Positions 1 through 64,000 of a stretch of DNA of 64,000 bases are shown one piece after another. The stretch comes from a bacterium. GTDB taxonomy: Bacteria; Patescibacteriota; Microgenomatia; Levybacterales; UBA12049. The translations under genes were made by a program, and so were the position numbers. The DNA is taken from the NCBI GenBank assembly GCA_021777565.1, contig JAJYDJ010000001.1:248856-312855 (forward strand). Direction: 5' to 3'. The notes beneath the pieces are model-generated. The model did not search any database and was not told where the DNA came from. It saw nothing but the letters and a program-made list of their open reading frames with translations. Numbering within the stretch: position 1 is the first letter of the stretch; every line of letters starts with the position of its first letter.

Positions 1-353
1 TCCTTTTCAGGGTCAATGGCCGCGATCACAGCATCACGGTCAATATGAGATGGCAATGGGAGCTGCACGAGCATGCCATGTACTGGCTCTTCGGTTTTGT
101 GTTGAAGATAGTCCATGGTCTCAAGGAGTTCTTTCTGGGTAACGTTTTCAGGCAAATGATAGTGACTGAGGGCTGCGCCAATTTTCTCTGCACTTTTTCT
201 CTTCTGAGCGATGTAGGAGCTGCTGCCGGGATTGGTCCCAACCTGGATGACAACCAGATGAGGTTGTACTCCCTTATCGGTGTAAAGGTTGTGTACACGA
301 GTAGTAATACTATCAATAATATGATTGGCAATGGTTTTCCCTGAGATCAGCAT
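1..353 (-). CDS. folD: Bifunctional methylenetetrahydrofolate dehydrogenase/cyclohydrolase FolD, N-terminal part (gene continues beyond the window start). ATG at 353.
   Basis: Minus-frame translation from 353 reads [62 protein letters not shown]...[27 protein letters not shown], a classic FolD N-terminus (VGxNPAS, GILVQLPLP). The ORF track missed it because no stop falls inside the window. Confidence 0.8.
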   Translation of the reverse strand, partial: [117 protein letters not shown]

Positions 354-360
354 GCCTTAG

Positions 361-369
361 ATTATAGCA
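361..369 (-). promoter_or_regulatory. Extended -10 element (TGcTATAAT) ending about 7 nt before the folD ATG; implies a leaderless or near-leaderless transcript.
   Basis: Minus strand reads ...tttcTGcTATAATctaaggcATG. No good -35 element or SD is visible. Confidence 0.3.
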
Positions 370-608
370 GAAAGTTAGCCTTGCGTGCGCATTAGCTCAT
401 CAGTAAATTATGTTTTTTTACTTGAATTCTCAAGGCATTTATATTTGCTCTTAGCTAGAGATGTGGTCGAGGAAAGACAAGGATGTTATTTGGGTTGGGT
501 GAAGAAGAGAGTAAGGCGAATTTGCCTATAAATCCTTCTGCACATGGTGCACTGGTGGTTTTGACTACCCACAATGGGCCGGGGGTGAAAGGAGGTTACT
601 TCACAAAC

Positions 609-908
609 TCAACGACTCGGTCTAGCATCAACTTTAAGCTTCACGTTCTCCACAAGGTTGGCAACCAGGTGCGCTCCTAGCCAGACTACTACAAAAATGA
701 CTGCATTAGTCTTGAAGTCTTGCGACCTCGCCACTTCATACATTGCGATCAGTGTCACCAACTTAACTGCTCCTGCGAGCAGAAAAATAAGGATGATCAC
801 CACCGCTGGCCACTTGTAGCGCCCGAACCAGGTAACACACAACCGTGTGCAAACCCCATTGAAAACTATGAGACCCGCCATCAACACAAACGTTGTAATC
901 TCACTCAT
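609..908 (-). CDS. Hypothetical small integral membrane protein (99 aa, about 3 TM segments).
   Basis: ORF with hydrophobic stretches (FVLMAGLIVFNGV, AVVIILIFLLAGAVKLVTLIAMY, AVIFVVVWLGAHLVANLV). No recognisable family. Confidence 0.3.
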   Translation of the reverse strand: MSEITTFVLMAGLIVFNGVCTRLCVTWFGRYKWPAVVIILIFLLAGAVKLVTLIAMYEVARSQDFKTNAVIFVVVWLGAHLVANLVENVKLKVDARPSR

Positions 909-1552
909 GCCGTAGCTCCTTTCTGTCCTTCCACCCCCAGTAACACTTGAGAAATTCTCTCACGCATTACTGAGAGTGAAAAGTTCCAAATAACATCGCT
1001 TGTCAAAGAACCTTTCGGATACTCTCCAGGATACTATGCAAATATAATATATGGAGATTATCCTAGGCCTATAATAGCAAATTTGAAGTAGTCTGTCAAG
1101 TAGTTGTCATTATAAAGACGGCATAATTCTGTACTCAATTAGTCACTAAAAGTAATGCACTTGAGAAGATACACACATTTATGAAGCATCATAGGGAATG
1201 CCAACTCGACATGTCAGGTTCGGCTTCCAATATCAACTAGTATTTGGACTTGCTTAATAAGACAAACGTCATCTTCAGTATTCCTTTTTATTGTCTTTTA
1301 AGTTACAAAAATAGACTGTGGAAAAACGTTTTATCTTTCTTTGTATCAATAGACTATTGGTTTAATAGCCGTTTATATGACAGCAGGAGATGTGTGCCAG
1401 GTGATTACTGGATCTGTCTGGTTTGACAATAAGTTGTAATGTAGAAAAGTAAAATTGAGGGTAAGATGATTTTGTATTGGTATGGGTATATTTTGAATTA
1501 GAGACGGTCCACGGAGGGGGATCCGGGATGCATGACCGTCAGTCACTATGAC

Positions 1553-1810
1553 TTAGAAAAACCACCTCGAACACCATAGCTCGACTTGTAATCGGGCTAG
1601 ATATCCTACGATGAAGATCACTGTTGGCCCTGCCCAGTTAAGGAAGCTTACTAGGATCAGTCGCTTGCGCAAACCTTTCCATTCCTCGTCACCGTAATAC
1701 ACGGTTTCAAGTTCTTCCTTAAGAGACTCTCGTCTCCTAGACAACACCTTGGCAATCCCGTACGTCAACAACACAACTGCTCCAAGAAACCATGCTTGTG
1801 TCACGTTCAT
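1553..1810 (-). CDS. Hypothetical small membrane protein (about 85 aa). Start chosen at the internal ATG with a strong SD.
   Basis: Minus strand reads gagAGGAGaatttgtATG (MNVTQAWFLGAVVLLTYGIAKVL...), followed by two hydrophobic segments. The longer ORF-track start at 1909 has no RBS. Confidence 0.35.
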   Translation of the reverse strand: MNVTQAWFLGAVVLLTYGIAKVLSRRRESLKEELETVYYGDEEWKGLRKRLILVSFLNWAGPTVIFIVGYLARLQVELWCSRWFF

Positions 1811-2169
1811 ACAAATTCTCCTCTCTTGCATCCTCCCCCCCGCAGTATCACAATCCAAATACATTAGATTGCCATACTGCAGGGTATTGAATGCACACCT
1901 TACCCTCAATTATTAAAGTGCATCATTTTTCGATTCTCGCTAATGAGAATGAAAAATTTACTAGTTTCACTAGAACGCTATATTACCCTATAATATTTCA
2001 TTTGTCAAGTGCTCGCTATAGGAATATTGTTTTAGCAAATGAACGACTTGAGCTCAGAAAATAGTAAAAATGAAAAGTTCATAGTACATGTTTTTAATAC
2101 TATGCTGATCTAGCATGCTTAGTCCCAGATCTGCTCTGGCGTAGGCTCATCCCCTTGAGATTAGTATGT

Positions 2170-3513
2170 CTAGATGCCCATGGCTGCGGCGTTAAATCGT
2201 GCTCCCCGATCTTTATAGTCCTTAAAGAGTCCAAAGGAAGCTGCTGCCGGTGAGAGTAAAATGACGCCGCCTTTTGGTGTGTGCTCACGCGCCAGTCGCA
2301 TACACTCATGCATGGTTTGTTCTTCTGGCGTCAGTATGGTCCCAGCGAATTTGGATTGAGTGAGCGCGTGATGGATATTGTCTCGCACCTGACCAATGAG
2401 AATACAGGTTTCAACATTTTCTGAGTTGGCAATTTGCTCAGCCAATTTGTCATAGGAGAGACCTTTGTCTGATCCTCCCAAAATGATAGTCAGTGGCTCA
2501 TGAAAAGCAGTGATGGCGGCACTGGTGGCATCAGGGTTGGTAGCCGCACTATCGTTGTAGTAGGTGAATTTCCCATCGTTGCCAACATATTGCAAACGAT
2601 ATTCAAGGCCACTGAATGAAAAAATAGTGTTTTTGATATCGTCCACACTCGCACCAGCAAGCGTTGCCAAGGTGAGTGCCATCAAGATGTTTTCCAAATG
2701 ATGTTCTCCTCGTAAGGTGAGATCTTGGATATTTCCAATGTGAGTTTTTTTATTAACATTGAGGTAGATCGTATTATTTTGTGCAAACGCGCCTTGTACT
2801 TCACGTTTGGTACTGACAAGATAAACGTGTGCTTTGGTAAGTGATGAAAAGCTGAGTGATGTCTCATAATCAGCATTACAGACTACAAAATCTGATGACT
2901 TTTGATACCTGACAATTGGTTTTTTTGTTTCAATATATTTTTCTCTAGTGCCAAACCAATCAAGATGATCAGTTGTAATGTTTAACACCCCCGAGATATG
3001 GGGACTGATAGTCAGGTCAATTAGTTGTGGCGCACCCATTTCCAAAACTACCCAACTCTCTCCTGTGAGTTGTGGCAAAAGTGTCAGGACTGGTTTACCA
3101 ATGTTGCCAGCGAAAAAGACATGTTTGCCAGCTGTTTTGAGAATCTCATAGGTTAGGGTTGCGGTGGTCCCCTTGCCTTTGGTGCCAGTTACACCTATAA
3201 CCCGAGCAGGACAAAGCTCAAGAAAGAGCTGCATGGCACTGGTGATATGGGCTCCTTTTTTTTCTGTTTCCAGAATCTCAGGCAACAATCTATTAAATCC
3301 AGGAGAGCGAAAAATGATATCAAATCCAGTGAGGCCTGCTTTTAAATAATCAGGCCCCGATATCACTTGTGCATCTAGAGTCTCCCCCAATGCTTCTTTT
3401 TCTTTGCGATCAAAAATCGTGATATCGGCACCTTTCCCTTGCAAAAATTGCAGAACGTCTTGGCCTTCAATGCCAAATCCTAAAATAGCAATTTTTTTAT
3501 TGCTTACTTCCAT
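2170..3513 (-). CDS. murD: UDP-N-acetylmuramoylalanine--D-glutamate ligase
   Basis: KIAILGFGIEGQDV Rossmann N-terminus, Mur-ligase GTKGKGTT P-loop, and a C-terminal LLSPAAASFGLFKDYKDRGARF that is MurD-typical. Start taken at MEVSNKK (ATG 3513), 10 nt overlap with the murE stop. ORF-track alternative start is 3570. Confidence 0.85.
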   Translation of the reverse strand: MEVSNKKIAILGFGIEGQDVLQFLQGKGADITIFDRKEKEALGETLDAQVISGPDYLKAGLTGFDIIFRSPGFNRLLPEILETEKKGAHITSAMQLFLELCPARVIGVTGTKGKGTTATLTYEILKTAGKHVFFAGNIGKPVLTLLPQLTGESWVVLEMGAPQLIDLTISPHISGVLNITTDHLDWFGTREKYIETKKPIVRYQKSSDFVVCNADYETSLSFSSLTKAHVYLVSTKREVQGAFAQNNTIYLNVNKKTHIGNIQDLTLRGEHHLENILMALTLATLAGASVDDIKNTIFSFSGLEYRLQYVGNDGKFTYYNDSAATNPDATSAAITAFHEPLTIILGGSDKGLSYDKLAEQIANSENVETCILIGQVRDNIHHALTQSKFAGTILTPEEQTMHECMRLAREHTPKGGVILLSPAAASFGLFKDYKDRGARFNAAAMGI

Positions 3514-4985
3514 TGGAGTCGTACCTTTTCTCCTTTCAGTATTTTTTTCACTGCCTCTTGGTCTGACCAAGGATATTCTACACCTCTGTATGCAAGACTT
3601 TTCTCATGCCCTTTGCCACAGATGATGACGGTATCTCCAGGCTGTGCTTGTGTTATCGCTTGTTCAATTGCCTCTCCCCGATCCTCGATTATGTTGTATT
3701 TGTCACTCACTACCCCTGAGACCATCTGATCAAAAATGTCTGTGAGTGGTTCATGTCGTGGGTCTTCAAGAGTAAAAATACTCATGTCAGCAAGACGAGT
3801 CGCGACTCGTGCCATCTCGGGACGTTTGGTTGCGTCTCGTTGCCCGGCACATCCAAAGACAACGATAAGTTTGCCTTTGGTCGTCTTTCTCACCGTCGTA
3901 AGCGCTTGCTCGAGTGCGTTGGTCGTGTGTGCAAAATCAACAAGAACGCGTACAGGTTTCTCCTGCATGATTTCCATACGTCCGGTGATACCGGTGAACT
4001 TTTTCACTGCGCTCTGAATATCTTCCCAAGTAACACCTAGGCTTCTGGCGGCCGTGGCAGCGGCAAGAATATTCTGGATATTATAGGTGCCGGTAAGTTT
4101 AGTCGTGAACGGAATTGTTTTAGTATGTTCATGCATGAGAAAATGCATTCCCTTTGTTTGCATGGTGATATCACTGGCATAGAGATCAGTTTTATTCGTT
4201 ATGCTGTAGGACAGAATGGTACTTCCTTTCTGTGTTTTATTTTTGAGGATGTCATAAGATGGGTCATCGGCATTAAGAATATTAACCTCTGTGTTTTCAA
4301 AAAGTCTTGCCTTGGTATCACGGTAATTCTCAAATGTTTTGTGATAGTTGAGATGCTCTGGCGTGATATTGGTAATGATAGCCATATGATATTTCACTCC
4401 GGCAACACGTTCTTGAGCAATTCCTTCTGAGGTAGTCTCGAGAATGGCAATTTCTTGCTGTTTTTTAACCATCAGTGAAAGAAGTTTTTGTAGCGGCAGC
4501 GCATCAGGATTGGTCGTGTGCAGCCCTGTCTCGTATGCCCGTCCATTAATTTTGGCATTGACAGTGGAGATCATACTGACACGTCTTTTGGCTTGTCTAA
4601 GCATGGCATACAAAAGGTTGACCGTAGTTGTCTTGCCATCAGTCCCGGTGACACCAATAACGGTCAACTTTTCTGATGGATTGTCATACCAATTGGAGGC
4701 AAGAAACCCAAGCGCTTTGCGACTGTCTGGCACCTGGATGTAGGTAGTATGTTTTAACTCTAATTTTTCAGGATCTTCTTCACCTACGATTGCCACAGCA
4801 CCATTATCAATCGCTTGTGGGATAAATTGATGAGCATCCATCAAAACACCACGAACTGCGACGAAAAGGAAGCCTGGTTTTACGAGTCGAGAATTTTCTG
4901 TCAAACCAGAGATCGTGATGTCTCTGTCCCCTACGTGTTTGAGAACAGATATGCCGTTGAGCAGTGTGGAAAGTTTTTTCTTCAT
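3504..4985 (-). CDS. murE: UDP-N-acetylmuramoyl-L-alanyl-D-glutamate--2,6-diaminopimelate (or L-Lys) ligase
   Basis: Mur-ligase three-domain layout with GVTGTDGKTTT P-loop. Position between murB and murD. Confidence 0.85.
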   Translation of the reverse strand: MKKKLSTLLNGISVLKHVGDRDITISGLTENSRLVKPGFLFVAVRGVLMDAHQFIPQAIDNGAVAIVGEEDPEKLELKHTTYIQVPDSRKALGFLASNWYDNPSEKLTVIGVTGTDGKTTTVNLLYAMLRQAKRRVSMISTVNAKINGRAYETGLHTTNPDALPLQKLLSLMVKKQQEIAILETTSEGIAQERVAGVKYHMAIITNITPEHLNYHKTFENYRDTKARLFENTEVNILNADDPSYDILKNKTQKGSTILSYSITNKTDLYASDITMQTKGMHFLMHEHTKTIPFTTKLTGTYNIQNILAAATAARSLGVTWEDIQSAVKKFTGITGRMEIMQEKPVRVLVDFAHTTNALEQALTTVRKTTKGKLIVVFGCAGQRDATKRPEMARVATRLADMSIFTLEDPRHEPLTDIFDQMVSGVVSDKYNIIEDRGEAIEQAITQAQPGDTVIICGKGHEKSLAYRGVEYPWSDQEAVKKILKGEKVRLQWK

Positions 4986-6010
4986 AGATATCTGACGTAC
5001 TCGACTTCGGGTAGTAAGGTAATGCCAAATTGATCGTTCACCTGCTTTGTAATTCTCTCTGCCAACTTTTTGACATCACTCGCTGTCGCCTGTCCAGTTG
5101 CATTGGTGATGACCAAACTATTTTGTTCATACACTTGTGCTCCGCCTTCTCTTACACCTTTTAATCCTGCTTTCTCGATGAGCCATCCGGCAAAAAGTTT
5201 GATAGCATCAGTTGAAAGTTTTATAGAAGGCACATCGGGGAATGTCCGTTGTACTCTCTGAAAAACTTTGTTAGTGACAACTGGGTTTTTGAAAAATGAT
5301 CCAGCACTTCCGATAACAGTCGGGTCGGGTAATTTAGTTTTCCTTAAAAATAAAATCGCTTCTCTGAGATCTTGTACTGTTGGATGGTGTATGTGGTTTG
5401 TTTGTAAGTATGCTACTAATGACTGATAGGTTGGCTGTGGTGGTCGAGATTTCGTAAGACGAAACGAGACGTCGGTGATGATATAGCGGTCTGGGAAGTG
5501 CTTGAAAAGGCTGTTGCGATAGGAAAAGTTGACATCTTCTTTAGAGAGTGTGACCCAAGAGTGTGTGTCTCTATCATAGGCAGTGAGTGAGATAAATGCA
5601 TCTTTACATTCTTGTCCATAGGCACCGATATTTTGTACGGGTGCTGCACCAACACTACCAGGAATGCCTGAAAGACACTCAAGTCCTGAGAGACCGTTCA
5701 CAACCGTGTGTGCTACAAGATCATCCCAGAGAACACCAGCATCAGCAGTCACGACTATTTCCCCAGGTGTCAGAGTATCTTGGGTGATGGTATTGTTTTT
5801 CATGTGTAAAAAGCAGGCATTTTGGTGTTCATCACTGATGAGAAGATTACTCCCCTCCCCGATAACAAAAAGTGGTAATTGTTTCTCCTGTGCAAAATGC
5901 ACTGCCCGCACGACACTTTCTGGTGAGTCAGCCGTCAGCAGGTACCGAACAGTTCCTCCGATGTGAAAGGACGTGTAGTTGGTGAGTGATATGTTCTCTT
6001 TAATTTCCAT
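4982..6010 (-). CDS. murB: UDP-N-acetylenolpyruvoylglucosamine reductase
   Basis: FAD-binding MurB N-terminus (NYTSFHIGGTVRYLL) and MurB C-terminal domain. Start taken at MEIKEN (ATG 6010) just upstream of the murC stop; the ORF-track alternative at 6082 would overlap murC by 82 nt. Confidence 0.8.
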   Translation of the reverse strand: MEIKENISLTNYTSFHIGGTVRYLLTADSPESVVRAVHFAQEKQLPLFVIGEGSNLLISDEHQNACFLHMKNNTITQDTLTPGEIVVTADAGVLWDDLVAHTVVNGLSGLECLSGIPGSVGAAPVQNIGAYGQECKDAFISLTAYDRDTHSWVTLSKEDVNFSYRNSLFKHFPDRYIITDVSFRLTKSRPPQPTYQSLVAYLQTNHIHHPTVQDLREAILFLRKTKLPDPTVIGSAGSFFKNPVVTNKVFQRVQRTFPDVPSIKLSTDAIKLFAGWLIEKAGLKGVREGGAQVYEQNSLVITNATGQATASDVKKLAERITKQVNDQFGITLLPEVEYVRYL

Positions 6011-7400
6011 ATTCTTTCGCAATAGTTCGTATCGTGTGGTGAATCTCCCCTCCTCCGCCACACATAGCGATGACAACATCATCTTCTTTTGCGTTTTTTG
6101 TTACCCACTGGATAATGGCATCAAAGGTAGGTGGCGCACTGACGTTGGGATGATCGATACTCTGTGCCACATCCTGATTGGTCAGTCCAAAAGTTTCTTG
6201 ATCTCTTCCTGGTGAGATAGGTGCGATGATCACTTCATCCGCATCGCTGGCAACATCTTTATAGAGAGGCAAAAAGGCTTTTGTTCGAGAAAAACTATCT
6301 GGTTGGATAATAGCGATAATACGACTGTCTGGATGACGTTGTCTGAGTGCTTTCAAGGTTTCTCGAACTGCTGTGGGATGATGCGCATAATCATCATAAA
6401 AAATGACTCCTCCCGACTCCCCTACTTTCTCAAGTCGCATACCGATGCCGGTAAATGTGGCAAGAACATGTTCTGTCTCTTCAGTTTTTATGCCATACAA
6501 ATGTGCCAGGATAATCACTCCAAGTGCATTAGAAACAGTAAATAGTCCAGGCAGTGGCACAATGAACGTATGATGAAAGCTTTTCTGATTGGTAACGGTG
6601 AATGCTGTTCCACTTGGTGATGTCGTTATATCTTCTGCATGAAAGATGACGTGTACTGATGGGTCTTGTCTGTTCTCTCTGGTATAGCCGATGATATTTA
6701 TTCCCTCAGAGTTCTTTTTTATCAGTTTCAGAAGATGTCTATTGCCGGGGTCATCAAGGTTGATGATCAATTGTTTTTTCCCAGTAAGGTTAGCAACATG
6801 TTTTTGAAAACTTTCAAAAAGTTGCTTCTCGGACGTGAAAAAATCTGGATGATCAAGCTCAATGTTGTTCAGAATAATAGTCTCAGGATGATAGTATTGA
6901 AAATTGTCATAAAACTCATCTGACTCAGTAATATGTATGTCTCCTTTCCCAACACGATAATTTTCATGCCACGCATCAATAGTTGCTCCTATCATGACAC
7001 TGGGATCTCTGCCTGCATTCTCAAAGACGAGTGCTGCCATGGCAGTAGTGGTAGATTTGCCGTGTGTTCCAGCAATACAAATAACTGTTTTGTCTTTTTG
7101 AATATACTCGGCAAGAAACTCCTGCCAGGTGACGACTTTTTTTGCTTTCTGTACTTCTTCGGGAAGAGTCTCAAGCACCAGTATTGCAGGGCTTACTACC
7201 AAGAGATCAACGTCTTTGACATGATCACGATGGTGCCCAGTCTCAACAGGAATGCCACTGTTACGAAGTTCTTGGATATAGGGTGTGTTGGTATCACGAT
7301 CACAGCCTGAAACGGAATATCCGTTGGCTTTTGCCATCATGACAACGCCAGAGATGCCCCTGCCGCCTATGCCCATAAAATGAACGCGTTTTTCTTTCAT
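6000..7400 (-). CDS. murC: UDP-N-acetylmuramate--L-alanine ligase
   Basis: HFMGIGGRGISGVV N-terminus, IAGTHGKSTT P-loop, and Mur-ligase C-terminal domain. Confidence 0.9.
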   Translation of the reverse strand: MKEKRVHFMGIGGRGISGVVMMAKANGYSVSGCDRDTNTPYIQELRNSGIPVETGHHRDHVKDVDLLVVSPAILVLETLPEEVQKAKKVVTWQEFLAEYIQKDKTVICIAGTHGKSTTTAMAALVFENAGRDPSVMIGATIDAWHENYRVGKGDIHITESDEFYDNFQYYHPETIILNNIELDHPDFFTSEKQLFESFQKHVANLTGKKQLIINLDDPGNRHLLKLIKKNSEGINIIGYTRENRQDPSVHVIFHAEDITTSPSGTAFTVTNQKSFHHTFIVPLPGLFTVSNALGVIILAHLYGIKTEETEHVLATFTGIGMRLEKVGESGGVIFYDDYAHHPTAVRETLKALRQRHPDSRIIAIIQPDSFSRTKAFLPLYKDVASDADEVIIAPISPGRDQETFGLTNQDVAQSIDHPNVSAPPTFDAIIQWVTKNAKEDDVVIAMCGGGGEIHHTIRTIAKEYGN

Positions 7401-7405
7401 GGATC

Positions 7406-8686
7406 TTATGGTATCTCAGTAATATCTGCTCCCAGTGAGCGAAGATTTTTAGCAAAATCCGGATGTCCTCGATACAGCGTATCGGCATTAAGGATAATCG
7501 ACTCCCCTTCTGCGATCATGGCTGCCATAGCAAGGGCAACGGTGGCACGAATAATGTATGGTGCTTCCAGTGTCGCTCCATGCAATTTATTCCCACCGTG
7601 TACGATGACACGATGTGGATCACAAATAATAATATTGCCGCCCAGTTTGGTTAGTTCACTCGTCCAGAAAAGCGCTGATTCATACATCCAGTTATGGAAA
7701 AGCACTTGCCCATGGGGTGCACTCAGTGCCAAAGGAATAAAAAGTGGCAGTGCATCAACCGGGAGTGATGGCCATGGTTGTGCTCTGACGGTCGTTGTTT
7801 TACTTGGTGGGAGTTGTACGCAAGTCCCCTTCTCGATACTGATACTGTCACCTTTGTAGATGAGTGGAATGGCGAACTGGCGAAAGGTAGTTTCAATATG
7901 ACCAAAAAGCTCTGGGTGCGCATGGTGTACGGTAATATTTCCTCCTGTCGCCGCTGCAAGGGCGAGAAAGGTAATGACTTCCAAGTGATCAGTGAGTAAG
8001 GTGTGCTCTACTGGATGCAAGTCTTTGCCCCCCGTAATAATGAGCGTGCTTGACCCAATGCCTTGGATATCTGCTCCACATTTCACTAAAAACGTACACA
8101 AATCCTGAACCTGTGGCTCTGAGGCGGCATTAATCAGCGTTGTCGTGCCGGCAAGACTAACGGATAACATAATGCAATTTGCGGTGGCACTTGGACTCAT
8201 CTCGGTAAGCCAGATGGTGGTGGCTTTTGCTTTACTCGCATCCATGTGTGCTCGTTTTTGATCATCTTGGATGGTTACCCCAAATTTTTTAAATGCTTCG
8301 TAATGTGCATCAAGACTTCTCACCCCCAAGGTGCATCCGCCGGGTAAATCCTCAAACTTTACTTGTTTAAAGCGTGAAAGCATTGGCCCCCACAACAGTG
8401 ACGTTCCTTTCATATTACCCAGATCATCTTTATCAAGATCCTCAAATCGAAGATGGGAGTTATCTATCGTCATTGATTTTGCCTGCTCGTCCCAGGTAAT
8501 GTTACTGCCAAGTTTTTCCATGATTCTTACCAAACGAACAACGTCAGTAATATCTGGGATATTGTGAAGAGTTACAGGTCTATCAAATAAAATAGTTGCC
8601 GGGATTAGCGATACTGCAGAATTTTTACTACCAGAAGGGAATATCTCACCCGATAATACGTTGCCGCCTTGTACAGAAATATTCAT
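7406..8686 (-). CDS. murA: UDP-N-acetylglucosamine 1-carboxyvinyltransferase
   Basis: EPSP-synthase-fold MurA with conserved KNSAVSLIPATIL near the N-terminus and the catalytic Cys region. 426 aa. Confidence 0.9.
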   Translation of the reverse strand: MNISVQGGNVLSGEIFPSGSKNSAVSLIPATILFDRPVTLHNIPDITDVVRLVRIMEKLGSNITWDEQAKSMTIDNSHLRFEDLDKDDLGNMKGTSLLWGPMLSRFKQVKFEDLPGGCTLGVRSLDAHYEAFKKFGVTIQDDQKRAHMDASKAKATTIWLTEMSPSATANCIMLSVSLAGTTTLINAASEPQVQDLCTFLVKCGADIQGIGSSTLIITGGKDLHPVEHTLLTDHLEVITFLALAAATGGNITVHHAHPELFGHIETTFRQFAIPLIYKGDSISIEKGTCVQLPPSKTTTVRAQPWPSLPVDALPLFIPLALSAPHGQVLFHNWMYESALFWTSELTKLGGNIIICDPHRVIVHGGNKLHGATLEAPYIIRATVALAMAAMIAEGESIILNADTLYRGHPDFAKNLRSLGADITEIP

Positions 8687-8728
8687 GGAGCTTACCTACT
8701 ATACTCCTCTTTTCAGACAGGATGCAAG

Positions 8729-10036
8729 TTAGTGAGGAGTTTGTGGGACGTGTCTCTCAAGAACCCGCGCAATACGTGGTTGCGGTCTTCGAAGGACAAG
8801 ATTGGCGCCGGCATAGACGGCAGTCGTAGCCTGCTCCGCCCACACGCCGATGAGCGCATACAGTTGCCAGGTTGAAAGTGGTATCCCCAGAGAGCCGGCG
8901 AGCGTATCAATCAGTCCCAGCCCCATCGCGACTCCTGATCCGTAGAGTGCGCCATTGGCAATATGATTCTCTGCCTGGCCACCTGCGGCAAGAATCAGTG
9001 GATGTAAGAATCGGTTCAGTGCCGGAGAGTCCTGTGGAATGAGTTTGAACAGTTTACCAACAATACCGACCTGCTCACAGGCGTGCTGATATTCCTCTGG
9101 GCTTAGCATACGACCTTTGTGTGTGGTAAGCGCTTCATTTACCACATGCAAGGTGTTCATAAAGGCATGGGTCAAAAGTCCTGTTGCGGCAAACCCTAAA
9201 ATCCCGAAATTTGATGATAGGAAAATAGCTAATCCTACAACGGTGAGTGTCTCCCCCACTGGTGACTGAATAAAGTCAACGACCCGTTGTGGAATTGTCT
9301 TAACAAAGTCTCTTAAGCGCTCAACCATGGGAGTAGTTTTTTCAGATGTCTTGTGTTCATCTTCATGATGGTGATGCCCCTCATGGAGATGCTCATGCGT
9401 GTGCTCGTGCTCCTCGTGGTGAACATGTTCTTTTGCGAGAAAACGATGGGCAAATTTTTCTCTCATTTCATCAAAGAAACGATTAATTTTATGTGCATTA
9501 ACGGCCAGTACCTCAAAAAGCCCGTGTTGCGTTACCTGAATAATGACTTGTTGGGCCAGCTGTGGGATATCCTTGATCAGTGACAAAGCACCAGGAATAA
9601 GTGTACCGACAAACGTGAAAAATGCCGCGGTTTTGAGAATGCCTACCTCACGTGCATGAGAAGAGACGATACCAACAATAGCACCAACGACAGCAGGATT
9701 TTCACTGAGCATGAGATTGACCGCATCTACTGATTGCTCTGGCTGTGTGGCGATTTCTGGTGCTTGACCTTGAGCATCTACGGCCCTTCGCCTCACAAAG
9801 ACTTGGACATCCTCATGATGGTCATCTTCATCATGGTCATGATGTTCGTGGTGTTCATGCTCGTGGCTGTGCCCATGCGCATGACCGTGCGGATCGCCTA
9901 CTTCAACTCCCCTCACAACAAGATCAAGCTGAGGAAGATGCGTGTCCTCACTGAGTGAATCTGGCGCATGTCTTCTGGTAGCGTCTTCAAATGCACGAGT
10001 GACGTCTGGTGATAGGTGAAGTGTGATTTCGGTCAC
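8729..10036 (-). CDS. Histidine-rich polytopic membrane protein of unknown function (possibly a DUF389/TIGR00271-like hydrophobic-domain protein; family not verified).
   Basis: 435-aa ORF with two acidic His-rich tracts (HGHAHGHSHEHEHHEHHDHDEDDHHED and HVHHEEHEHTHEHLHEGHHHHEDEH) and at least four hydrophobic helices (AVVGAIVGIVS..., TLTVVGLAIFLSSNFGILGFAATGLL, GALYGSGVAMGLGLIDTLAGSLGI...). Confidence 0.5.
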   Translation of the reverse strand: MTEITLHLSPDVTRAFEDATRRHAPDSLSEDTHLPQLDLVVRGVEVGDPHGHAHGHSHEHEHHEHHDHDEDDHHEDVQVFVRRRAVDAQGQAPEIATQPEQSVDAVNLMLSENPAVVGAIVGIVSSHAREVGILKTAAFFTFVGTLIPGALSLIKDIPQLAQQVIIQVTQHGLFEVLAVNAHKINRFFDEMREKFAHRFLAKEHVHHEEHEHTHEHLHEGHHHHEDEHKTSEKTTPMVERLRDFVKTIPQRVVDFIQSPVGETLTVVGLAIFLSSNFGILGFAATGLLTHAFMNTLHVVNEALTTHKGRMLSPEEYQHACEQVGIVGKLFKLIPQDSPALNRFLHPLILAAGGQAENHIANGALYGSGVAMGLGLIDTLAGSLGIPLSTWQLYALIGVWAEQATTAVYAGANLVLRRPQPRIARVLERHVPQTPH

Positions 10037-10076
10037 GATGATGAATTATAGGACAAGCGTGAAGAACTTACAAGCC

Positions 10077-12599
10077 TTACTCTTTTTCCTCAATGCAGGT
10101 TGCTGAGGCAATCAGATCATTTACTTTAGAGAATCTCATCAAAATAACGCCCTGGGTAGCACGTGAAAGTTTTGGAATGTCCTTAATTGGCAGTTTCACG
10201 ACTTGACCTTTTTTAGACGTAATAATAACGTTGGTTGTTGCTGGTGGGAGAATTTGGGAGACTACGACTTTGCCTGTCTTTTCGGTCACATTGGCTACTT
10301 TCACGCCACTACCACCTCTGCCTTGCCCACGGAATTCTGAGGCAAGAGTTTTCTTACCAAGACCATTCTCCATAATAGTGATCAGCTGTGCTTCTTTATC
10401 ATCAGAGGCAATAACGTCCATACTAATAACTTGATCGTTCTCTGCTATCTTCAGGCCTCGCACACCCATGGTGGCACGTCCTGTTGGCCTGACATCATTC
10501 TCACTAAATCTGATAGCTTTGCCATCTTTGGAGACAAGCATGACATCATCAGTACCTGTTGTTAACTTACTCCAGACGAGTTCATCACCATTCTCCAATT
10601 TGATCGCGACAATGCCACTCTTTCGAATATTTTCAAATTCACTCACTGCAGACTTTTTGACGGTACCATTTCTGGTTGTGAGAAAAATATATTTCTTCTC
10701 TTGTTTTTTGCCGGTCGCATAGCTCAGGAAACTCTCAATCCTCTCCCCTGTCTCGATATTTAACAAATTTACAATGGCAGTGCCTTTACTGGTGCGGTTA
10801 CTCTCTGCGATTTCATAGGCTTTGATCTGATAGACCTTGCCTTTGTTGGTGAAGAACAACAGGTTATCATGAGTCTGGCAGAACTGAATTGCCATGATAT
10901 CATCTTCGTCTTTGGTGGTCATGCCTTTGACTCCCTTGCCGCCACGAGCTTGAGTCTGGAATGAGTTTGGTGATTGTCTCTTAATATAACCAGTATCAGT
11001 GATGGTGATAACGGTTGATTCATTTGGAATAAGATCTTCTTCAGAGAATTCATCAACTTTGCCTTTAAAGACACGGGTGCGTCGTGGGTCACCAAACTTT
11101 TCTCGCAGTTTTACTAATTCTTCTTTAATGACACTCAGAACTTTCTCAGGATGTGCGAGTAAGTCTTCAAGATACTTCACTGTTTCTAACAGTGCCTTGA
11201 TTTCATCCTCAATTTTTTGTCTTTCAAGTGCTGCGAGACGGCGAAGTTGCATGTCAAGAATGGCAGTCGCTTGCAGTTCTGACAGTGCAAATTTCTCCAT
11301 CAAGTTCTTCTTTGCGTCTTCCTGATCGTCTGAGTTGCGGATGGTGTGGATGACTTCATCAATGTGATCAACGGCAATTTTCAATCCTTCCAGAATGTGA
11401 AGTCTCGCCTTGGCTTGTCGCAGTTCATACTCACTTCTTCTGGTAACGACCACGAATCGATGTTTGAGATATTCTTCCAAAATTGTTTTGAGTGTCAGGG
11501 TCTGTGGGGTGCCATCAACTAGCGCCACCATGTTGGCTGGGAAGGTGGTCTGAAGTGCGGTGTATTTGAACAAATTGTTCAAGACTTTTTTGGGTGTAGC
11601 ATCGCGTTTGAGCTCGACAACGATACGCATACCATGACGATCTGATTCATCGCGAAGATCAGAAATGCCATCAACTTTCTTCTCTTTCACCAGGTCGGCA
11701 ATACGGGCAACAAGAGTTGCTTTGATGACCTGGTAAGGAATCTCGGTAATGATGATTGCTGATTTGCCACCACTGATATCTTCAATCTCAGTTTTTCCTC
11801 GCATGAGAATGCGGCCTTTGCCGGTGGAATACAAGTTTTTAATTTCCTGTTGGTCATAGATCATACCTCCTGTTGGGAAATCTGGTCCTTTGATGTATTC
11901 CATTAATTCATCAGTGGTAATCTCACTGTTCATAGTGAGCTGGTGGGTTGAAAGATGTTCGTCAGTCTCCCCTTCTTTATGTGCAGGTTTTGCAATTGCT
12001 GCTTTTTCAATCATTGCGATTACGGCATCGACGACTTCGGTCAGATTGTGTGGTGGGATCTTGGTCGCCATACCGACCGCGATACCTTCAGCACCCATCA
12101 AAAGAAGATTTGGCAATTTTGCTGGCAGATACAGTGGCTCTTTTTCTGTGCTATCAAAATTTGGCATGAATGGCACAGTTTCCTTATCAATGTCGGTAAG
12201 CATTTCGTCAGCAATCAATGCCATACGGGCTTCGGTATAACGCATGTGTGCAGGACTATCACCATCGATGGAACCAAAGTTTCCTTGTCCATCAACGAGG
12301 GGGTATCTTAGGGAGAAGTCTTGTGCCATACGCACCAGAGAGTCATAAATAGGCATGTCGCCATGTGGATGATATTTACCCATGACTTCACCGACGATCT
12401 TTGCACTTTTGGTGTATTTACTGGCGTGGGTTACTCCCATTTGGTCCATACCGAAAAGAATTCTTCGATGAACAGGTTTCAGACCATCTTTGACGTCAGG
12501 GAGCGCGCGCTGCACAATAACAGACATCGCGTAATCTAGATATGAGCGCTTAATTTCGCCCACGATTTCTGTAGGTAATAATTTCCCGATATTACTCAT
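10077..12599 (-). CDS. gyrA: DNA gyrase subunit A
   Basis: N-terminus MSNIGKLLPTEIVGEIKRSYLDYAMSVIVQRALPDVKDGLKPVHRRIL, active-site Tyr region, and C-terminal beta-pinwheel repeats. 840 aa. Confidence 0.95.
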   Translation of the reverse strand: MSNIGKLLPTEIVGEIKRSYLDYAMSVIVQRALPDVKDGLKPVHRRILFGMDQMGVTHASKYTKSAKIVGEVMGKYHPHGDMPIYDSLVRMAQDFSLRYPLVDGQGNFGSIDGDSPAHMRYTEARMALIADEMLTDIDKETVPFMPNFDSTEKEPLYLPAKLPNLLLMGAEGIAVGMATKIPPHNLTEVVDAVIAMIEKAAIAKPAHKEGETDEHLSTHQLTMNSEITTDELMEYIKGPDFPTGGMIYDQQEIKNLYSTGKGRILMRGKTEIEDISGGKSAIIITEIPYQVIKATLVARIADLVKEKKVDGISDLRDESDRHGMRIVVELKRDATPKKVLNNLFKYTALQTTFPANMVALVDGTPQTLTLKTILEEYLKHRFVVVTRRSEYELRQAKARLHILEGLKIAVDHIDEVIHTIRNSDDQEDAKKNLMEKFALSELQATAILDMQLRRLAALERQKIEDEIKALLETVKYLEDLLAHPEKVLSVIKEELVKLREKFGDPRRTRVFKGKVDEFSEEDLIPNESTVITITDTGYIKRQSPNSFQTQARGGKGVKGMTTKDEDDIMAIQFCQTHDNLLFFTNKGKVYQIKAYEIAESNRTSKGTAIVNLLNIETGERIESFLSYATGKKQEKKYIFLTTRNGTVKKSAVSEFENIRKSGIVAIKLENGDELVWSKLTTGTDDVMLVSKDGKAIRFSENDVRPTGRATMGVRGLKIAENDQVISMDVIASDDKEAQLITIMENGLGKKTLASEFRGQGRGGSGVKVANVTEKTGKVVVSQILPPATTNVIITSKKGQVVKLPIKDIPKLSRATQGVILMRFSKVNDLIASATCIEEKE

Positions 12600-12605
12600 A
12601 AAGGA

Positions 12606-13136
12606 CTATTTGGAGTTGTATCGCTCGATGCACTCGCGGATGATGACTTTAGCAGCTTCACTATCTCCCCACCCGAGGACTTTGGTGGTACCAGGTTTCT
12701 TTAAATCTTTGTAATGATTAAAGTGGAATTCGAGTTTTTGTTTCCACCTTTCACCAAGATCTTCAAGAGTCTTGATCATGTTACCATTGTCACGATTATC
12801 TGCGGGTACGGCAATAACTTTATGATCCATTTCTCCATCGTCTTCAAAATTCAGTACACCGATCACTCGTCCTTTAAGATGGACTCCTGTTGGGATTGGT
12901 TCTGGGCAAATCATCAAGACATCAAGAGGATCTTTGTCTTCATCAATAGTCTGTGGAATGAACCCGTAATTTGTTGGTTTTGGGAAGATTGCTGGCTCAA
13001 CTCGATCAATTTCAAAGGTAGCAGTATCTACTCGATATTCAATCTTTAAAATTGAACCTTCTGGGATCTCAATAACGACATTGATCTCTCCTTCATCAAC
13101 GTTCCCTGGTGTCAAAACTTTATTAAAATCAGCCAT
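12606..13136 (-). CDS. ppa: Inorganic pyrophosphatase (family I)
   Basis: Family I PPase core (EIPEGS..KIEYRVD, DPLDVLM, VIAVPADN) between gyrA and gyrB. Start taken at MADFNKV. Confidence 0.85.
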   Translation of the reverse strand: MADFNKVLTPGNVDEGEINVVIEIPEGSILKIEYRVDTATFEIDRVEPAIFPKPTNYGFIPQTIDEDKDPLDVLMICPEPIPTGVHLKGRVIGVLNFEDDGEMDHKVIAVPADNRDNGNMIKTLEDLGERWKQKLEFHFNHYKDLKKPGTTKVLGWGDSEAAKVIIRECIERYNSK

Positions 13137-13168
13137 ATATTTATTATACACACGTATATCTCATATTG

Positions 13169-15124
<1,956 letters not shown>

Positions 15125-15202
15125 CTAGCACAGCGAGGGAAAATGGACAAGGTTTGGATAAAATTTGATCTGTTTTGTCACTAATAGTGCTATACTTTCT
15201 CT

Positions 15203-16516
15203 GTGAGAAAGATACGAAAACTTATTCGCTCACTGATCCTCTGGTATCTTCGTTTCTTCGCGCGCATGCGACTAAAAAGATTGCATCCTGTAATTGTTGG
15301 CATAGGTGGTGCTAGTGGAAAATCTAGTGTCGCGACCCTTACTGCTGCAGTCCTATCTGATTATTGTACTGTCCTCTATCAAGAAGGGAAAAATAGTGAC
15401 ATCGGTATCCCCTTGGCAATTCTTGATTTGAAAATCACGAGTAATACCTGGCATAATTGGGTGAATCTTCTCCTGAGAGCGCCACTCGCTGCTATCTCGC
15501 GCAAGACGTCTTATGACGTGTATGTTGCTGAAATGGGTATTGATGGACCCACCCCACCTGATAATATGGGGTATCTTCTTGATCTTTTTGTTCCAGATAT
15601 TGCACTTCTGACCAACATCGCATTTGAACATAGTGCAAACTTTCCTGGGTCTACGGACGCGGAAGTATTTGAATCAATTGCTCGTGAAGAGTTGTCCTTG
15701 TTGCACTCGGTTGCCCAAAAAGATGGTATGGTAATTCTGAACGCTGATGATCCACGCATCATGCAAGAGAAGCTTGAGAAACATCACACAACTACCTACT
15801 CAATCAAAGATCATGCTGATCTTTTTATTACCAGACTGAGTATTACCAAACAAAAATTTGAATTAGTCTTGTCTTATGAGAGAAGAAAACATACCGTCAC
15901 ACTCCCATTTGGGCTTCCTGCACATTATGCACAAACTATCCTGGCAGTATTATCAATAGCACTTGCTCGTCATATTCGCCTCTCTGATGCCATTATGTCC
16001 CTTGAAAAACATGTCTCCCTCCCCGCTGGGAGAGCAACGATTTTCAACGGTATCAAAGAAACAACTCTTATCGATAGCTCATATAATTCATCCTTGCAGC
16101 CACTTTTGGATATGCTTGATTTTCTCAATACCATTCATGGTCGTTCCCGTCGGGTGGCTATCCTGGGAGATATGCGTGAGCTGGGTGAACAAACGCAAAG
16201 TCTTCATGAACAAGCTGCGCGTAAGATTGTTGAAACCGTAGATATGGCCATCCTTATTGGGCCAGCAATGCGCGAATATGTTCTCCCGGTCTTGAAATTG
16301 CAAAAGATACCTGTCTTGTCATTTATGACATTTAGTGATGCGCGAAGTGCCCTGTTACAAAACATCAAAAAAGGAGACATGATTTTGGTGAAGGGATCGC
16401 AAAATACACTTTTTCTTGAACGAGTTGTTGAACTTCTGCTCGCCAACCCGATGGATGCGGCCAGACTGTGCCGTCGAGGGAGTATGTGGGATCGCAAAAG
16501 AGCTCAATCAAAATGA
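15203..16516 (+). CDS. murF: UDP-N-acetylmuramoyl-tripeptide--D-alanyl-D-alanine ligase (MurF-like, short N-terminus)
   Basis: Mur-ligase central P-loop VGIGGASGKSSVA and MurF-like C-terminal domain (VAILGDMRELGEQTQSLHEQ). Opposite strand and separate from the other mur genes. Confidence 0.7.
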   Translation: MRKIRKLIRSLILWYLRFFARMRLKRLHPVIVGIGGASGKSSVATLTAAVLSDYCTVLYQEGKNSDIGIPLAILDLKITSNTWHNWVNLLLRAPLAAISRKTSYDVYVAEMGIDGPTPPDNMGYLLDLFVPDIALLTNIAFEHSANFPGSTDAEVFESIAREELSLLHSVAQKDGMVILNADDPRIMQEKLEKHHTTTYSIKDHADLFITRLSITKQKFELVLSYERRKHTVTLPFGLPAHYAQTILAVLSIALARHIRLSDAIMSLEKHVSLPAGRATIFNGIKETTLIDSSYNSSLQPLLDMLDFLNTIHGRSRRVAILGDMRELGEQTQSLHEQAARKIVETVDMAILIGPAMREYVLPVLKLQKIPVLSFMTFSDARSALLQNIKKGDMILVKGSQNTLFLERVVELLLANPMDAARLCRRGSMWDRKRAQSK

Positions 16517-17157
16517 GTAAGCAGTGTCTCCTCGAGAGCCATGCGAGCACTTACATTGGTCGAAGTAACTATCTCTTTCAATTTCAGGACTGCTATGAGT
16601 AATAAAGATTTCTCTTTCTCCCCTGCGACAAGATCACGGTGTAATACTTGTTCTGCTTTTTTAAGAAATACGAGAAATTCTTCTTTCTCTTTGGTGAGTT
16701 GTTGTGCGCTGTATAACTTTTCTCCAATTGTCCCCGACTGCCACGTTGTAAGCGTTCTCTGTATGGTTTCTACATCCTCGTCACTGATTGTAGGTGGCAC
16801 CTCAGTACGTTTAATAATCTGACATCGAGATGCTACTGTTGGCAACAGTGCACCAAGTGACGTGGTAAGAAGAAAAAAATACACATGCTCTGGCGGCTCT
16901 TCAAGAAGTTTTAAGAGTGCATTTTGTGCTGGTATGGTAAGTGTTTGCGCCTGTGGGATGATGATTGCTTTGTGTTGCCCTTGGAGTGGAGCAAGCTGCG
17001 TGTCAAGTTGGAGCTGTTTTACTTCTGCGATGCCACTAATATCGGCAAGTTGAACATCTGCTGGGTGTAAGTGCAGTGTTTGGATATATTCTTGTACCTG
17101 TGCGAGGTTATTCTCTGCATCTTGTGAGACAAAAAGAGTCGTAGTCATTGATTGCAT
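16504..17157 (-). CDS. holB: DNA polymerase III delta-prime subunit, short form lacking the N-terminal P-loop region
   Basis: NALLKLLEEPPEHVYFFLLT and SRCQ motifs of clamp-loader delta'. Only 217 aa. 13-nt convergent overlap with murF. Confidence 0.7.
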   Translation of the reverse strand: MQSMTTTLFVSQDAENNLAQVQEYIQTLHLHPADVQLADISGIAEVKQLQLDTQLAPLQGQHKAIIIPQAQTLTIPAQNALLKLLEEPPEHVYFFLLTTSLGALLPTVASRCQIIKRTEVPPTISDEDVETIQRTLTTWQSGTIGEKLYSAQQLTKEKEEFLVFLKKAEQVLHRDLVAGEKEKSLLLIAVLKLKEIVTSTNVSARMALEETLLTHFD

Positions 17158-17187
17158 TATAGTGCAAAGTTGACTACCATAATAGTA

Positions 17188-18903
17188 ATGCCCACTGATA
17201 CAAATCCTGCTCGCACTGTTTTTGATGTGTTGGTTGCTGATGGCGTGATTAGTAAAGATCAGGCCGATCAGCTTCGTGTCAAAGCGGCTACTGACAATAT
17301 CCCGCTTGATAAACTTTTAGAAACTTCTACCGTTGTTAATCCTGAACAATTGGCACAGGCGCGTGCCAAAATGCTGGGCATCCCTTACGTGCCTCTTGCA
17401 TCTACGGCATTTTCTCCTGAAGCACTAAATTTTCTCCCTCAGCCAGTGGTTGAGAGATTTCAGCTGATCCCGTTTGCTTATGATGACAGCGAGAAATCAC
17501 TTTCTATCGCGATGGCCCATCCTGAAAATGTTGAAGCACTGCAATTTGTGCAACAGAAGACAGGATTACACATCAAAACATTCGCAGCATCAGCTCAGGA
17601 AGTTGCCAGGGCTATTGCAACCCAATATCGTCAGGAATTGGTTGGAGAAGTTGGAAAAGCTATTAAAGAAACTGAAGAGCTCAAGCCAGTCAAGACTATT
17701 GATAGTGCAAAAATTGGTGAAATTATTAAAGAAGCACCAATTGCAAAAATTGTCTCCACGATTCTGGAATACGCCGTCATGAATCGCGCATCAGATATTC
17801 ACATGGAACCGCTAGATGATCGAGTGCGTGTCCGTTATCGTATTGATGGTATTCTCTATGATCGTTTGACACTTCCAAAATCTGTGCAAGAAGCAGTTGT
17901 CTCTCGTATTAAAATTCTGGCTGAAATGAAAATCGATGAACATCGTACGCCACAGGATGGTCGTTTTAACTATAAATACGCAGATAAGGAAGTAGATCTT
18001 CGTGTGTCCGTGCTGCCAACCGTCCATGGAGAGAAGATCGTTATGCGTTTACTTCGTAAATCTGGTGGGATTCCAACACTTCCAGAATTAGGGCTTGCCG
18101 GTATCGCATTGAAAAATCTAGAGACCGCAATGCTGAGACCTCATGGTATCATCATCGTCTGCGGACCTACTGGAAGTGGTAAAACAACGACTCTGTACTC
18201 TGTCCTATCCAAGCTCAATACACCAAATGTCAACATCATGTCTCTTGAAGATCCAGTCGAATACGAAATTGCCGGCGTCAATCAGGTGCAGATCAATCCA
18301 GGCGTTGGGCTTACCTTTGCCTCGGGGCTTAGAGCTTTCTTACGTCAGGATCCAAATGTTATTCTGGTCGGAGAAATTCGTGATAATGAAACAACAGATT
18401 TGGCTATTCAGGCCGCTCTGACGGGTCATTTGGTGTTCTCAACCTTGCATACCAGCTCAGCTGCAGGCGCCCTCCCTCGTCTTCTGGATTTGGGTGCTGA
18501 AGGATTTTTGCTTGCCTCGACTATGAATGCGTTGGTTGGACAACGTATTGTCCGTAAAATTTGCACTCACTGTAAAGTTGCCTACACTCCTGCGCAAGAA
18601 GTAGTAACTGAAATTCAGCAAGTATTGGGGAAGCTCTTTCCAGCACAAGGAGCAGTTCAGTTATATAAAGGACAAGGCTGCAGCGAATGTGGAGACTCAG
18701 GATACGTTGGTCGTATTGGTATCTTTGAAGTACTCCCAGTAACCGACAGGATTAGTAAGCTTATGCTTGCCCACCCTGAGGCCTCGGCACTGGAAGAAGA
18801 AGCGATCAAAGAAGGAATGATTACGATGCGCCAGGATGGCTACATGAAGGTATTACAAGGAATTACAACGATTGAAGAAGTGTTACGTGTGGCGCAAGAA
18901 TAA
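17188..18903 (+). CDS. pilB: Type IV pilus assembly ATPase PilB (GspE family)
   Basis: T2SSE N-terminal domains, Walker A GPTGSGKTTT, Asp/His boxes, and tetracysteine motif CTHCKVAY...CSECGDSGYVGR. Start probably MPTDTNP (17188); the ORF-track start at 17152 would overlap holB. Confidence 0.9.
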   Translation: MPTDTNPARTVFDVLVADGVISKDQADQLRVKAATDNIPLDKLLETSTVVNPEQLAQARAKMLGIPYVPLASTAFSPEALNFLPQPVVERFQLIPFAYDDSEKSLSIAMAHPENVEALQFVQQKTGLHIKTFAASAQEVARAIATQYRQELVGEVGKAIKETEELKPVKTIDSAKIGEIIKEAPIAKIVSTILEYAVMNRASDIHMEPLDDRVRVRYRIDGILYDRLTLPKSVQEAVVSRIKILAEMKIDEHRTPQDGRFNYKYADKEVDLRVSVLPTVHGEKIVMRLLRKSGGIPTLPELGLAGIALKNLETAMLRPHGIIIVCGPTGSGKTTTLYSVLSKLNTPNVNIMSLEDPVEYEIAGVNQVQINPGVGLTFASGLRAFLRQDPNVILVGEIRDNETTDLAIQAALTGHLVFSTLHTSSAAGALPRLLDLGAEGFLLASTMNALVGQRIVRKICTHCKVAYTPAQEVVTEIQQVLGKLFPAQGAVQLYKGQGCSECGDSGYVGRIGIFEVLPVTDRISKLMLAHPEASALEEEAIKEGMITMRQDGYMKVLQGITTIEEVLRVAQE

Positions 18904-18906
18904 TAT

Positions 18907-19974
18907 ATGGCGATTCAAGATTTATTGGAAGTAACCGTGCAGAATAGAGCCTCAGATTTACATCTGATGGCTAATACCACGCCGTACCTTCGTATTGATG
19001 GAGCTCTCGTCCCACTTCAGAGTGTTGGTGCGCTCACGCCAGCGATGGTTGAAGAGATGCTTTTTACTATCATGCTCCCCGAGCAGAAAACACTCCTTTT
19101 GGCAAACAAAGAGCTTGATTTTTCAGTCCCTTATGTGAGTAAAGATGGAACACAACGAGGACGGTTTCGTGTCAATGCGTATTATCAAAAGGCTACGATC
19201 GCAGTGGCATTCAGATACCTTACAGAAGCTATTGCCGGTATTGATGATTTGCATCTCCCAAAGATTTGTCACTCATTTACTGGATTAAAGCAAGGACTGG
19301 TTTTGGTAACTGGTCCAACTGGTCAAGGGAAATCTACTACGCTCGCTGCCATGACTCAAGAAATCAATTTGACTCGACCTGCACATATTATCACTATTGA
19401 AGACCCAATTGAGTATGTTTATCCACAAGGGAAAAGTATTATTTCTCAACGTGAAATGAAGATTGATACTCACTCTTGGAGCATGGCTCTTCGTAGCGCT
19501 CTGCGTGAAGATCCTGATGTAGTACTTATTGGAGAAATGCGTGATAGTGATACGATGGCTGCAGCAATGACGATTGCAGAGACTGGACACTTGGTTTTCT
19601 CAACACTGCATACCAACTCTGCTTCCCAGAGTATTGATCGTATTATCGACTCATTCCCAGAGCATCAGCAAATGCAGATTAGGACACAGTTATCTTTTAT
19701 TTTGAAAGGCATTATTTCACAAAGACTTCTTCCCCAAATTGGTGGTGGCAGAATCCCTGCCGTTGAAATATTAATTGGCAATCAAGCAGTCGCAAGTAAT
19801 ATTCGTGAGGGGAAGACTCATTTGATTGACTCTATTGTCCAAACATCTTCAGATCAAGGGATGGTTCCACTTGAAGCATCCTTGGCACAATTGGTGATGG
19901 CGGGGACGGTCACGCTGGAGACTGCAAAAGGGTATGCGCTCCATGTTGACGAATTCCTCAGACTAATTTCCTAA
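18907..19974 (+). CDS. pilT: Type IV pilus retraction ATPase PilT
   Basis: 355 aa, Walker A GLVLVTGPTGQGKSTT, PilT-type C-terminus, no N-terminal GspE domains. Confidence 0.85.
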   Translation: MAIQDLLEVTVQNRASDLHLMANTTPYLRIDGALVPLQSVGALTPAMVEEMLFTIMLPEQKTLLLANKELDFSVPYVSKDGTQRGRFRVNAYYQKATIAVAFRYLTEAIAGIDDLHLPKICHSFTGLKQGLVLVTGPTGQGKSTTLAAMTQEINLTRPAHIITIEDPIEYVYPQGKSIISQREMKIDTHSWSMALRSALREDPDVVLIGEMRDSDTMAAAMTIAETGHLVFSTLHTNSASQSIDRIIDSFPEHQQMQIRTQLSFILKGIISQRLLPQIGGGRIPAVEILIGNQAVASNIREGKTHLIDSIVQTSSDQGMVPLEASLAQLVMAGTVTLETAKGYALHVDEFLRLIS

Positions 19975-19975
19975 T

Positions 19976-21181
19976 ATGAAATTTATTTATAAAGCAGCTT
20001 CACTAGATGGAAAGCTTATTGAAGGAGAGATGGATGCTCGTGACAAAGACGAAGCAGCATTTTTCCTCAAAAACAAGAACTACATTCCAGTCATATTGAA
20101 AGAAAAATCAGATAAAATCTTTTCCCTGTCTTCTTTTATGAAAAAGAGACAGTCGACAAATGACTTGGTCCTTTTTACCAGACAGCTTTCTTCTATGTTG
20201 ACTGCGGGACTAACTCTTATGCAGTCTCTCACTATTTTACAGGAGCAACTTGAGGATAATTCACTATCCCCGATTGTGAATTACTTGATTACGCAGGTCA
20301 GTGAGGGAAAAAGTCTAGCTGAAGCTATGGCTCATTATCCAAAACTATTCTCCCCTGTCTATCTCTCCTTGATCCGTGCTGGAGAGACTTCAGGCTTTTT
20401 AGACAAAATTCTTGATCGTCTGGCAAATAACCTGGAAAAGAGTCAAAAGCTGCGTAGTACTATCTCCTCGGCACTTCTCTACCCTATTATTATCGTTATC
20501 TTAATGGTTGTGGTCATGGGACTTATGATGGTGTTTGTTATTCCTCAGCTTACTTCGCTGTATGCCAATTTAGGTATTGACCTGCCACTCCCAACGAGAA
20601 TTGTCGTTGGCGTCTCTAATTTCACCATCAACTTCTGGCCTTTGGTGATTGGTGTGGTTGTTCTTATCATATTTGGGTATAACCGCTGGATGAAAACAGA
20701 GACAGGCAGACTGATTCGTGATCAGGTAGTTATTAAAATCCCAGTATTTGGTCGACTTGTCGTGCTTTCTTTATTGACAGAGTTTGTCAGAACCCTGGGG
20801 CTTCTGATTGGTGCAGGTACACTGGTAGTAGAATCTCTCCAAGAAGGTGCTGATGTCGCGGGGAATCTGGTATATAAAAATGCAATTTTGGATATTGCGG
20901 ACAGAGTAGAAAAAGGTATTGGTATTGGCGATGCGATGAGTACCTATCCAATTTTTCCTCCTATTATGGTGCAAATGGTGCGTATTGGTGAACAGACAGG
21001 AAAACTTGATGAATCACTCTTGAAAGTCTCAGAATATTTCGAACGTGAAGTTGAGACAGGGGTTAAGGGACTAACGACGGCAATAGAACCATTTATTATG
21101 ATTATTTTGGGTATTGGTGTAGCGTTTCTTATTATTTCTGTTATTACGCCAATTTACAGCCTGACGTCAAGTATCCAATAG
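19976..21181 (+). CDS. pilC: Type IV pilus platform protein PilC (GspF family)
   Basis: Two GspF repeats, three TM helices, 401 aa, immediately after pilT. Confidence 0.85.
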   Translation: MKFIYKAASLDGKLIEGEMDARDKDEAAFFLKNKNYIPVILKEKSDKIFSLSSFMKKRQSTNDLVLFTRQLSSMLTAGLTLMQSLTILQEQLEDNSLSPIVNYLITQVSEGKSLAEAMAHYPKLFSPVYLSLIRAGETSGFLDKILDRLANNLEKSQKLRSTISSALLYPIIIVILMVVVMGLMMVFVIPQLTSLYANLGIDLPLPTRIVVGVSNFTINFWPLVIGVVVLIIFGYNRWMKTETGRLIRDQVVIKIPVFGRLVVLSLLTEFVRTLGLLIGAGTLVVESLQEGADVAGNLVYKNAILDIADRVEKGIGIGDAMSTYPIFPPIMVQMVRIGEQTGKLDESLLKVSEYFEREVETGVKGLTTAIEPFIMIILGIGVAFLIISVITPIYSLTSSIQ

Positions 21182-21230
21182 AGTTCCCTCTTGACAGCAG
21201 GAAAATGAATGTGTTTGACTAGATATAGGT

Positions 21231-21812
21231 ATGAAAACAAACGTAAAGCGATTCCTGCAAAGTAAAGCTAAAAAAGGCTTTACCCTTATTGAACTTTTGG
21301 TCGTTATTGGCATTCTTGGTATTCTGGCTTCTGCATTGGTTGCGACCATCGATCCTTTCGAACAGCTTAAGAAAGCAAATGATGCGAACGTGAAGAACAT
21401 TTTGGTTGAGTTTAACAACGCAACTATTCGTTACTATGCGACACACAATGCGTACCCATGGGATTCTGCAGCAAATGGCGGCGGTGGATGTAATACAAAT
21501 ACTGCGCCATCTGAGATGCAACTGTCTGGAACTGCGGGGACAAGTTGTGTGACTGCCTTGGTGGGAGATAATGAGCTAAAACAGTCATTCTCTGCTGCTA
21601 CTGGTGACCTTGCCAAGATTTATGTTACCTATGATTCAACCAACAATCTGGTCATTGGTTGTTTCCAACCTCAATCCAAATCTGGTCAGAATGACGCAAA
21701 CACAAAGTTTAATGGTGACGGTACTGCAGGGTCAGGCACGAAATCTTGTGCAACCGATTCTCTGGGTAATCCAGCGAACATGAACGGCGGCTGCTTCTGG
21801 TGCACACGCTAA
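21231..21812 (+). CDS. Major type IV prepilin (class III signal peptide with 16-aa leader)
   Basis: MKTNVKRFLQSKAKKG|FTLIELLVVIGILGILASALVA has Gly-1, Phe+1, Glu+5 and a hydrophobic alpha1-N. First and most upstream pilin after pilC. Paired Cys residues in the C-terminal half. Confidence 0.85.
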   Translation: MKTNVKRFLQSKAKKGFTLIELLVVIGILGILASALVATIDPFEQLKKANDANVKNILVEFNNATIRYYATHNAYPWDSAANGGGGCNTNTAPSEMQLSGTAGTSCVTALVGDNELKQSFSAATGDLAKIYVTYDSTNNLVIGCFQPQSKSGQNDANTKFNGDGTAGSGTKSCATDSLGNPANMNGGCFWCTR

Positions 21813-22588
21813 TGCTGCAATCAGGAATTACTATACTTTCCTTTATTCTTGGGATATGTGTTGGCTCGTTTCTCCTCGTAGTTGTAACACGACTTGCAGA
21901 GAATAAATCTTTTCTTTCAGGTAGATCAGCGTGCGATGCGTGTGGCCACACTCTTTCTCCATTTGATCTCGTTCCCCTCTTCTCCTACATCCTTCTCAAG
22001 GGCCATTGTCGCTATTGTCACTCAGTATTGTCCCCATTCTACTGGATAGTAGAACTTGTAACAGGCTTTATTTTTGCACTTACGAGCCTCAGTCTGATGC
22101 CACTTTTGCCATCAGTGCTCTTTTTCGAAATGTTGATTGGTATGTGGTTTGTCATCGGGGGTCTAGAAGTTATTTTTTTCTCCGATCTGTGGTATGGATA
22201 TATCCCCGATGGTGCAACAATCTTGATTGGGATTATTGGTATCTTACATGCCTGGCAATTTCATGCTCTTTTCTCGTCTCTTTTTGCCGGGATTGGGGCA
22301 GGTCTCTTCTTCTTACTTCTGCTAGTTGGCACCAAAGGACGAGGTATGGGGTGGGGAGATGTAAAATATGTTGTCGCAATGGGATTTCTTTTAGGTATTG
22401 GGTCAACTTTGGTTGGTCTGTATATTGCCTTTATCACAGGAGCACTCGTCGCTCTTGCGCTGGTGATTTTTCATAAAATGAAGCTTCGGGGTAGCACTAT
22501 TCCATTTGGGCCATTTTTGGTATTTGGTACGCTTGCAGCACTTACCTATGGTGAGGTACTCTGGAAGTGGTATCTACATTTTATATGA
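21800..22588 (+). CDS. pilD: Prepilin peptidase (A24 family) PilD
   Basis: N-terminal zinc-binding CDACGH...CRYCH tetracysteine, polytopic membrane topology, and catalytic Asp regions. Overlaps the pilin stop and the next start (ATGA). Confidence 0.85.
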   Translation: MHTLMLQSGITILSFILGICVGSFLLVVVTRLAENKSFLSGRSACDACGHTLSPFDLVPLFSYILLKGHCRYCHSVLSPFYWIVELVTGFIFALTSLSLMPLLPSVLFFEMLIGMWFVIGGLEVIFFSDLWYGYIPDGATILIGIIGILHAWQFHALFSSLFAGIGAGLFFLLLLVGTKGRGMGWGDVKYVVAMGFLLGIGSTLVGLYIAFITGALVALALVIFHKMKLRGSTIPFGPFLVFGTLAALTYGEVLWKWYLHFI

Positions 22589-23088
22589 ATCGTGGATTTA
22601 CACTCATAGAAATGGTTGTCACCATTGGAATTTTGGCTGCTTTGACGGCCGTGTTGATGGTCACACTTGATCCTCTCGGTCAACTCAATAAAGCTCAGAA
22701 TTCCAATCGTGAACAAGGGCTGACGGCAGTAAAAGCTGCCCTTGAAGAGTATATAAGTGATCAGAAATGCTACCCGGTTTCCCTTACCTTTGGTAGTAAT
22801 TTGACCGTCAGTGGGAAGACCTACATTTCCCTCCCTCAAGATCCTAATTGTCATAAAGGAGGTTGGTGTTATATTTATGAAACAGATGGGTCTACGTGTC
22901 CACAATGGTATGTTATTTATTATTCCTTGCAGCAGACTAATACAAATCTCACCCAGCAGTGCCCGCTTGCTACTCAGCAGAATTGTCTTCCTCCAAATAT
23001 GCTCTCAACGAAGTACAACTCATGCTTCACCTCAGAAGACTATAATTGCTCGTATATTAGCCAGCATGATATAACTCCCCTTCAGTAA
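22585..23088 (+). CDS. Prepilin-like protein (minor pilin/pseudopilin), paralog of 23127..23915
   Basis: MNRG|FTLIEMVVTIGILAALTAV class III signal. Globular part KCYPVSLTFG...QDPNCHKGGWCYIYETDGSTCPQW is alignable to the next gene. Confidence 0.8.
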   Translation: MNRGFTLIEMVVTIGILAALTAVLMVTLDPLGQLNKAQNSNREQGLTAVKAALEEYISDQKCYPVSLTFGSNLTVSGKTYISLPQDPNCHKGGWCYIYETDGSTCPQWYVIYYSLQQTNTNLTQQCPLATQQNCLPPNMLSTKYNSCFTSEDYNCSYISQHDITPLQ

Positions 23089-23126
23089 AGCATTTACGTT
23101 TTCCAAAGAAATGGGTATGCTAATAA

Positions 23127-23915
23127 GTGATGAGACTGTATCAGCGTGGATTTACCCTCATAGAATTATTAGTAGTTATTGGTATTCTTGGTATTCTTCT
23201 TATTGGTCTTCTCATGGCATTTAATCCAATCGAACAACTCAACAAGGCACGAGATGGGAAAAGAGAGTCAGAATTTCAGACAATCAAAAGTGCGCTGGAT
23301 ACTTACTACAATGATCATGGCTGTTACCCTACTTCCGTGAACTTTGGATATCCATGGACGTCTGGAAGTACAACCTACCTCCGACTGGTTCCTCAAGACC
23401 CTTCGTGTGGAAGTGCCTCAGGACTTTGTTATGCGTATCAGACGGATGGATCTACCTGCCCACAGTGGAATGTCCTCTATGCCAAGTTGCAATCAAGTAC
23501 CGCTAAAGTTCATGCATGTGCTTTGGCTAGCTTGACCCAAGGAAATACCGCTATCCAGTGTCTCCCCTCAAACTACACGTCGCTGGGCTATAACTATTGT
23601 GCGTTCTCAGGAAATATTGATTGTAGTATCATCTCACAAGGGACTATCCAGCCATCAGGACAGGGTCAAGGGCAAATTATTATTACTCCTGGCCCATCAC
23701 CTACCCCAACTCCTCGTCCATCGCCAACTCCTGTGCCAACTGATACCTGCACGCCTCGACTGTACGGCTGTGCGCCAGCTATCGTAAATAATCAAAGTAT
23801 TACTATCTGTAAAGATATGGGTATTGATCCTCAGACAGGACAAGGCGCAGGATCTTTCTGTGGATACCCGGGATGCCAAGGGAATGCCTGTTGTAACTAT
23901 GCATGTACTCAATAA
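23127..23915 (+). CDS. Prepilin-like protein with Pro/Thr linker and Cys-rich C-terminal module (candidate tip adhesin)
   Basis: MMRLYQRG|FTLIELLVVIGILGIL class III signal. Pilin-like domain homologous to 22585..23088, then IITPGPSPTPTPRPSPTPVPT linker, then 8 Cys in about 55 aa (CTPRLYGC...CKDMG...FCGYPGCQGNACCNYAC). Confidence 0.8.
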   Translation: MMRLYQRGFTLIELLVVIGILGILLIGLLMAFNPIEQLNKARDGKRESEFQTIKSALDTYYNDHGCYPTSVNFGYPWTSGSTTYLRLVPQDPSCGSASGLCYAYQTDGSTCPQWNVLYAKLQSSTAKVHACALASLTQGNTAIQCLPSNYTSLGYNYCAFSGNIDCSIISQGTIQPSGQGQGQIIITPGPSPTPTPRPSPTPVPTDTCTPRLYGCAPAIVNNQSITICKDMGIDPQTGQGAGSFCGYPGCQGNACCNYACTQ

Positions 23916-24405
23916 ATTATCGCGTGGATTTACTCTGATTGAACTCATTGTTGTTATGGGTATTTTAGGGATACTTGCTACGGCAACAATAGCCGTGATG
24001 GATCCTCTCGGCCAAATTCATAAATCTGATGATGTGAAGCGAAAGTCTGATCTTGCGACCGTCCAGAAAGCCCTAGAACAGTATTATCAAGATTTTGGGA
24101 AATATCCGGCAGCGGCAAGTAATGAGATTGTAGATTTCAAAACGACACAACCTATGCCATGGGGAACTACATGGTCCCCTTACCTAGTCGTTTTGCCAAA
24201 GGATCCAACAAGTAATAGATCCTATGTCTATGTTGTGCGCTCAGATATGCAAGGATACTGGCTGTATGCCAGTCTTGAGAGAACAAGTGACCCGCAGTTG
24301 TGTAATAGTGGCAATCCATGTGCCAGTGCTGTGACCAATAATGTTTCGAATGCCTGTGGCACCGCGTGTAACTATGTTGTAAGTAGTCCAAATGTTGTAA
24401 AGTAG
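23899..24405 (+). CDS. Prepilin-like protein (minor pilin)
   Basis: MHVLNKLSRG|FTLIELIVVMGILGILATATIAV class III signal. 17-nt overlap with the preceding stop; the ORF-track start at 23824 lies inside the previous gene. Confidence 0.75.
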   Translation: MHVLNKLSRGFTLIELIVVMGILGILATATIAVMDPLGQIHKSDDVKRKSDLATVQKALEQYYQDFGKYPAAASNEIVDFKTTQPMPWGTTWSPYLVVLPKDPTSNRSYVYVVRSDMQGYWLYASLERTSDPQLCNSGNPCASAVTNNVSNACGTACNYVVSSPNVVK

Positions 24406-24409
24406 AAGT

Positions 24410-24898
24410 ATGAGAGTGAATAAAGGATTTACACTGGTAGAATTATTAGTCGTTATTGCGATTATTGGTGTGTTATCAACGCTGGTGATGGCTAACTTTA
24501 TTGGTATTAGACAACGTGCCCGTGATGCACAACGAAAAGCTGATCTTCGCCAAATTCAGTCAGCGCTTGAAATTTATCGAGCAGACATTGGCTCATACAA
24601 AACAACAGCTGTTGGGACATACTATCTGAATACTTCTGTCTGCCCAGGAAGTTCTAGTTTTGTTTCTGGTAATAATACGTATATGCAAAGTGTCCCTTGT
24701 GATCCTAGTGGATCCGGAGTCTATAATGGAGGGAATTACTACTATTACAGTAACAATGGCACCACGTATACCCTTGCTGCCTGCATAGAAAACACTGGGG
24801 ACTCTGACTCTCATGTCTCTCAAACTGCTCCAAATCCTGCGCCACCTAGCAATAGTACCTGTAGTAGTGGGTACTATTACATCCTACAAAATCCATAA
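24410..24898 (+). CDS. Prepilin-like protein (minor pilin)
   Basis: MRVNKG|FTLVELLVVIAIIGVLSTLVMA class III signal. Confidence 0.8.
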   Translation: MRVNKGFTLVELLVVIAIIGVLSTLVMANFIGIRQRARDAQRKADLRQIQSALEIYRADIGSYKTTAVGTYYLNTSVCPGSSSFVSGNNTYMQSVPCDPSGSGVYNGGNYYYYSNNGTTYTLAACIENTGDSDSHVSQTAPNPAPPSNSTCSSGYYYILQNP

Positions 24899-25443
24899 TG
24901 AACATGTTTAAATATCGTGGTTTTACTTTGGTCGAACTGGTCGTCGTACTTGCTATTTTAAGTCTCCTCTCTGCGGCAAGTATTGCGGCATTTGTGTCGT
25001 ACAATCGTGCACAAGGTGTATCAGTTGGTGGACAGGAAGTGCGTACAATACTCTATACTGCCAGGTCCTATGCACTCGCTCAGGCAAATACCCCTCAGGA
25101 ATGTTACAGTGGGCAGTGTCAGTGTCCATCTGGGCAGACATTTGTCGGATATCGTGTTGTTTTCTGCTGCGCTTCAGGAGGTGGACAAAATTGTCCTAAC
25201 ACCTGCATCGTAAATGATAGTGCTGAACATTATGAATTAAATTTGCTTTGTAGTAGTAGCTCGTTTACTGTCGAAACAGATCACTTCCCGACAGGAGTCA
25301 GCGTCTCCAATGCCAGCACGTCTCGGTCCTTCTCGTTTGAAGCAGTTACGGGTGCTGTTACTGGTGCCGGGATGTTGCGTATTGGGAATGCGTTCAGTCA
25401 AACAAATGATATTACAGTATCAGCATTGGGGGTTATACAATGA
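24898..25443 (+). CDS. Prepilin-like protein (minor pilin, GspH/FimT-like size)
   Basis: MNMFKYRG|FTLVELVVVLAILSLLSAASIAAF class III signal. ATGA overlap with the upstream gene. Confidence 0.8.
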   Translation: MNMFKYRGFTLVELVVVLAILSLLSAASIAAFVSYNRAQGVSVGGQEVRTILYTARSYALAQANTPQECYSGQCQCPSGQTFVGYRVVFCCASGGGQNCPNTCIVNDSAEHYELNLLCSSSSFTVETDHFPTGVSVSNASTSRSFSFEAVTGAVTGAGMLRIGNAFSQTNDITVSALGVIQ

Positions 25444-25958
25444 ACATAAAACAAAAGGGTCAAACACTTATTGAAATTCTCGTTGCGCTTTCTATTGCTG
25501 CGGTTTTAGTCTCTGCAACATCGGTTGCCGTACTCAGTGCACTTTCTAATGCAGAATTTGCTAAGCAACAGAGCCTCGCTTCTCAATATGCGGATCAAGG
25601 TATCGAAATCATACGTTCCATGCGTAATAACGATTATAGTAACTTTCAGCAACTCTCAGGGACATACTGTATGGCATCGTCCTGCAACAGTCTGGTAAAT
25701 ACGTCTTCAAATGCCTGTGGTATCTCAACCGACCCTACGGGGGTAATCTCATGTGGTCAGAATGTATCAACATTTGTAAGAACAGTGAATGTCTCACCAA
25801 CAAATGCTGGAGCGACTGATTGTAATACGGCTGGATATAAAGTGTCGGTAAATGTCGCGTGGGCCGATGCTAAGTGCACAGATTCTACCAAACCATTTTG
25901 TCATATCTTGACAATCAGTACGTGTTTATCTAATTATCAAATTGAACCAACACCATGA
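25440..25958 (+). CDS. Prepilin-like protein with Gln at +1 (PilV-like minor pilin)
   Basis: MNIKQKG|QTLIEILVALSIAAVLVSATSVAVL. Glu+5 is retained while Phe+1 is replaced by Gln. Confidence 0.7.
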   Translation: MNIKQKGQTLIEILVALSIAAVLVSATSVAVLSALSNAEFAKQQSLASQYADQGIEIIRSMRNNDYSNFQQLSGTYCMASSCNSLVNTSSNACGISTDPTGVISCGQNVSTFVRTVNVSPTNAGATDCNTAGYKVSVNVAWADAKCTDSTKPFCHILTISTCLSNYQIEPTP

Positions 25959-26497
25959 AAAAATATAGATCACAAAAAGGGTTTACTCTCATAGAGTTAT
26001 TAGCTGCACTGTTAGTGTTGGTAGTCGTTGGATCAATCATTGCCCAAATTCTGGTGACCGCATTTCGAACATCCAAAAAAAGTGATTCTATAGCACTCAT
26101 TAAACAGAGTGGTAATTTTGCTCTGACGGAAATGGCAAAAACTATTCGTAATGCCAGAGAGCTTATGACTCCCTATCCTTGTGGGACGCCAAGTAGTCCG
26201 ACGACCTCAAATTCTCTCCAAATTATATCTCCAGATGGGAGGCAAATTACGCTCTCCTGTGATTTGACAAATAACCTATTGGCATCAGATTCTGTCTCGT
26301 TGATCGATAACCAGACCCTCCAACTCTCTGCTCCTTGTAACTTTGTTTGTAGTCAGGTCAGTAGTACTGATCTTCCCTTGATTACGATCTCCTTTGGATT
26401 GCAACAGAAAGTTACGAGTAGCTTTGTTGAAAATGTTGCTGCACCCTCCCCGATTCTTTTTACGACCTCAGTTACCTTAAGGAACCTGACACGCTGA
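25955..26497 (+). CDS. Prepilin-like protein (PilW/PilE-like minor pilin)
   Basis: MKKYRSQKG|FTLIELLAALLVLVVVGSIIAQIL class III signal. Confidence 0.8.
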   Translation: MKKYRSQKGFTLIELLAALLVLVVVGSIIAQILVTAFRTSKKSDSIALIKQSGNFALTEMAKTIRNARELMTPYPCGTPSSPTTSNSLQIISPDGRQITLSCDLTNNLLASDSVSLIDNQTLQLSAPCNFVCSQVSSTDLPLITISFGLQQKVTSSFVENVAAPSPILFTTSVTLRNLTR

Positions 26498-26538
26498 GTT
26501 CATTGACAGTCATAAGGCATGCTTGATAGGCTAAAGGT

Positions 26539-27348
26539 ATGGATAGATATTCTCAACGTGGCCAAACGCTCCTGGTCATTGTTTTGGTGATGGTCGTTGC
26601 ATTGACGGTCAGTCTTTCCATTGCTGCTCGTATGGTGACTACTCTTCGTGTTTCTTCAGAAGAAGCCAATTCTGAGAAGGCATTTCAGGCAGCTGAGTCA
26701 GGAGTAGATTACGTTCTCAAGTCAGGACAACAAATTACAACAGCCCAGGATCTTGGTAATCATGCCGTCATTGCTTCAGCTACGTATTCTGATCTTCGCA
26801 ACATCTCGCAATACATTATTCGAAACGGTGTGATTGTCGCGCAAGATGATGGTATCGATGTCTGGCTCTCAGACTATTCACCACAGAAATCACTTATTTA
26901 TAACAATCCCTGGAGCGGAGGGCTAACGGTTTATTGGAGTCTTCCCTCAGATAATTGTGGTGCGACTCCCCCACAGGCGGCAGCCCTTTCATTGATCTTG
27001 ATTTCAGGTTCAAAAACTGCTCCAACTATTCATAGATATGCAGTCGATCCATGTTCTCGATTGAATGGATTTAGTCCAGCTGGGGCCGGTACAACGATTG
27101 GTACGGTCGTATTTAAAAACTCATATCATATTGGTGGGATCACCAATGGGTTGTTACTTCGTATCATTCCTCTTTATTCAGGGACTATTCTTGGTATCAA
27201 GCTAGATGCAGGGTCCGCTAACTTTCCATCACAAGGGAAAATCATTACTTCCAGAGGAAGTTCTGGCACCACTACACGACAAATAAGCTATTTCCAAGGC
27301 TATGACAGTGTACCATCTGAATTTTTCTATTCGCTTTTTTCACAATAA
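26539..27348 (+). CDS. PilX-like minor pilin (Gln at +1)
   Basis: MDRYSQRG|QTLLVIVLVMVVALTVSLSIAA followed by an AFQAAESG motif reminiscent of the PilX N-terminal domain. 269 aa, the largest in the set. Confidence 0.7.
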   Translation: MDRYSQRGQTLLVIVLVMVVALTVSLSIAARMVTTLRVSSEEANSEKAFQAAESGVDYVLKSGQQITTAQDLGNHAVIASATYSDLRNISQYIIRNGVIVAQDDGIDVWLSDYSPQKSLIYNNPWSGGLTVYWSLPSDNCGATPPQAAALSLILISGSKTAPTIHRYAVDPCSRLNGFSPAGAGTTIGTVVFKNSYHIGGITNGLLLRIIPLYSGTILGIKLDAGSANFPSQGKIITSRGSSGTTTRQISYFQGYDSVPSEFFYSLFSQ

Positions 27349-28376
27349 TGGCATTAAATACTTTTGGACTAGATTTAGGATCAAAACACGTACGAGCTGT
27401 ATGGCTTGATAGTACGGGTGAGCATGCGTTTAGCCTAAGCTCTGCCTTCTCTGCTCCCATGCCTGAGAAAGGATTACAATCAGAGTCTCCTCTTGATCAA
27501 CAACAAGTAGCACAGGTCATCGGACAGGTTGTGAGTGAGGCACACATTACCGTAAAAAGTGTAAACATTGCACTGCCTGAAAACCAAGTATATACCCGTG
27601 TTGTAGAAACACCAGTCCTTTCAGATAAAGAGCTCACTTCAGCAATTTACTGGATTGCAGAGCAGCAAATTCCAATTCCTCTTAAGAGTGTAACATTGGA
27701 TTATCGTATCTTACACAAACCTACCCCTGAGGAAAAATCAACTACCATGCAGGTTCTTCTCGTTGGTGCGCCAACGGCCCTTCTTGATAGATATGAACAT
27801 GTCCTTTCACTGATTGGCCTTTCTATCGCCAGTGTGGAGACAGATACACTCGCTGCTCTTCGTGTCTTGACCAAACCTGACAAAATTGGCCGTATGGTTT
27901 TAAACGTCGGACTTGCGAGTAGCACACTGTCTCTGGCCGTTGGGAATGACCTCCGGGTTGTCTACTCAATTCCAACAGGCACAATGGCATTGACCCGCGC
28001 GATCTCAACCAATCTCAATATGTCGCTTACTCAGGCAGAAGCATATAAAAATACGTATGGAGTTACCCCGGGACATGGAAATTCTTTGGAAGTTGCGGTC
28101 GAACCTATTTTAAATGTTATGGTGAGCGAAGTGAAAAAAGCTATCTCCTTTTTTAGAGAGAAGCTCCCCGATGCGACACTATCTGAAATGTTATTGATTG
28201 GAGATGACGCCCAGGTCCCAGGGCTTGCTCAATATTTTCAGGCACGTACAGGGCTTACAACTCATGGAGCTGATCCATGGGGTATGCTGGGAATAAAAAA
28301 CCTCCCCAAAGAGCTGGTAGATGAAGGCCCTGCATATGCCGTAGCACTGGGCCTTGCTATGCGAACATATGAGTAA
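27348..28376 (+). CDS. pilM: Type IV pilus assembly protein PilM (actin-like ATPase fold)
   Basis: MALNTFGLDLGSKHVRAVWLD N-terminus, 342 aa, immediately upstream of pilN/pilO. Confidence 0.8.
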   Translation: MALNTFGLDLGSKHVRAVWLDSTGEHAFSLSSAFSAPMPEKGLQSESPLDQQQVAQVIGQVVSEAHITVKSVNIALPENQVYTRVVETPVLSDKELTSAIYWIAEQQIPIPLKSVTLDYRILHKPTPEEKSTTMQVLLVGAPTALLDRYEHVLSLIGLSIASVETDTLAALRVLTKPDKIGRMVLNVGLASSTLSLAVGNDLRVVYSIPTGTMALTRAISTNLNMSLTQAEAYKNTYGVTPGHGNSLEVAVEPILNVMVSEVKKAISFFREKLPDATLSEMLLIGDDAQVPGLAQYFQARTGLTTHGADPWGMLGIKNLPKELVDEGPAYAVALGLAMRTYE

Positions 28377-28908
28377 AACTGATGTAAATTTGATGGTCCA
28401 AAGAAGGAAGCAAGGTGAAACGAGTGAGAGACTACGTATCTTAAGTATTCGACTCGCCTATATCTTTGTAGCGCTTACGATAGTAATTTCAGTGGTATTT
28501 TTTATATTGTCACGCGATAGTACTGCCGCGACGCTTCAAGCACAACAAAATCAAACAGAGACGGCAATCATGCTCCTGAAAGATAAAGCGAGTAGTATTT
28601 TTCTTTTGAAAAAAAGAATTGCATTGGCCAGCTCGATCTTGAAATCTCGCAAGAATTATGATGTACTCCTCTCCTCTACGCTTTCTGGACTCGGGGCTGA
28701 TACCAGAGTGGATACATACTCAATTACGTCAAAAACAATTTCAGTTACCGCATCATCAAGTAATTTATCATCCCTTAATTCATGGCTTGATACACTGAAG
28801 ACACAGACAAATCCCAAAGGACTTTTCTCAAAATTAAGTATTGATAACTTTATTCTCGATACAAAATCTGGGCTCTATAGCTTGAGTATCACCGTAACCT
28901 TTTTATGA
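28369..28908 (+). CDS. pilN: Type IV pilus assembly protein PilN (bitopic)
   Basis: Short cytoplasmic N-terminus, single TM (YIFVALTIVISVVFFIL), then coiled-coil/periplasmic region. Start at 28369 assumed; ORF-track start is 28354. Confidence 0.7.
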   Translation: MSKTDVNLMVQRRKQGETSERLRILSIRLAYIFVALTIVISVVFFILSRDSTAATLQAQQNQTETAIMLLKDKASSIFLLKKRIALASSILKSRKNYDVLLSSTLSGLGADTRVDTYSITSKTISVTASSSNLSSLNSWLDTLKTQTNPKGLFSKLSIDNFILDTKSGLYSLSITVTFL

Positions 28909-29561
28909 TGCCTAACCAAACAACACTAAGAATTTTATTGTATAAATATCGGGATTTTCTGTTCCCGGTAGGAACTATTGTGGTGTGTTTACTCATCATG
29001 GTAGTTATCCTCATCCCAGAAGGAGTAAATATTGTGAATCAGGAGAATAATGTGCAAGTACTGCGAAATGATATTGCCTCTTTACAGACAAATCTTTCTG
29101 TCATTGAAAAATATGATACGTCTCAACTGCACCTTAATACGAGTCGTGTTAATCGTGCCGTACCAACCTCTAAGGATTTTGGTGTTGTCATCGATACGCT
29201 TCAGCGAGCTGCCAATGCATCAAATGTGGCCTTGAGTGACTACACATTTCAGGTGGGAGATTTGGCCGATACGAGGCCACAAGTAAAATCATCAACCAAT
29301 GCGAGCACATTTTTGGTCTCAGTGGTTCTGTTGGGTGATGCCAAATCTGTTGCGGCATTTTTACGTTCAGTCGAACATCAACTCCCTCTCGCTGATGTGA
29401 GTGACGTGAAAGGGACGATACAAAGTGCTGGTGTGACACTTTTGTTTTATTACCAACCTCAGACGAGTGTGACGGTACAGGCAACGGATAACTTCACCTC
29501 CCTCACTCCATCGGAACAGTCAACATTAAGTACTCTTGCCACCTACGACACGATAAAGTAG
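28905..29561 (+). CDS. pilO: Type IV pilus assembly protein PilO (bitopic)
   Basis: Single TM (VGTIVVCLLIMVVILI), coiled-coil, then C-terminal globular domain. Last gene of the pil run. Confidence 0.7.
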   Translation: MMPNQTTLRILLYKYRDFLFPVGTIVVCLLIMVVILIPEGVNIVNQENNVQVLRNDIASLQTNLSVIEKYDTSQLHLNTSRVNRAVPTSKDFGVVIDTLQRAANASNVALSDYTFQVGDLADTRPQVKSSTNASTFLVSVVLLGDAKSVAAFLRSVEHQLPLADVSDVKGTIQSAGVTLLFYYQPQTSVTVQATDNFTSLTPSEQSTLSTLATYDTIK

Positions 29562-30254
29562 TTATTTTTTTAGGAGGTCGGGGCGATGTGTCTGTGTTAG
29601 TTTTTTTGCTTCTTGCTCTCTCCATCTGGCTATCTCTTGATGATTGCCTGACACGAGTACTTCCGGGACAGATTCGCCTTCATATTCTCGTGGGTTCGTA
29701 TATTGGGGGAATTCAACCAGCTGTTCGCCACCTCCCTGGATAGCAAATGATTCGATGTCAGTCGCATCCTCTTTCAAAACTCCTGGGACAAGTCTCGCGA
29801 TAGCATCAACTATCAGCATTGTTGGGATTTCTCCGCCAGTCGTGACGAAATTGCCAATAGAAATAGTCTGATCGACATAGCCCCTGATACGCTCATCATA
29901 TCCTTCATAATGTCCACAAATGAAAATGAGGTGCTCATGAGTACTTAATCCTTTTGCTTTTTGTTGGACAAATGTTTCACCCCGTGGATCAAGCAGTATA
30001 ACAGTATGGGTGAGGTCTTTATGGTTTTCTTTTGCCTTTTCTATCGCTTGGTGCAGCACATCAACACGCATCACCATGCCTACTCCTCCACCATAAGGTC
30101 TATCATCGACCTCTTGGTGTCGACCAATACCAAAATCTCGAATACTGATATAGTCAATGGTTATTTTCTTGTCTTGGACGGCACGTTTAATGATAGAGTG
30201 GTCAAAAGGACCGGTGAACATGTCGGGAAATAGAGTAACAATGGAGATAACCAT
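29562..30254 (-). CDS. trmD: tRNA (guanine37-N1)-methyltransferase
   Basis: SPOUT-fold TrmD motifs (ISIVTLFPDMF, ILLDPRG, GHYEGYDERI). Its stop abuts the pilO stop (convergent). Confidence 0.9.
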   Translation of the reverse strand: MVISIVTLFPDMFTGPFDHSIIKRAVQDKKITIDYISIRDFGIGRHQEVDDRPYGGGVGMVMRVDVLHQAIEKAKENHKDLTHTVILLDPRGETFVQQKAKGLSTHEHLIFICGHYEGYDERIRGYVDQTISIGNFVTTGGEIPTMLIVDAIARLVPGVLKEDATDIESFAIQGGGEQLVEFPQYTNPREYEGESVPEVLVSGNHQEIARWREQEAKKLTQTHRPDLLKK

Positions 30255-30490
30255 TAGGCTTGATCTTTGACACGAATAAAGATTTTTTTATCTTCTTTCA
30301 TGGCAATGATCTTCATGACGTTTCGAATTGCGCGGATAACTTTTCCTTCTTTACCAATGACTTTTCCGGTATCTTCAGGATCAGTGTAGATAGTTAATTC
30401 ATCAATGTCGTTCACGCGCTCCATTTCAACGACTACTTTTTCTGGATGATCTACCAGTGAACTTACGATGAATGTTAATGCTTCTTTCAT
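30254..30490 (-). CDS. KH-domain RNA-binding protein (UPF0109/YlqC-like)
   Basis: 78 aa, GKVIGKEGKVIRAIR KH-type GXXG loop. Sits between rpsP and trmD as in many bacteria. Confidence 0.75.
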   Translation of the reverse strand: MKEALTFIVSSLVDHPEKVVVEMERVNDIDELTIYTDPEDTGKVIGKEGKVIRAIRNVMKIIAMKEDKKIFIRVKDQA

Positions 30491-30496
30491 AGGGTA

Positions 30497-30727
30497 TTAG
30501 AGACCAAGAACCTTTTTGGCAGTTGGTGTCATTTGTGCACCAACAGAAATCCAGTGTTTGACGCGCTCCATTTTGAAGACTTTGGTTTCTTGACCACCGA
30601 CGCGCTTTTCGTAGTGACCAAGATATTCTACCGCACTGCCATCTCGGCGATCACGGCGTTCTTTGACAACAAGACGATATTTACTCTCGCCTTTTTTGCC
30701 TGTTTTCATGAGTCGAATTACTAACAT
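30497..30727 (-). CDS. rpsP: 30S ribosomal protein S16
   Basis: MLVIRLMKTGKKGESKYRLVV matches the S16 N-terminus. Confidence 0.9.
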   Translation of the reverse strand: MLVIRLMKTGKKGESKYRLVVKERRDRRDGSAVEYLGHYEKRVGGQETKVFKMERVKHWISVGAQMTPTAKKVLGL

Positions 30728-30739
30728 AAGCCTATTTTA

Positions 30740-31402
30740 TCATTTTTCCTCAAGCTTCTCAAGGGCGAGCTTCGCTGCCTCTTCTTCAGCTTCTTGCTTG
30801 GATTTTCCACTCCCCGTCCCATATGCCACGTTGGCAACTTTTACTTCGATGGTGAAGGTACGCGCATGTGCTGGACCTTCTTCATTTATAACTTGATAGA
30901 CAGGAGATCCCTTCTTTTGTGCCTGTGTATACTCTTGAAGCAGACTCTTTGGGTCTTTAAATGACTTCTGAGCGACAATGTCTGGGATTTTCACGAGTAA
31001 GCTGTCACTGACGAACTGCTTGGTAACCTCTTCGCCACTATCGATAAAGAGTGCGCCAACAAATGCTTCAAAACAATCTGCCAAAAGACTCTGGTTTTTA
31101 TTGCCTCCTGCTTCCCTCTCACCTTTGGAAAGCTTTAATAAATCACCAAAACTTAATTCCTGAGACAGCTGGGCAAGACTTTTGGTGTTGACCAGAAGAG
31201 ATCGCAAGTTCGTGAGAACCCCCTCATCATATTGAGGGTACGTACGATAGAGATAATCAGAAACGAAAAACGAGAGGATACTATCCCCTAAGAACTCAAG
31301 TCGTTCGTTGGATTCTACATTGTCTGGTGCTTCATTCAGGTATGAGCGGTGAATAAAGGCCTGCTCGAACAATTTTGGATTTTTAAATGTTGGTAATGTC
31401 AT
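30740..31402 (-). CDS. rnc: Ribonuclease III
   Basis: ERLEFLGDSIL catalytic signature and C-terminal dsRBD. 220 aa. Confidence 0.9.
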   Translation of the reverse strand: MTLPTFKNPKLFEQAFIHRSYLNEAPDNVESNERLEFLGDSILSFFVSDYLYRTYPQYDEGVLTNLRSLLVNTKSLAQLSQELSFGDLLKLSKGEREAGGNKNQSLLADCFEAFVGALFIDSGEEVTKQFVSDSLLVKIPDIVAQKSFKDPKSLLQEYTQAQKKGSPVYQVINEEGPAHARTFTIEVKVANVAYGTGSGKSKQEAEEEAAKLALEKLEEK

Positions 31403-31426
31403 AGATGTATTATACCCACTCCTTTG

Positions 31427-31771
31427 CTATTTTTCTATTAACTTGCCTAGGGCCCCGTTAATGAAGGATGGAGAGGAATCTCCACCAAATTCTTTGGCGA
31501 GCTCAATAGCCTCATTGATACAGACTTTCGGTGGGACATTTTTAGCAATTTCCATCTCGTAGACCCCGAGGCGCAAAATGGCAAGGTCAACCTTATTGAT
31601 CTTATCAATGGGATATTCAGGGGCGATGCGGGCAATTGTCCCGTCAATCTCCTCTAAATGCTCGATAACATGCTTAGTGTCTTCGTGGGTTGGTTGTTCA
31701 TGAAAGGAGATACTGAAAAGTTCTTGGACAATTTCTTGGCGCTTAACGTGCCGTGGATCTAAAGTACTCAT
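31427..31771 (-). CDS. nusB: Transcription antitermination factor NusB
   Basis: MSTLDPRHVKRQEIVQELF... all-alpha NusB fold. Start chosen 4 nt inside the rpmF stop; ORF-track alternative is 31837. Confidence 0.75.
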   Translation of the reverse strand: MSTLDPRHVKRQEIVQELFSISFHEQPTHEDTKHVIEHLEEIDGTIARIAPEYPIDKINKVDLAILRLGVYEMEIAKNVPPKVCINEAIELAKEFGGDSSPSFINGALGKLIEK

Positions 31772-31974
31772 GCTACACGCTTGACAGTGGTCTTTTGCTT
31801 TTTGGCAATCACTGGTTTCCCTTTGTAGTAGCCGCAAACAGCACAGACGGTGTGTGGCTTTGCTGGTGCTCCACAGTTACTGCAGATAATCGCTTTTGGA
31901 GCACTGAGCTTGATGGCAGCTCTGCGCTGTCCTTTACGCTCAGTTGAATGACGTCGTTTTGGTTCGTGTGCCAT
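31768..31974 (-). CDS. rpmF: 50S ribosomal protein L32
   Basis: MAHEPKRRHSTERKGQRRAA...CSNCGAPAKPHTVCAVCGYYKG matches L32 with a zinc ribbon. The ORF-track start at 32010 adds a non-native extension. Confidence 0.85.
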   Translation of the reverse strand: MAHEPKRRHSTERKGQRRAAIKLSAPKAIICSNCGAPAKPHTVCAVCGYYKGKPVIAKKQKTTVKRVA

Positions 31975-32022
31975 GCGGATAGTATAGCAGAAACCCTGTG
32001 TGTGCGACAAGAGTGTTCTCTT

Positions 32023-34053
32023 CTAGTCAGGGTTGATAGCTTTGGAGGCACTGTCTTCAACCTTTTTCTTCAATTCTGGATACTTCTCCAAATCTGGATA
32101 GAGTTTCTCAGCCACAGTTTTGGCTCTCTCAATAAGGGCGATATCTGAGAAAGAAGCAACTTTGAGGATATTGTGCCCGGATTGGGCAGTTCCATAGATG
32201 TCTCCCCCACCTCGTATTTCCAAATCCAATTCTGCCAGTCGTGGGCCAGAATGAATACTCTCAAGTGCTCTCAGTCTCTCGCGAGTAGCCTGACTGTCTG
32301 ATTCTGTGAAAAGAAGACAGTATGACTTCTTCTCGCCTCGTCCGACACGGCCTCTGAGCTGATGAAGCTGAGCGAGCCCAAATCTGTCGGCAGCCTCAAC
32401 AAGCATGATCGTCGCATTAGGGATATCGATACCAACTTCAACCACTGGTGTGGCTACCAAGATATCAAATTTCCTCGCGCGAAAGTCCAAAAGAATTTGT
32501 TCTTTTTCTTTAGATTTCATCCTTCCATGCAGGAGTCCCAGGCGTGCGGAGGTGAAAATTTTCTTTAATTTTTCATATTCTTCAGTTACCGCCTTTACAG
32601 TCGTCATAGACTCTGATGGCTCAATAAAGGGACAAATGACAAAGGCTTGATCCCCTGATTCCTGTATTTGCTTCTGAATCCAGGTATAGGAACTGTCTCT
32701 CTTACTATTTGGTACTAGCCACGTTTTAATTTCTTGTCTATTCAGTGGCATCTCGTCAATCACGGACAAGTCCAGATCGCCATAAACAGTCAAAGCAACC
32801 GTACGTGGGATTGGTGTGGCAGTCATGGAGAGAAGATGTGGGTTGATGCCTTTACTTTTTAATTTTCCTCGCTGCTCTACTCCGAAGCGTTGTTGCTCAT
32901 CAATAACGATAAAGCCAAGACGATCAAAGTCTACTCCGTCAGTCAGGATGGCATGGGTTCCGATAAGAATATCTGGCTTTTCTGATGTCTTTTTCAATCC
33001 TTTGACACTGCCTGTTTGCAAAACCACGTGAAGACCAAGAGGAGATAAAAGTCGAGAGATAGTTTCAAAATGTTGTTGAGCCAAAATTTCTGTTGGCGCC
33101 ATGAGCGCGGATTGGTATCCGTTGAGATAGGCCAGATACATGATGATGGCAGCAACGACTGTTTTCCCACTCCCTACATCTCCCAAAAGTAAACGGTTCA
33201 TCGGTGTATTTGTGTGCACATCTCGCAGGATCTCATGAATGACTCTCATTTGTGCGTTGGTGAGCGTAAATGGCAGGCTGTTCCAGAGTGCTTCAAGTTT
33301 AGCTTGATGCATATCAACATCCATCACAGGAGCCTGCTTTTGCGCTTTCCATTCACTCTTTCTCTTCTCAGCTCCCATCTCCAAAAGGAGCATTTCATCA
33401 AAGGCGAGACGGTCACGCGCTTTTTGTGCCTCCTCTAGTGTCGTTGGAAAATGAAGGTGGTTGAGTGCTTCTGGCAAATCCTCCATCTTGAGATCTGTGA
33501 GGAGTGATGATGGCAGGTATTCATTAATTTCACTTTTATAACTGGTCATAGTGGTATAGATTTGGCGTCTGAGCCATTTGGAACTGACTCCTTTAGTCTC
33601 AGGATAGATAGGGACCAGCCTTCCCGTGTGTAGTAGTGGTGTGTTGGGACTGATGACTTCATAGTCTGGGGAAATCATTTTTCTGGGGAATCCGATTTCT
33701 TCGATACGCCCTGAGAGTGCTACTTGTGATCCTGCGATGATGGTTTTGGTGATAAATGGCTGGTTAAACCACATGACATGCACTTCTCCTGTGTCATCGC
33801 TGATAACTGCCTGCTGGAGTTGTTTACGTGATCTGGTGAATGTATTCTTTATCTGTTTGACCATCCCCTGGATCGTGACATCCTCACCAGGTTTGGCATC
33901 TTTGATAGTTACTACCTGAGAATGGTCTTCATAGCGACTTGGCACATGATAGAGAAAATCCTCAAGTGTCGCGATATTGAGATTAGCTAGCCTGGATGCA
34001 TACATTTTCATGCTACGTCCGGCATCGGTGACAGGTGATGTGAGTGTGAGCAT
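32023..34053 (-). CDS. recG: ATP-dependent DNA helicase RecG
   Basis: N-terminal wedge/OB region, helicase motif I LLGDVGSGKT, motif II VIDEQQRFG, and motif VI QLRGRVGRG. 676 aa. Confidence 0.9.
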   Translation of the reverse strand: MLTLTSPVTDAGRSMKMYASRLANLNIATLEDFLYHVPSRYEDHSQVVTIKDAKPGEDVTIQGMVKQIKNTFTRSRKQLQQAVISDDTGEVHVMWFNQPFITKTIIAGSQVALSGRIEEIGFPRKMISPDYEVISPNTPLLHTGRLVPIYPETKGVSSKWLRRQIYTTMTSYKSEINEYLPSSLLTDLKMEDLPEALNHLHFPTTLEEAQKARDRLAFDEMLLLEMGAEKRKSEWKAQKQAPVMDVDMHQAKLEALWNSLPFTLTNAQMRVIHEILRDVHTNTPMNRLLLGDVGSGKTVVAAIIMYLAYLNGYQSALMAPTEILAQQHFETISRLLSPLGLHVVLQTGSVKGLKKTSEKPDILIGTHAILTDGVDFDRLGFIVIDEQQRFGVEQRGKLKSKGINPHLLSMTATPIPRTVALTVYGDLDLSVIDEMPLNRQEIKTWLVPNSKRDSSYTWIQKQIQESGDQAFVICPFIEPSESMTTVKAVTEEYEKLKKIFTSARLGLLHGRMKSKEKEQILLDFRARKFDILVATPVVEVGIDIPNATIMLVEAADRFGLAQLHQLRGRVGRGEKKSYCLLFTESDSQATRERLRALESIHSGPRLAELDLEIRGGGDIYGTAQSGHNILKVASFSDIALIERAKTVAEKLYPDLEKYPELKKKVEDSASKAINPD

Positions 34054-34183
34054 TGGTTGTATTGTACCACAGAGAAACTATCTCACAGGAATAAATGGCA
34101 ACACAGAAGTGGCAATAAGTGCCAGACTAGAGACAATGACGATGGCTTTCCATAGCCATTGATGTTTCTTAAATTGATGCATA

Positions 34184-35377
34184 TTATTTCTTGCTAACTT
34201 TTACAAAATTTCTTTTGCCGACCTTTACCAGGACGCTGTCAGTAAGAGTAGTCTCGCCATTCACATCAGTAATGCGATCGTTATCAATCTCGACTCCCCC
34301 CTGTTCGATAAGACGCTTTGCCTCTCCCCGACTCCCTGCGAGGTTGGTCTCTACCAACAGATCCACATAACTGATGAGTCCATCATCGGTGGTTATAGCC
34401 ACCTCAGGAATGTCAGTTGGTAATTCTTTTTTTTGTACGGTCTGCTCGAAATGTGCTGCAGCAGTCTGTGCACTCTCGCTATCATGCAGTTCAGTGACTA
34501 TATATGCGGCCACATCCTTTTTGACAGTCATTGGATTCTCTCCACTATCCAGCCGCTTCTTGAGTTCATTAATTTGTGAAAGTGGCATATTTGATCCAAG
34601 CGTTGCATACTCGATGATGAGATCATCATTCATGGCCATGAGTTTACCATACATACTGTTAGGCTCTTCATCAAGCCAGACACCATTGCCCCAGGATTTA
34701 CTCATCTTTCTCCCATCAGTGCCCGAAAGGAATGGATTGGTCATGACAAAGGATTCTTTATCACGAAGTTTACGCTGCAAAATTCTCCCCGCTTGCATGT
34801 TAAAGGTCTGATCAGTTCCACCAAGCTGGATATCAGTATCCATCACGTAGCTGTCGTATCCTTGCATGAGTGGATAGAGTGTCTCGTCTAGTCTGATATG
34901 TTTACCCTCTTTCAGTCTCTTGGCGATGAGTTCACGACTAATAAAGTCATTGAGTGAAAATTGTTGGGTGAGTTTAATAATTTCAGCAAAGGTGAGTTTT
35001 TTGAGCCAGTCGCTATTGTGCACAATGGTAACTTTGGAGAAATCCAAAATCTTCTCTGCTTGTTTTTGATAATCTTTAAAATTTGCTTCGATCTCTTCAG
35101 AAGTTAGGATTGGTCTTTCTGATTCTTTGTCTGAAGTATCACCCACAAGTGCGGTAAAGTCCCCGATCAGAAATGTGACCTTGTGACCTAATTCTAAGAA
35201 CTTTTGCAATTTTCTCAGCGGTACAGCATTGCCAAGATGCAGATGAGTGGCAGTTGGATCGGCACCAATATATATGTTGAGTTTTTTGCCAGAGAGTAAC
35301 AGCTCCTCTAATTCTTTCTTGCCAGGAATGATATTGGCAACACCGCGGGTAAGGATTTCTTCAATTTGTTCTTGCAT
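34184..35377 (-). CDS. tyrS: Tyrosine--tRNA ligase
   Basis: HIGH-class motif (HLHLGN), KMSKS present (KMSKSWGN), and C-terminal S4-like domain. Confidence 0.85.
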   Translation of the reverse strand: MQEQIEEILTRGVANIIPGKKELEELLLSGKKLNIYIGADPTATHLHLGNAVPLRKLQKFLELGHKVTFLIGDFTALVGDTSDKESERPILTSEEIEANFKDYQKQAEKILDFSKVTIVHNSDWLKKLTFAEIIKLTQQFSLNDFISRELIAKRLKEGKHIRLDETLYPLMQGYDSYVMDTDIQLGGTDQTFNMQAGRILQRKLRDKESFVMTNPFLSGTDGRKMSKSWGNGVWLDEEPNSMYGKLMAMNDDLIIEYATLGSNMPLSQINELKKRLDSGENPMTVKKDVAAYIVTELHDSESAQTAAAHFEQTVQKKELPTDIPEVAITTDDGLISYVDLLVETNLAGSRGEAKRLIEQGGVEIDNDRITDVNGETTLTDSVLVKVGKRNFVKVSKK

Positions 35378-35398
35378 ACACCAAGTATACCAACTTGT

Positions 35399-35956
35399 TT
35401 ACGCTTTTTCGAGAGGATTTTTGCGCGCGAGTGCATAAAAAGTCGTTATATTGTCCTGATGATCCTCAATGTCTTCAATGAGAATGGGAATATGATACTC
35501 TTCTGCTGCCTCGCGGGATGCGATATAGCCAGTCTGTGGCTCAATATGCTGGAGCGCCTCCGTACAACTGCGTGCACTGATACAACGAGCGTGAGGCAGG
35601 TGTTTTGCAATCCATTTCTCACATTGAGCAAAAATATGTGCATGGGAATAGAGCATGTGGATGTCTGACAGACGCTCCTCAGTGGAAAGGAGCATGTGGT
35701 GAATTGGCAGATCGACTGTCTGGATAACTTCCAGGTCAGGATGCATTGCCAGATCAAGATGGTGCTGCATAGTACCAGCAATAGAGTTGTGTATGGGTAC
35801 GATAGCTATATCAACTGATTCATGCCTGAGTCCATCAATGAGATCATCGACCGTTTCATACGGTTTGAGAAGGGTATGCGGATATAACTTCTGTGCACAC
35901 AGATCAGAGTAGGTCCCCACTGGTCCTAAGAATCCAACAGTATGTTCTCGTTTCAT
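35399..35956 (-). CDS. pheA: Prephenate dehydratase catalytic (PDT) domain protein without ACT domain
   Basis: VGFLGPVGTYSD...HNSIAGTM... PDT-domain pattern. About 185 aa with no regulatory ACT domain. Start assumed at MKREHTV. Confidence 0.6.
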   Translation of the reverse strand: MKREHTVGFLGPVGTYSDLCAQKLYPHTLLKPYETVDDLIDGLRHESVDIAIVPIHNSIAGTMQHHLDLAMHPDLEVIQTVDLPIHHMLLSTEERLSDIHMLYSHAHIFAQCEKWIAKHLPHARCISARSCTEALQHIEPQTGYIASREAAEEYHIPILIEDIEDHQDNITTFYALARKNPLEKA

Positions 35957-36138
35957 AAAAAAGCCTCCGGGTTGGGGAGGCAGAACGAGTGTCGTATGCC
36001 TCCTCTTTACGAGGTAGGAATAAGGACACACTTGCTCAATTGTTTACTCATACTATGAGTGTAACACAGTTGCATTTGTCTCACAATGACATGAGTGTTA
36101 GATTTGCAATCTTTTTTCCTGCCCGATACAATAAGGCT

Positions 36139-38397
36139 ATGCTGCAAAGCAGAAGGCGATCACTCTCAAGCTCAAAAGTATTTATCTGGAGCAAGATCAG
36201 TTCAATAATCCTGTTTGGGACAATAGGTCTGGTGCTTGTTACCGTGTTTCTCTTCATCTGGTATGGCAAGGATTTACCAGCTCCTGGTAAGCTCATCGAT
36301 GTACAACAGTCCCAATCCACCAGAATTTATGATCGCAACGGCATTCTTCTCTATTCGGTCTATAAAGACACCAATCGTGTATATGTGAAACTTCCTAACA
36401 TCCCGAAATACTTACAGGAAGCAACCGTAGCAACAGAAGACAAAAATTTTTATACCAATGGGTCGTTTCCTATCATGGGGTATTTGCGTGCATTTCGTGA
36501 TATTCTTCTCTTTCGTGGGGTGACTGGTGGATCAGGTATCCCCCAGCAGCTGGTGCGTAACACCCTTATCTCGAATGAGCGCACGATTACTCGTAAAATT
36601 AAAGAGTTGATTCTCTCAATTCAGATTAATAAGGTCTACACCAAAGACCAGATTCTGGAAATGTATCTCAATGATGTCCCGTATGGGGGTAATAATAGTG
36701 GTGTTGAGGCGGCGGCTGAAACTTATTTTGGTAAGCATGTGAACGAATTGGATTTGGCAGAGTGTGCATTTTTGGCTGGTCTGCCACAAAGTCCGACAAC
36801 CTACTCGCCATTTAGTGGAAATAAATATTACATCGACCGTACCCAAGGGGTCTTAAGCAGTATGGTTGCCGGGAATTACATCACTCAAAAACAAGCTGAT
36901 GATGCGCTCGCTGAGATCAAAGCATACAATTTCTCTCAGCAAGATACCTCTATTAAAGCACCACATTTTGTGATGTATGTAAAAAATCTTGCGGTAAAAC
37001 AATTTGGTGAAGATCGTGTCCAAAATGGCGGACTGCAGATTTACACCACTCTTGATTACAACATTCAAAAGCAGGCAGAACAGATTGTTAGCAGTGAACT
37101 TGATAAGATCAAAAACTATAACGTAACCAATGGCGCTGCTATGGTTGAGGATCCGCGAACAGGTGAAATCCTTGCAATGGTAGGCTCGAAAGATTATTTT
37201 GATACTGCCAATGATGGGAATTTTAACGTTGCCACCATGGCACAAAGACAACCTGGTTCATCCATGAAACCAATTGCCTATGCGGTAGCTTTCCAGAAAG
37301 GATACACGCCAGCATCTATGTTCATGGATGTGAAGACAGACTTCACCACTGGTCAGCCCGGTGAGCCAGATTATATTCCAGTCAACTATGACCAGAAGGA
37401 TCATGGTCCGATGCAACTGCGTTTTGCACTGGGTAACTCAGATAACGTCATCGCAGTAAAACTTCTTGCCAAGATTGGGATTAAAGATGTGATGCAACAG
37501 GCGTATGACATGGGTGTGACGAGCTGGGAGCCTACGCCACAGAATATGCAGGATGTCGGACTTTCACTGGTTCTTGGTGGACGATATGTTCACATGATTG
37601 ATGAGATGACAGCGTACGGCGTCTTCGCAACCGGTGGATATAAGTATGATCCCGTGGCGATCACGAGCGTGAAAGATGGCAATGGCAATACGATTTACAC
37701 GGCTCCTCACCAGCAAGGAACTAAAGTTCTTGGTGCAGATGTGGCATTCTTAATCTCACACATCCTCTCTGACAATAACGCTCGTGCAGCAGAATTTGGA
37801 CTAAATTCATACTTGGTCGTCCCAGGGAGAACCGTCGCGGTTAAGACCGGTACCACTGATGATAAACGCGACAACTGGGCATACGGATACACACCATCCT
37901 ATGTGGTCGGCGTATGGGTTGGAAATAATGATAATTCACCAATGAATCAGGCTATCGCCTCTGGAGAAACTGGTGCCTCTCCTATCTGGCAGAAACTCAT
38001 GATGGCAGTACTCAAAGGCAAGCCATCTGAAGATTTCAAAGTGCCAGATAATGTGACTGCCTTGATGGTAGATAGTGTGGGTGGAGGTCTGCCAAGTGAT
38101 GGCAAGCCAACTCGTTCAGAATACTTTATCAAAGGCACTGAACCTACCGCGCCATCAGCGATTTATCAAAAGCTAAAACTTTCTAACCATCAACAAGGCA
38201 AACTGGCCAATGCGGACGAAATTTCACATGGGGACTTTAGTACGAAAGACTTTATTGTGTATCAAGAATCAGATCCAGTAAGTACGGATGGCAAGAATCG
38301 TTGGCAGGATGGGATAAATGACTGGATTCACAAGACCTATTCTGCGGCCAATCCAGAATATTTCCCACCAACAGAAACCTCAGACTATAAGTACTAA
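36139..38397 (+). CDS. Class A penicillin-binding protein (bifunctional glycosyltransferase GT51/transpeptidase, PBP1A-like)
   Basis: N-terminal TM anchor. GT51 motifs (ATVATEDKNFY, RKIKELILSIQ, YLNDVPYGGN), transpeptidase SxxK (PGSSMKP), SxN and KTGT motifs. Start chosen at MLQSRRRS (36139) so as not to overlap pheA. Confidence 0.85.
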   Translation: MLQSRRRSLSSSKVFIWSKISSIILFGTIGLVLVTVFLFIWYGKDLPAPGKLIDVQQSQSTRIYDRNGILLYSVYKDTNRVYVKLPNIPKYLQEATVATEDKNFYTNGSFPIMGYLRAFRDILLFRGVTGGSGIPQQLVRNTLISNERTITRKIKELILSIQINKVYTKDQILEMYLNDVPYGGNNSGVEAAAETYFGKHVNELDLAECAFLAGLPQSPTTYSPFSGNKYYIDRTQGVLSSMVAGNYITQKQADDALAEIKAYNFSQQDTSIKAPHFVMYVKNLAVKQFGEDRVQNGGLQIYTTLDYNIQKQAEQIVSSELDKIKNYNVTNGAAMVEDPRTGEILAMVGSKDYFDTANDGNFNVATMAQRQPGSSMKPIAYAVAFQKGYTPASMFMDVKTDFTTGQPGEPDYIPVNYDQKDHGPMQLRFALGNSDNVIAVKLLAKIGIKDVMQQAYDMGVTSWEPTPQNMQDVGLSLVLGGRYVHMIDEMTAYGVFATGGYKYDPVAITSVKDGNGNTIYTAPHQQGTKVLGADVAFLISHILSDNNARAAEFGLNSYLVVPGRTVAVKTGTTDDKRDNWAYGYTPSYVVGVWVGNNDNSPMNQAIASGETGASPIWQKLMMAVLKGKPSEDFKVPDNVTALMVDSVGGGLPSDGKPTRSEYFIKGTEPTAPSAIYQKLKLSNHQQGKLANADEISHGDFSTKDFIVYQESDPVSTDGKNRWQDGINDWIHKTYSAANPEYFPPTETSDYKY

Positions 38398-38667
38398 TTA
38401 CTTATTATGGATGTAGGTACTCCAGAGCCTTTTGAAGAATGGAAGAGAAAGAGTTGAAAGAAAGAACCCAATAGTGGGCACGATTGCATTAATCCAAGGA
38501 TTTACACGTAGTACAAAAGCAAAATAAATCGCAAGCATGACATAGGTTGTTATAAGGATTGCGATCTTTCTTGACCAACTTGTCTCCCATGCTTTATCCT
38601 GCTCTACTCGTTTATTTCTCTGTTCGATTGCATGTACTCGTTTCTCAAGGTCTTCAATATTACTCAT
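38398..38667 (-). CDS. Hypothetical small membrane protein (coiled-coil N-terminus plus 2 TM)
   Basis: 89-aa ORF with N-terminal LEKRVHAIEQRNKRVEQ and two hydrophobic helices. Confidence 0.4.
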   Translation of the reverse strand: MSNIEDLEKRVHAIEQRNKRVEQDKAWETSWSRKIAILITTYVMLAIYFAFVLRVNPWINAIVPTIGFFLSTLSLPFFKRLWSTYIHNK

Positions 38668-39268
38668 AGAAAAATCGTGTTTTGCACAGTTCCAGTACTA
38701 TGGGAAGTTCTGTGAGTGCTGATCCGAGATGTCCTCCCCCAGTCAGGATAATTTTTTGTCCACTGGTCAGCGTTGCAAATTCTTCATTGTACTTCTGTGG
38801 CACATAGGGATCATTGGTACTAAAGACGCTATAGGTGACGCCCAAAAGTGGTTTAACAACGTCATAATCTACAGGGTGTTCATAAAATGAATGATTGATA
38901 ACATCAAAGGTTGGATTACCAATATCTTGAAGAAATGGCGCGACGAAGATAGAGCTATCTAGTTGCAGATGATGTTTACTAACTGCTTGGAGAATAAATG
39001 CTGGGGCGAGTGAATGTCCGACAAAACAAATTTTTTCATCTGTTTTTAGTTGTGGCAAGAGTTCTCTTTCGAAGGTCTCCATCCAACTGGTCAATGATTC
39101 TTTTGGATTGGTATAGGTTTCAGGAGATTTCTGGACGACTGACATGTCATCAACAGGAAATTGGATTGCAAAGACAGTCTGTCCGAGTTTTTCTAAATTC
39201 TCTTTTAGCCATGGAAACCAGTTCTCATCAATACTACTGAATGTGCCATGAAAAATTACAAACTGCAT
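38660..39268 (-). CDS. Alpha/beta-fold serine hydrolase (RBBP9/YdeN-like)
   Basis: MQFVIFHGTFSS N-terminus, nucleophile elbow FVGHSLA, and C-terminal GGGH. 202 aa. Confidence 0.6.
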   Translation of the reverse strand: MQFVIFHGTFSSIDENWFPWLKENLEKLGQTVFAIQFPVDDMSVVQKSPETYTNPKESLTSWMETFERELLPQLKTDEKICFVGHSLAPAFILQAVSKHHLQLDSSIFVAPFLQDIGNPTFDVINHSFYEHPVDYDVVKPLLGVTYSVFSTNDPYVPQKYNEEFATLTSGQKIILTGGGHLGSALTELPIVLELCKTRFFYE

Positions 39269-39277
39269 ATCTGTGAA

Positions 39278-40330
39278 TTACTCTGTAGGAAAAGATTTCT
39301 TCATGTCGATAACGTATCGTTTAGCCATGTTCTTCTCCATCAAAGACTCCCAGGCGTTATTAATGTCTTGGATGTTGATCACTTCAATCTCAGGAAGGAT
39401 ATGATGCTCTGCACTATAGGCAAGCATTTCTTCTGTCTCTTTCATTCCGCCAATCCCTGATCCTGCAACTGATCGCTGTCCATGGATGACATCCCCACTG
39501 TGAAAGCCTGGCATCGGTTCGATAGCTCCGACGATACAGAGAACGCCATGGATATTAAGAAGTTTTATATAAGGAGACAGATCGTGGGCTTTAGGGATGG
39601 TGTTGAGTAAGAAATCAAATGAATTGGCGGCGTGTGCCATATCCTCTTCTGAACTTGAGACGATAACGCCTTTCGCACCGTATGACTCTGCTGCTGCTTT
39701 CTTCTCGGGTGAGGAGGTAATGACCCAGACCTCAGCTCCCATCGCGACGGCATATTTCACTCCCATGTGTCCGAGTCCTCCCAGTCCAATAATACCGACT
39801 TTCATCCCCGGCCCTATCTTCCAGTGACTCAGTGGTGAAAATGTCGTGATACCAGCACACAGAAGTGGTGCTGCATGAGCAGAATCCAAAGATTCAGGGA
39901 TAGACACTACGAAATGTTCAGGGACGACCATCAGTGTAGAATAACCACCTTTCGTATCGGTGCCATCCACGGGGTCTTTGGAGCTATATGTCCAGATGGT
40001 CTCTTCAAAACAACTATTCTCAAATCCTCTTTTGCAGGCATCACACGTCCCACAACTATTCACCATGCACCCCACACCGACTCTGTCGCCTACTTTGAAC
40101 TTTGTTACGTTACTTCCGACACGAGTTACGATACCAATTATTTCGTGACCTGGGACACAGGGGTACTCTACTTCTCCCCAGTCACCACGAGCGGTATGAA
40201 TATCAGAATGGCACACGCCACAATACTGGACTTCCAGTTCTACATCATCTGGGGTAGGTTCACGACGATCAAATTCGTAGTATTCAAGTGGTTTATCTGC
40301 ACTGGGGGCTGCAAAAGACTTGGCTTTCAT
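39278..40330 (-). CDS. Zinc-dependent alcohol dehydrogenase (cinnamyl-ADH/YahK-like, NADP-type)
   Basis: GVCHSDIH catalytic zinc motif, structural-zinc Cys cluster CGTCDACKRG, and Rossmann GLGGLGHMGVKYA. Confidence 0.85.
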   Translation of the reverse strand: MKAKSFAAPSADKPLEYYEFDRREPTPDDVELEVQYCGVCHSDIHTARGDWGEVEYPCVPGHEIIGIVTRVGSNVTKFKVGDRVGVGCMVNSCGTCDACKRGFENSCFEETIWTYSSKDPVDGTDTKGGYSTLMVVPEHFVVSIPESLDSAHAAPLLCAGITTFSPLSHWKIGPGMKVGIIGLGGLGHMGVKYAVAMGAEVWVITSSPEKKAAAESYGAKGVIVSSSEEDMAHAANSFDFLLNTIPKAHDLSPYIKLLNIHGVLCIVGAIEPMPGFHSGDVIHGQRSVAGSGIGGMKETEEMLAYSAEHHILPEIEVINIQDINNAWESLMEKNMAKRYVIDMKKSFPTE

Positions 40331-40371
40331 GTGATTATTTTCTCACAATACGTCCAGATCTACAATCTTTA

Positions 40372-40611
40372 TTATTTCTTCTTCCACCTCGGGGCGAAGG
40401 CGATCATTTGGGTGAAGATCCAGGCTTGAATGGGATTCATGCCATTCTTACGCATGCCCTGATAGGCGTACTTTTGAAAAGTCTTGAGATCGCTCTCTGG
40501 ATGGATGAGTTTGCCATTCTTACAGCAGTTACTGCAGTATCGTGGGTCTCCACTCTTCCCCGTGTCCTGAGATAGTGGCATCATGCACGACTCACAATTC
40601 TTTGGCTTCAT
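40372..40611 (-). CDS. Small zinc-ribbon protein (putative Zn_ribbon_2-like)
   Basis: 79 aa, CESCMMPL...YCSNCCKNGKL CxxC...CxxCC spacing typical of the 'putative zinc ribbon domain' family. Confidence 0.5.
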   Translation of the reverse strand: MKPKNCESCMMPLSQDTGKSGDPRYCSNCCKNGKLIHPESDLKTFQKYAYQGMRKNGMNPIQAWIFTQMIAFAPRWKKK

Positions 40612-40658
40612 GATTTTAGTGTAGGACGAATCTCATTTGTTAGCAATCTACCTTTTCT

Positions 40659-41957
40659 TTATTGAAGAGATTGGATTTGAGTTCTCAAAGCTTCAAGCTT
40701 CTTCGGGATGGTTTCTTTCTCTTCAAAATCTATACCAAATTTTTTCTTATAAGTATCCTGAAAGTGAGGGTGTTTTCTGAGTTCGTTAAACAAGGGCCAA
40801 GTTTTATATTCTTCTTCAGAAATCTTCTCTGATGGAATCGACTCCATAAGTTTTAATGCCTTATCAAATTCATCTTTTAGCACACATATAGCTAGCTTAT
40901 ACATGTCATCTTTTGCACTCCAGTCTTCATCATCGATTAACTGCGTACATTGTGCTTTATCTCCATGAAATTTATATGCTGCTGCTCCATTGATTAGGAT
41001 CATGCATTTTGTCTCTTCAGATGAATAATCATTTAATTTTTTCCCAAGGTTGAGAATCTGTATTGTTATGTTATATTTTTCCCCTTTGAGTGACTCATAT
41101 GATAGTTGTCTTAAACTTATATCTGCTTTATCCTTGTCCTTAGGTAGGATTTTTCTGCGAATAAGCTGCTCGGTTATAATACCGGCTTCATAAAATGTTT
41201 CACATGCCTTTGCAAAGTATTCGGGGCGTATTGTTAATGAGCGGCCTAAATCTATACTAGATATGTCAACATCATTAGCTTTACATACTTCTAGATATTG
41301 CTTAGAAGCAATACCATTGTTGTGGATAATTACATTCCTTCTCTCACTGATTTCTATCAGTTGTGGCCACATGTCAATTTTCTCTATAATTTTTACATTA
41401 GAAATTTTCTCTAAAAATTTAAATCTATCTGTTATACTGCCTCTTAGGAACTCATCAACTTCTTGGGAAATGATATTTTCTTTAACATCAGTTAATGATG
41501 AATATTTAAGAACATCTGGATAACTAATCTTCTTCTCAGATCCTACTAAAACCTCCGGGTGGATCTCATAGATGTCTCTCAAAAGGTCAGCTAAAAATAT
41601 ATCGAATTTTGTTATTAGAGCAACTAAATACATTTCTCGTACAGTTGCTTTAGACATAAGATGGATAGCAGTCTCTCTGATGAGTTCATGCAGAATATCA
41701 AACGTAGCATCGTCGATTTTTACTGGTCCTTTTTGAAATTTGGTAGCAAATGAATTTATTTCAGTAGAGTCTTTAGTAATAATGCTCGTTAGAACAGTTT
41801 CAATTAATGGTAATGTCTGATCTAAAGACTGGATCTCCAGATTTAGCTTATTGATTGCGGTATCAAAAGGTTGAATTTTCTCTCTATTGGTTTTGCGTCT
41901 CGCGAGCCTTACTTCCCTCTTTTTTTTACCTTTTTGATTTTTTGGCTTTGATTTCAT
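40659..41957 (-). CDS. Hypothetical all-alpha protein with a HEPN-like Rx4H motif (candidate RNase/abortive-infection-type protein). Basic N-terminus.
   Basis: 432 aa. Lys/Arg-rich N-terminus (MKSKPKNQKGKKKREVRLARRKTNREK). ...ISERRNVIIHNNG (R-x4-H) near residue 214 inside a predicted helical domain. Visibly AT-richer than its neighbours. Start shares TAATG with the pheT stop. Confidence 0.55.
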   Translation of the reverse strand: MKSKPKNQKGKKKREVRLARRKTNREKIQPFDTAINKLNLEIQSLDQTLPLIETVLTSIITKDSTEINSFATKFQKGPVKIDDATFDILHELIRETAIHLMSKATVREMYLVALITKFDIFLADLLRDIYEIHPEVLVGSEKKISYPDVLKYSSLTDVKENIISQEVDEFLRGSITDRFKFLEKISNVKIIEKIDMWPQLIEISERRNVIIHNNGIASKQYLEVCKANDVDISSIDLGRSLTIRPEYFAKACETFYEAGIITEQLIRRKILPKDKDKADISLRQLSYESLKGEKYNITIQILNLGKKLNDYSSEETKCMILINGAAAYKFHGDKAQCTQLIDDEDWSAKDDMYKLAICVLKDEFDKALKLMESIPSEKISEEEYKTWPLFNELRKHPHFQDTYKKKFGIDFEEKETIPKKLEALRTQIQSLQ

Positions 41958-43912
41958 TACTTCACTTCTCCTTCAAATGCCTTCTTGAGGTGGGAGAGGA
42001 TCTTTTCTCTGACTGGGGTGATGTCATCAGTCGTGAGGTTACGAGTATCACTCTGGTACACGATGTGGAAAGTTCGTGAAGAATTGTAGCGGCTTGTCAT
42101 GGAGACCTCTTTGATCAGATCACTCTGTCTTTTGATATCACTCACGATATTACCAGTGGGCACAGCGTCATCAATGACGACGGTGATGTCCTCTTCTAGC
42201 CCAGGGAATTTGGAGGCTTCGGTATATCTTTTTTTCATGTGTGCATACTTCCCGACCAAAAGTTCGAAGTTAATTTCTGCTGTAACGAGCTCGTGAGGAT
42301 AGACATGAATTTCACCGATCACTTCCTTCTCGATACTCACAGGGACCACTAGAATATTTTCTCTCTGTGTTGGAGTCTGCCAATTTAGCACTATACCCAT
42401 GTCGAGTGCTAACTGTTCCAGTACTCCCTTCATGTGTGTAAACTTACCAAACTTCCCATGTAGTAAAATTCCCAACAACTCTCTCTCTTCTGGTAATGTC
42501 CCCTTGCGGTATGGGTACACTTTGGCTAGTTCAAAGATAGTGATATCTTTTCTCCCCTTGTTCAAGTGAGTCACTTCTAGAAGACTTGGGGTTAACGATT
42601 GGCGCATGAATACGTGCTGTTCGTCAAGTGGGTTACTCAGCTGATAATATTCTTTGCCTTCTTCTTTTAATTCTTTGCTCACCATCGAGTAAGTGTACAC
42701 TTCGGTCAGTCCCCAGAATTTCAGTGCATCCCGTACTCGCCTCTCCCAATAGAACAAGTCTTTGGCTTGATGATAGCTCGCAGCAGTGGTGTAGGGTGGC
42801 AGGACATTTGGCAGTGTATGATAGCCGATCATGCGAGCGATCTCCTCTACCACGTCAGCATCCATGGTAATATCATCGACTCTCCAGGATGGTGGCGTGA
42901 CTAAAAGTCCTGTGTCTGTTGTCTCCATGTCAAAGCCTAAAAGCTTGAGACACGCCACTGCTTTCTTGCCGTCTACATCGATCCCAATCAGTGTGTTTAT
43001 TTTTTCAAAAGAAACTGAAACTTCTTTGATTTTTACGGGGTGTGGGTAGATATCGATGATCTCCTCCACCACTTTAGCCTGTGCATATTTCTCGTAGAGT
43101 TCCAGACCTCTCAAAAGTGCCGTCATAGCGAGCTCAGGATCAACATCTTTTTCATTGATCACGGCGGCATCGGTACGAATACCAAGCCCCATGGAGGTCT
43201 TTCTAATATGCGTTGGATCATTGTTGTCGACAAAGAAGAGTACGCGTGTGGTCTCGTCAGTGATGGCACTATTGGCAAGTCCCATGACTCCCGCCAGATC
43301 AATGATACGACCGGTGGCATCTTCGATCATAATGTCTCCACCATGTAGCGTGTGTTCTTTGTCATCCAGGGTCATGATCTTCTCGCCTTTTTTGGATGGG
43401 CGGATCGTCATAGTGTGGGTATTAAGCTGATCAAAATCGAAAGCATGGGTGGGATGTCCGATCTCGAGCATGACGTAGTTAGTGATGTCGATGAGAATAT
43501 TAAGTGGTCTGATATTGGCCTCTTCAAGGCGTTTCTTCATAAATTCTGGTGTTTCTTTTTGCGTGACTTCCAACTCTACTGCGCAAATACGACGAACGAG
43601 CGTGGGATCATTAACGATCTTGAGATGTTTGGTATGGGTCACGGTCTCTGGTGTTTTGAATTTTTCTTCATGGTAGGTGGCATGGATATTTGCACCGGTG
43701 AGTGAGGCAGCAATTTCTTTGGACAGTCCTCTGACACCCATCATATCCACACGATTACTGGTGATCTCGAATTCATAGGCGATGTCTTCTGTCAAATATT
43801 CTACTTTTTCCACAGATGCACTACGTAGAGAAACTTCGCGTGCGATATCCTCCGGTGTAGCATCGGTAGTAACAAACTCTCTGATATGACTATCTAAAAT
43901 ACGTATATCCAT
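41957..43912 (-). CDS. pheT: Phenylalanine--tRNA ligase beta subunit
   Basis: B3/B4 and B5 domains (FDFDQL, GVMGLANS), C-terminal anticodon-binding FDBD. Start taken at MDIRILD (ATG 43912); the ORF-track start at 44032 adds a 40-aa non-homologous extension. Confidence 0.85.
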   Translation of the reverse strand: MDIRILDSHIREFVTTDATPEDIAREVSLRSASVEKVEYLTEDIAYEFEITSNRVDMMGVRGLSKEIAASLTGANIHATYHEEKFKTPETVTHTKHLKIVNDPTLVRRICAVELEVTQKETPEFMKKRLEEANIRPLNILIDITNYVMLEIGHPTHAFDFDQLNTHTMTIRPSKKGEKIMTLDDKEHTLHGGDIMIEDATGRIIDLAGVMGLANSAITDETTRVLFFVDNNDPTHIRKTSMGLGIRTDAAVINEKDVDPELAMTALLRGLELYEKYAQAKVVEEIIDIYPHPVKIKEVSVSFEKINTLIGIDVDGKKAVACLKLLGFDMETTDTGLLVTPPSWRVDDITMDADVVEEIARMIGYHTLPNVLPPYTTAASYHQAKDLFYWERRVRDALKFWGLTEVYTYSMVSKELKEEGKEYYQLSNPLDEQHVFMRQSLTPSLLEVTHLNKGRKDITIFELAKVYPYRKGTLPEERELLGILLHGKFGKFTHMKGVLEQLALDMGIVLNWQTPTQRENILVVPVSIEKEVIGEIHVYPHELVTAEINFELLVGKYAHMKKRYTEASKFPGLEEDITVVIDDAVPTGNIVSDIKRQSDLIKEVSMTSRYNSSRTFHIVYQSDTRNLTTDDITPVREKILSHLKKAFEGEVK

Positions 43913-44142
43913 ATATATTTTTTCTTTTTTATCGTTCTTTTGTATCGACAAAAGAACCAAAAACTCTTGCGCTGAGAAAGTCGGGCTATTTTTCTCACTC
44001 ACTCGTCTGGGAAATGCTGCCCCTTCAGACATCCGTCAGAGACGGAGTCTGGCTTCCCCTGATGTCGTTCGTTCAAAAAACTTCAAGCCCTTTGTTTCTA
44101 CGCGCAAAGTCTAATTACACAACGATGTTCATGTGCTTTTCT

Positions 44143-45198
44143 CTAAAACTGTTCTAGAAATTCCAAGGAATTCCCATACATGAGTCGCAAATCATTCAGT
44201 TCTAGTCCTTCTTTCATCATCATGCATCGCTCTACTCCCCATCCGAAGGCAAATCCTGAATACTCATTAGGATCTATGCCCACACTTTTTAAAACATTTG
44301 GATGTACCATACCAGCTCCTCCGAGCTCCATCCATCCACCCTTGCAGACGCGGCAGGTGTCACCATTGGTAAGTTTGCCTGTGCCATGGCAGACTCCACA
44401 GTCAACATCTACTTCAAATGATGGTTCAGTGAATTGGAAATGATACGGGCGGATACGGAAATTTCTATCTTCACCATAGAATGATTTCATGAAGTGGTTA
44501 AGAACACCACGAAGGTGCGTGATAGAGATGCCTTTATCGACGACCAATCCTTCGAATTGGTGAAACATCTGGGTGTGTCTGGTGTCTGACTGACGGCGAT
44601 ACGTTTTGGCAATATTAATCATGCGTACCGGTGGCTTGATACGCTGCATTTCACGGATTTGTCCACTTGAGGTATGTGGGGTCAGAATCATACGACCATA
44701 GGTCTTATGTGCTTCCTCTTCCATGAAAAAGGTTTCCCAATCATCTCGAGCTGGATGGTCTTCTGGAAAGTTGAGTGCCGTAAATGCATACCAATCCCAC
44801 TCTATCTCGGGATAGCGCACCCGACTCAGACCGATTTTTTCAAAGATGGCAGAAATTTCATCAATTGCTTGCGTGACCAGATGCAGATGCCCGAGTGGTG
44901 GCTTGATACCAGGATCAGTGACATCAAGTAAGGATTTTTGTTTGGTGATGTGACTGGATTGGAGTGATTTCTGTTTTTGCGCGATGGCATCAGTGATGAT
45001 GGTCTTAACTTCGTTGGCAACTCTGCCCAGTGGTCCCCTTTCCTCCAGTGGGAGTTTAGGAAGTTCTTTTAACAGGGTGGTAAGCTTACCAGAACGGCCC
45101 AAGAACTGCAGATAGACCTGCTCGAGTGTCTTACTATCATCAGCATCAATGATGAGTGATAGGCAGTCATTTTTGAGTTGCATGAGTTGTTCTTGCAT
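44143..45198 (-). CDS. pheS: Phenylalanine--tRNA ligase alpha subunit
   Basis: Class II aaRS motifs (HPARDDWETFF motif 2 region, GFAFGWGVERCMMM motif 3) and N-terminal coiled coil. Confidence 0.9.
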   Translation of the reverse strand: MQEQLMQLKNDCLSLIIDADDSKTLEQVYLQFLGRSGKLTTLLKELPKLPLEERGPLGRVANEVKTIITDAIAQKQKSLQSSHITKQKSLLDVTDPGIKPPLGHLHLVTQAIDEISAIFEKIGLSRVRYPEIEWDWYAFTALNFPEDHPARDDWETFFMEEEAHKTYGRMILTPHTSSGQIREMQRIKPPVRMINIAKTYRRQSDTRHTQMFHQFEGLVVDKGISITHLRGVLNHFMKSFYGEDRNFRIRPYHFQFTEPSFEVDVDCGVCHGTGKLTNGDTCRVCKGGWMELGGAGMVHPNVLKSVGIDPNEYSGFAFGWGVERCMMMKEGLELNDLRLMYGNSLEFLEQF

Positions 45199-45287
45199 AG
45201 ATTTATTGTATCATGTCCTTTCTTTTTCCCATAAAAAAATCCCCGGGTGGGGATGTGTGTGGCTAAGAAAAGTCAGCAAGCGATCGC

Positions 45288-45629
45288 TTACTTCAATTTC
45301 TCAACCACGCTTTTAAAACTCTCGGCATCTGACACGATCATGTCAGCGAGAATTTTACGATCAAGAGCGATATTAGCATCCTTGAGCTTTTTAATAAGAG
45401 TACTGTAGTTCATACCATATTCGGTGATGGCGTGAGAAATACGGGTAATCCAAAGTGCGCGAATGTCTCGCTTCTTGTTCTTGCGGCCTTGGAATGCATA
45501 GGCACCTGAGTGCAATACAGCTGCGGTAGCGGTACGAATGAGCTTGTGGCGTGTTCCACGATAGCCCTTCGCAAGTCCTAATACTTTCTTATGCTTTCTT
45601 TTAGAAACAATACCTCGTTTTACTCTCAT
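45288..45629 (-). CDS. rplT: 50S ribosomal protein L20
   Basis: MRVKRGIVSKRKHKKVLGLAKGYRG matches the L20 N-terminus. Confidence 0.9.
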   Translation of the reverse strand: MRVKRGIVSKRKHKKVLGLAKGYRGTRHKLIRTATAAVLHSGAYAFQGRKNKKRDIRALWITRISHAITEYGMNYSTLIKKLKDANIALDRKILADMIVSDAESFKSVVEKLK

Positions 45630-45632
45630 GGG

Positions 45633-45857
45633 TTATTTTACTGCCTTTCTTTTACGCTTGGTGGATGTACCGAGCATAAATCGTACTTTTCGTGCAAATC
45701 CTTCTGCCAAAACTCCTGGGATGTTGAGTCGACGCTTGCGACTTCCAGACTTGTGTGTCATCAAATGACCATTGTATTGATGAGCAAACAAGACCTTACC
45801 AGTCTTTGTTACTTTAAATCTTTTTGATACTGCTGATTTAATTTTCTTTTTTGGCAT
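45633..45857 (-). CDS. rpmI: 50S ribosomal protein L35
   Basis: MPKKKIKSAVSKRFKVTKTGKV matches L35. Confidence 0.85.
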   Translation of the reverse strand: MPKKKIKSAVSKRFKVTKTGKVLFAHQYNGHLMTHKSGSRKRRLNIPGVLAEGFARKVRFMLGTSTKRKRKAVK

Positions 45858-45858
45858 G

Positions 45859-46425
45859 TCATTCTCCTTCTGTTTTGTTTTTCTTCTTATCTGGGGAGAG
45901 AACCATCATAAGTTGTTTCCCCATTAAGTTAGGCTCTTTGTCGACTTTTGAAACATCTGCGAGAATTTCGGTCACGCGCTTAAGAACGTTGTATCCGAAT
46001 TCCGGATGAATAATCTGTCGACCCTTGAACTTTACAACGAGTTTGACCTTGTTGCCTTCGTCCAAAAAGCCTCGTATCTTGTCAACTCCAATCTGCAAGT
46101 CGTTCTCCTGCGTATGTGGTCCGAATCTAACTTCTTTCGTCTCGGTCACTTTCGCTTTCTTTTTCTCTTCTTGCTTCTTCTTGGATTGCTGGTAGAGAAA
46201 TTTATTAAAATCAATAATCTTTGCAACTGGAGGCACTGCCTGACCGGCTACCTCTACCAAGTCTAGTTCCTGTTCTCTTGCGAGATTCAGGGCTTCAGCC
46301 TTGGACATGACACCGATCTGTTTGTTCTCACTATCCAGTACGCGAAGTTCTGGAGAGTTGATCCTTTCGTTTATGCGAAAGTCCCATCTCGGGTCGTGTT
46401 GTTGATTATGTGCTCTTCGTATCAA
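45859..46425 (-). CDS. infC: Translation initiation factor IF-3
   Basis: FRINERINSPELRVLD...GVMSKAEALNLAREQELDLVEV is the IF3 N-domain; C-domain present. infC-rpmI-rplT operon order. Confidence 0.85.
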   Translation of the reverse strand: MIRRAHNQQHDPRWDFRINERINSPELRVLDSENKQIGVMSKAEALNLAREQELDLVEVAGQAVPPVAKIIDFNKFLYQQSKKKQEEKKKAKVTETKEVRFGPHTQENDLQIGVDKIRGFLDEGNKVKLVVKFKGRQIIHPEFGYNVLKRVTEILADVSKVDKEPNLMGKQLMMVLSPDKKKNKTEGE

Positions 46426-48154
46426 TTTTATCTACCAAGAAAGAAATAAAGGACTCCTGGGACATCTTCCCGAGGTCCTCTCCCTCGCGGGTTCGAACGG
46501 CTACTGCCTGCTCGTTTTCTTCTTTCTCTCCAATTATAGCTAAAATAGGCACCCGTTGTAAAGTGTGGGTACGTATCTTAGCCTGGAGACGCTCACTGGA
46601 GGCATCTAATTCTACCCGAATTCCCTTACTTTCAAGCATTTCTTTCACTTTTTGGGCGTACTCTGCCTGTTTGTCGGTGATAGGAAGCAGTGCCACTTGG
46701 ACTGGTGCGAGCCAGAGTGGGAGGTTACCAGCATAGTGTTCCAGAAGAATCATCATCATACGCTCCGGTGAGCCGATGATCGCGCGATGGATCATGATTG
46801 GGTGTTTCTCTTTGCCATCACTATCTGTATAGACCAGATCGAATCGTTCTGGTTGGACATAATCTATTTGAATGGTTGAAAGCTGCCACTCGCGTCCCAG
46901 TGAGTCTGTAGCGATCAAGTCCATTTTAGGTGCATAAAATGCGGCCTCCCCTGGCCCATCAAAGTACTCTATATTATTTCGCTTCATGATCTCCTCTGCC
47001 CACTTCTCTACCTTGTCCCAGATAGCTTTATCTCCCAGGTATTTCTCTGGATGTTGGGGATCTCTAGTAGAAAGACGATATTTATAGGAAAATCCCAGTG
47101 TCTGCATGACTTTTTTCGTCATCTCTAGCGCTTTATCGATCTCAGCATCGACCTGATCTTCTCGACAGAAGATATGACAATCATCCTGTGAGAATGCTCT
47201 GGTCCTGCCAAGCCCGTTTAGCTCGCCTGGTCTCTCATCTCGATACAACATAGCAAAGTCTGTCATGCGAATAGGAAGATCGCGGTAACTGTGCATTTTA
47301 CTGGCATAAATTTGGGTGTGTTGTGGACAATTCATTGGTTTGAGATACATCTCTTCCTCTGAATAGTTAGACTTCACATGGAACATGTCCTCATGGTATT
47401 TATCATAGTGGCCTGAACGTTTGAAAAGCTCAGCTTTGGCAATTTGTGGGGTCCACACTTGCTGATACCCCTCGGCCGTCTGCAACTCTTCGATGTAGTT
47501 ATTCAGTGTTCTTCTGATGAGTGCCCCACGTTGGGTATAGAGTGGTAGTCCACTTCCCACCAAATCTGAAAAAGTAAATAGATCCAGATCACGTCCAATT
47601 TTACGGTGGTCACGTTTCTTGGCCTCTTCAAGCATCGTGAGATAGTTATCTAATTCTTCTTTCTTAAAAAATGCCGTGCCATAAATGCGGGTAAGCATTT
47701 TATTCTTCTCATCTCCTCGCCAGTAGGCACCAGCAAGTTTCATGAGCTTAAAATATTTCAAATCTTCTGATGGATTATTGTCATGTCCCCCACGGCACAG
47801 ATCAGAAAAGTCTCCTGACTGATAGAATGTAATTGGCTCCCCTTTGCCGACTATTTCATCAATCAACTCAAGTTTATATGGATTGTCTGCATAGGCTTTT
47901 CGTGCTTCTTCTTCGGTGACGTCTTGTTTGGCAAATCCTTTCCAAGAAGAAACAAGTTCATGCATTTTATCCTCAATCTTTGCTAAATCACTTTCTGAGA
48001 TTTTCACGTCACCAAAGTCAAAATCATAGTAAAAGCCTTCATCGATGGCAGGGCCTATCGTGCGAAGGGTGTGTGGATACAGTTCCATCACGGCAGCAGC
48101 AAGCAAATGCGCTGCGGAATGTCTCAAATGTTGTAATTGTTCTTTATCGTTCAT
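46406..48154 (-). CDS. thrS: Threonine--tRNA ligase (short form without N-terminal TGS domain)
   Basis: Class II core with HRAIIGSPERMM (motif 3-like), zinc ligands, and anticodon-binding C-terminus. Start at MNDKEQL (ATG 48154). Confidence 0.85.
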   Translation of the reverse strand: MNDKEQLQHLRHSAAHLLAAAVMELYPHTLRTIGPAIDEGFYYDFDFGDVKISESDLAKIEDKMHELVSSWKGFAKQDVTEEEARKAYADNPYKLELIDEIVGKGEPITFYQSGDFSDLCRGGHDNNPSEDLKYFKLMKLAGAYWRGDEKNKMLTRIYGTAFFKKEELDNYLTMLEEAKKRDHRKIGRDLDLFTFSDLVGSGLPLYTQRGALIRRTLNNYIEELQTAEGYQQVWTPQIAKAELFKRSGHYDKYHEDMFHVKSNYSEEEMYLKPMNCPQHTQIYASKMHSYRDLPIRMTDFAMLYRDERPGELNGLGRTRAFSQDDCHIFCREDQVDAEIDKALEMTKKVMQTLGFSYKYRLSTRDPQHPEKYLGDKAIWDKVEKWAEEIMKRNNIEYFDGPGEAAFYAPKMDLIATDSLGREWQLSTIQIDYVQPERFDLVYTDSDGKEKHPIMIHRAIIGSPERMMMILLEHYAGNLPLWLAPVQVALLPITDKQAEYAQKVKEMLESKGIRVELDASSERLQAKIRTHTLQRVPILAIIGEKEENEQAVAVRTREGEDLGKMSQESFISFLVDKIDTKST

Positions 48155-48298
48155 ATGGTTATTATACAAAAAAAATCCCCTTTCGGGGACTGCATCTCTG
48201 ACACGACACAACCCCCAATCCTATCGGGTAGTGGTTGTGGTCAATGTCACTGCTTGGTTCATTGCAATCATTATCATACTCATATGTCTTTTTGTCAA

Positions 48299-48850
48299 CT
48301 AGAGCTCTAAATCTTCATGGATATTCTGCATTTCAGTCAGACAAATAGTCACAAATTCCAGAAGAGGCATGCCAAGTTTCTCTTCACAGAGATAAATTTG
48401 TGTTCTATCAGCTCCAGAAGCAAATGCAGGCTGTTTCATCTTCTTAATGACAAATTCATTGGTTACTGCAGAGAGTTTTTTCTCAGGTAAGATCAGTGCA
48501 CAGGCAACGATAATACCTGTCAGCGTATCACAACAGGTTATGGCCCAGTCCATACGGGATTTGGGTGTGACGCCGTTTCTCTCGTAGTTGTGTGATTTGA
48601 TTGCATAGGTTATGTCTTCTGGAATGTCCTTCTCGTTCTGGAAAAGTAACAGTCCATGCTGTTCAGGCTTGCCCTTACTCATCTCATAATCGGCATCATG
48701 TAACAATCCTACTATCCCCCATTTGTCCTCGTCATCGCCAAAATATCTAGCGAGTCCCCGCATAGACGCTTCAGCCGCAAGGCAGTGCTTGATAAGGTTT
48801 TTATTGGTCAGGTATTTCATGAGGATGTCGTAGGCTTCTTGTCTGGTCAT
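48299..48850 (-). CDS. HD-domain phosphohydrolase
   Basis: H...HD metal-binding pattern (LIKHCLAAE ... GLLHDADYE). 183 aa. Confidence 0.6.
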   Translation of the reverse strand: MTRQEAYDILMKYLTNKNLIKHCLAAEASMRGLARYFGDDEDKWGIVGLLHDADYEMSKGKPEQHGLLLFQNEKDIPEDITYAIKSHNYERNGVTPKSRMDWAITCCDTLTGIIVACALILPEKKLSAVTNEFVIKKMKQPAFASGADRTQIYLCEEKLGMPLLEFVTICLTEMQNIHEDLEL

Positions 48851-48922
48851 AGTTTAAGTATATCAGCATGCGAGAGTTGGTGGCAAGAAATGTGCTAGTA
48901 AGCGTTCGTATTTTGTTGTAGA

Positions 48923-49642
48923 ATGCCGGATATGACAAATGAGGGTGATCCATGTGGCAACATGGTGCACATTGATGTGTATACCCGAGACGTTTTTGCC
49001 CAGATGGGGACTGAGGGTGTGTACGATCCCGTTCTTCAAGACGCCACCTCCCTGATCCAATATGGTGCCTGGGGCTTACGTAATCTTTCTGGTATGGGCT
49101 ACATGGCCCGGGAGGAAATCTGCCTAGCTTCCATGACTTCAGGAGTTGATCCTGAACATCCTCAACCAATGGTGAGGCGATGGGAGTCTATATCACAGGA
49201 CAGAGAGCCATTTATGATGGTTGCCTGGGATATCCATACTGGTGTGGTAGGCGTGGTGGAAGGTCGTGTGTATACCTATGCTCCGACCGGTGATAAGGCT
49301 ATTTTTATTTATTGGGTCGTTGTGCGTGATACGGGTGATGGAGATCAAATACTCAGCTATCAAGGACGTGGCGTGGGCAGGCAGTTATATGAGCAGGTTG
49401 AAGCATTTGCTCGAGCACGAGGTGTGGATGTGATCATTGCTGGTGTGCATACAGAGAACACAAACTCACAGCATTTTCACGCATCCAGAGGATTTCATAA
49501 TGAGACCTGCTCAGGTGGTGATACGTGCCCGCATGCGACACCGTGCGGTGTCTACATCCCACCGTATCCAATTGCAGATATTGATGAACAAGGAGAATTC
49601 CGTACTGGCCAACTCGCCTTCTGGTCAAAAAGATTGAGGTAA
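48923..49642 (+). CDS. GNAT-family N-acetyltransferase
   Basis: Acetyl-CoA motif A QGRGVGRQLYEQVEAFARARG (Q/RxxGxG/A). 239 aa. Upstream TGtTAGAAT extended -10 about 7 nt before the ATG. Confidence 0.6.
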   Translation: MPDMTNEGDPCGNMVHIDVYTRDVFAQMGTEGVYDPVLQDATSLIQYGAWGLRNLSGMGYMAREEICLASMTSGVDPEHPQPMVRRWESISQDREPFMMVAWDIHTGVVGVVEGRVYTYAPTGDKAIFIYWVVVRDTGDGDQILSYQGRGVGRQLYEQVEAFARARGVDVIIAGVHTENTNSQHFHASRGFHNETCSGGDTCPHATPCGVYIPPYPIADIDEQGEFRTGQLAFWSKRLR

Positions 49643-49673
49643 GTGAGGGTATGAGAGAGAATTCTCTTGCTGC

Positions 49674-50534
49674 TTATTTCCCTAAAAATCCAATACCCAG
49701 GATTGCCACGATGACAAGTGCAATCCCAACCCAATTTTTAACAGATATTTTATCTTTCAAGAAAATCTGCGCAAGAACGATTGTTACCACCGGATATGTT
49801 GAGGTAATTGGTGAAGCAATTGATGCCAGAGTAAAGTTGAAGGAGACAAAGAGAAATAATGTTCCAACTGCTGTTGCGAGTGTCCCCCAGAGTAAAAATG
49901 TGTAATCCTTAAGATTTTTTAGCATTCCCGTAAATTGTTGTACAGATTGATGCTGAAGCTTCATATAGCCAAAACTCACAATGACTTGCGCAATTGCTGC
50001 GTACACAAAGAAATTCCATACAGATGTATCAGTTATATATCGTTTACTCAAGGTGTCGGATGCCCCAATTGCCACAGCTGCCCCAATAGCCCACAAAATT
50101 GGAGATAATTTGTGCAGTTCTTCTTTATCTATTTTGTCTGGGAAAGCAACGATAATTGTTCCAAGAACTGCCAAAAACACACAGATTCCTGTAAAAAGAT
50201 CTATTTGTTCGTGGTTAAAGAGTATGGAAAAGATGACTGTATAAATTGAGTAACTTGCAAGTATTGGGACATTAATACTTAATTCACCCTTTGAAAGGGC
50301 ATGAAAATATATACCTTGGCCAAGGATTGCCGTTGAAAACCCAACCAAGGTCCCATAGAGAAGATTCCCCGGTGTAAAGCCAAACAGGATTCCGACTCCT
50401 CCCCAGCAAATAAGACAAACGAGTGCAAATATGAAGAAAGAGGCTGACGGAGAAAAAGTCGTGAAACTTTTTTTCATCAAGACATTTGCAATGCCAATTA
50501 CTAATGACCCACAAAGTGCAAAAAATATACCCAT
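49674..50534 (-). CDS. EamA/DMT-superfamily transporter (10 TM)
   Basis: Two EamA-like 5-TM halves, hydrophobic throughout. 286 aa. Confidence 0.65.
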   Translation of the reverse strand: MGIFFALCGSLVIGIANVLMKKSFTTFSPSASFFIFALVCLICWGGVGILFGFTPGNLLYGTLVGFSTAILGQGIYFHALSKGELSINVPILASYSIYTVIFSILFNHEQIDLFTGICVFLAVLGTIIVAFPDKIDKEELHKLSPILWAIGAAVAIGASDTLSKRYITDTSVWNFFVYAAIAQVIVSFGYMKLQHQSVQQFTGMLKNLKDYTFLLWGTLATAVGTLFLFVSFNFTLASIASPITSTYPVVTIVLAQIFLKDKISVKNWVGIALVIVAILGIGFLGK

Positions 50535-50617
50535 GATGAGATTATACCAAAGTTTACGTAGGTCTGTGATTTAGGAAACAATATGCCTGAAGACTTAGAG
50601 AGTGAAATATCTGAGGG

Positions 50618-50691
50618 TGGAGCTAACTGGACTCGAACCAGTGACCTTTACAATGTCAATGTAACGCTCTAACCAACTGAGCTATAGCTCC
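50618..50691 (-). tRNA. tRNA-Val (anticodon GAC)
   Basis: Reverse complement GGAGCTATAGCTCAGTTGGTTAGAGCGTTACATTGACATTGTAAAGGTCACTGGTTCGAGTCCAGTTAGCTCCA folds as a cloverleaf; anticodon loop TTGACAT. CCA not encoded. Confidence 0.85.
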
Positions 50692-50747
50692 AAAGATAGC
50701 TCTATTATAGCGAATCTACGATATGTGAGCAACGTGAAGACGGTTAA

Positions 50748-51518
50748 TCAACCTGATTTGGCAGCATTGGTCTCGGAATTCACAATATCACTTCTCTGTT
50801 TGGGCTTAAATCTTCCCATCATGCCGCCTGATTTGGCCTTCTGACTTTGTGGCTGGCCAAACTGCCCCTGCATGTTTCTCTTGCCTTGTACGGCTCTCTG
50901 CCACGTGCCTGACTCACTACTGCGCTGCTGTACATCCCTGGCAAGGGATAACAAGTTACTCAGGACACTGGAAGTTGCCTTATCAGGGGTCATCCCTGGG
51001 CCTGTTGCTTGGATAAGCTCTCTTTGCAGCGAGGCATCTTTGGTTGTCGCCGCAATACGCTGAATTTCCCCAAGAATTTCCTGGCTACTTCGCTGCATTT
51101 TTTGTCTCTCTTCACCTTCAGCCTTTTTACTTGCGTTGATAAGATCTCTTGCATAATTTGGTGTCTCGATCCCCGCTTCGATATGCACTGGCTTCTTCTC
51201 TGGAACTACTCCTTTGAGTTCACCTGGATTTTTATTGAGAGAGGCCAGATCGATTGCGGTACCAGGCTGCATCTCACCTTTTTTGCCAAGCATGGGCGAT
51301 AGGTCGATGCCCGTGATATTTTCAACGGCCTGTCCAAAGCCTGTTTTGGCATGTTCTTGGACTGTTTTTCCCACACTTTTGGGCATTTCTTTCAGGATCT
51401 CAAATCCATCAGTAGTTGGACGAGGCGGTGTAGGCGTCTTTTTGGGCGGTTGGAAAGGATTTGGGCTTTTTTGCAAGACCCCGAAGGTTTGTGCGGGTTT
51501 ACCCCATGAATCGGCCAT
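50748..51518 (-). CDS. Hypothetical low-complexity protein (Pro-rich N-terminus, Gln/Lys-rich C-terminus; probably disordered)
   Basis: 256-aa ORF on the same strand as tig. PNPFQPPKKTPTPPRPT. No domain recognised. Confidence 0.4.
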   Translation of the reverse strand: MADSWGKPAQTFGVLQKSPNPFQPPKKTPTPPRPTTDGFEILKEMPKSVGKTVQEHAKTGFGQAVENITGIDLSPMLGKKGEMQPGTAIDLASLNKNPGELKGVVPEKKPVHIEAGIETPNYARDLINASKKAEGEERQKMQRSSQEILGEIQRIAATTKDASLQRELIQATGPGMTPDKATSSVLSNLLSLARDVQQRSSESGTWQRAVQGKRNMQGQFGQPQSQKAKSGGMMGRFKPKQRSDIVNSETNAAKSG

Positions 51519-51530
51519 ATATGTATCGTC

Positions 51531-52382
51531 TTAGAGATTGGCTAAGAAATCAAGCGTTTTCTGTTGGCGAAGGATTGTCGTGACCATGTAGATGTTTTTT
51601 TGGATAGCTTCTTTTTCTTCTGGTGACTTGGCAGTAGCAAGTGCTTCATCAATCTCTTTCTGTCCTACCTCAAGCTTGGCATCATTAGCAATAGCCTGGA
51701 GAATAAATTCGAGTGCGATATCTCCTCGTGCCTTCCCTTCGTATTCAGCCTTGAGTGTCTCGATGGTTTTGCCTGTGGATGCCATGTACTGATCCAAAGA
51801 AAGGCCCAATTTCTTGATCTCACCCAAAAGTTGGGACAAGAGTCTCTCTGCTTCGCCTTCGATAAGCACCTGTGGGACTTTCACGGTAACTTTTTCTAAA
51901 AGTACTTTGACGATATCTTCAAGTTTTGGTTTCTGCACTTCAGTCTGTCCTGGCTTAAGGATTTTGCCAGCGGCGGTTACTGCTTGAACATCCTTTTTGT
52001 AGTCTCCCAAGACGACTTCTGGGGTTTCACAGGTGATAGCCTCAAATTCCCAGTCCCCTTCGTCATCAAGTTTGGTCACATTGATGCGTGGGTTGATGAT
52101 TGGTTTTACTTTTTGCTCATTCACAGCCATGACATAGGCGGTTGGAAGTAGTTGTTTTAAGGTAGCTTCTCGTACTTTCTCAGGATCAAGTTTGGTCTCA
52201 ATCATTTCCTTTGGTGCTTTGCCAGCACGGAATCCTGGAAGTTTGGCAGCTTGTGCCATCTTTGCTACTTCTTCTTTGCGGACTTTTTCTACTTCTGCTT
52301 TTGGGAGTGTAATGGTGAAGACGATATCGCCGTTCTCTTCTCGCTTGACTGTTGTTGGATAGGGGCTGGTAGTTGCTGCCAT
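51531..52382 (-). CDS. tig: Trigger factor (short form: ribosome-binding + PPIase-like regions only)
   Basis: GFRAGKAPKEMIE is the trigger-factor ribosome-binding signature (GFRxGxxP). About 283 aa versus about 430 aa typical. Confidence 0.75.
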   Translation of the reverse strand: MAATTSPYPTTVKREENGDIVFTITLPKAEVEKVRKEEVAKMAQAAKLPGFRAGKAPKEMIETKLDPEKVREATLKQLLPTAYVMAVNEQKVKPIINPRINVTKLDDEGDWEFEAITCETPEVVLGDYKKDVQAVTAAGKILKPGQTEVQKPKLEDIVKVLLEKVTVKVPQVLIEGEAERLLSQLLGEIKKLGLSLDQYMASTGKTIETLKAEYEGKARGDIALEFILQAIANDAKLEVGQKEIDEALATAKSPEEKEAIQKNIYMVTTILRQQKTLDFLANL

Positions 52383-52425
52383 AGTGAGCATAGTTTAGCA
52401 GAGATTACCGTGGTGAGCAAGGCTA

Positions 52426-52511
52426 TGGTGCCGGGAAAAGGACTTGAACCTTCACGCCCTCACGGGCACATGGTCCTAAACCATGCGTGTCTACCATTTC
52501 ACCACCCCGGC
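52426..52511 (-). tRNA. tRNA-Leu (anticodon TAG)
   Basis: Reverse complement GCCGGGGTGGTGAAATGGTAGACACGCATGGTTTAGGACCATGTGCCCGTGAGGGCGTGAAGGTTCAAGTCCTTTTCCCGGCACCA. Long variable arm; anticodon loop TTTAGGA. CCA encoded. Confidence 0.85.
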
Positions 52512-52566
52512 AAATTACCTAAAGATAGGTGTAGTATAGCGTAGTTAGGCTGTGTTGGGAACTCTT

Positions 52567-53118
52567 TTACAAAGAGATTGTGAGGTTTCGTGCGTCAAAA
52601 TCGTGCTTAAAGTTCTCAATGTCTTGCATGAAGTAACTCACATGTGAGGCCCATGCTGGATTTGAGGCATAGTGATGGCCAAGTTTGTAAATGTCAGTAT
52701 CTCCCCACTGGTTAATGTATTGCTGACGAATACCTTGTGAGACCGTGTGAATACCTTCAGGATATGAGTTAAAACAGACCATGTTCGTGCCAAAGATTCC
52801 CCAACCCCAGGCATTGATACAAGGGACTGCCTGTCCAAAGTTGGATTCAACTCCAGAAATAGCCAGAACAAGATCCCATGGGAGTTGATAGGCATCAGCT
52901 TCCTGTACGAAGTTAGCAGCGTAGGGTGCAAGTGGTGAGTTACGTTTCTCCAGATACGCACGAGCAGCCTGGATACGGGTATCAGCCACGATAGTAGTCT
53001 GGGCATCGATATTGAGTATTGCGGATGAACCAGAAGCCTTTTCTTGGGCATGTGCTGCTTGCAATGGGAAAACCATCAGAATTGCGAGAAGGTAAGTTGT
53101 TGTAAGAATGTGTTTCAT
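52567..53118 (-). CDS. Secreted glucosaminidase-domain (GH73/FlgJ-like) putative peptidoglycan hydrolase, paralog A
   Basis: Signal peptide MKHILTTTYLLAILMVFPLQAAHA|QE. ISGVESNFGQ (E-S-x-x-G), then NAWGWGIFG and FNSYPEGI match the glucosaminidase-domain pattern. Start taken at ATG 53118; the ORF-track GTG at 53154 would overlap a terminator. Confidence 0.6.
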   Translation of the reverse strand: MKHILTTTYLLAILMVFPLQAAHAQEKASGSSAILNIDAQTTIVADTRIQAARAYLEKRNSPLAPYAANFVQEADAYQLPWDLVLAISGVESNFGQAVPCINAWGWGIFGTNMVCFNSYPEGIHTVSQGIRQQYINQWGDTDIYKLGHHYASNPAWASHVSYFMQDIENFKHDFDARNLTISL

Positions 53119-53152
53119 ACTCGGGTCTTTACAGACCGTATGGGTGTGAGCC

Positions 53153-53196
53153 ACAAAAAAATCCTAACGTATGCATTTGAGAGGCATACCTTAGGA
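53153..53196 (-). terminator. Rho-independent terminator between the two GH73-like paralogs
   Basis: Minus strand reads CCTAAGGTATGC-CTCTCAAAT-GCATACGTTAGG (12-bp stem, 1 mismatch) followed by ATTTTTTTG. Confidence 0.55.
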
Positions 53197-53322
53197 TCTG
53201 TTGACATAATAACAAACTATTATAGGTTTGTCAAGGGGTTAATTATAGGACGTTTGAGGCTAAAATAACCCAAAAATAGGGCAATTTTGCTTTAGTTGTT
53301 GAAATTGGAACAGCAAATGAGG

Positions 53323-53907
53323 CTATATCTGATCCATGAAGGAAGACACGTTTTGGATCCAGTTATTGGTATTGGTAGGGTTGTACACCGGGCCAATCTG
53401 CTCTGGCGTAATAAGGCCTTGAGAGACATAGTGAACACCCAGGGATTTGCTGACCGTAATGATGGCATCTTCATAGTTATCAAAGGTGACTACCTGCCCT
53501 CCATGGATGCCATATCCCCAGCAATTATGCGTGCCTGGCATTTCAGTCTTGCACAGCGTAGACTCCTGCATGCCTATGGCTACTAACAGGCGGTAATCAA
53601 GCTTATTTTTATCTGCCTCACGCACAAATACCTGAGCAAAAGGTGCCAGAGGCGAGTGATATCTTCTCAGGAAGGATTCCAATCTGAGCGTGCGCGAGTC
53701 AGTCTCCCCGACCGTCGTAGTGATAGTGTCTGCTGCCGTAGGTAAGGCCGCGTAGGCGACCTTTTTGGCGGGCGTAATATGTCCAATAAGGGGGAAAACC
53801 AGTCCTGAGCTATGCGCGTAGCCAAAATAGCCATATAACATTATGGCAGCAACAAGTAACCCTGGGGTGAAGGTGAAGAATGATAGAAGTAGAAATAACT
53901 TCTTCAT
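53323..53907 (-). CDS. Secreted/membrane-anchored glucosaminidase-domain (GH73/FlgJ-like) putative peptidoglycan hydrolase, paralog B
   Basis: N-terminal hydrophobic anchor MKKLFLLLSFFTFTPGLLVAAIMLYGYF. IGMQESTLCK, NCWGYGIHGG and FDNYEDAI parallel paralog A. Confidence 0.6.
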   Translation of the reverse strand: MKKLFLLLSFFTFTPGLLVAAIMLYGYFGYAHSSGLVFPLIGHITPAKKVAYAALPTAADTITTTVGETDSRTLRLESFLRRYHSPLAPFAQVFVREADKNKLDYRLLVAIGMQESTLCKTEMPGTHNCWGYGIHGGQVVTFDNYEDAIITVSKSLGVHYVSQGLITPEQIGPVYNPTNTNNWIQNVSSFMDQI

Positions 53908-53981
53908 GCTGTCTTTATCGTGTCACTTTGTGCGTATGGTTGTCAAGTTGAGCTCAGATTGGTACAATTGTTGTGTTGTCA

Positions 53982-54064
53982 GCCCAGATGGCGAAATGGT
54001 AGACGCGCTAGTTTCAGGTACTAGTCCTCGCAAGGGGGTGGAGGTTCGAGTCCTCTTCTGGGCA
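53982..54064 (+). tRNA. tRNA-Leu (anticodon CAG)
   Basis: GCCCAGATGGCGAAATGGTAGACGCGCTAGTTTCAGGTACTAGTCCTCGCAAGGGGGTGGAGGTTCGAGTCCTCTTCTGGGCA. Long variable arm; anticodon loop TTCAGGT. No CCA. Confidence 0.85.
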
Positions 54065-54078
54065 CAACAGAGCATCTG

Positions 54079-54825
54079 CTATTTGTCCCCTAGTGCATCG
54101 CGTAAGGTATAACGATCAGCCATAAGATACCACTTAATACGCAACAAATCGGTGAGTGACAAGATAATATCACGAGGGAAATGGACCTTGGTATGAACAT
54201 CATTTGACCAGCTGACCGGGACCTCCTTTACTGAAAACCCACGCTTGATGGCAAGCGTGATAACTTCACAATCAAAACCCCATCGATCAATGTGTGAACG
54301 TGTGAAAATTTCTTTACTTGCTTTATGAGAAAATGCTTTAAATCCACACGTGAAGTCAGAAACAGGTACACGAAGTAACACCTGAGAAAACTTCGTAAAA
54401 CTTTTTCCCAAAAATTCTCTCAACCATGGCTGATGATGCTTTATCTTGGCACCTTTGGTTTTGCGTGATCCGATCACGACATCATGGGATGACAGTAAAG
54501 GAAGGAAATCAATCAGCGTGTCCAGTGGGGTTGAAAGATCCACATCCATAAAAAGATGGTAACGTCCTTGTGCCCGGAGCATCCCTACTCTGATAGCATG
54601 GCCTTTCCCTTTATTGGCCGAATAGCCGATAATTCTGACGTGTGGGTGTTTTTTTGCAAAGGCAATGAGTTTATCTCGCGTCTTATCACTACTCCCGTCA
54701 TCAACAAAAATAATTTCAGTCGTAAATTTTTGTCGTGAAAAAAAAGTGGTAATTACGGGCAAGGTATGTAAACGCTTCTGCTCGTTATAGACAGGGATGA
54801 TGACTGATAAGTATGGCCTTTTCAT
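54079..54825 (-). CDS. GT2-family glycosyltransferase, polyprenyl-phosphate sugar synthase-like (DPM1/GtrB/ArnC-type)
   Basis: MKRPYLSVIIPVYNE...IIFVDDGSSDKT...GKGHA GT-A signature (DxD-type). Soluble, about 248 aa. Start at MKRPY (54825). Confidence 0.75.
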   Translation of the reverse strand: MKRPYLSVIIPVYNEQKRLHTLPVITTFFSRQKFTTEIIFVDDGSSDKTRDKLIAFAKKHPHVRIIGYSANKGKGHAIRVGMLRAQGRYHLFMDVDLSTPLDTLIDFLPLLSSHDVVIGSRKTKGAKIKHHQPWLREFLGKSFTKFSQVLLRVPVSDFTCGFKAFSHKASKEIFTRSHIDRWGFDCEVITLAIKRGFSVKEVPVSWSNDVHTKVHFPRDIILSLTDLLRIKWYLMADRYTLRDALGDK

Positions 54826-55559
54826 ACGGTCCGCTTTTGTGCAACGCAAAAAAGTGTCGTCCCGAACGGCACAGGAAGAATACGCATCCACACCGACTCT
54901 ATCCAAAACAAAAGTGAAAAAAGTGTATTAACCAAACTGTTGGTGTGAGAAAAATCCGAGGGATATGATTTACCTTTATATAACAATGATTTTACATATC
55001 GAACTACGTATGCAGGAATGAAAAGGAACGAATAACGATACGTCATTTCACGAATACTAAACCCATTCTTCACCAATACCTCATACAATGACTTTCTAGT
55101 ATAACGTCTCTTGTGGTGCAGCACTTCATCCCATGTGCTCCAAAGGAATGGAAAGGCAGGGACACTGAGAATGAGATATCCATTTTTCTTTAATACTCGC
55201 GCGCATTCATTAAGCGCCTGTCCCTCACTCTCTATATGTTCGAGAACATCAAGAAGCGTAATACCATCAAAGGTCTGTGCTGGGAAAGGTAAGTGCTCAG
55301 CATCCCCTTTTACTACTTGCGTCAATCCTCTTTTGTGACAGAAGCGTAATGCATCCGCGGATGGGTCTACTCCATAGGCATCCCCTATCATTGACCATTT
55401 CTGTACATTATTTCCTGTGCCACATCCCACATCCAAAATCTTTGCGTTGGGGGTAGTCACGAAGCGACGAAGATAGTCGAAAATCGTGCCTGTTTTTGCT
55501 CTATGCCACCAATGCTTTTGTTCAGTAACAAAGAGATCTTTATATAAATATCGTTCCAT
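54822..55559 (-). CDS. Class I SAM-dependent methyltransferase
   Basis: Motif I ILDVGCGTGNN and motif II/post-I FDGITLLDVLEHI. 4-nt overlap with the GT2 start. Confidence 0.75.
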   Translation of the reverse strand: MERYLYKDLFVTEQKHWWHRAKTGTIFDYLRRFVTTPNAKILDVGCGTGNNVQKWSMIGDAYGVDPSADALRFCHKRGLTQVVKGDAEHLPFPAQTFDGITLLDVLEHIESEGQALNECARVLKKNGYLILSVPAFPFLWSTWDEVLHHKRRYTRKSLYEVLVKNGFSIREMTYRYSFLFIPAYVVRYVKSLLYKGKSYPSDFSHTNSLVNTLFSLLFWIESVWMRILPVPFGTTLFCVAQKRTV

Positions 55560-55609
55560 ATACGAGGCTACATTTTATAGTATATACTAATGCTTGAGCA
55601 TACAGAAAG

Positions 55610-57214
55610 ATGAAATTTTTATATAACCCCAGGAATAGATGGATTGCTTTGCTTTTTTCCGTTATTGTCCTGCTTACCTATCGAGATGTTTGGTTTATTT
55701 ACTTCCAGCAAGATGAATGGTTCTGGTTTAAGAAAATTCTTTTATTCGATCACTACGGCATCTGGAATCACTTTCAGGTTGTGAGTAATCACTTTACTCC
55801 CCTTTTCTCCTTGCAGTTTGATCTTATGATGCGTCTTTTTGGATTTAATACTTTTTTTTATGGCCTTTATAACTTTGTTTTGCATTACATCAATACAGTT
55901 CTTGTCTTTGTCTTTGCAAAAAAGGTAACACGGAGTGAAAAGATTGGTATTATTGCCGGTGCTCTTTTTGCAGTCGCAGCGACACCGGTGGAGGCGGTTA
56001 CCTGGTATGGGACGTCTCCCATGTCTCTTCCTTCGACCACCTGTGGACTGTTCGCCTTACTGCTTTTTCATAGTTACTTACAAAAAGGACAAATAAAAAA
56101 ACTTATCCAAAGTCTTGCTCTTATCATCATCGGGAGTTTGTTTTATGAAAGTCTTATCGCCTTATTTCTTTTTCTGATTGTGTGGGCACTTATAGAAAAA
56201 CGAAATCGGAAAGATACTATTAGTTGGTCCATGCTCGTTGGTGTCCTCTTTTTTATCTTCAGGTCTCTCTTACAAGTGACACAAGGGATTACCATAAAGG
56301 TCTCCTATGCGACTTATCTGGCAACGGTTGTTCATCACCTGATAAAATTTATTCCTCTAGGATTTTCTCAACTCTTTGTCCCTACAGAGTGGGTATACCA
56401 AACCTCGCTTGCACTTATTCAATATAATCAGCCGGACATATTGCAGATGATTCCAAAAGAGTGGGATATGTATTTCAATCTTGATAATCTGATGCGCACA
56501 TTCTTTCTGTCATTTACGGTCATCATTGTCTTGAGTCTTCTTATTTACATCGCTATCCCTTTTGCCCAAAGAGAGAGAAAAAAATATATTATTCTTTTCT
56601 TTCTTTTTTGTATCATTAATTTCCTTCCCTTTTCGCTTCTGCCCCAGAGTGGACTTGAGTCTCGTCATTTTTATTTCATCACCATAGGGAGTTCTGTCAT
56701 GTTGGGAATTATTATTGAGAGATTTTTTGAGAAGATTGGGTCGCCAATCGGCAAACTTCTTATTATCTTTCTCGTGACTTATTATATGGGTTTTCAAATC
56801 CATTTTATTCGAGATGCGGTAGTTGCTCTGGGACGTGTAAGTGCCGTCAGAGCAACAATAGTTCACGATGTTGTGTCCACATACAAGACAGTGCCACCTC
56901 GTGTGATTTTCTATTCAACGACTGGGGTTCTGCCATTTCAATCAGGATTTGGAGAGACGCTTATGGTCAACTACGCATCACAACACTCATATATCCCTTT
57001 CTTTAAAACCGAATTCCTGACCCACATGGGAGAACAAGGATATCAGGAAATGGATGGTGTCGGATTTGGCTACTTTAGTGAATATGCACTCCTCAAGCAG
57101 GCATATGATGCCTATCACCTGCAGCCATCGGATGTCTATGCCTTTGCGTGGGATAATGTGAATAAAAAGCTCATTGACCAATCTGTGCAAATCAGGGCCA
57201 AGCTCTCTCAATAA
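55610..57214 (+). CDS. Polytopic membrane protein, putative GT-C-fold glycosyltransferase (GT39/GT83, PMT/ArnT-like)
   Basis: 534 aa, at least 11 predicted TM helices. Asp-Glu pair in the first extracytoplasmic loop (FQQDEWFWF) as in PMT/ArnT-type GT-C enzymes. Divergent from the GT2+MTase pair. Confidence 0.5.
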   Translation: MKFLYNPRNRWIALLFSVIVLLTYRDVWFIYFQQDEWFWFKKILLFDHYGIWNHFQVVSNHFTPLFSLQFDLMMRLFGFNTFFYGLYNFVLHYINTVLVFVFAKKVTRSEKIGIIAGALFAVAATPVEAVTWYGTSPMSLPSTTCGLFALLLFHSYLQKGQIKKLIQSLALIIIGSLFYESLIALFLFLIVWALIEKRNRKDTISWSMLVGVLFFIFRSLLQVTQGITIKVSYATYLATVVHHLIKFIPLGFSQLFVPTEWVYQTSLALIQYNQPDILQMIPKEWDMYFNLDNLMRTFFLSFTVIIVLSLLIYIAIPFAQRERKKYIILFFLFCIINFLPFSLLPQSGLESRHFYFITIGSSVMLGIIIERFFEKIGSPIGKLLIIFLVTYYMGFQIHFIRDAVVALGRVSAVRATIVHDVVSTYKTVPPRVIFYSTTGVLPFQSGFGETLMVNYASQHSYIPFFKTEFLTHMGEQGYQEMDGVGFGYFSEYALLKQAYDAYHLQPSDVYAFAWDNVNKKLIDQSVQIRAKLSQ

Positions 57215-57288
57215 AATGAGCATAGCCCCCTTTAGGTAGCAGCCTCTAGGCGACAGGGCAGTTTTTTGCTATAATTTTGTCAATCCAA

Positions 57289-57371
57289 GCGGATGTGGTG
57301 AAATGGTATACACGCTACCTTGAGGTGGTAGTGCTCGAAAGGGCGTGGAGGTTCAAGTCCTCTCATCCGCA
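57289..57371 (+). tRNA. tRNA-Leu (anticodon GAG)
   Basis: GCGGATGTGGTGAAATGGTATACACGCTACCTTGAGGTGGTAGTGCTCGAAAGGGCGTGGAGGTTCAAGTCCTCTCATCCGCA. Anticodon loop TTGAGGT; long variable arm. Confidence 0.85.
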
Positions 57372-57386
57372 CCGTTCCTTACGTAA

Positions 57387-57463
57387 GGATCCATAGCTCA
57401 GCTGGTTAGAGCGTCTGTTTTACACACAGAAGGTCAGAGGTCCGAATCCTCTTGGATCCACCA
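57387..57463 (+). tRNA. tRNA-Val (anticodon TAC)
   Basis: GGATCCATAGCTCAGCTGGTTAGAGCGTCTGTTTTACACACAGAAGGTCAGAGGTCCGAATCCTCTTGGATCCACCA. Anticodon loop TTTACAC; CCA encoded. Confidence 0.85.
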
Positions 57464-57490
57464 ATCAGGATTGGTACAATAAAATAGTTC

Positions 57491-57563
57491 GCCGAGGTAG
57501 CCAAGGTGGTCAAGGCACCTGTCTGAAGAACAGGCTATATCAGTTCGACTCTGATCCTCGGCA
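57491..57563 (+). tRNA. tRNA-Phe (anticodon GAA)
   Basis: GCCGAGGTAGCCAAGGTGGTCAAGGCACCTGTCTGAAGAACAGGCTATATCAGTTCGACTCTGATCCTCGGCA. Anticodon loop CTGAAGA. No CCA. Confidence 0.7.
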
Positions 57564-57852
57564 CAGCACTTCTTGCTCTTCTGATAATTTCCTCTCTATA
57601 CTATTAGTATGATAGTCAAAAGAAAAAATGGCTATTATGTCCTCTCTGAAAAGACCAGACGTAATTTGGGTGGCCCATATGCAACGCGAGAAGAGGCTGT
57701 AAAACGGCTGCGACAGGTGGAATTCTTCAAATATCGCACAAAATAGCAATTTTTATATAGTTTGATCTACTTTGTACTCTTTTCTTTCGTAAATTTTACT
57801 GGTATACTACCTTTATCTTAGTAATAAGATATATCTCGCAAGAGATGCAAAG

Positions 57853-57877
57853 AGGACTCCGCAAGGGGTCTTTTTTG
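57853..57877 (+). terminator. Rho-independent terminator (+ strand hairpin GACUCC-GCAA-GGGGUC plus U6), directly abutting the stop of the minus-strand FMN reductase gene
   Basis: aggactccgcaaggggtcttttttgtg. Stem includes one G-U pair. Confidence 0.55.
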
Positions 57878-57880
57878 TGT

Positions 57881-58462
57881 TTATTTTGAAGGAGTTGTTA
57901 ATTCTTCGCGGATGGGCTTGAGCTTCTCAGCCCAGAAGACAAGTTGTTCGACAAGTCCATCGCCACTTTTTTCAATAAGTGAAAAATCATACTGTCCTTG
58001 GTCATTGAGATGGCTCCAGTACAGAGGCATATGGACATTGTTACGCATTGGGTGCATTTGTAACTCCAGTAAAACTTCTTTCAGTTGTTGCACTGCTCTC
58101 GTTCCCCCGGCTGGTCCCCCATAACTAATAAAGGCTGCTGGTTTATGATTCCATTCTTTATATACATAATCAAGAGCATTTTTTAATACAGCACTATATC
58201 CATGATTATATTCTGGAGTGATAAAAATATACCCATCCCCTTCTGCAACCTTTTGGGTCCACTTCACTACTTCTGGGTTGGTAAAAGGTGTTGGCGACGA
58301 ATTAGGTGATGCTGGTTCTTCAAAAAATGGCAGTGGATAGTCTCTCAGGTCAAGAAGTTCTGCATCAATCCCTTTCTCCTGAAGCTTTTTCACGATCCAG
58401 TTACCTGGTTGTTCAGAAAATCTTTTTTGTCTGGTACTTCCGAGAATGACTTGAATTTTCAT
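57881..58462 (-). CDS. NAD(P)H-dependent FMN reductase (flavodoxin-like fold)
   Basis: MKIQVILGSTRQKRFSE N-terminus typical of NADPH-dependent FMN reductases. 193 aa. Confidence 0.7.
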   Translation of the reverse strand: MKIQVILGSTRQKRFSEQPGNWIVKKLQEKGIDAELLDLRDYPLPFFEEPASPNSSPTPFTNPEVVKWTQKVAEGDGYIFITPEYNHGYSAVLKNALDYVYKEWNHKPAAFISYGGPAGGTRAVQQLKEVLLELQMHPMRNNVHMPLYWSHLNDQGQYDFSLIEKSGDGLVEQLVFWAEKLKPIREELTTPSK

Positions 58463-58514
58463 AGGTTCTCTATTAGAATAATCCCACTACTTTGTTTTGT
58501 AAAGTAGTTACCTT

Positions 58515-58814
58515 TTGGAAAGTATGGAATGCGGTGTATCAAAAACAATGAAAATCTTAGGGAGTAAGTGGACAGGCATGATCCTCTACTATCTGCTGGA
58601 TGGAACTAGGAGATTTGGTGAATTAGAAAGATTTTTAGTAGGCATCAGCCCAAAGACACTTGCCCTTCGTTTACAAGAATTAGAGTCAGAAGGAATTGTG
58701 GTAAAGAAAGTATTTGCTGAAGTTCCCCTCCATGTTGAGTACTCTCTTACTGAAAAAGGAAAATCATTAAGTGACATTTTTCGCCACATGGAATTGTGGG
58801 ATAAACAACATTAA
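58515..58814 (+). CDS. HxlR-family winged-helix transcriptional regulator
   Basis: CGVSKTMKILGSKWTGMILYYLLDGTRRFGEL matches the HxlR N-terminal consensus (CPV..tL.liGgKW). Divergent from the FMN reductase gene. Confidence 0.75.
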   Translation: MESMECGVSKTMKILGSKWTGMILYYLLDGTRRFGELERFLVGISPKTLALRLQELESEGIVVKKVFAEVPLHVEYSLTEKGKSLSDIFRHMELWDKQH

Positions 58815-58883
58815 CCTCCTGTCAGCATAGATTCATAAATCTGTGATATAACATACATATACAATGAGAAAGGGGGTGAGATT

Positions 58884-59639
58884 ATGATAAAGCAAACCAT
58901 ACTTACAGGCTTGTTTGTTACTATTCTTTCTGGATCTCTGGTCGGTACCGCATTTGCTCAATCTGTTACCCCTGAGTTAGGGAAACCTCTCAGAGGTGCG
59001 GCACGAAATGCAACAACGCTTGATACACTTTGTACCAATGCGATCAATCAACGACTTACCTCACTCAACACGATAAAAACGAGAGTGAGTAATCTCGTAA
59101 AGCTATCTGACACACAAAAACAGCAATTTACCAGTGAGATCACAACTGATATCACTGCATTGCAGGCACTGCAAACACAATGTACGACTGATTTCAATGC
59201 AGGTAACACAACAGCCCTCAAGACTGATTATCACGACATCTTTACTCAGTACCGTATCTACGCAATCTTTATCCCACAGGTTGACCTGTTGGCAGCAGCA
59301 GATACGATGAGTGTTACTGCGACAAAGCTGTCTGACTTTGCAACAAAGTTACAAAGTCGTATTCAGTCCGCAGGTAGTCCAAGTAATCTGACGTCACTGT
59401 TGAGTGATATGCAGGCAAAGATTAGTGATGCCAATACACAGGTGAATACGATTAATTCATCAGTAACATCACTTACTCCACAAAGCTATAACACAGATCC
59501 GGGTGGTTCTAGTGCCACGATGAAAAGTGCTCGCGCTGATCTGAAGACCGGTCGAGCGGATCTTGATACTGCGTGGAAAGATGCCAAGCAGATCTTACAA
59601 GGATTAAAAGTCACGCTTACTCCAACTCCTGGTAGTTAG
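58884..59639 (+). CDS. Secreted alpha-helical/coiled-coil protein of unknown function (Thr/Gln/Ser-rich)
   Basis: Sec signal MIKQTILTGLFVTILSGSLVGTAFA|QS. Heptad-like Thr/Gln/Leu-rich body. 251 aa. Confidence 0.5.
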   Translation: MIKQTILTGLFVTILSGSLVGTAFAQSVTPELGKPLRGAARNATTLDTLCTNAINQRLTSLNTIKTRVSNLVKLSDTQKQQFTSEITTDITALQALQTQCTTDFNAGNTTALKTDYHDIFTQYRIYAIFIPQVDLLAAADTMSVTATKLSDFATKLQSRIQSAGSPSNLTSLLSDMQAKISDANTQVNTINSSVTSLTPQSYNTDPGGSSATMKSARADLKTGRADLDTAWKDAKQILQGLKVTLTPTPGS

Positions 59640-59659
59640 TAAGTACGTGAGAAAGGAAA

Positions 59660-59693
59660 AGCCGTCTTCTTGTTACGAGAGGGCGGTTTTTTT
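59660..59693 (+). terminator. Rho-independent terminator (hairpin CCGUCUUC...GAGAGGGCGG plus U7), bidirectional position between convergent genes
   Basis: gccgtcttcttgttacgagagggcggttttttt directly after the 58884..59639 stop. The minus gene 59705..60022 stops 12 nt beyond it. Confidence 0.5.
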
Positions 59694-59704
59694 ATGGAGA
59701 ATTT

Positions 59705-60022
59705 TTATTGTTGAGGGACGTCAAGTGATGAGTTATTACTGTCCTGAATGGTAGTATTTTGATCTTGCTGGAGCTTGTTCATGCTATTTTGAATATCTTG
59801 TGAGTCTTTGTTGAGCTGCTGATTACTGGTATCGGTAGTGTTGGATAGTCCCCCAGCATTGGTCGCCGATGGAGATGGTTGATTCATCTGTTGTGACGGG
59901 GCAGGCGTCATGGTTGGGAGGGATTTTGCATAGTAGTGGTGCCATACTTTGTAGCCTGCGTAGCCACCGACACCGAGGACAACTATTACTGCAAGCACAA
60001 TAAATAGTGATCTAGATTGCAT
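59705..60022 (-). CDS. Hypothetical small bitopic protein (N-terminal TM, Gln/Asn/Ser-rich tail)
   Basis: MQSRSLFIVLAVIVVLGVGGYAGYKVW TM, then a low-complexity polar tail. 105 aa. Confidence 0.4.
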   Translation of the reverse strand: MQSRSLFIVLAVIVVLGVGGYAGYKVWHHYYAKSLPTMTPAPSQQMNQPSPSATNAGGLSNTTDTSNQQLNKDSQDIQNSMNKLQQDQNTTIQDSNNSSLDVPQQ

Positions 60023-60092
60023 ATATATGTTGTAACAGGTGGAATTTGAGTTGTCAATAAAGGTGAATTCTTGGTATAATGACCTTACCCAC

Positions 60093-60167
60093 GCGGGCGT
60101 AGTTCACCGGTAGAACGTCTCCTTGCCAAGGAGAAGGTAGTGGGTTCGATCCCCATCGCCCGCTCCA
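60093..60167 (+). tRNA. tRNA-Gly (anticodon GCC)
   Basis: GCGGGCGTAGTTCACCGGTAGAACGTCTCCTTGCCAAGGAGAAGGTAGTGGGTTCGATCCCCATCGCCCGCTCCA. Anticodon loop TTGCCAA; CCA encoded. Confidence 0.85.
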
Positions 60168-60187
60168 AAGAATAAAGCATATTTCAA

Positions 60188-60466
60188 CTATGCCTTCTTT
60201 GCAGATTGTATCTCCTTATACCACTTCGCTATCCAGCTATTGATATACTCTAGTTTCTTGGGATCATTATCTTGCCAATAGAACTTATCAGAAAGAATAT
60301 CAATCTTTGTAATATACTCACCTGGGAGTACGTTAAAGTATGAGAGGTATTTTCTAAGTTTATCTGGTAAATCTTGTAAGGTTATGCGTTTCTCAAAGCA
60401 ATCGACAATCGCCTGATCAACGATTTGTTGAATCTTGAATATTTCATCTTTAGTAACATTATCCAT
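60188..60466 (-). CDS. Hypothetical protein (92 aa, AT-rich)
   Basis: ORF only. No recognisable motif. Codon-plausible, Lys/Ile/Asp/Tyr-rich. Confidence 0.35.
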   Translation of the reverse strand: MDNVTKDEIFKIQQIVDQAIVDCFEKRITLQDLPDKLRKYLSYFNVLPGEYITKIDILSDKFYWQDNDPKKLEYINSWIAKWYKEIQSAKKA

Positions 60467-60522
60467 ATGTTAATAATAACAAAAAAAGAATAGTGATCAT
60501 GTTTGAAAAGGAGATGAGGGGG

Positions 60523-61299
60523 TTACACTACTTCTTCAAATACTCTCTGAGTGTGGTGGGGCTCATATTGGTATCTGAACCACCTAATGCCATATTGTGG
60601 ACAGATTTCATGCTCAAGCGCATTTCTCAGTTCTTCATCTACTATCGCTTTTTGGTCTTCGCGAGACATCCCTCGTGGCGTTCTGGCCTTGACCCTTCTT
60701 TCGACTTCATTGTTCCAGTACACAATTCTCTCATCTATTTCTTGTTTTGTGAGTTTGGGTGAGTTGGGCCCTCTGAAGAGAAGATGCCAGTCATCCAGAC
60801 AAGCGACCCCAATAGACGTGTGCGCCTCAGGATAGGAATCTGGTGACAAAAGTAAGGTAAAGATATCTTTAGCAGATGGAGCTCCTAAGGTGCTTCTAGA
60901 ATGTGGGTGTGGGACCTGAGCCACGAGTCGGTTCTGTCGTCTCATGATGTCAGTACTTGTAGGATCAATGATTTGCACATCTAATGCCTCGAGGGTGACT
61001 CTACTCCGTATCCCCCACACCGGCGGTAGATCCAGGTCTGGCTCTACGGTAAATGTCCCATCGGTATTGACATAAAATGCCCTATAACATTCTCTCATCT
61101 CCGGATCAGAGAAGGATTCCCTGACAAGCTCCAAATAGATCGCACCCAACGAACCCGCCTGGATGCGATGTGTATTAGCATCAAGGACTCTACCCGGGGT
61201 GAGGGATGTCTGGACAAGTACTTCCTGTAGTGTTGGGATTTGGCCGGTAGATTCCTGAGATTCTGGGTGACCATCATGCCCATCTGGTGACTGCATCAT
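60523..61299 (-). CDS. Hypothetical protein (258 aa)
   Basis: ORF only. No recognisable motif. Immediately upstream, on the minus strand, lies the giant repeat protein gene. Confidence 0.4.
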   Translation of the reverse strand: MMQSPDGHDGHPESQESTGQIPTLQEVLVQTSLTPGRVLDANTHRIQAGSLGAIYLELVRESFSDPEMRECYRAFYVNTDGTFTVEPDLDLPPVWGIRSRVTLEALDVQIIDPTSTDIMRRQNRLVAQVPHPHSRSTLGAPSAKDIFTLLLSPDSYPEAHTSIGVACLDDWHLLFRGPNSPKLTKQEIDERIVYWNNEVERRVKARTPRGMSREDQKAIVDEELRNALEHEICPQYGIRWFRYQYEPHHTQRVFEEVV

Positions 61300-61341
61300 T
61301 CAGGGGATTTTATCCTATATTTATCGAAAAGGCAAATGCCC

Positions 61342-64000
61342 TTATGGTGCTTGTCTGTCGTCTTGCCAGGTGCGGACGTAATCCCAATTAGCCGTAATGG
61401 CGCCATCTCCCCCATTCTCGACTTTAAGATAGATATCCATAGGACTTGTGGCTCCCGGCTGATTGGAAGTAGTTGCCACACGAGTTATCGTTGTCCCATC
61501 ATCTACGGTACAAATAGTCTCGGGAGTTGATCCACTTCTCACCTCTACCCTCAGACGGTACCAGGTGCTCGTGTTAATCGTTACTCCCGTTGTTGTGTAG
61601 TTGTCTGTTGCACCACCGTCGTCGGTAATACATTGCCACTGGGTATCAGTGGAGCGCTTCCCGATGTAGGCATGGTGGGTACTTGCATTGGTATCTCCCC
61701 CATAGGCAACTTTTGTATTGGTAAATCCTGCATAAATTCGTGCATTGGTTGTATTACTGAGTGAAAGTTTGGTCTCAAAAACTGGATTGTTGCCTCTCTG
61801 ATAGAATCCATTTGATAGTGTTGCTTGTGTACTGAGGTCACACCCTCGGCCTGCAGTGGTAGAAGTCGTAAATTGCAGAATGCCATTCAATCCTGCGGTA
61901 CCGGTGATAAAGGTAGCTGAACAGGTGTTCCCCGCACCACTGGTACTGATGGCTTGCCATTTGGTAGTTGTGTCTAGTGCTCTTCCCATGAAGTCATCTC
62001 CAAAGGTATTCATATTTGGCCAGTCAATCATGCCATGCTGCAATTCGACATCCAAATAGCCAGTGCCACCGTTTTTCAGGTTAAGTGTTGTAAAGTTATT
62101 CTGTGCTGTACTTGCGACATTGCCAATATTTGCATTGACATAACTAGTAGTGTTCGCAGGAGAACCTTCTACTGTATTTAAAGTCAAAGCACCTGATGCA
62201 AGCGTAAATCCATTGGATGCAGTCAAAAGTCCTGCGGAGGTAATCGTGCCAGTGCCGGTCGTAGAGATATTCGTGGTGGTACTATTTCCCCTCGTAGTCA
62301 CACTCTGGAGAGTATCTGCCTCAGTGGAGGTTATTGTCATGGTGGATCCTGAACCAGTTACAGCGGTGATACCTGATCCCAAGATAGTGAGCGTTCCCCC
62401 CAGGGATACGCTCGCAGTCCCTGAATTGCCAGCAACAGTTAGTCCTGAGTTTTGCAAATTAGCATTGGTGATGCCAGCTGTACCTGAAAGGTTTGCATTG
62501 GTGAGTCCGGATATAGTGTTGCTCCCTGCGGCAATTATTTTGTTAGTTAACGTACCACTACTGGTAAGACCTACCAAGGTATCTGAAGCATTTGGAAGTG
62601 TAAATGCCGTGCTGTCTGTCCCACTAAGTGAAAAAGAGTTATTCACCGTAAATGTTTTCCCAGCAGCAAGAGACAACGTGTTCGTGCCGTTGTTGGTAAT
62701 AGTAAGTCCGTTGATAGTAGTAAATGCAGGTGTTGCAGAGGTGGCAAACGTAACGCCACCAGTGCCATTATTGTTGGTCGTCATATTTGTCCCTGCGGTA
62801 AGGGTGACTGTCCCCCCTTGAGCGATTGATGAATCCGATCCTGTTGATGCTTTCAGGCCAAAAAGTGTCCCACCACTCGTCAGACACGTAGGGCATGAAA
62901 GTGAGAGAGATCCTCCAAGAGCGACCAATCCTCCCCCACTGAGTGGCCCAGAGGTGCTAACGGTGAGTGACGAGTTTTGCAAATTAGCATTCGTGATACC
63001 AGCCGTGCCCGAGAGATTAGAGTTTGTCAGCCCTGAGATCGTGTTACTTCCTGCGGCAATGGTTTTATTGGTCAGCGTGTCGTTACTTGCTAGTCCTACT
63101 AGCGTATCGGAGGCACTGGGAAGGGTGAAGGTTGTTCCGTCCGTGCCGGTAAAGGTAAGTGAGCGGTTGACCGTGAGTGTTTTGCCCGCGGCGATAGCAA
63201 GGGTATTTGTTCCATTATTTGTGATTGTTAAGCCATTAATAGTAGTGAAGGTTGGAGTTGTGGAAGTGGCGAACGTGATGGTACCGGCACCATTATTTGT
63301 TGTCGTGATGTTTGTGCCTGAAGCAAGTGAAAGCGTGCCTCCCATATCTATGCTCGAGTTTGCCCCTGAGGAAGCGATGGCAGTGAAAAGTGCACCAGAG
63401 CTGGTCAGACAGGTGGGGCATGAGAGTGTCAGTGATCCACCCAGAGATACAGTACCTCCGCCACTTAATGGTCCGGATGTGTTGACGGTAAGTGATGAGT
63501 TTAAAAGATTGGCGTTGGTAATGCCTGCTGTCCCTGAAAGATTAGCATTAGTTATACCAGAAATAGTGTTGCTGCCAGCAGCGATTGTTTTATTAGACAA
63601 AATATTTGATGATGAGGCCGTTGTGTAGCCACTATCATTGTTCCATTGTGAAACTGCGTTTGACCCGAAGTTAGTAACCGTCAGTCCACTGATGGCAGTA
63701 TTGGTCACGTTCGTAACTCGTCCTCTGGCATCAGTCGTAAAGACCGGAATACTACTGCCTGCACCATAGGTTCCAGCAGTCCCTACGGGTTTGAGCGCGA
63801 CACTCCCTGTCGCATCAACAGTTATATCCCCACTGAGTGCTTGAGAAACCCAGGCAGTCCCACTGCCGACAAGGATATTGCCTGTACTTGCGGTCGTAGT
63901 GCCTAACACTGCTCCACGAATATTACTCACAATACTTGCACCCGGTGTCCCTGTCACATCACCATTAAAGTTCACTGACGCAGGGGTCTGCCACGAAGGG
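61342..64000 (-). CDS. Very large Thr/Gly/Ser/Asn-rich tandem-repeat surface protein with C-terminal ConA-like/LamG-like lectin domain (N-terminus beyond the window end)
   Basis: More than 880 aa open to the window edge. Three ~175-aa repeats (NKTIAAGSNTISGLTNANLSGTAGITNANLQNSSLTV...SCPTCLTSGG...). C-terminal about 230 aa rich in beta-strand pattern (YRLRVEVRSG..., WDYVRTW) resembling a jelly-roll lectin/glucanase domain. Confidence 0.7.
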   Translation of the reverse strand, partial: PSWQTPASVNFNGDVTGTPGASIVSNIRGAVLGTTTASTGNILVGSGTAWVSQALSGDITVDATGSVALKPVGTAGTYGAGSSIPVFTTDARGRVTNVTNTAISGLTVTNFGSNAVSQWNNDSGYTTASSSNILSNKTIAAGSNTISGITNANLSGTAGITNANLLNSSLTVNTSGPLSGGGTVSLGGSLTLSCPTCLTSSGALFTAIASSGANSSIDMGGTLSLASGTNITTTNNGAGTITFATSTTPTFTTINGLTITNNGTNTLAIAAGKTLTVNRSLTFTGTDGTTFTLPSASDTLVGLASNDTLTNKTIAAGSNTISGLTNSNLSGTAGITNANLQNSSLTVSTSGPLSGGGLVALGGSLSLSCPTCLTSGGTLFGLKASTGSDSSIAQGGTVTLTAGTNMTTNNNGTGGVTFATSATPAFTTINGLTITNNGTNTLSLAAGKTFTVNNSFSLSGTDSTAFTLPNASDTLVGLTSSGTLTNKIIAAGSNTISGLTNANLSGTAGITNANLQNSGLTVAGNSGTASVSLGGTLTILGSGITAVTGSGSTMTITSTEADTLQSVTTRGNSTTTNISTTGTGTITSAGLLTASNGFTLASGALTLNTVEGSPANTTSYVNANIGNVASTAQNNFTTLNLKNGGTGYLDVELQHGMIDWPNMNTFGDDFMGRALDTTTKWQAISTSGAGNTCSATFITGTAGLNGILQFTTSTTAGRGCDLSTQATLSNGFYQRGNNPVFETKLSLSNTTNARIYAGFTNTKVAYGGDTNASTHHAYIGKRSTDTQWQCITDDGGATDNYTTTGVTINTSTWYRLRVEVRSGSTPETICTVDDGTTITRVATTSNQPGATSPMDIYLKVENGGDGAITANWDYVRTWQDDRQAP
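62150..63650. repeat. Intragenic tandem direct repeats (about 520-540 nt period, about 3 copies, diverged) inside the giant surface-protein gene
   Basis: The antisense ORFs 62150..62821 and 62954..63628 are near-identical shadows (EFCKLALVMPAVPERFALVSPDIVLLPAAI / EFCKLAFVIPAVPERLEFVSPEIVLLPAAM / EFKRLALVMPAVPERLALVIPEIVLLPAAI), revealing the repeat at nucleotide level. Confidence 0.7.

What the first reader, a model, noticed from the sequence alone, without database searches (positions are those of the whole stretch)
8729..10036. Membrane protein with two acidic poly-His tracts wedged between murA and gyrA
A 435-aa ORF has at least four hydrophobic helices and two long His/Glu/Asp-rich low-complexity loops (more than 20 His in about 60 residues). 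Such tracts bind Ni/Zn/Co (compare HypB, UreE, ZnT loops, Hpn). A polytopic protein carrying them suggests a metal buffer, sensor or transporter accessory. It follows the mur operon on the same strand with a 43-nt gap, so it may be co-transcribed with cell-wall precursor genes. I could not match it to a known family; DUF389/TIGR00271 is a guess.
Basis: partly seen in the sequence, partly recalled or inferred. Interest (0 to 1): 0.5.

Follow-up and report, generated by a model that had tools for sequence, protein, structure and literature searches.

The report
Orphan histidine-rich membrane protein gene
This is a real gene, seen in only two uncultured bacteria, for a probably membrane-embedded protein with two histidine-rich loops that both copies keep; it probably binds metal ions, but it belongs to no known family and its function is untested.

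Summary
The ORF is real: window 8729-10036, minus strand, 435 aa, 41 His. Of these, 26 lie in two acidic tracts (residues 47-77 and 203-230). It sits between gyrA and murA.

The gene lies upstream of murA, so it leads the mur genes rather than following them. It also has its own promoter-like site 8 nt before the GTG start.

Codon usage matches the host genome, a Woesebacteria-like Patescibacterium. Pfam, NCBIfam, PADLOC and PDB give nothing beyond low-complexity His matches; the one PHROGs hit overlaps tract 2. The DUF389/TIGR00271 guess is not supported.

An exhaustive HMMER scan of 1.84 billion representative proteins found one homolog, P0002 (455 aa, 33% identity, E 2e-27). It comes from a different organism and a different gene neighbourhood. 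P0002 has both His tracts at the same positions, with shared HGHxHGH and HEGHH cores. It also shares an H-x3-N-x2-H-x3-E helix, a glycine-zipper helix and a Q/Q/H/E helix.

So the tracts are conserved rather than drift, and the link to mur/gyr is not conserved.

Best reading, inferred and not shown: a helical membrane protein whose cytoplasmic His loops bind Zn/Ni/Co-type ions, acting as a transporter or a membrane-tethered metal sink. AlphaFold models were unusable. Interest is modest.

The parts
8729..10036 (-). The 435-aa ORF (GTG start, TAA stop). It is an orphan His-rich, predicted helical membrane protein, identical to database protein P0001.
   Evidence: Codon-usage score in frame is 0.256, equal to the mean of 52 other genes in the window; off-frames score -0.22 and -0.16.
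10045..10073 (-). Promoter-like site TTGTAA-17 nt-TATAAT in the 40-nt gyrA-ORF gap. The -10 box ends 8 nt before the GTG, which suggests a leaderless or near-leaderless transcript.
   Evidence: 10 of 12 matches; one site found against 2.6 expected in shuffles, so the position matters more than the count. One search shows the same -10-to-start spacing at many other genes in the window. Searches show GATAAT at the same distance before the P0002 gene.
9899..10036 (-). N-terminal region, residues 1-46. It is soluble, has no signal-peptide-like hydrophobic stretch, and is modelled as strand-helix-strand. It is poorly conserved in P0002.
   Evidence: low confidence; 12 of 71 columns identical.
9806..9898 (-). 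His tract 1, residues 47-77: GDPHGHAHGHSHEHEHHEHHDHDEDDHHEDV (13 His, 11 Asp/Glu). The HGHxHGHxHxHE core is shared with P0002.
9804..9840 (.). Imperfect 15-nt tandem repeat (2.5 copies) that encodes the acidic tail HDHDE/DDHHE/D of tract 1. P0002 lacks this tail, so it is probably an expansion by slippage.
9575..9715 (-). Hydrophobic region 1, residues 108-154. There are two hydrophobic stretches in this protein but only one (residues 161-179) in P0002.
9446..9565 (-). Conserved helix, residues 158-197: P158, Q163, Q167, Q170-H171-G172-L173, E175, then D189, R192-E193-K194, H197.
9347..9430 (-). His tract 2, residues 203-230: EHVHHEEHEHTHEHLHEGHHHHEDEHKT (13 His, 9 Asp/Glu). 11 of 28 columns are identical in P0002, including the exact stretch HEGHH.
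9116..9250 (-). The most conserved block, residues 263-307 (20 of 45 identical). It has a hydrophobic helix, a turn at S274-G278, then a helix with GFAAxGL and H290-x3-N294-x2-H297-x3-E301. On an ideal helical wheel those four polar residues fall within a 60-degree arc.
8969..9115 (-). Polar helical segment, residues 308-356, with the conserved motif VGxVxKxLFKxxPxDS. It is rich in Lys/Arg in both proteins.
8792..8968 (-). C-terminal hydrophobic pair, residues 357-415: conserved N357-H358, a glycine zipper G362-x3-G366-x3-A370-x3-G374, a G384-I-P386 turn, and E401-Q402.
8687..8728 (-). The 42-nt gap to murA. The scan found no terminator-like site here, so read-through into murA-murC-murB-murE-murD is possible.

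Best explanation
The ORF is a genuine, lineage-restricted gene of a Woesebacteria-like Patescibacterium. It encodes a mostly helical protein that is probably embedded in the membrane.

Shown:
- It is coding.
- It has exactly one detectable homolog among about 15 billion public proteins.
- That homolog keeps both His/acidic tracts in place.
- It also keeps a set of polar residues inside or next to the hydrophobic helices: Q163/Q167/H171/E175, H290-N294-H297-E301, N357-H358, and a glycine zipper.

Inferred:
- The two (H-x)n/acidic loops lie on the cytoplasmic side and bind divalent transition-metal ions (Zn, Ni or Co type; there are almost no Cys or Met).
- They act as a metal sink or antenna for a conserved His/Asn/Glu site in the membrane helices, as the His-rich loops of ZIP, CDF and RcnA transporters are thought to do.
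- The protein, probably as an oligomer held by the glycine-zipper helix, would then move or hold metal ions at the membrane.
- It appears to be transcribed from its own promoter as a leaderless mRNA and may read through into murA, but this position is an accident of this lineage and not a functional link.
For: Real gene:
- In-frame codon score is 0.256, equal to the gene mean of 0.256; off-frames score -0.22 and -0.16; GC3 is 0.43 against 0.40 +/- 0.05.
- The protein is identical in 8 contigs from several samples.

Homolog:
- P0002 has E 2.2e-27 and 33% identity, spanning query 49-424.

Tracts:
- They are conserved in position and partly in sequence: 13 of 42 columns in tract 1 and 11 of 28 in tract 2, with 13/13 His here against 10/11 in P0002.
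- The distance from the end of tract 1 to the conserved Pro that starts the next helix is 84 residues here and 81 in P0002 (my count).

Conserved motifs:
- H-x3-N-x2-H-x3-E and G-x3-G-x3-A-x3-G are present in both proteins.
- H290, N294, H297 and E301 sit at 100-160 degrees on an ideal helical wheel.

Hydrophobic segments:
- Summed apparent insertion energies are 1.6-2.5 kcal/mol for three segments, and these are hydrophobic in both proteins.

Side of the membrane:
- There is no N-terminal hydrophobic signal.
- The long segment that carries tract 2 (residues 155-262) holds 13 Lys/Arg, and the N-terminal segment that carries tract 1 holds 7.

Chemistry:
- His-rich loops as a cytosolic 'metal sink' in ZIP transporters are described in PMC6189677.
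- Profile hits to the RcnA, DmeF, ZnuA, HypB and UreE families fall only on the tracts, showing that the composition matches known metal-binding loops.

Promoter.
Against: - There is no experimental or homology evidence for any function. All family hits are low-complexity matches far below the curated cut-offs (24 bits against 195 and 250).
- AlphaFold confidence was 41.8 and 35.3, so there is no usable fold, and the fold search returned nothing.
- Topology is unsettled. Every loop is rich in Lys/Arg, which does not fit a simple alternating multi-span topology. P0002 has one hydrophobic stretch where this protein has two. The hydrophobic segments are only borderline for membrane insertion.
- With only two sequences, residues may appear conserved simply because there has been too little divergence.
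- Neither neighbourhood contains an annotated metal-related gene.
Confidence: 0.45

Rival explanations
1. It is a membrane-tethered metal buffer, store or metallochaperone that does not transport. The His loops hold Ni/Zn/Co at the inner face of the membrane, like a tethered HypB/UreE/Hpn-type tract. The hydrophobic helices serve only as an anchor, possibly as hairpins dipping in from the cytoplasmic side.
For: - Every soluble segment is rich in Lys/Arg, which fits a topology in which all loops face the cytoplasm.
- The hydrophobic segments are short and come in pairs with conserved turns (S274-G278 and G384-I-P386).
- The tracts match the His regions of HypB and UreE at the level of composition.
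Against: - Conserved His, Asn, Glu and Gln residues inside or next to the hydrophobic helices, and a conserved glycine zipper, are more than a plain anchor would need.
- No hydrogenase, urease or other Ni/Co-enzyme gene is seen in either neighbourhood.
Confidence: 0.25
2. The tracts are not about metals. They would be pH-sensitive or simply flexible acidic linkers in an envelope or structural membrane protein, possibly connected with cell-wall synthesis because the gene leads the mur genes.
For: - The gene lies 42 nt ahead of murA with no terminator-like site between them.
- In related Woesebacteria the slot upstream of murA holds a cell-wall gene, a class B penicillin-binding protein.
- Part of tract 1 is a recent 15-nt repeat expansion.
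Against: - The homolog is not next to mur or gyr genes.
- None of 114 related murA loci carries a homolog.
- The tract cores (HGHxHGH, HEGHH) are conserved at 33% overall identity. Alternating H-x-H is the usual pattern of metal-binding loops (general knowledge).
Confidence: 0.15
3. It is a divergent member of a known metal-transporter or membrane family (RcnA/NicO, CDF, ZIP, HupE/UreJ or DUF389) that sequence methods fail to recognise.
For: Weak hits to the RcnA and DmeF models (E about 1e-5).
Against: - Those hits cover only the His loops and score 24 bits against cut-offs of 195 and 250.
- The non-tract parts, scanned alone, hit nothing in Pfam or PDB.
- The signature motifs of CDF (HxxxD), ZIP (HNxxD, HExxH) and NiCoT occur only inside the tracts, never in the hydrophobic helices.
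- There is no DUF389 or TIGR00271 hit.
Confidence: 0.05
4. It is a spurious or decaying ORF that makes no functional protein.
For: There is no Shine-Dalgarno sequence, the start is GTG, and the gene is an orphan in the databases.
Against: - In-frame codon usage is native.
- A full-length 33%-identical homolog exists in another organism, conserved in blocks.
- Absence of a Shine-Dalgarno sequence together with a -10 box next to the start is the norm for genes in this window.
- The ORF fills the gyrA-murA interval with gaps of 40 and 42 nt.
Confidence: 0.03

Closest known systems
RcnA / NicO family nickel-cobalt efflux proteins (NCBIfam NF007454)
   Same: A helical membrane protein with a long His/Asp/Glu-rich loop. 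This was the best-scoring named model (E 1.5e-5).
   Different: The match covers only residues 177-232 (the loop), at 24.3 bits against a cut-off of 195. There is no similarity in the membrane helices. This protein has two tracts where RcnA has one.
Cation diffusion facilitators with a His-rich cytosolic loop (DmeF, NF033827; ZnT/CzcD type)
   Same: An (H-x)n loop on the presumed cytoplasmic side of a membrane protein, and weak similarity to the DmeF loop (E 2e-5).
   Different: 24.1 bits against a cut-off of 250, on tract 1 only. There is no Cation_efflux Pfam hit. HxxxD/DxxxD motifs are absent from the hydrophobic helices. No C-terminal cytoplasmic domain was detected.
ZIP transporters (the His-rich loop between TM3 and TM4, described as a 'metal sink' in PMC6189677)
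   Same: The concept: a disordered His-rich cytosolic loop next to an intramembrane site built from His, Asn and Glu.
   Different: No Pfam ZIP hit. There is no HNxxD motif, and HExxH occurs only inside the tracts and never in a hydrophobic helix. It does not have eight clear membrane helices.
Soluble His-rich nickel/zinc binders (HypB N-terminus, UreE C-terminus, the ZnuA and ZrgA loops, the CbiX tail)
   Same: The composition of the tracts; weak hits fall on the tracts.
   Different: All hits are below the cut-offs and confined to low complexity. Those proteins are soluble or periplasmic, with unrelated folds.
DUF389 / TIGR00271
   Same: Only that both are uncharacterised membrane proteins.
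   Different: No hit in Pfam or NCBIfam at E <= 10, for the whole protein or for its parts.

Membership tests
DUF389 / TIGR00271 | Significant match to the family profile (Pfam DUF389; TIGR00271 in NCBIfam) | tested here: not met
   No such family is listed at E <= 10 for the whole protein or for its non-tract parts.
RcnA / NicO nickel-cobalt efflux | Profile match over the membrane helices at or above the curated cut-off (195 bits for NF007454) | tested here: not met
   24.3 bits, covering only residues 177-232, which is the His tract. There is no NicO Pfam hit.
Cation diffusion facilitator (CDF) | Cation_efflux profile match | tested here: not met
   DmeF model: 24.1 bits against 250, on tract 1 only. 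No Pfam Cation_efflux hit.
Cation diffusion facilitator (CDF) | HxxxD/DxxxD metal site in the membrane helices | tested here: not met
   In P0001 the motif occurrences lie in the His tracts, plus one at residue 7. In P0002 they lie in tract 2 and in the polar segment at residues 328-336. None is in a hydrophobic helix.
ZIP (SLC39-like) | ZIP profile match | tested here: not met
   No Pfam hit.
ZIP (SLC39-like) | HNxxD and HExxH motifs in adjacent membrane helices | tested here: not met
   HNxxD is absent. HExxH occurs only in the tracts.
ZrgA zinc uptake protein (PF10986) | Profile match at or above 27.4 bits | tested here: not met
   10.0 bits for P0001 and 18.6 bits for P0002, on tract 1 only.
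HypB / UreE type Ni metallochaperones | GTPase domain (HypB) or UreE fold in addition to the His tract | tested here: not met
   Only the His-prefix or tail models were hit, at E 0.055 and 0.52. No domain hit.
Any family with a solved structure | Sequence or fold similarity to a PDB chain | tested here: not met
   Sequence: only tract or noise hits. Fold: best E 0.8 with TM-score <= 0.17, obtained with a model of pLDDT 41.8, so the fold test is not informative.
Metal-binding membrane protein (functional class, not a homology family) | Direct binding or transport of metal ions | not testable with these tools
   Needs biochemistry: IMAC, ITC or ICP-MS, and transport assays.

The most novel reading that the evidence does not exclude
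A previously undescribed and extremely rare family (two members among about 15 billion predicted proteins) of metal-ion transporters or channels in Patescibacteria. It would be built from hydrophobic helical hairpins carrying an H-x3-N-x2-H-x3-E site and a glycine zipper, fed by two cytoplasmic (H-x)n/acidic loops, and unrelated in sequence to the ZIP, CDF, NicO, NiCoT or HupE families.
Probability: 0.3. Interest if true: 0.45.

Novelty: new variant of a known kind. Interest (0 to 1): 0.3.

Why it matters
If the inference holds, this is a new sequence family that does what His-loop metal transporters or metal sinks do. It would sit in a group of tiny-genome, host-dependent bacteria whose metal economy is almost unknown.

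In practice it is a clean example of a conserved orphan protein, and it offers testable residues: H290, N294, H297, E301, and the two loops.

Its reach is limited. Only two organisms are known to carry it. Nothing ties it to a wider pathway, and the adjacency to gyrA and murA is not conserved.

Tried and rejected
- **Word-indexed homolog searches.** The full, the His-masked and the two-sequence-profile queries each returned only the query sequences themselves.
- **Masked query for the exhaustive search.** I used the full protein after a local test showed that HMMER's bias correction removes pure His-tract scores.
- **Orthologs by synteny.** I examined 34 genome loci and 80 metagenome loci around murA from Woesebacteria/Microgenomates. 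They contain no homolog and no gyrA upstream.
- **Pattern scans.** Scans of metagenome and viral contigs with the conserved C-terminal block found nothing.
- **Internal duplication.** BLASTP hinted at one (tract plus hydrophobic module, twice; E 0.019). The profile-profile comparison rejected it (probability 0.2%).
- **Structure.** AlphaFold2 with one and with two sequences gave pLDDT 41.8 and 35.3. The Foldseek PDB search gave no match better than E 0.8.
- **Family libraries.** PADLOC gave nothing. PHROGs gave one weak hit to an unknown-function family, overlapping tract 2.
- **RNA families.** Rfam finds no RNA family in or near the ORF.
- **Other His-rich ORFs.** Those seen in the relatives' loci are off-frame junk.
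- **Paralogs.** There is none in the window.
- **Literature.** A search for His-rich membrane proteins in Patescibacteria found no papers. The YHYH domain next to the homolog has no useful literature.
- **dN/dS.** I did not attempt it, because at 33% identity the synonymous sites are saturated.

Full report
**1. What is in the sequence**

The finding corresponds to one ORF at window 8729-10036 on the minus strand: 435 codons, with a GTG start preceded by an in-frame stop three codons upstream.

The protein has 41 histidines, 9.4% of its residues, against 2.3% in the other long ORFs of the window. Twenty-six of them lie in two acidic tracts:
- Tract 1, residues 47-77: GDPHGHAHGHSHEHEHHEHHDHDEDDHHEDV.
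- Tract 2, residues 203-230: EHVHHEEHEHTHEHLHEGHHHHEDEHKT.

Three segments are clearly hydrophobic (136-154, 264-282, 367-385). Three more are marginal (108-126, 279-297, 382-400). The N-terminus has no signal-peptide-like stretch.

On the coding strand the gene order is gyrB, ppa, gyrA, this ORF, murA, murC, murB, murE, murD. The ORF lies downstream of gyrA (40-nt gap) and upstream of murA (42-nt gap).

**2. Is it a gene?**

Yes, on four lines of evidence.
- A codon-usage log-odds score trained on 52 other ORFs of the window gives 0.256 in frame. This equals the mean of those genes (0.256 +/- 0.096). The other two frames score -0.22 and -0.16.
- GC3 is 0.43, against 0.40 +/- 0.05 for the other genes. 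The raised overall GC comes from first codon positions, that is, from the amino-acid composition.
- The same protein is encoded on eight contigs, including a 953-kb contig and NCBI MAG GCA_027424575.1. DNA identity over 20 kb is 99.985-100%.
- Rfam finds no RNA family there.

**3. Host organism and transcription signals**

MurA's nearest relatives are Woesebacteria/Microgenomates (Patescibacteria) at 62-67% identity. The contig size of 953 kb fits that group.

The 40-nt gap before the ORF holds TTGTAA-17 nt-TATAAT, and the -10 box ends 8 nt before the GTG. On the count alone this is not significant: one site was found, against 2.6 expected in shuffles.

The placement, however, is the rule in this window. 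Many first genes of transcription units have TATAAT, TACAAT or TATACT starting 12-15 nt before the start codon and lack a Shine-Dalgarno sequence. gyrB is one of them. This pattern suggests leaderless transcripts, which is my inference.

No terminator-like site lies between the ORF and murA. The ORF may therefore be the first gene of a unit that continues into the mur genes.

**4. Family searches**

- Pfam, NCBIfam, PADLOC and the PDB sequence set give nothing beyond matches confined to the His tracts. PHROGs gave one weak hit to an unknown-function family that overlaps tract 2. The named hits score far below the curated cut-offs: RcnA 24.3 bits against 195, DmeF 24.1 against 250, ZrgA 10 against 27.4.
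- The non-tract parts, scanned alone, hit nothing.
- The signature motifs of CDF, ZIP and NiCoT transporters occur only inside the tracts and never in the hydrophobic helices.
- AlphaFold2 gave pLDDT 41.8 with one sequence and 35.3 with two. Only the secondary-structure impression is usable: a small strand-helix-strand N-terminus, then all helices. The Foldseek search returned nothing better than E 0.8.

**5. Relatives**

- Word-indexed searches of 5.8 billion clusters found only the protein itself, with or without masking of the tracts.
- An exhaustive phmmer scan of 1.84 billion representatives found exactly one other protein, P0002: 455 aa, E 2.2e-27, 33% identity, aligned over query residues 49-424.
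- A profile built from the two proteins found no more. Pattern scans of metagenome and viral contigs also found none.
- None of 114 murA loci from related bacteria contains a homolog or has gyrA upstream. In most of the genome-derived loci, the gene ahead of murA encodes a protein of about 570 aa. The one I scanned is a class B penicillin-binding protein.

P0002 sits on a 5.9-kb contig from one of the same sample series. Its contig has a lower GC3 (0.25-0.33), so it comes from a different organism. Its neighbours are a 274-aa orphan, a YHYH-domain protein and a PTPS_related membrane protein. Its start codon is preceded by GATAAT at the same distance as in the window.

**6. What the one homolog tells us**

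Both tracts are present in P0002 at the same places.
- Tract 1 shares HGHxHGHxHxHE and has 10 His in P0002.
- Tract 2 shares HxHxHEGHHxHxD and has 11 His in P0002. It has 11 of 28 identical columns.
- The distance from the last His of tract 1 to the conserved Pro that opens the next helix is 84 residues here and 81 in P0002 (my count).

The acidic tail of tract 1 (HDHDE/DDHHE) is encoded by an imperfect 15-nt tandem repeat and is absent from P0002. So the tract cores are conserved and the tails vary.

Outside the tracts the best-conserved blocks are:
- Residues 158-197: Q163, Q167, Q170-H171-G172-L173, E175, R192-E193-K194, H197.
- Residues 263-307 (20 of 45 identical): GFAAxGL followed by H290-x3-N294-x2-H297-x3-E301. 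On an ideal helical wheel these four polar residues fall within a 60-degree arc.
- VGxVxKxLFKxxPxDS.
- N357-H358 followed by the glycine zipper G362-x3-G366-x3-A370-x3-G374, and then a G-I-P turn.

A hint of internal duplication (BLASTP E 0.019) was rejected by the profile-profile comparison (probability 0.2%).

**7. Topology**

This could not be settled. Every long polar segment is rich in Lys/Arg in both proteins. That does not fit a simple alternating multi-span arrangement. It does fit hydrophobic hairpins with all the loops, including both tracts, on the cytoplasmic side. The conserved turns at S274-G278 and G384-I-P386 agree with hairpins.

However, P0002 has a single hydrophobic stretch where this protein has two. 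The statement that both tracts face the cytoplasm is therefore an inference from the positive-inside rule and the lack of a signal peptide. It is not a result.

**8. Most likely mechanism**

Shown:
- The gene is real, conserved and orphan.
- Its product has hydrophobic helices, two conserved His/acidic loops, and conserved His, Asn, Glu and Gln residues on helix faces.

Inferred:
- The loops bind borderline divalent metals (Zn, Ni or Co type). The protein has one Cys and P0002 has none.
- They serve as a local sink or antenna for a site formed by the conserved intramembrane residues. This is the role proposed for the His-rich loop of ZIP transporters (PMC6189677) and, from general knowledge, for the CDF and RcnA loops.

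I rate 'metal-binding membrane protein, transporter or tethered sink' at about 0.45 for the transporter-leaning version. A further 0.25 goes to the pure buffer or chaperone version. A non-metal role gets about 0.15, hidden membership of a known family about 0.05, and a spurious ORF about 0.03.

**9. Comparison with known families**

It works most like the His-loop metal transporters (RcnA/NicO, CDF, ZIP). It fails every membership test that could be run: profiles, signature motifs and domain architecture. It is best described as a new, very small sequence family that shares a design feature with them.

**10. Verdict**

The metal idea is strengthened by conservation of the tracts. The DUF389 guess and the functional link to the mur genes are not supported.
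- Novelty: a new variant of a known kind.
- Interest is modest (0.3). CPR genomes are full of orphan membrane proteins, nothing here overturns expectations, and function rests on composition plus a single homolog.

Noticed in passing
window-wide; e.g. upstream of the genes at 30740-31402(-), 32023-34053(-), 34184-35377(-), 44143-45198(-), 48299-48850(-), 49674-50534(-), 15203-16516(+) and 13169-15112(-): Many genes at the head of transcription units have a near-consensus -10 box (TATAAT, TACAAT or TATACT, often preceded by TGG or GG) starting 12-15 nt before the start codon, with no Shine-Dalgarno sequence. This suggests that leaderless mRNAs are widespread in this Patescibacterium. The same layout precedes the homolog's gene in L039.
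   Followed up: partly
window 12606-13151 (-): An inorganic pyrophosphatase gene (Pfam Pyrophosphatase) sits directly between gyrB and gyrA, with gaps of only 6-17 nt. I thought this placement unusual but did not compare it with other genomes.
   Followed up: no
L005-L038 and L040-L119, upstream of murA (e.g. L011 4246-5955): In most of the Woesebacteria/Microgenomates genome loci I listed, a gene for a protein of about 570 aa lies just upstream of murA. The one I scanned (L011) is a class B penicillin-binding protein (Transpeptidase + PBP_dimer). None of the related loci had gyrA there. The gyrA-ORF-murA junction therefore looks like a rearrangement specific to this lineage.
   Followed up: partly
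window 9804-9840: An imperfect 15-nt tandem repeat (2.5 copies) encodes the acidic tail of His tract 1 (HDHDE/DDHHE). The homolog lacks it, so it is probably a slippage expansion and a possible site of length polymorphism.
   Followed up: partly
L039 1868-5662: The homolog P0002 is followed by a 274-aa orphan protein, a YHYH-domain protein (PF14240) with an N-terminal membrane anchor, and a PTPS_related/DUF6541-like polytopic membrane protein. I could not establish whether these form a functional unit with P0002.
   Followed up: partly
window 17152-29561 (+): A type IV pilus / type II secretion-like cluster: two T2SSE ATPases and a T2SSF platform protein, followed by about a dozen ORFs of 160-340 aa that I did not scan (possibly pilins).
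   Followed up: no
window 61342-63975 (-) and 40659-41957 (-): Two large ORFs (877 aa and 432 aa) have no Pfam hit at E <= 1e-5. They are further uncharacterised proteins in the window.
   Followed up: no
window 15203-16516 (+), 2170-7400 (-): Four Mur-ligase-domain genes lie in or next to the cluster: three in the mur cluster, which I labelled murC, murE and murD from Pfam domains and mutual BLAST, plus a divergently transcribed one beside gyrB. murB lies among the first three.
   Followed up: no

What the first reader, a model, noticed from the sequence alone, without database searches (positions are those of the whole stretch)
17152..29561. Secretin-less 13-gene type IV pilus locus with retraction ATPase and nine prepilins
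The locus contains pilB, pilT, pilC, a major prepilin with an unusually long (16-aa, IVb-like) leader, pilD, eight further prepilin-like genes (two with Gln instead of Phe at +1; one PilX-like), and pilM/N/O. All are co-directional with tiny or overlapping junctions. There is no PilQ secretin or PilP, which fits a monoderm envelope. PilT implies a retractile pilus. Nine pilins is large for such a compact genome and points to a functionally important appendage (natural competence/DNA scavenging, twitching, or host-cell attachment). This matches what is known for CPR/Saccharibacteria-type T4P, but the combination of a IVb-like leader with a IVa-like PilT/PilMNO machinery is worth noting.
Basis: partly seen in the sequence, partly recalled or inferred. 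Interest (0 to 1): 0.55.

Follow-up and report, generated by a model that had tools for sequence, protein, structure and literature searches.

The report
Secretin-less retractile type IV pilus operon
This is a complete, single-membrane-style type IV pilus gene cluster (16 genes, including a retraction motor and nine pilins) in a tiny-genome Patescibacteria/CPR bacterium; it is real and well formed, but it is the kind of pilus locus already described for this group.

Summary
The locus is real, but it has 16 co-directional genes, not 13: pilB, pilT, pilC, pilA, pilD, eight more prepilins, pilM, pilN and pilO. The largest gap between genes is 49 nt. PilT passes the NCBIfam PilT/PilU cutoff and carries an AIRNLIRE-type motif. 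PilM passes its cutoff. PilN and PilO needed remote-homology tests, which supported both. All nine prepilin motifs in the 64 kb window lie inside the locus. About 84 kb of annotated sequence contains no secretin, ComEC, ComEA or DprA domain; the rest of the 953 kb contig could not be checked.

The organism is related to Levybacteria (Microgenomates), not Saccharibacteria. The locus and both housekeeping flanks are syntenic in three relatives, which have 7–8 pilins.

The 16-aa leader is not unusual. Across 120 orthologues the median leader is 16 aa, all with Phe+1 and Glu+5. Long leaders with clustered genes, PilMNO and PilT are the published signature of single-membrane type IVa pili.

Verdict: a new member of a known kind. 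It matches CPR-wide descriptions and TM7x "T4P locus one". Its function (twitching, host attachment, possibly DNA uptake) is inferred, not shown. Interest is low to moderate.

The parts
17188..18903 (+). pilB, extension ATPase (571 aa from the ATG; the longest ORF starts at TTG 17152)
   Evidence: Pfam T2SSE at E=3e-125 plus MshEN. NCBIfam GspE 560 bits and PilB 546 bits, both below their equivalog cutoffs. Walker A GPTGSGKTT and tetracysteine CTHC...CSEC. 64-69% identical to syntenic orthologues.
18907..19974 (+). pilT, retraction ATPase (355 aa)
   Evidence: TIGR01420 PilT/PilU family, 415.5 bits against a 319.1 cutoff, aligned over model positions 2-339 of 343. AIRNLIRE-type motif AVASNIRE, Walker A, no CxxC.
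19976..21181 (+). pilC, platform protein (401 aa)
   Evidence: Pfam T2SSF, two stretches, E=2e-58. Full-length alignment to the GspF and PilC NCBIfam models, below cutoffs.
21231..21812 (+). pilA, presumed major prepilin (193 aa; 16-aa leader, 177-aa mature protein, 6 Cys)
21812..22588 (+). pilD, prepilin peptidase / N-methyltransferase (258 aa)
   Evidence: Pfam A24_N_bact at E=4e-27 plus Peptidase_A24 at E=1e-10. CDAC...CRYC and GWGDVK motifs.
22585..23088 (+). pln2, prepilin (MNRG|FTLIEM; 8 Cys), paralogue of pln3
   Evidence: N_methyl 26.6 bits. 47.5% identical to the pln3 head domain. Weak GspG N-terminal hit.
23130..23915 (+). pln3, modular prepilin (261 aa; 16 Cys): a pln2-like head, a Pro/Thr-rich linker, then a small Cys-rich C-terminal module
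   Evidence: N_methyl 34.9 bits. The linker and Cys-rich module are conserved in the L032 orthologue.
23884..24405 (+). pln4, GspG-like prepilin (...LNKLSRG|FTLIEL; start at ATG 23884 or 23899)
   Evidence: N_methyl 34 bits and T2SSG 29.8 bits. NCBIfam GspG 60.9 bits over model positions 1-114 of 134, below cutoff. 48-49% identical 1:1 orthologues.
24410..24898 (+). pln5, GspG-like prepilin (MRVNKG|FTLVEL)
   Evidence: N_methyl 34.6 bits and T2SSG 26.6 bits. NCBIfam GspG 66 bits, below cutoff. 46-55% identical orthologues.
24898..25443 (+). pln6, minor prepilin in the FimU/GspH position (MNMFKYRG|FTLVEL)
   Evidence: N_methyl 34.4 bits. Weak hits to the PpdA, PpdD and GspH models. Collinear orthologues. 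The class assignment is inferred from gene order.
25440..25958 (+). pln7, PilV/GspI-like minor prepilin with Gln at +1 (MNIKQKG|QTLIEI)
   Evidence: N_methyl 30 bits. Best NCBIfam hit is PilV TIGR02523 at E=7e-8 over model positions 1-138 of 139 (33 bits, below the 52.2 cutoff), followed by GspI. Gln+1 is conserved in the L031 and L032 orthologues.
25955..26497 (+). pln8, minor prepilin in the PilW/GspJ position (MKKYRSQKG|FTLIEL)
   Evidence: N_methyl 30 bits. Only N-terminal hits. Collinear orthologues, with Tyr+1 in relatives. The class is inferred from gene order.
26539..27348 (+). pln9X, PilX/GspK-position minor prepilin (269 aa; MDRYSQRG|QTLLV, no Glu+5)
   Evidence: Pfam PilX_N 30 bits against a 25.5 cutoff. 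Gln+1 and absence of Glu+5 are conserved in the L031 and L032 orthologues. No PDB sequence hit.
27348..28376 (+). pilM, actin-like assembly protein (342 aa)
   Evidence: Pfam PilM_2 at E=1e-39. TIGR01175, 188.2 bits against a 133 cutoff.
28369..28908 (+). pilN (179 aa from the ATG; N-terminal MSKTDVNLMV, then a TM helix)
   Evidence: No direct Pfam hit. An exhaustive HMMER search finds 471 representatives of about 178 aa. The family consensus starts MxxxINLL. The family profile's top PDB hit is Myxococcus PilN 3jc8 at E=1.6e-3. 47 of 150 members match Pfam PilN.
28905..29561 (+). pilO (218 aa; TM helix, coiled coil, αββ-αββ domain)

Best explanation
A vertically inherited, single-operon, monoderm-style type IVa pilus machine in a Levybacteria-related Patescibacterium.

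Proposed mechanism, by homology to characterised type IVa systems:
1. PilD cleaves the nine prepilins after the conserved Gly and N-methylates residue +1.
2. The four collinear minor pilins pln6 to pln9X, the last lacking Glu5, prime assembly and end up at the tip.
3. The PilB hexamer drives PilC to polymerise PilA from the membrane.
4. PilM clamps the cytoplasmic INLL-type N-terminus of PilN. PilN and PilO pair through their coiled coils and ferredoxin-like domains to form the assembly subcomplex.
5. PilT replaces PilB to depolymerise and retract the filament.
6. No secretin or PilP is needed because there is no outer membrane.

The GspG-like pilins pln2 to pln5 are accessory or alternative subunits. 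They include the modular pln3 with its Cys-rich C-terminal module, which is a candidate adhesin.

Likely role: retraction-powered surface or host-cell attachment and twitching, as shown for the equivalent PilT-containing locus of Saccharibacteria. DNA uptake is a possible additional role.

Shown here: gene content, family membership and synteny. Inferred: subunit roles, retraction and biological function.
For: - All core components are identified: Pfam and NCBIfam; PilN; PilO.
- PilT is above its curated cutoff and carries the AIRNLIRE-type motif. PilB carries the tetracysteine motif.
- There are nine class III signal peptides, and they occur only in this locus.
- The operon is tight, with a maximum gap of 49 nt.
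- The locus and its housekeeping flanks (gyrA-ppa-gyrB...holB on one side, trmD-KH-rpsP-rnc-nusB-recG on the other) are conserved in three relatives, with 1:1 collinear orthologues for pln4 to pln9X.
- pln7 best matches PilV/GspI and pln9X carries PilX_N.
- Published criteria for monoderm type IVa pili are a IVa-like α1N, PilMNO and PilT, with long leaders and clustered genes being normal (PMC6916266).
- The same gene set in TM7x locus one builds the essential pilus linked to twitching (PMC11623550).
- A CPR-wide T4P without PilQ is documented (PMC6744442).
Against: - PilB and PilC score below the NCBIfam equivalog cutoffs and match GspE/GspF about as well as PilB/PilC.
- The PilO call rests on a low-confidence model (pLDDT 57) and sub-threshold HMM hits.
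- The classes of pln6 and pln8 are inferred from gene order only.
- Absence of a secretin was tested over only about 84 kb of a 953 kb contig.
- There are no expression, proteomic or imaging data, so PilA as the major pilin, retraction, and the biological role are all inference.
- The promoter and terminator scan was at chance level.
Confidence: 0.85

Rival explanations
1. The pilus is primarily a competence (DNA-uptake) pilus. Retraction by PilT reels bound DNA to a ComEC channel, feeding a nucleotide-auxotrophic cell.
For: CPR genomes are enriched in ComEC and DprA and are proposed to scavenge DNA through T4P (PMC6744442; PMC9894109). Saccharibacteria are naturally competent (PMC11623550). 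PilA has a very weak ComP_DUS hit at E=0.02.
Against: No ComEC, ComEA or DprA domain lies within about 84 kb of the locus. The machinery is the PilMNO+PilT type IVa kind, not ComG: ComGA scores 253 bits against a 300 cutoff. In TM7x all T4P-2 mutants kept wild-type competence, and locus one could not be tested because it is essential. The ComP_DUS hit is far below the family cutoff.
Confidence: 0.25
2. One machine builds two different filaments: a PilA filament, and a second fibre or pseudopilus made of the GspG-like pilins pln2 to pln5. This could serve protein secretion or a distinct adhesion role, a T2SS-like function without a secretin.
For: pln4 and pln5 align to most of the GspG model (60.9 and 66 bits; Pfam T2SSG above its cutoff). 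PilB and PilC match GspE and GspF as well as PilB and PilC. TM7x makes two distinct pili. The number of GspG-like pilins varies between relatives, from 2 to 4.
Against: There is only one PilB/PilC set in the window. No GspC, GspL or GspD is present. TM7x uses two separate machineries for its two pili. Accessory GspG-like minor pilins are common in ordinary type IVa systems (PMC11623550). GspG scores are below the equivalog cutoff.
Confidence: 0.1
3. The major pilin is a genuine type IVb-like pilin grafted onto type IVa machinery, a true hybrid system.
Confidence: 0.05

Closest known systems
Nanosynbacter lyticus TM7x 'T4P locus one' (T4P-1), Saccharibacteria (PMC11623550; also TM7i, PMC9894109)
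   Same: The same component set sits in one locus: PilB, PilT, PilC, PilD, PilM, PilN, PilO, a small major pilin, several minor pilins including a large PilX-type one, and no secretin. It is a CPR host with a reduced genome. Some minor pilins resemble T2SS pseudopilins.
   Different: The lineage differs (Levybacteria-related Microgenomates rather than Saccharibacteria). The window has nine pilins in the locus against five. Sequence orthology to the TM7x proteins was not tested here. No functional data exist for this organism.
Monoderm type IVa pili of Firmicutes (Streptococcus sanguinis, Clostridium spp.; Pelicic 2019, PMC6916266)
   Same: Genes are clustered, the major pilin has a long leader with a IVa-type α1N, PilMNO and PilT are present, and there is no PilQ or PilP.
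CPR-wide T4P system described by Méheust et al. 2019 (PMC6744442)
   Same: Pilin family, PilB, PilT, platform proteins and prepilin peptidase are all present, and PilQ is absent. The pilins are disulfide-rich, consistent with the CPR-enriched MdbA-like oxidoreductase.
   Different: That work is a protein-family census. This is one concrete, fully resolved 16-gene operon with synteny across relatives.
Diderm type IVa pilus machines (Pseudomonas aeruginosa, Myxococcus xanthus 3jc8)
   Same: PilB/T/C/D/M/N/O homologues are present. The minor-pilin order resembles fimU-pilV-pilW-pilX. PilN has the INLL-type N-terminus. PilO has the αββ-αββ fold.
   Different: There is no PilQ, PilP, TsaP or PilY1. 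All genes sit in one operon. The major pilin has a long leader.

Membership tests
Type IVa pilus (Tfpa; criteria of Pelicic 2019 and Denise 2019 as quoted in PMC6916266) | Pilins with a class III signal peptide and a IVa-like α1N (Gly-1, Phe+1, Glu+5, hydrophobic tract) | tested here: met
   Nine prepilins were found. Eight pass Pfam N_methyl. PilA α1N is FTLIELLVVIGILGILA. Two have Gln+1, and one of those lacks Glu+5, which fits a PilX/GspK-type subunit.
Type IVa pilus (Tfpa) | PilM, PilN and PilO assembly subcomplex (specific to Tfpa) | tested here: met
   [not shown]
Type IVa pilus (Tfpa) | PilT retraction ATPase | tested here: met
   TIGR01420, 415.5 bits against a 319.1 cutoff. AVASNIRE motif and no tetracysteine. 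Retraction itself cannot be tested here.
Type IVa pilus (Tfpa) | PilB extension ATPase, PilC platform and PilD prepilin peptidase | tested here: met
   Pfam T2SSE+MshEN, T2SSF x2, and A24_N_bact+Peptidase_A24. PilB and PilC are below the NCBIfam equivalog cutoffs and match GspE and GspF about equally.
Diderm type IVa pilus / TXSScan-style T4aP | PilQ secretin (and PilP) | tested here: not met
   No Secretin or PilP domain is found among the called genes of about 84 kb, that is the window plus about 10 kb on each side. The rest of the 953 kb contig cannot be tested with these tools. Absence is expected for the monoderm variant.
Type IVb pilus | Long leader together with a non-Phe +1 residue, a IVb pilin head, and IVb-specific machinery without PilMNO or PilT | tested here: not met
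   [not shown]
Com (ComG) competence pilus of monoderms | ComGA/ComGB/ComGC-GG set, with no PilT and no PilMNO | tested here: not met
   ComGA scores 253 bits against a 300 cutoff, and ComGB 143 against 240. Pilins give only N-terminal ComG hits. PilT and PilMNO are present.
Type II secretion system | GspD secretin, GspC/L/M, and GspG-K pseudopilins, with no PilT | tested here: not met
   No GspD, GspC or GspL is found. PilT is present. The GspE, GspF and GspG models are all matched below their equivalog cutoffs.
Patescibacterial T4P-1 (TM7x locus one type) | A single locus with PilB, PilT, PilC, PilD, PilM/N/O, a major pilin and minor pilins including a large PilX | tested here: met
   Gene content was compared with the description in PMC11623550. 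Direct sequence orthology and phylogeny with TM7x proteins were not tested.

The most novel reading that the evidence does not exclude
Probability: 0.1. Interest if true: 0.5.

Novelty: new member of a known kind. Interest (0 to 1): 0.25.

Why it matters
Type IV pili are the best-supported device for host attachment, motility and possibly DNA scavenging in CPR/Patescibacteria. Their genetics have only been dissected in Saccharibacteria. This locus gives a clean, fully resolved 16-gene reference operon for a Levybacteria-related Microgenomates lineage, with conserved synteny. It has a defined core: PilA, two GspG-like pilins, four collinear minor pilins and PilMNO. It also contains a candidate modular adhesin pilin. 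That makes it useful for comparative work, but it does not change current understanding.

Tried and rejected
- Word-indexed homologue searches for PilN and PilO returned only the proteins themselves plus one close PilO fragment. I replaced them with an exhaustive HMMER search for PilN and synteny-derived orthologues for PilO.
- The PilO orthologue profile against PDB sequences gave only spurious TM and coiled-coil hits to GPCR-BRIL fusions. I discarded it.
- Orthologue profiles of pln6 to pln9X against PDB sequences detected only the shared N-terminal helix or nothing. GspH/I/J/K class assignment from head domains therefore failed. Only pln7 (PilV/GspI) and pln9X (PilX_N) have family-level support.
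- Strain-variation analysis was not possible. L024, L026 and L027 are 100% identical to the window.
- The promoter and terminator scan was at chance level.
- The repeat search found only the conserved pilin N-terminal coding segment, with no silent cassettes or invertible elements.
The genome-contig scan with PilC found only one moderately close relative, L001 at 54% identity, and the window's own genome was not found.
- One exact look-up, for 4982-6082, was not on record.
Full report
**Observation.** Between 17152 and 29561 the + strand carries an uninterrupted run of ORFs. Independent gene calls on the source contig resolve these into 16 genes. The source is ENA ERZ27236897 k141_2336031, 953,194 bp; the same sequence appears in GCA_027424575.1 and in two other samples. 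Junctions run from a 32-nt overlap to a 49-nt gap, the largest being between pilC and pilA. Minus-strand ORFs inside the locus are short shadow ORFs.

**Component identification.**
- PilB has Pfam T2SSE (E=3e-125) plus MshEN. It also has the tetracysteine motif CTHC...CSEC typical of GspE/PilB extension ATPases. Gene callers and the L001 orthologue favour the ATG at 17188 (571 aa) over the TTG at 17152.
- PilT scores 415.5 bits on TIGR01420 (PilT/PilU family; cutoff 319.1) over the whole model. It carries AVASNIRE, an AIRNLIRE-type motif, and has no CxxC pairs.
- PilC has two T2SSF domains. PilD has A24_N_bact plus Peptidase_A24, with CxxC...CxxC and GWGDVK.
- PilM passes TIGR01175 at 188 bits against a 133 cutoff.
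- PilB and PilC fall below the NCBIfam equivalog cutoffs and match GspE and GspF about as well as PilB and PilC. This is expected for a deep lineage, but it means the type IVa assignment rests on PilT and PilMNO rather than on these two proteins.

**PilN and PilO.** Neither had a significant direct Pfam or NCBIfam hit. Word-indexed searches found only the proteins themselves plus one close PilO fragment.
- PilN: an exhaustive HMMER search found 471 representatives of uniform length, about 178 aa. Their consensus begins MxxxINLL, which is the PilM-binding motif of PilN. That role is established knowledge from the Thermus PilM–PilN work, recalled from memory. The window protein has the variant D-V-N-L-M. 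The family profile's best PDB hit is Myxococcus PilN (3jc8_Na, E=1.6e-3, aligned from residue 1). Individually, 47 of 150 members match Pfam PilN.
- I accept both assignments, PilO with moderate confidence.

**Pilins.** A six-frame motif scan finds exactly nine class III signal-peptide motifs in the 64 kb window, and all nine are in the locus. Eight pass Pfam N_methyl and the ninth passes PilX_N (30 bits against a 25.5 cutoff). Gln at +1 occurs in pln7 (25440) and pln9X (26539), and pln9X also has Val instead of Glu at +5. All nine have an even number of Cys: 6, 8, 16, 4, 4, 8, 8, 4 and 2. They fall into three groups.
- PilA is the only pilin with a clearly long leader. It is also the most conserved pilin across relatives, at 53-56% identity.
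- pln2 to pln5 are related to each other and GspG-like. pln3 is a pln2 paralogue (47.5% identity) extended by a Pro/Thr-rich linker and a small Cys-rich module. The L032 orthologue has the same extension.
- pln6 to pln9X are four mutually unrelated pilins with overlapping junctions. pln7 best matches PilV (TIGR02523, E=7e-8, full model length, below cutoff) and then GspI. pln9X has PilX_N and lacks Glu5. The order therefore mirrors fimU-pilV-pilW-pilX and gspH-I-J-K. The classes of pln6 and pln8 are inferred from gene order only, because profile searches of the head domains failed.

**Context and taxonomy.** Named PilA homologues come from "Patescibacteria group" and "Candidatus Levybacteria", which belong to the Microgenomates group. 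Three relatives' loci (L031, L032, L033) share the whole arrangement. It runs gyrA-ppa-gyrB...holB, then pilB-T-C, pilA, (pilD), 6-7 further pilins, pilM and two Pfam-negative genes of about 180 and 218-254 aa, then trmD-KH-rpsP-rnc-nusB-recG. Orthologues of pln4 to pln9X are 1:1 and collinear. The locus is therefore ancestral and vertically inherited in this lineage. The window's nine pilins compare with 7-8 in relatives, the extra coming from the pln2/pln3 duplication. That is unremarkable, since TM7x has 12 predicted pilins over four loci.

**Secretin and competence genes.** Precomputed Pfam annotation covers about 84 kb, that is the window plus about 10 kb on each side. It shows no Secretin, PilP, ComEC, ComEA or DprA domain and no second PilB/PilC set. 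The remaining roughly 870 kb of the contig could not be searched with the tools available.

**Comparison with the literature.** Méheust et al. 2019 described a T4P system enriched across CPR. It includes pilins, PilB, PilT, platform proteins and the prepilin peptidase, lacks PilQ, and comes with an MdbA-like oxidoreductase proposed to fold disulfide-bonded pilins (PMC6744442). TM7x "T4P locus one" encodes PilC1, PilB1, PilT, PilM1/N1/O1, PilD and five pilins. It is essential and is linked to twitching. All T4P-2 mutants kept wild-type competence (PMC11623550). TM7i work linked T4P to twitching and host association (PMC9894109). The window locus has the same architecture in a different CPR lineage.

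**Mechanism and function.** The mechanism in the best explanation is inferred from homology to characterised type IVa machines. Only gene content, family membership and synteny are shown here. Retraction-powered attachment and twitching is the most likely role because PilT is present and because of the Saccharibacteria precedent. DNA uptake remains possible but has no local support.

**Verdict.** This is a new member of a known kind, and interest is about 0.25.

Noticed in passing
L033:10552-12576; L001:8597-12904; window 54079-57214: Relatives carry glycosylation genes between pilA and pilD. L033 has a 674-aa TMEM260_N (O-mannosyltransferase-like) protein. L001 has three ORFs that look like glycosyl- or methyltransferases by eye (no family scan was run on them) plus a 605-aa multi-TM protein. 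The window has no such insert, but it has a PMT_2 + GT2 + methyltransferase cluster about 26 kb downstream. This suggests pilin O-glycosylation in this lineage.
   Followed up: partly
window 23130-23915 (C-terminal part, roughly 23650-23915); L032:11498-12256: pln3 is a modular pilin. It has a pln2-like head, then a Pro/Thr (or Gly)-rich linker, then a Cys-rich module of about 55 aa with 8 Cys and no Pfam match. The L032 orthologue has the same extension, but pln2 and L031 do not. It is a candidate adhesin or tip module.
   Followed up: partly
[not shown]
   Followed up: partly
window 21231-27348: All nine pilins have an even number of Cys (6, 8, 16, 4, 4, 8, 8, 4, 2). This implies extracytoplasmic disulfide formation. 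No thioredoxin, DsbA or MdbA-like gene was seen in the roughly 84 kb examined.
   Followed up: no
window 61342-63975 and beyond the window end (L029:15733-19227): A 1164-aa protein with collagen-type repeats (Pfam Collagen) runs off the window end. A response regulator and a CHASE/PAS histidine kinase lie beyond it. It may be a surface fibre or S-layer-like protein.
   Followed up: no
L001 (CAYZEE010000009.1): This MAG contig is labelled 'uncultured Gammaproteobacteria bacterium', yet it shares the Mur-ligase, holB, pilB-T-C, pilA arrangement of the window. Identities are PilB 66%, PilT 64% and PilC 54%. The taxonomic label is probably wrong.
   Followed up: partly
L031:5113-9238 and 11998-12354: In the Levybacteria-type relative L031, pilB-T-C are inverted relative to the pilin block. 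No pilD lies in the locus, and a 23S_rRNA_IVP-family gene is inserted among the pilins. The operon is rearrangeable while keeping its content.
   Followed up: no
window 8729-10036 (-), 40659-41957 (-), 50748-51518 (-): Several sizeable conserved ORFs (435, 432 and 256 aa) have no Pfam hit on record. They are typical CPR 'dark' proteins. The 435-aa gene sits between gyrA and the mur cluster.
   Followed up: no
L024, L026, L027 against the window: Contigs from three different ENA samples (ERZ27236897, ERZ27236866, ERZ27233572) are 100% identical to the window over 8-21 kb. The same strain was recovered repeatedly. The NCBI copy (L025) is not an exact substring of the window, so it differs by at least one base or extends past the compared stretch; it was not aligned.
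   Followed up: partly

Follow-up and report, generated by a model that had tools for sequence, protein, structure and literature searches.

The gene analysed here lies on the forward strand at positions 23127–23915 of a 64-kb stretch of DNA (the window) from an ultra-small, Levybacteria-like member of the Patescibacteria, where it shares one complete and tightly packed, operon-like type IV pilus cluster with genes assigned through Pfam to PilB, PilT, PilC, PilD and PilM. It encodes a type IV pilin, in which every defining feature that we tested was found, and which is referred to below as the target. The features of the locus, including the four parts of the target, are as follows.

17152–18903, + strand: PilB assembly ATPase (Pfam T2SSE 3e-125, plus MshEN)
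18907–19974, + strand: PilT retraction ATPase (T2SSE 4e-41)
19976–21181, + strand: PilC platform protein (T2SSF 2.2e-58)
21231–21812, + strand: first pilin of the operon, 193 aa, 6 Cys, ending ...CFWCTR (N_methyl 7.3e-9)
21800–22588, + strand: PilD prepilin peptidase (A24_N_bact 3.9e-27, Peptidase_A24 9.8e-11)
22567–23088, + strand: tail-less paralog of the target's pilin body, 173 aa, 8 Cys (BLASTP to the target)
23127–23150, + strand: target, leader (class III signal peptide) MMRLYQRG, residues 1–8 (PF07963, TIGR02532)
23151–23654, + strand: target, mature pilin body, residues 9–176 (FTLIE N-terminus, Glu5, AF2, Foldseek, orthologs)
23655–23741, + strand: target, Pro/Thr spacer SGQGQGQIIITPGPSPTPTPRPSPTPVPT, residues 177–205, 29 aa (AF2 pLDDT 44–56)
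23742–23912, + strand: target, C-terminal Cys module DTCTPRLYGCAPAIVNNQSITICKDMGIDPQTGQGAGSFCGYPGCQGNACCNYACTQ, residues 206–262, 57 aa, 8 Cys
~23899–24405, + strand: small GspG-like pilin (T2SSG 4.8e-7, TIGR01710 1e-16)
~24410–24898, + strand: small GspG-like pilin (T2SSG 6.7e-6, TIGR01710 3e-18)
24898–25443, + strand: putative core minor pilin (N_methyl-type matches)
25440–25958, + strand: putative core minor pilin, PilV-like (TIGR02523 PilV 7.2e-8)
25955–26497, + strand: putative core minor pilin (N_methyl-type matches)
26539–27348, + strand: putative core minor pilin, PilX_N/GspK-like (PilX_N; motif GQTLLV, in which Val replaces Glu at +5)
27348–28376, + strand: PilM (PilM_2 9.7e-40)
28354–28908, + strand: small bitopic protein at the PilN position (no Pfam match)
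28905–29561, + strand: small bitopic protein at the PilO position (weak T2SSM match, 1.3e-3)

Nine proteins of the locus carry class III signals, eight with the motif G[FQ]TL[IV]E and one, the PilX_N protein, with GQTLLV. Among these nine pilin-like genes, only the target appends a linker and a Cys module; an earlier note on this DNA had called the combination unique, which holds within the locus but not beyond it, the same arrangement being shared across the family by more than 80 orthologs. The pilin at 21231–21812 is a candidate major pilin, and in relatives a conserved pilin of ~175–199 aa with a C(Y/F)WC ending precedes pilD at the same position. The PilX_N/GspK-like protein is likely a tip cap, and the positions of the two small bitopic proteins suggest PilN and PilO roles for them. 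The gene at 22567–23088 encodes a protein that aligns with residues 7–176 of the target at 48% identity (BLASTP, E=2e-47) and ends at the point where the target's linker would begin; within the family, the target is its nearest relative. Downstream, the 3′ end of the target and the 5′ end of the first small GspG-like pilin gene overlap. The start of this pilin gene appears to be ATG 23899, judging from the sequence; a gene caller placed it at GTG 23860. Promoter and terminator matches in the pilin locus were at chance level, the regions upstream of the nine pilin genes (ribosome-binding sites) were uninformative for ranking major against minor subunits, and the base composition is unremarkable, without anomaly.

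The target ORF encodes a prepilin of 262 aa, with a GTG start, an ATG next to it at 23130 and a TAA stop codon at 23913–23915. The ATG may be the true start; an identical protein on record (P0001), encoded on a 953-kb contig (ENA ERZ27236897 k141_2336031), comprises 261 aa and begins at the second Met. The translation opens with MMRLYQRG/FTLIELLVV..., continues through ...IITPGPSPTPTPRPSPTPVPT and closes with DTCTPRLYGCAPAIVNNQSITICKDMGIDPQTGQGAGSFCGYPGCQGNACCNYACTQ. The last residue of the leader, Gly, directly precedes the prepilin-peptidase cleavage site (GFTLIE motif), and the segment MMRLYQRG/FTLIELLVVIGILGILLIGLLMAF has the make-up of a type IV pilin signal: a hydrophilic leader, about 20 hydrophobic residues and Glu at +5. 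It matches Pfam family N_methyl PF07963 (34.9 bits against a cut-off of 21.2, E=9.8e-9) and NCBIfam model TIGR02532 (score 29.6 against a cut-off of 16.3), and the N-terminus is GspG-like (TIGR01710 GspG, E=8.6e-12). The ORF, the pilin assignment, the Pro/Thr linker and the 8-Cys tail described earlier are borne out by the sequence together with the PF07963 match.

In the full-length AF2 model the body, mostly at pLDDT >90, adopts the lollipop fold of type IV pilins, with an alpha-1 helix (residues 11–64) and a small beta-sheet (strands 77–85, 103–105, 114–119 and 157–162). Its Foldseek matches in the PDB are exclusively type IV pilins (CofA, PilE, PilA1), at weak scores (best E=0.07, prob 0.80). 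The description of an otherwise ordinary pilin fold needs amending in one respect: the body itself bears eight conserved Cys (residues 66, 94, 101, 111, 131, 145, 158 and 166), which likely form four further disulfides. The linker, which counts 29 aa, or 31 aa if followed to the first module Cys, is disordered in the same model (pLDDT 44–56, and <55 over residues 181–205), and the module that follows it rises to pLDDT ~88, dropping to ~65 at the end. Modelled alone, the module reached a best mean pLDDT of 84.7 with pTM 0.62, the five models spanning 62.9–84.7, and formed a short helix over the CC-x3-C segment. A beta-hairpin comprising module residues 8–15 and 18–25 is common to the full-length and module-alone runs. 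The module is accordingly modelled as a compact fold separate from the body, which agrees with the flexible linker and disulfide-rich mini-domain proposed at the outset.

The tail holds eight Cys in 55 residues, against a background of 0.74% (the mean of 45 non-pilin ORFs in the window; binomial P ~8e-9). Cys counts are even in all nine window pilins and likewise in 82 of the 82 modules aligned from the family, with 6 Cys in 42 of them, 8 in 39 and 10 in one. Because the counts are even throughout, in a proteome otherwise poor in Cys, we infer that these residues are disulfide-bonded, with four bonds probably locking the target module. Two points speak against such bonding: Levybacteria-like organisms are usually anaerobes without quinones, and no Dsb or VKOR gene is present among the ORFs of the 64-kb window.

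Turning to the family, a search with the whole protein returned 639 relatives, of which those bearing names are Patescibacteria or Levybacteria, and a scan of GTDB species genomes yielded 24 loci whose informative titles are again Levybacteria or Patescibacteria. Of the 90 relatives that were aligned, 86 have a linker rich in P/T or G (8–71 aa, median 28; P 28%, T 22%, G 14%, S 10%) and, after it, a module of 34–57 aa with 6, 8 or 10 Cys, and four tail-less versions are scattered among the tailed ones. In a few orthologs, an Ig-like (Big_3_2) or SdrD_B-like module replaces the Cys module while carrier and linker are unchanged. Gene order, read in long relative contigs (L002–L004) and further loci, runs pilB, pilT, pilC, a pilin, in some a TMEM260-like transferase, pilD, the target ortholog, further pilins and pilM, then trmD/S16/RNase III, as in the window; the ortholog lies directly after pilD wherever a long contig was inspected. 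At one further locus (L027), a more distant pilin pair was seen with a PS-linker and a 6-Cys module of the same style.

The Cys residues of the target module are spaced C-x6-C-x12-C-x16-C-x4-C-x4-CC-x3-C. The 82 aligned modules share the core C-x(n)-Y-x-C-x(n)-C-N-x(n)-G-x-x-Y-C-x3-C-x3-C, with aromatics conserved before Cys2 (Y) and Cys4 (Y/F), and at least six Cys frameworks occur on the one pilin carrier. The 8-Cys types look like the 6-Cys core with an extra Cys pair inserted at varying places; in the target, the inserted loop would be C-QGNA-C (CQGNAC), directly before the last C-x3-C. Outside this framework the module diverges strongly: the target body has a median identity of 47% to those of 85 orthologs (44% without Cys), as against 26% (13% without Cys) between the target module and the others. 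In the closest relatives (P0002 and P0003) the module is intact, neither absent nor frameshifted, and the CGYPxCxGNxCC..C block is kept while the Cys2–Cys3 and Cys3–Cys4 loops differ. The earlier note had suggested comparing orthologous loci for variability, and this is the pattern found: the Cys frame is kept, and the inter-Cys loops change almost freely. Such near-random loop sequence could come from relaxed constraint instead of diversifying selection. Pairs of relatives with 60–80% body identity have the same Cys framework in 85–100% of cases; since the framework follows the body phylogeny, the module is not an artefact, and it is inherited vertically, diverging fast, rather than shuffled.

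We searched for relatives of the module. When the 82 modules were compared with Pfam (E<=1), there was no match to Chitin_bind_1, to a CBM or to a toxin family, and the eight matches obtained were one-off and unrelated. The module matches no known pilin region, and a PDB sequence search with it returned no relative. Neither of the outcomes that the earlier note had named as refuting its proposal was thus obtained. Fold comparison, intrinsically weak for a 57-residue model, likewise returned none, and neither sequence nor fold comparison identified a ligand or binding site. A phmmer search of the full library with linker and module together gave seven matches, all of which were rejected because the Pro/Thr linker accounted for them; repeat-domain proteins whose spacers read PTPSPTP are an example. 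A profile built from the 82 modules gave no match at E<=0.01 in a collection of 5.8 billion proteins, but this profile is powerless: it comprises 43 positions, is Cys-dominated, and in a local hmmsearch misses even the target ORF. The module alone, used as the query of a word-index search, brought up zero candidates, and when metagenome contigs were scanned with a back-translated pattern, 251 matches to it appeared, 0 of them confirmed. Every module instance in the ~490 kb of fetched loci sits on a pilin, the searches beyond pilins being weak. Literature searches on CPR/Levybacteria pilins with Cys-rich tails, or on Dsb systems in CPR, found nothing specific.

A diversity-generating retroelement and phase variation were considered for the module and rejected, neither being evident within the 64-kb window. 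Blastn of 23650–23915 against the window finds only the region itself, with no second DNA copy of the module and hence no template repeat of the kind (about 90% identical to the variable region) that a retroelement would use; no RT occurs in the ORFs scanned, the linker DNA contains no tandem repeats, and there is no compositional anomaly.

We propose that the target is a modular type IV pilin whose hypervariable, uncatalogued Cys module is an adhesive, ligand-recognition element, a reading that we hold with slightly better than even confidence. In type IV pili generally, PilD cleaves the leader, alpha-1 forms the filament core, and the head exposes its C-terminal part at the surface. The N-terminal part of the target would behave as a normal polymerisable subunit: PilD would remove its leader, the alpha-1 helix with Glu5 would enter the filament core, PilB, PilC and PilMNO would build the filament, and PilT would retract it. 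With the C-terminal end of the head at the surface, the spacer that extends it—some 30 disordered residues rich in Pro and Thr, possibly O-glycosylated—should project outward, and would keep the 57-residue mini-domain, locked by four disulfides, off the filament. There, the module would most likely bind a substrate or a structure on the surface of a host or partner cell, with a glycan or surface protein more probable than DNA. We read it as a recognition element because its Cys frame is kept while its loops change almost freely; these features, the flexible tether and the Ig-like or SdrD_B-like replacement fit an element displayed for recognition, and the replacement also fits a logic of constant carrier and swappable effector. 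By analogy with TM7x, the target is most likely a low-abundance (minor) subunit.

The earlier note had gone further and proposed a pilus-tip adhesin. An adhesin is plausible, some orthologs carrying an Ig-like or SdrD_B-like module instead, but the tip part found no support, and we consider a specific tip location, with the Cys module as the tip adhesin, unlikely. A distal position would give the greatest reach, and S. sanguinis PilB and ETEC CofB have been modelled or shown at the tip (PMC8179133). The argument for PilB is steric, however, and concerns a bulky module on a short loop, whereas here 57 aa are carried on a 29-aa disordered linker; with a flexible linker, a shaft location is possible according to the PilB authors themselves (PMC8179133). 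The target also keeps Glu5 and a GspG-like, major-pilin-like N-terminus, and four separate minor pilins, a GspH/PilV/PilW/PilX-like set, are encoded downstream, including the Glu5-less PilX_N/GspK-like protein, which is the better candidate for the cap. A GspH/I/J/K-like minor pilin set forms the tip in known systems, with a GspK/PilX-type cap that lacks Glu5. Two specific assignments were examined on these grounds and rejected: a GspK/PilX-type tip cap, as the target has Glu5 and the Glu5-less PilX_N protein is another gene (26539–27348), and a sterically tip-bound pilin of the PilB type, as the module is small and its 29-aa linker is modelled at pLDDT 44–56.

We are similarly doubtful that the target is an abundant, possibly major shaft subunit, whose spacer (perhaps glycosylated) and module form a brush-like coat without a specific ligand, protecting the filament against proteases, phages or recognition, or else bundling pili. 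The gene is the first for a pilin to follow pilD, orthologous loci almost always contain it, and the body that it encodes is major-pilin-like, but the small pilins at 21231, 23899 and 24410 look more like typical major pilins, and tail-less paralogs and orthologs exist. Glycosylation of such a coat is conceivable, with a TMEM260-like O-mannosyltransferase encoded inside the operons of relatives and a PMT_2-like gene in the window; the PMT_2-like protein has no BLASTP-detectable homology to the transferase of the relatives' pil operons. Fast-evolving surface loops would suit evasion as well as recognition, but the exchange of the module for adhesin-type domains (Ig-like or SdrD_B-like) argues for a binding role. 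In the Patescibacteria system that has been studied, moreover, major pilins are small and highly expressed, and the elaborated pilins are minor (PMC11623550).

A bolder reading, to which we give little credence, is that the tails constitute a natural library of disulfide-framed, hypervariable mini-binders on retractile pili and act as primary host-range determinants, or else are pilus-delivered toxin-like effectors. If the mini-binder version is true, the tails do for uncultured episymbionts what receptor-binding proteins do for phages. Either version would imply that quinone-less, anaerobic bacteria with reduced genomes have an unrecognised route for making eight disulfides in each subunit.

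A ComP-like DNA receptor for pilus-mediated natural transformation is very improbable. Patescibacteria are thought to rely on taking up DNA and nucleotides, and a link between their type IV pili and competence has been drawn; PilT is present here, so the pilus should retract. The module, however, is neutral or acidic (net charge −1; family median 0, range −6 to +2) and without a basic surface, which makes the attachment to DNA raised in the earlier note unlikely. No ComP_DUS match falls on the target, the weak ones (E ~0.02–0.03) lying on other pilins of the locus, and hypervariable loops are not expected of a generic DNA binder. Scarcely credible, too, is a toxic or signalling peptide of defensin or knottin type that the pilus would carry to a host and that would be released there or act on contact: modules of 34–57 aa with 3–4 disulfides and hypervariable loops on a fixed Cys frame do resemble toxin and antimicrobial peptide families, but the linkers hold no conserved cleavage motif across the aligned orthologs, the modules are not cationic, and no sequence or fold match to a toxin or defensin family was found.

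The modular-pilin principle is known; in the literature searched, no description was found of the Cys module family, of how widely it occurs in Levybacteria-type genomes or of its hypervariability. Partner recognition by uncultured Patescibacteria is largely obscure outside oral Saccharibacteria, and the target locus provides a concrete, family-wide candidate for it. The module is short enough to be synthesised or expressed, and its partners could be fished from environmental communities without cultivation. A domain family for it, missing from Pfam at present, would improve the annotation of hundreds of proteins now labelled 'prepilin-type N-terminal cleavage/methylation domain'. The locus also prompts one to ask by what means such organisms oxidise as many as 16 Cys per subunit.

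The adhesive modular pilin that we favour can be set beside several known systems. In S. sanguinis, PilB carries a vWA module and PilC a lectin module (PMC8179133; PMC9934059); modular pilins of this kind have been proposed as adhesins in which the module gives the pilus its adhesive specificity (PMC8179133), and many of their modules lack database signatures (Raynaud et al. 2021, PMC8179133). Like them, the target has a class III signal peptide on an N-terminal pilin module, a linker, an extra C-terminal module and a monoderm host. It has the pilin, linker and separate module of a modular pilin in its AF2 model, and the tail-less paralog shows that the body is self-sufficient. It departs from them in that its module is not a recognised domain known outside pilus biology: it belongs to no Pfam family, is absent from every catalogue, and has so far, in searches that were weak beyond pilins, been seen only on pilins. 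The S. sanguinis modules are also ~300 aa or more on a short loop, whereas that of the target is 57 aa, probably braced by disulfides and borne on a long disordered linker. CofB of ETEC and TcpB of Vibrio cholerae likewise combine a pilin domain, a flexible linker and extra C-terminal domains that interact with a partner (PMC8179133). Unlike the target, which shows no homology to them and no sign of trimers, they are type IVb proteins that form assembly-initiating tip trimers and carry beta-repeat and beta-sandwich domains.

Neisseria ComP, the DNA-uptake-sequence receptor and a minor pilin of major-pilin-like type, resembles the target in its additional disulfide bonding and in giving the filament a binding function, but its DNA-binding part is an electropositive stripe in the pilin head itself, whereas the added part of the target is a tethered module of charge −1; with no ComP_DUS match, assignment of the target to the ComP type was rejected. 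Beyond pilins, fungal CBM1 (2 disulfides), hevein/CBM18 (4) and knottins (3) are modules of 30–45 aa. Like the target module, these are small and disulfide-rich, with conserved aromatics and a P/T-rich linker to a larger carrier; their Cys spacing differs and there is no profile or fold match, so the analogy is functional only. Within the same superphylum, accessory-domain pilins are needed for host binding in Saccharibacteria, and PilX1 and PilX2 of TM7x have been implicated in it, probably via glycans (PMC11623550); they too are pilus subunits with an added C-terminal domain. The domains added there, a jelly-roll and a seven-bladed beta-propeller, sit on proteins without a canonical PilD signal, whereas the target pairs a canonical signal with a Cys mini-domain and is closer to a GspG-type pilin than to the PilX proteins of TM7x.

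In some orthologs of the tailed pilin (23127..23915, + strand), the carrier is constant and the effector part is swapped. Here, the Cys module is replaced by an Ig-like domain (Big_3_2) of ~110 aa, an SdrD_B-like domain or another large tail, while the same pilin body and Pro/Thr linker are retained. The linker-plus-module design also reaches past the Levybacteria-type family, as a more distant lineage has two pilins in tandem that bear the motif GITVIE and both terminate in a PS-rich linker and a 6-Cys module (YACDSSGVCNQF...C...C...C...C). At a further locus, the ortholog bears a 10-Cys tail and adjoins a Cys-rich protein with a lectin-type domain. The loci concerned are:

L024 6824..7759, and proteins P0082, P0084, P0085, P0105 and P0028: orthologs with an exchanged tail
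L027 11161..11871 and 11945..12298, minus strand of the locus: tandem pilins of the distant lineage
L020 11473..14874: Cys-rich protein of 1134 aa with a Laminin_G_3 (concanavalin-A-like lectin) domain

Several metagenome-assembled genomes (MAGs) with a Patescibacteria-type pilus operon carry the public title 'uncultured Gammaproteobacteria bacterium' (records among loci L005, L010, L012, L015, L017–L020, L022 and L023); as taxonomic labels, these titles are probably either placeholders or mistaken.

The pilin body also occurs without the linker and module:

22567..23088, + strand: tail-less paralog of 173 aa with 8 Cys and 48% identity to the tailed pilin's body, between pilD and the tailed gene

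This paralog is missing in three of the relatives inspected (L002–L004), and locus L008 has a comparable tail-less copy placed after the tailed gene. Bare and decorated subunits might co-polymerise.

In each of the nine pilins of the window (21231..27348), the cysteine count is even (6, 8, 16, 4, 4, 8, 8, 4 and 2), against a Cys content of 0.74% in the window's other ORFs, which implies that disulfide bonding is extensive. The ORFs of the 64-kb window showed no Dsb, no VKOR and no exported thioredoxin-like protein.

Turning to glycosylation, the pil operons of two relatives include a transferase gene in the interval between the first pilin and pilD, suggesting that pilins are O-glycosylated in this clade. 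No such gene lies at the equivalent position in the window, where two proteins encoded ~30 kb from the pilus locus are candidates for glycosylating the Pro/Thr linkers; the second of these showed no homology by BLASTP to the relatives' gene. The genes are:

L002 4003..6036 and L003 5261..7279: TMEM260-like (GT-C) protein O-mannosyltransferase, ~675 aa
54079..54906, minus strand: GT2 glycosyltransferase
55610..57214, + strand: PMT_2-like membrane protein (dolichyl-phosphate-mannose protein mannosyltransferase family)

Two further window proteins had no match in Pfam:

61342..63975, minus strand: ORF of 877 aa with a provisional start, coming within 25 bases of position 64000, where the window ends
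8729..10036, minus strand: protein of 435 aa, with stretches strongly enriched in His and Glu (HGHAHGHSHEHEHHEHHDHDEDDHHED and HHEEHEHTHEHLHEGHHHHEDEH) and a hydrophobic C-terminal half

The first contains T/S/G/N-rich repeats of ~170 aa, each with the motif 'SCPTCLTS', and has the look of a large, repetitive protein of the surface or fibre type; the second may be a metal-binding membrane protein.

Downstream, the pilin gene that follows begins before the tailed gene ends (23860..23915), an overlap suggesting that the two are translationally coupled. Its alternative starts are GTG 23860 and ATG 23899, and the latter, which gives a 10-aa leader, seems likelier than the gene caller's choice with its leader of 23 aa. 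The locus also encodes a PilX_N protein:

26539..27348, + strand: PilX_N-domain protein of 269 aa

Here GQTLLV replaces G-x-x-x-x-E, and the protein, hence devoid of Glu5 (the Glu at position +5 of the mature pilin), shows the GspK-like signature typical of the subunit that is expected to occupy the filament's extreme tip.

Follow-up and report, generated by a model that had tools for sequence, protein, structure and literature searches.

The open reading frame (ORF) that follows pheT in the stretch of bacterial DNA analyzed here, 64,000 nucleotides in length and referred to throughout as the window, encodes an uncharacterised member of a solo HEPN protein family; the gene is no orphan, and it does not represent a new type of system. 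By virtue of its fold and its sequence motif, we place the 432-aa protein with high confidence in the HEPN superfamily, and it is very likely that its gene was gained by horizontal transfer. Judged from sequence comparisons, the family to which it belongs is a HEPN family that is modelled by none of the libraries that we tested. The interpretation put forward in an initial annotation of the window, that of an acquired HEPN-type gene coupled to pheST and devoid of an MNT partner, is supported by our data, and the protein is probably involved in defence against phages or plasmids.

The ORF is present where it had been annotated; the ORF listing places it on the minus strand, and its reading frame of 1,299 nt is intact. 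As had also been noticed before, its ATG (start context gtaATGaaa) overlaps the stop codon of pheT, and the two genes are arranged as follows:

40659-41957, minus strand: complete 432-aa ORF encoding the solo HEPN and TPR-like protein (ORF listing; family profile match with an E-value of 4e-160).
41955-41959, minus strand: TAATG junction, in which the pheT stop codon TAA (41959-41957) and the ATG of the ORF (41957-41955) have one base in common.
41968-41973, minus strand: Shine-Dalgarno sequence AAGGAG inside the 3' end of pheT, 10 nt 5' of the ATG (read from the sequence).
41957-43912, minus strand: pheT, the upstream gene (Pfam domains B3_4, B5, tRNA_synthFbeta and FDX-ACB).

Consensus scans detected neither promoter-like nor terminator-like sites at the boundary of the ORF with pheT or at that with the following gene. 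The stop/start overlap, the AAGGAG sequence and the lack of an intervening promoter or terminator make the previously proposed co-expression of the ORF with pheST likely. Since the ORF has no promoter of its own, its expression is most likely constitutive, through read-through and translational coupling from pheT. The true start of pheT is Met41 of a 691-aa maximal ORF, and all PheT relatives begin with MDIKILDSH. At its C-terminus, the window PheT stops at exactly the same point as the PheT proteins of its relatives; the insertion consequently adjoins pheT without having damaged it. The ORF lies downstream of the operon thrS-infC-rpmI-rplT-pheS-pheT, and its immediate neighbours are pheT and, 47 nt downstream, a gene for a 79-aa Zn_ribbon_2 protein with a very weak MazE-like match (E 0.23). 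A Pfam scan of the neighbours revealed no MNT nucleotidyltransferase domain near the ORF, in agreement with the annotated absence of an MNT-type partner. The identical protein is encoded on five contigs from four samples, the longest of these contigs being 953 kb, and the four places that were returned, each from a different sample, share the same context and essentially identical DNA; these contigs therefore yield no population-genetic signal.

The AT-richness of the gene, originally judged by eye, holds when it is computed. The GC content of the ORF is 0.336 (GC3 0.286) at a mean of 0.439 (sd 0.031) for the genes of the window, which corresponds to a z of -3.35 and makes the ORF the sole gene, among the 58 called in the window, that lies beyond 2 sd. 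Across the ORF, the GC content runs at 0.32-0.36; in pheT and in the ADH gene, it amounts to 0.44-0.47. With GC contents of 0.47-0.48 (0.479 for the Zn-ribbon gene), the Zn-ribbon and ADH genes form a compositional unit separate from the HEPN gene. No flanking direct or inverted repeats that would indicate a transposon, an integron cassette or an att site were found at the ORF.

PheT searches place the host in the Patescibacteria, the nearest available PheT protein being 52% identical, and a PheT scan of genome contigs for close relatives returned only a 26%-identical locus from Verrucomicrobia. We obtained the loci of relatives by a PheT protein search followed by a look-up of the contigs. 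The three closest relatives with usable contigs retain thrS-infC-rpmI-rplT-pheS-pheT and a convergent gene for a class-A PBP, with identities to the window proteins of 64-65% for PheS, 50-52% for PheT and 57-63% for the PBP. At the pheT-PBP junction, the HEPN gene is missing in all three of these distant relatives (about 14 kb of each; PheT about 52% identical), and so are the Zn_ribbon_2 and ADH genes. The interval contains only a Ser_hydrolase gene and/or small ORFs, to which one of the three (L012) adds a NUDIX gene. Checks of composition and of presence or absence at the pheT junction had been suggested along with the annotation; they revealed an abnormal composition of the gene and no syntenic ortholog in the three relatives. 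The horizontal acquisition that had been surmised from base composition can now be argued from the GC outlier, the empty junction in three relatives, the patchy distribution of the protein family and the AT-richness of its genes relative to their flanks.

The protein had been described as the product of an orphan gene. The whole 432-aa protein has no match in Pfam, NCBIfam or PHROGs, and a word-indexed protein search yielded only seven relatives of about 30% identity, so that the ORF would look orphan-like. An exhaustive HMMER profile search, with a profile of these seven relatives as the query and representatives of 50%-identity clusters as the targets, contradicts the orphan status: it recovered 7,340 representatives at E<=1e-3, 4,507 at 1e-10 and 2,354 at 1e-30. 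Among the best 150 of the 7,340 representatives, almost all are 400-470 aa long and match from end to end. When a profile of 100 sequences was run against the word-indexed database, it returned five proteins, all of which were known already. Every source name found for the family reads 'hypothetical protein', and a family-specific model is absent from Pfam-A, NCBIfam and PADLOC (searched with the window protein and 100 members) and from PHROGs (searched with the window protein).

The family is patchily distributed over Patescibacteria, Gracilibacteria, Bacteroidota, Actinomycetota and cyanobacterial plasmids; a tblastn search of 50,697 phage genomes gave no match. At 31 of 32 loci, the GC content of the family gene lies below that of its own flanks (mean difference 13.6 GC points, maximum 30; Wilcoxon p = 2e-9), and the same holds for the eleven viral loci that we examined. 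Our survey of 84 flanking proteins, two genes on each side at 29 non-redundant metagenome loci, revealed no recurrent partner, with no protein family occurring in more than two loci. These neighbours comprise housekeeping proteins (ribonucleotide reductase, gyrase, ClpB, GDP-mannose dehydratase), and proteins of defence or of mobile elements (Fic/Doc, an MmeI-type IIG restriction enzyme, PARIS AriAB, a CBASS cyclase, DolB, mad2, integrase, resolvase, Mutator-family transposase). On the Crinalium plasmid pCRI9333.03, the series hsdM-hsdS-PIN-hsdR immediately precedes the homolog, and on the Nostoc plasmid pC052_A the homolog is placed between a TaqI-like methyltransferase/restriction enzyme plus a 183-aa protein and a 1,103-aa helicase, with gene ends that overlap or abut those of its neighbours and a DUF262 gene further on. 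Upstream of the Cryptosporangium copy, at a distance of about 2 kb that is occupied by three short genes, there is a DUF4062/VMAP-M2/AAA cluster; Gp49/HTH toxin-antitoxin pairs are found near two homologs (in Salegentibacter and in another genome). Twelve IMG/VR viral contigs carry the family gene, and the scan of their neighbours covered ten contigs, not counting two near-duplicates and a short one. On these ten, it is accompanied by CI-type repressors (HTH_3 plus Peptidase_S24; four to five cases), integrases, P2 GPA, P4 Psu, Mu Gam, portal and tail genes, and by the defence-related GmrSD_N, Abi_C and DUF3644. The vicinity of repressor and integrase genes is a classic site of prophage accessory defence genes. 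Many other family loci, among them those of Gracilibacteria and of a Bacteroidetes MAG, are embedded amid housekeeping genes with no defence gene nearby.

These latter loci could be taken to mean that the protein is a housekeeping nuclease for RNA processing or quality control, recruited to the translation operon to act, for instance, on tRNA or rRNA together with PheRS. Its translational coupling to pheT at the end of the thrS-infC-rpmI-rplT-pheS-pheT series is in line with such a role, as is the fact that Las1, Swt1 and Ire1 are HEPN processing enzymes (PMC3710099), and the gene is identical in four samples. We nevertheless consider this explanation unlikely. The same junction is empty in the three nearest relatives, the composition of the gene is foreign here and in 31 of the 32 family loci, and the patchy distribution includes plasmid and provirus copies. 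Moreover, neither pheS and pheT nor the Zn-ribbon gene occurs near any of 103 other family loci, and an ADH-like gene does so in a single match (L054). We discarded a functional link to PheRS, since proximity to pheS or pheT was seen at none of these other loci.

The AlphaFold2 model of the protein (pLDDT 83.7) and the family alignment delineate the following parts:

41871-41957, minus strand: Lys/Arg-rich N-terminal tail (aa 1-29), lineage-specific and predicted to be disordered (pLDDT below 50 for residues 1-28).
41712-41870, minus strand: variable region of a long N-terminal helix (aa 30-82; helix 30-75 in the model).
41142-41711, minus strand: HEPN-like helical-bundle domain (aa 83-272).
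41442-41462, minus strand: upstream acidic/basic element E166, D168-x3-R172 (family consensus E-x-E-x-x-L-R-x-S-H).
41322-41339, minus strand: predicted catalytic motif R207-N-V-I-I-H212 (R-N-x3-H), with R207 and H212 invariant and N208 conserved to at least 90%.
40728-41141, minus strand: conserved domain of predicted TPR-like helical repeats (aa 273-410), a putative sensor or partner-binding module.

The protein had been described as basic and all-alpha. The second attribute agrees with the predicted structure; the first one applies only to the first 30 residues, which have a pI of 11.9, since the pI of the whole protein is 7.6 and that of residues 31-432 is 5.4. Matches to homologs begin at residues 20-40 or so of the query, and the tail formed by residues 1-29 is the least conserved part in the family. 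The A-rich N-terminal extension of the ORF has the appearance of a recruited leader sequence. Most conserved is the HEPN domain; mean column information is 2.78 bits in the HEPN core vs 1.38 bits in residues 30-82. The TPR-like domain is followed by a variable C-terminal tail. A Foldseek comparison with the PDB gave only global TPR matches, which were not significant.

HEPN proteins are recognised by an R-x4-6-H motif, a polar N, D or H residue after the Arg, and an acidic residue further upstream, typically within E-x3-[KR] (PMC3710099). All three features are kept in the window protein, as R207-N208-x3-H212 and as E168-x3-R172 (with Asp168 in the window copy) plus E166, and the predicted structure is the up-and-down alpha-helical bundle expected of a HEPN domain. 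The motif peptide ISERRNVIIHNNG on which the initial annotation relied is present, with R207 and H212 as its key residues; the loose R-x4-6-H pattern alone does not rise above chance. It occurs four times in the protein and in 62% of shuffled sequences, and we discarded it as evidence by itself for this reason, whereas the strict pattern R[NDH]xxxH is found in 3% of shuffles. What singles out R207 and H212 is their invariance: in an alignment of 100 sequences with a mean column identity of 27%, they are the only invariant columns, and R[NDHQ]xxxH is present in 155 of 155 family sequences. Within the upstream element, conservation reaches 92% for E166, 81% for E168, 99% for R172 and at least 90% for S174. 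Further residues conserved to at least 90% in the HEPN region are D119, H175, E202, R206, G215, Q220, Y221, C225, Y247, E257 and W267-R268-K269; in the C-terminal region, these are D279, N323, D345-W346, W387-P388, F390, R394 and F399.

The suggested profile check for HEPN gave matches among family members that are sub-threshold but consistent between Pfam and PADLOC. Nine of 100 members match HEPN_RiboL-PSP at E<=0.1 (best E 2.4e-6) and three match HEPN_Cthe2314, and PADLOC RTasHEPN is matched by 29 of the 100 (best E 2.3e-7). The window protein itself reaches an E-value of 0.023 against RTasHEPN over residues 174-215, which span the motif, and has no match to HEPN_RiboL-PSP (PF18735). Against RiboL-PSP, the family consensus reaches 17.6 bits, below the gathering cut-off of 28.4; against Cthe_2314, for which the cut-off is 27.1, the HEPN domain of the window protein reaches no more than 15.3 bits (E 0.021). 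Sequence-profile searches of the PDB returned nothing meaningful, the family profile nothing at E<=10. The particular families that had been proposed, ApeA, AbiU2, AbiD/AbiF (Abi_2), MAE_28990 and Swt1, found no sequence-profile match, Swt1 giving a weak fold match only; we dropped membership in ApeA, AbiU2, AbiD and MAE_28990 on these grounds.

Not every HEPN domain is a nuclease, and it is conceivable that the protein functions as a non-catalytic scaffold, an adaptor binding RNA, nucleotides or another protein, with its TPR-like domain providing the protein contacts. Sacsin and the substrate-binding HEPN domains of nucleotidyltransferases would be the models for such a role. This is improbable: non-catalytic HEPN families typically lose R-x4-6-H (PMC3710099), and R207, N208, H212 and the upstream acidic residue are kept across a family that is very divergent.

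The window copy itself sits on a long branch: no member is more than 33% identical to it, the family median of best identities being 44%, and the copy departs from the family at H175 (Ile) and W267 (Arg), substitutions by which its activity could be altered. An inert passenger, that is a recently gained, decaying gene whose expression is too low to be of use, might look like this, with foreign composition, a long branch, two conserved positions lost and an odd A-rich N-terminal extension. We regard this view as quite unlikely, since a frame of 1,299 nt has stayed open although AT-rich DNA readily gives rise to stop codons, and it lies behind a good Shine-Dalgarno sequence with stop/start overlap; of the roughly 40 positions conserved in the family, the copy retains most, the catalytic residues among them, and its sequence is identical in four independent samples. 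It is very unlikely that the protein is the toxin of a toxin-antitoxin or addiction module, with the adjacent 79-aa Zn-ribbon protein as its antitoxin or with an antitoxin that was lost: small antitoxins encoded next to HEPN toxins are a common arrangement, the small gene 47 nt downstream has its faint MazE-like match, and Gp49/HTH pairs lie near two homologs, but the GC content of the Zn-ribbon gene is 0.479 vs 0.336 for the ORF, a Zn-ribbon homolog is found in none of 103 family loci, no small neighbour recurs, and an MNT domain is absent nearby. The Zn-ribbon protein was discarded as an antitoxin or partner, given its different GC content and the fact that it never co-occurs with the family.

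On balance, the evidence inclines toward a role of the protein in defence or conflict. HepS, a solo HEPN protein encoded by the Gifsy-1 prophage, is a constitutively made abortive-infection anticodon nuclease, a tetramer that is kept auto-inhibited until a phage tail-tip protein opens it, whereupon it cleaves the anticodons of tRNAs (PMC13043305). By analogy, we favour with moderate confidence a chain of events in which the ORF encodes an acquired solo HEPN sensor-effector RNase comparable in function to HepS. The gene would have been inserted exactly at the end of the thrS-infC-rpmI-rplT-pheS-pheT operon, and the protein would be made constitutively from the pheST transcript. Constitutive synthesis implies that it should normally be inactive, and its resting state might, as in HepS, be an auto-inhibited oligomer. 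A component of a phage or plasmid, sensed by the non-catalytic domains, would serve as the trigger that joins two R-N-x3-H motifs into a composite active site. The assembled site may then cut tRNA or mRNA in a metal-independent manner; RNA cleavage would stop translation, and the infection would thereby be aborted.

Solo HEPN proteins are coming to be recognised as self-contained sensors of phages and as suicide RNases; HepS was characterised in 2026. The family described here is large, with thousands of 50% clusters that are spread over five phyla or more and include plasmid and provirus copies, all of them annotated as 'hypothetical'; giving it a name and testing it would supply a candidate for defence that is overlooked by current annotation pipelines. 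Patescibacteria (CPR) have few recognised defences, and the ORF would be one of few candidate defence genes in this group. For the window itself, the finding is a modest one, a single accessory gene acquired at the end of an operon, and reveals no new principle. Tentatively, and as a possibility that we hold with some doubt, the approximately 7,000 clusters may constitute an undescribed and very widespread single-protein immune sensor-effector. If so, a protein of a phage or plasmid would be recognised by the conserved TPR-like domain or by the variable N-terminal helix, and HEPN cleavage of tRNA or mRNA would thereby be set free; the patescibacterial (CPR) host would have wired a gene of the family to the essential pheST genes as a constitutive sentinel, and the AT-rich signature at 31 of 32 loci would reflect either an unusually fast horizontal turnover or a selection that keeps the expression of a dangerous enzyme low and silenced.

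How does this protein compare with HEPN systems that are already known? Its best sequence-profile neighbours are the RiboL-PSP-HEPN (PF18735) and Cthe_2314-like HEPN (PF18730) families defined by Anantharaman et al., 2013 (PMC3710099), with which it has R-N-x3-H and the upstream acidic residue in common. RiboL-PSP proteins are associated with an L-PSP domain and a ParB operon; the family studied here has neither and possesses a TPR-like C-terminus instead, and a ParB_N gene was seen at one locus only, about 4 kb from the homolog. A text search of the literature found no paper on 'RTasHEPN', and 'RiboL-PSP' led to an unrelated paper only. The RT-associated HEPN domains of DRT/UG-Abi systems (PADLOC PDLC03820 'RTasHEPN'; C-terminal HEPN of AbiA, PDB 8oz7; PMC9226505) differ from the ORF in being linked to a reverse transcriptase, for which no domain, fused or adjacent, was found in the 432-aa protein or its window neighbours; none is present among the families listed for the sampled neighbours of homologs either. 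The RTasHEPN match spans only about 40-100 residues of the family HEPN core, and the HMM match is weak. We did not assign the protein to this group. HEPN-MNT toxin-antitoxin systems of type II/VII (for example PDB 5yep, 7ae2, 8xdj) have an MNT neighbour, whereas the ORF has none, is three times larger and contains extra domains.

With regard to architecture, the LA2681 and C6orf70 HEPN families (Anantharaman et al., 2013) come close in concept, as they join a HEPN domain bearing the catalytic motif to TPR-type repeats and often occur in restriction-modification contexts; no Pfam match to either was obtained for the window protein, its domains or the consensus (E<=10), or among the families listed for 100 members. 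HEPN-TPR fusions as such had been catalogued already in 2013 (PMC3710099). Finally, HepS, the system closest to the function that we envisage, bears no detectable sequence similarity to the ORF (family profile against PDB sequences, E<=10), and it is a protein of about 218 residues, whereas the 432-aa protein carries in addition an N-terminal helix and a conserved TPR-like C-terminal domain.

The AT-richness of the HEPN-TPR gene is a family-wide trait and not peculiar to the copy at 40659-41957 of the window, since at 31 of the 32 plasmid, genome and metagenome loci that entered our GC comparison (among them L005, L007, L013, L014, L028, L048, L064 and L108, each carrying a family homolog) the family member is richer in AT than the sequence flanking it. 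The gap in GC content between the gene and these flanks amounts to a mean of -13.6 points and reaches up to -30 (Wilcoxon p = 2e-9, 32 loci), and the same AT-rich pattern was observed at the viral loci, of which 11 were examined. Rapid horizontal turnover of the family may be responsible for this AT-rich island; alternatively, selection may favor AT-rich, poorly expressed sequences.

Two further genes reside in the junction between pheT and the PBP gene of the window:

39278-40330, zinc-type alcohol dehydrogenase gene, GC 0.471
40372-40611, Zn_ribbon_2 gene, GC 0.479

Like the HEPN-TPR gene, both are missing between pheT and the PBP gene in the three nearest relatives, and the junction of the window therefore contains at least two inserts that were acquired separately. 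Its content differs between the relatives as well, with Ser_hydrolase, NUDIX and small ORFs being found there. Elsewhere in the window, seven tRNA genes are present within 50618-60164, three of which form a cluster; tRNA aside, an Rfam scan of the whole window yielded no family at gathering score.

57289-57563, plus strand, three-tRNA cluster

Next to the HEPN-TPR gene, the maximal pheT ORF (41957-44032, 691 aa) is too long at its start. Judged from the sequence comparison, pheT most likely extends from 41957 to 43912 (651 aa), because the PheT proteins of all relatives begin at the Met equivalent to residue 41 of the maximal ORF (MDIKILDSH...). The HEPN-TPR protein itself carries an N-terminal extension:

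41871-41957, minus strand, aa 1-29 of the HEPN-TPR protein, Lys/Arg-rich and A-rich, starting MKSKPKNQKGKKKREVRLARRKTNREK...

This segment is disordered by prediction, and no counterpart to it was found in the homologs. It may represent a former leader sequence that was incorporated into the ORF upon coupling of the gene to the stop codon of pheT.

Family homologs were also inspected in other genomic settings, two of which are listed here:

L015, 8001-9263, homolog in a Candidatus Gracilibacteria MAG (GCA_028689115.1)
L014, 4199-11559, apparent operon containing a family homolog on plasmid pC052_A of Nostoc sp. C052

With L015, the family is present in another CPR lineage besides that of the window host. 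This homolog is solitary amid housekeeping genes in a genome with a GC content of 22%. Translation with table 11 does not yield the database protein, a mismatch that presumably reflects UGA recoding in the Gracilibacteria lineage, for which we infer genetic code 25.

The copies on IMG/VR viral contigs (L102, L103, L105 and others) are located near genes for CI-type repressors and integrases, with P2 GPA and P4 Psu genes also close by, and further defense genes (GmrSD_N, Abi_C, DUF3644) are found in their vicinity. This gene neighborhood suggests that the viral-contig copies are carried in defense hotspots of prophages or satellites. In the apparent Nostoc operon, a MTase/REase with a TaqI-like specificity domain comes first and a hypothetical protein of 183 aa second; the HEPN-TPR homolog is next, followed by a helicase-related protein of 1,103 aa. 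One gene for DUF262 and one with an EVE domain are located downstream. This arrangement may constitute a multigene defense system that has recruited the HEPN-TPR family.
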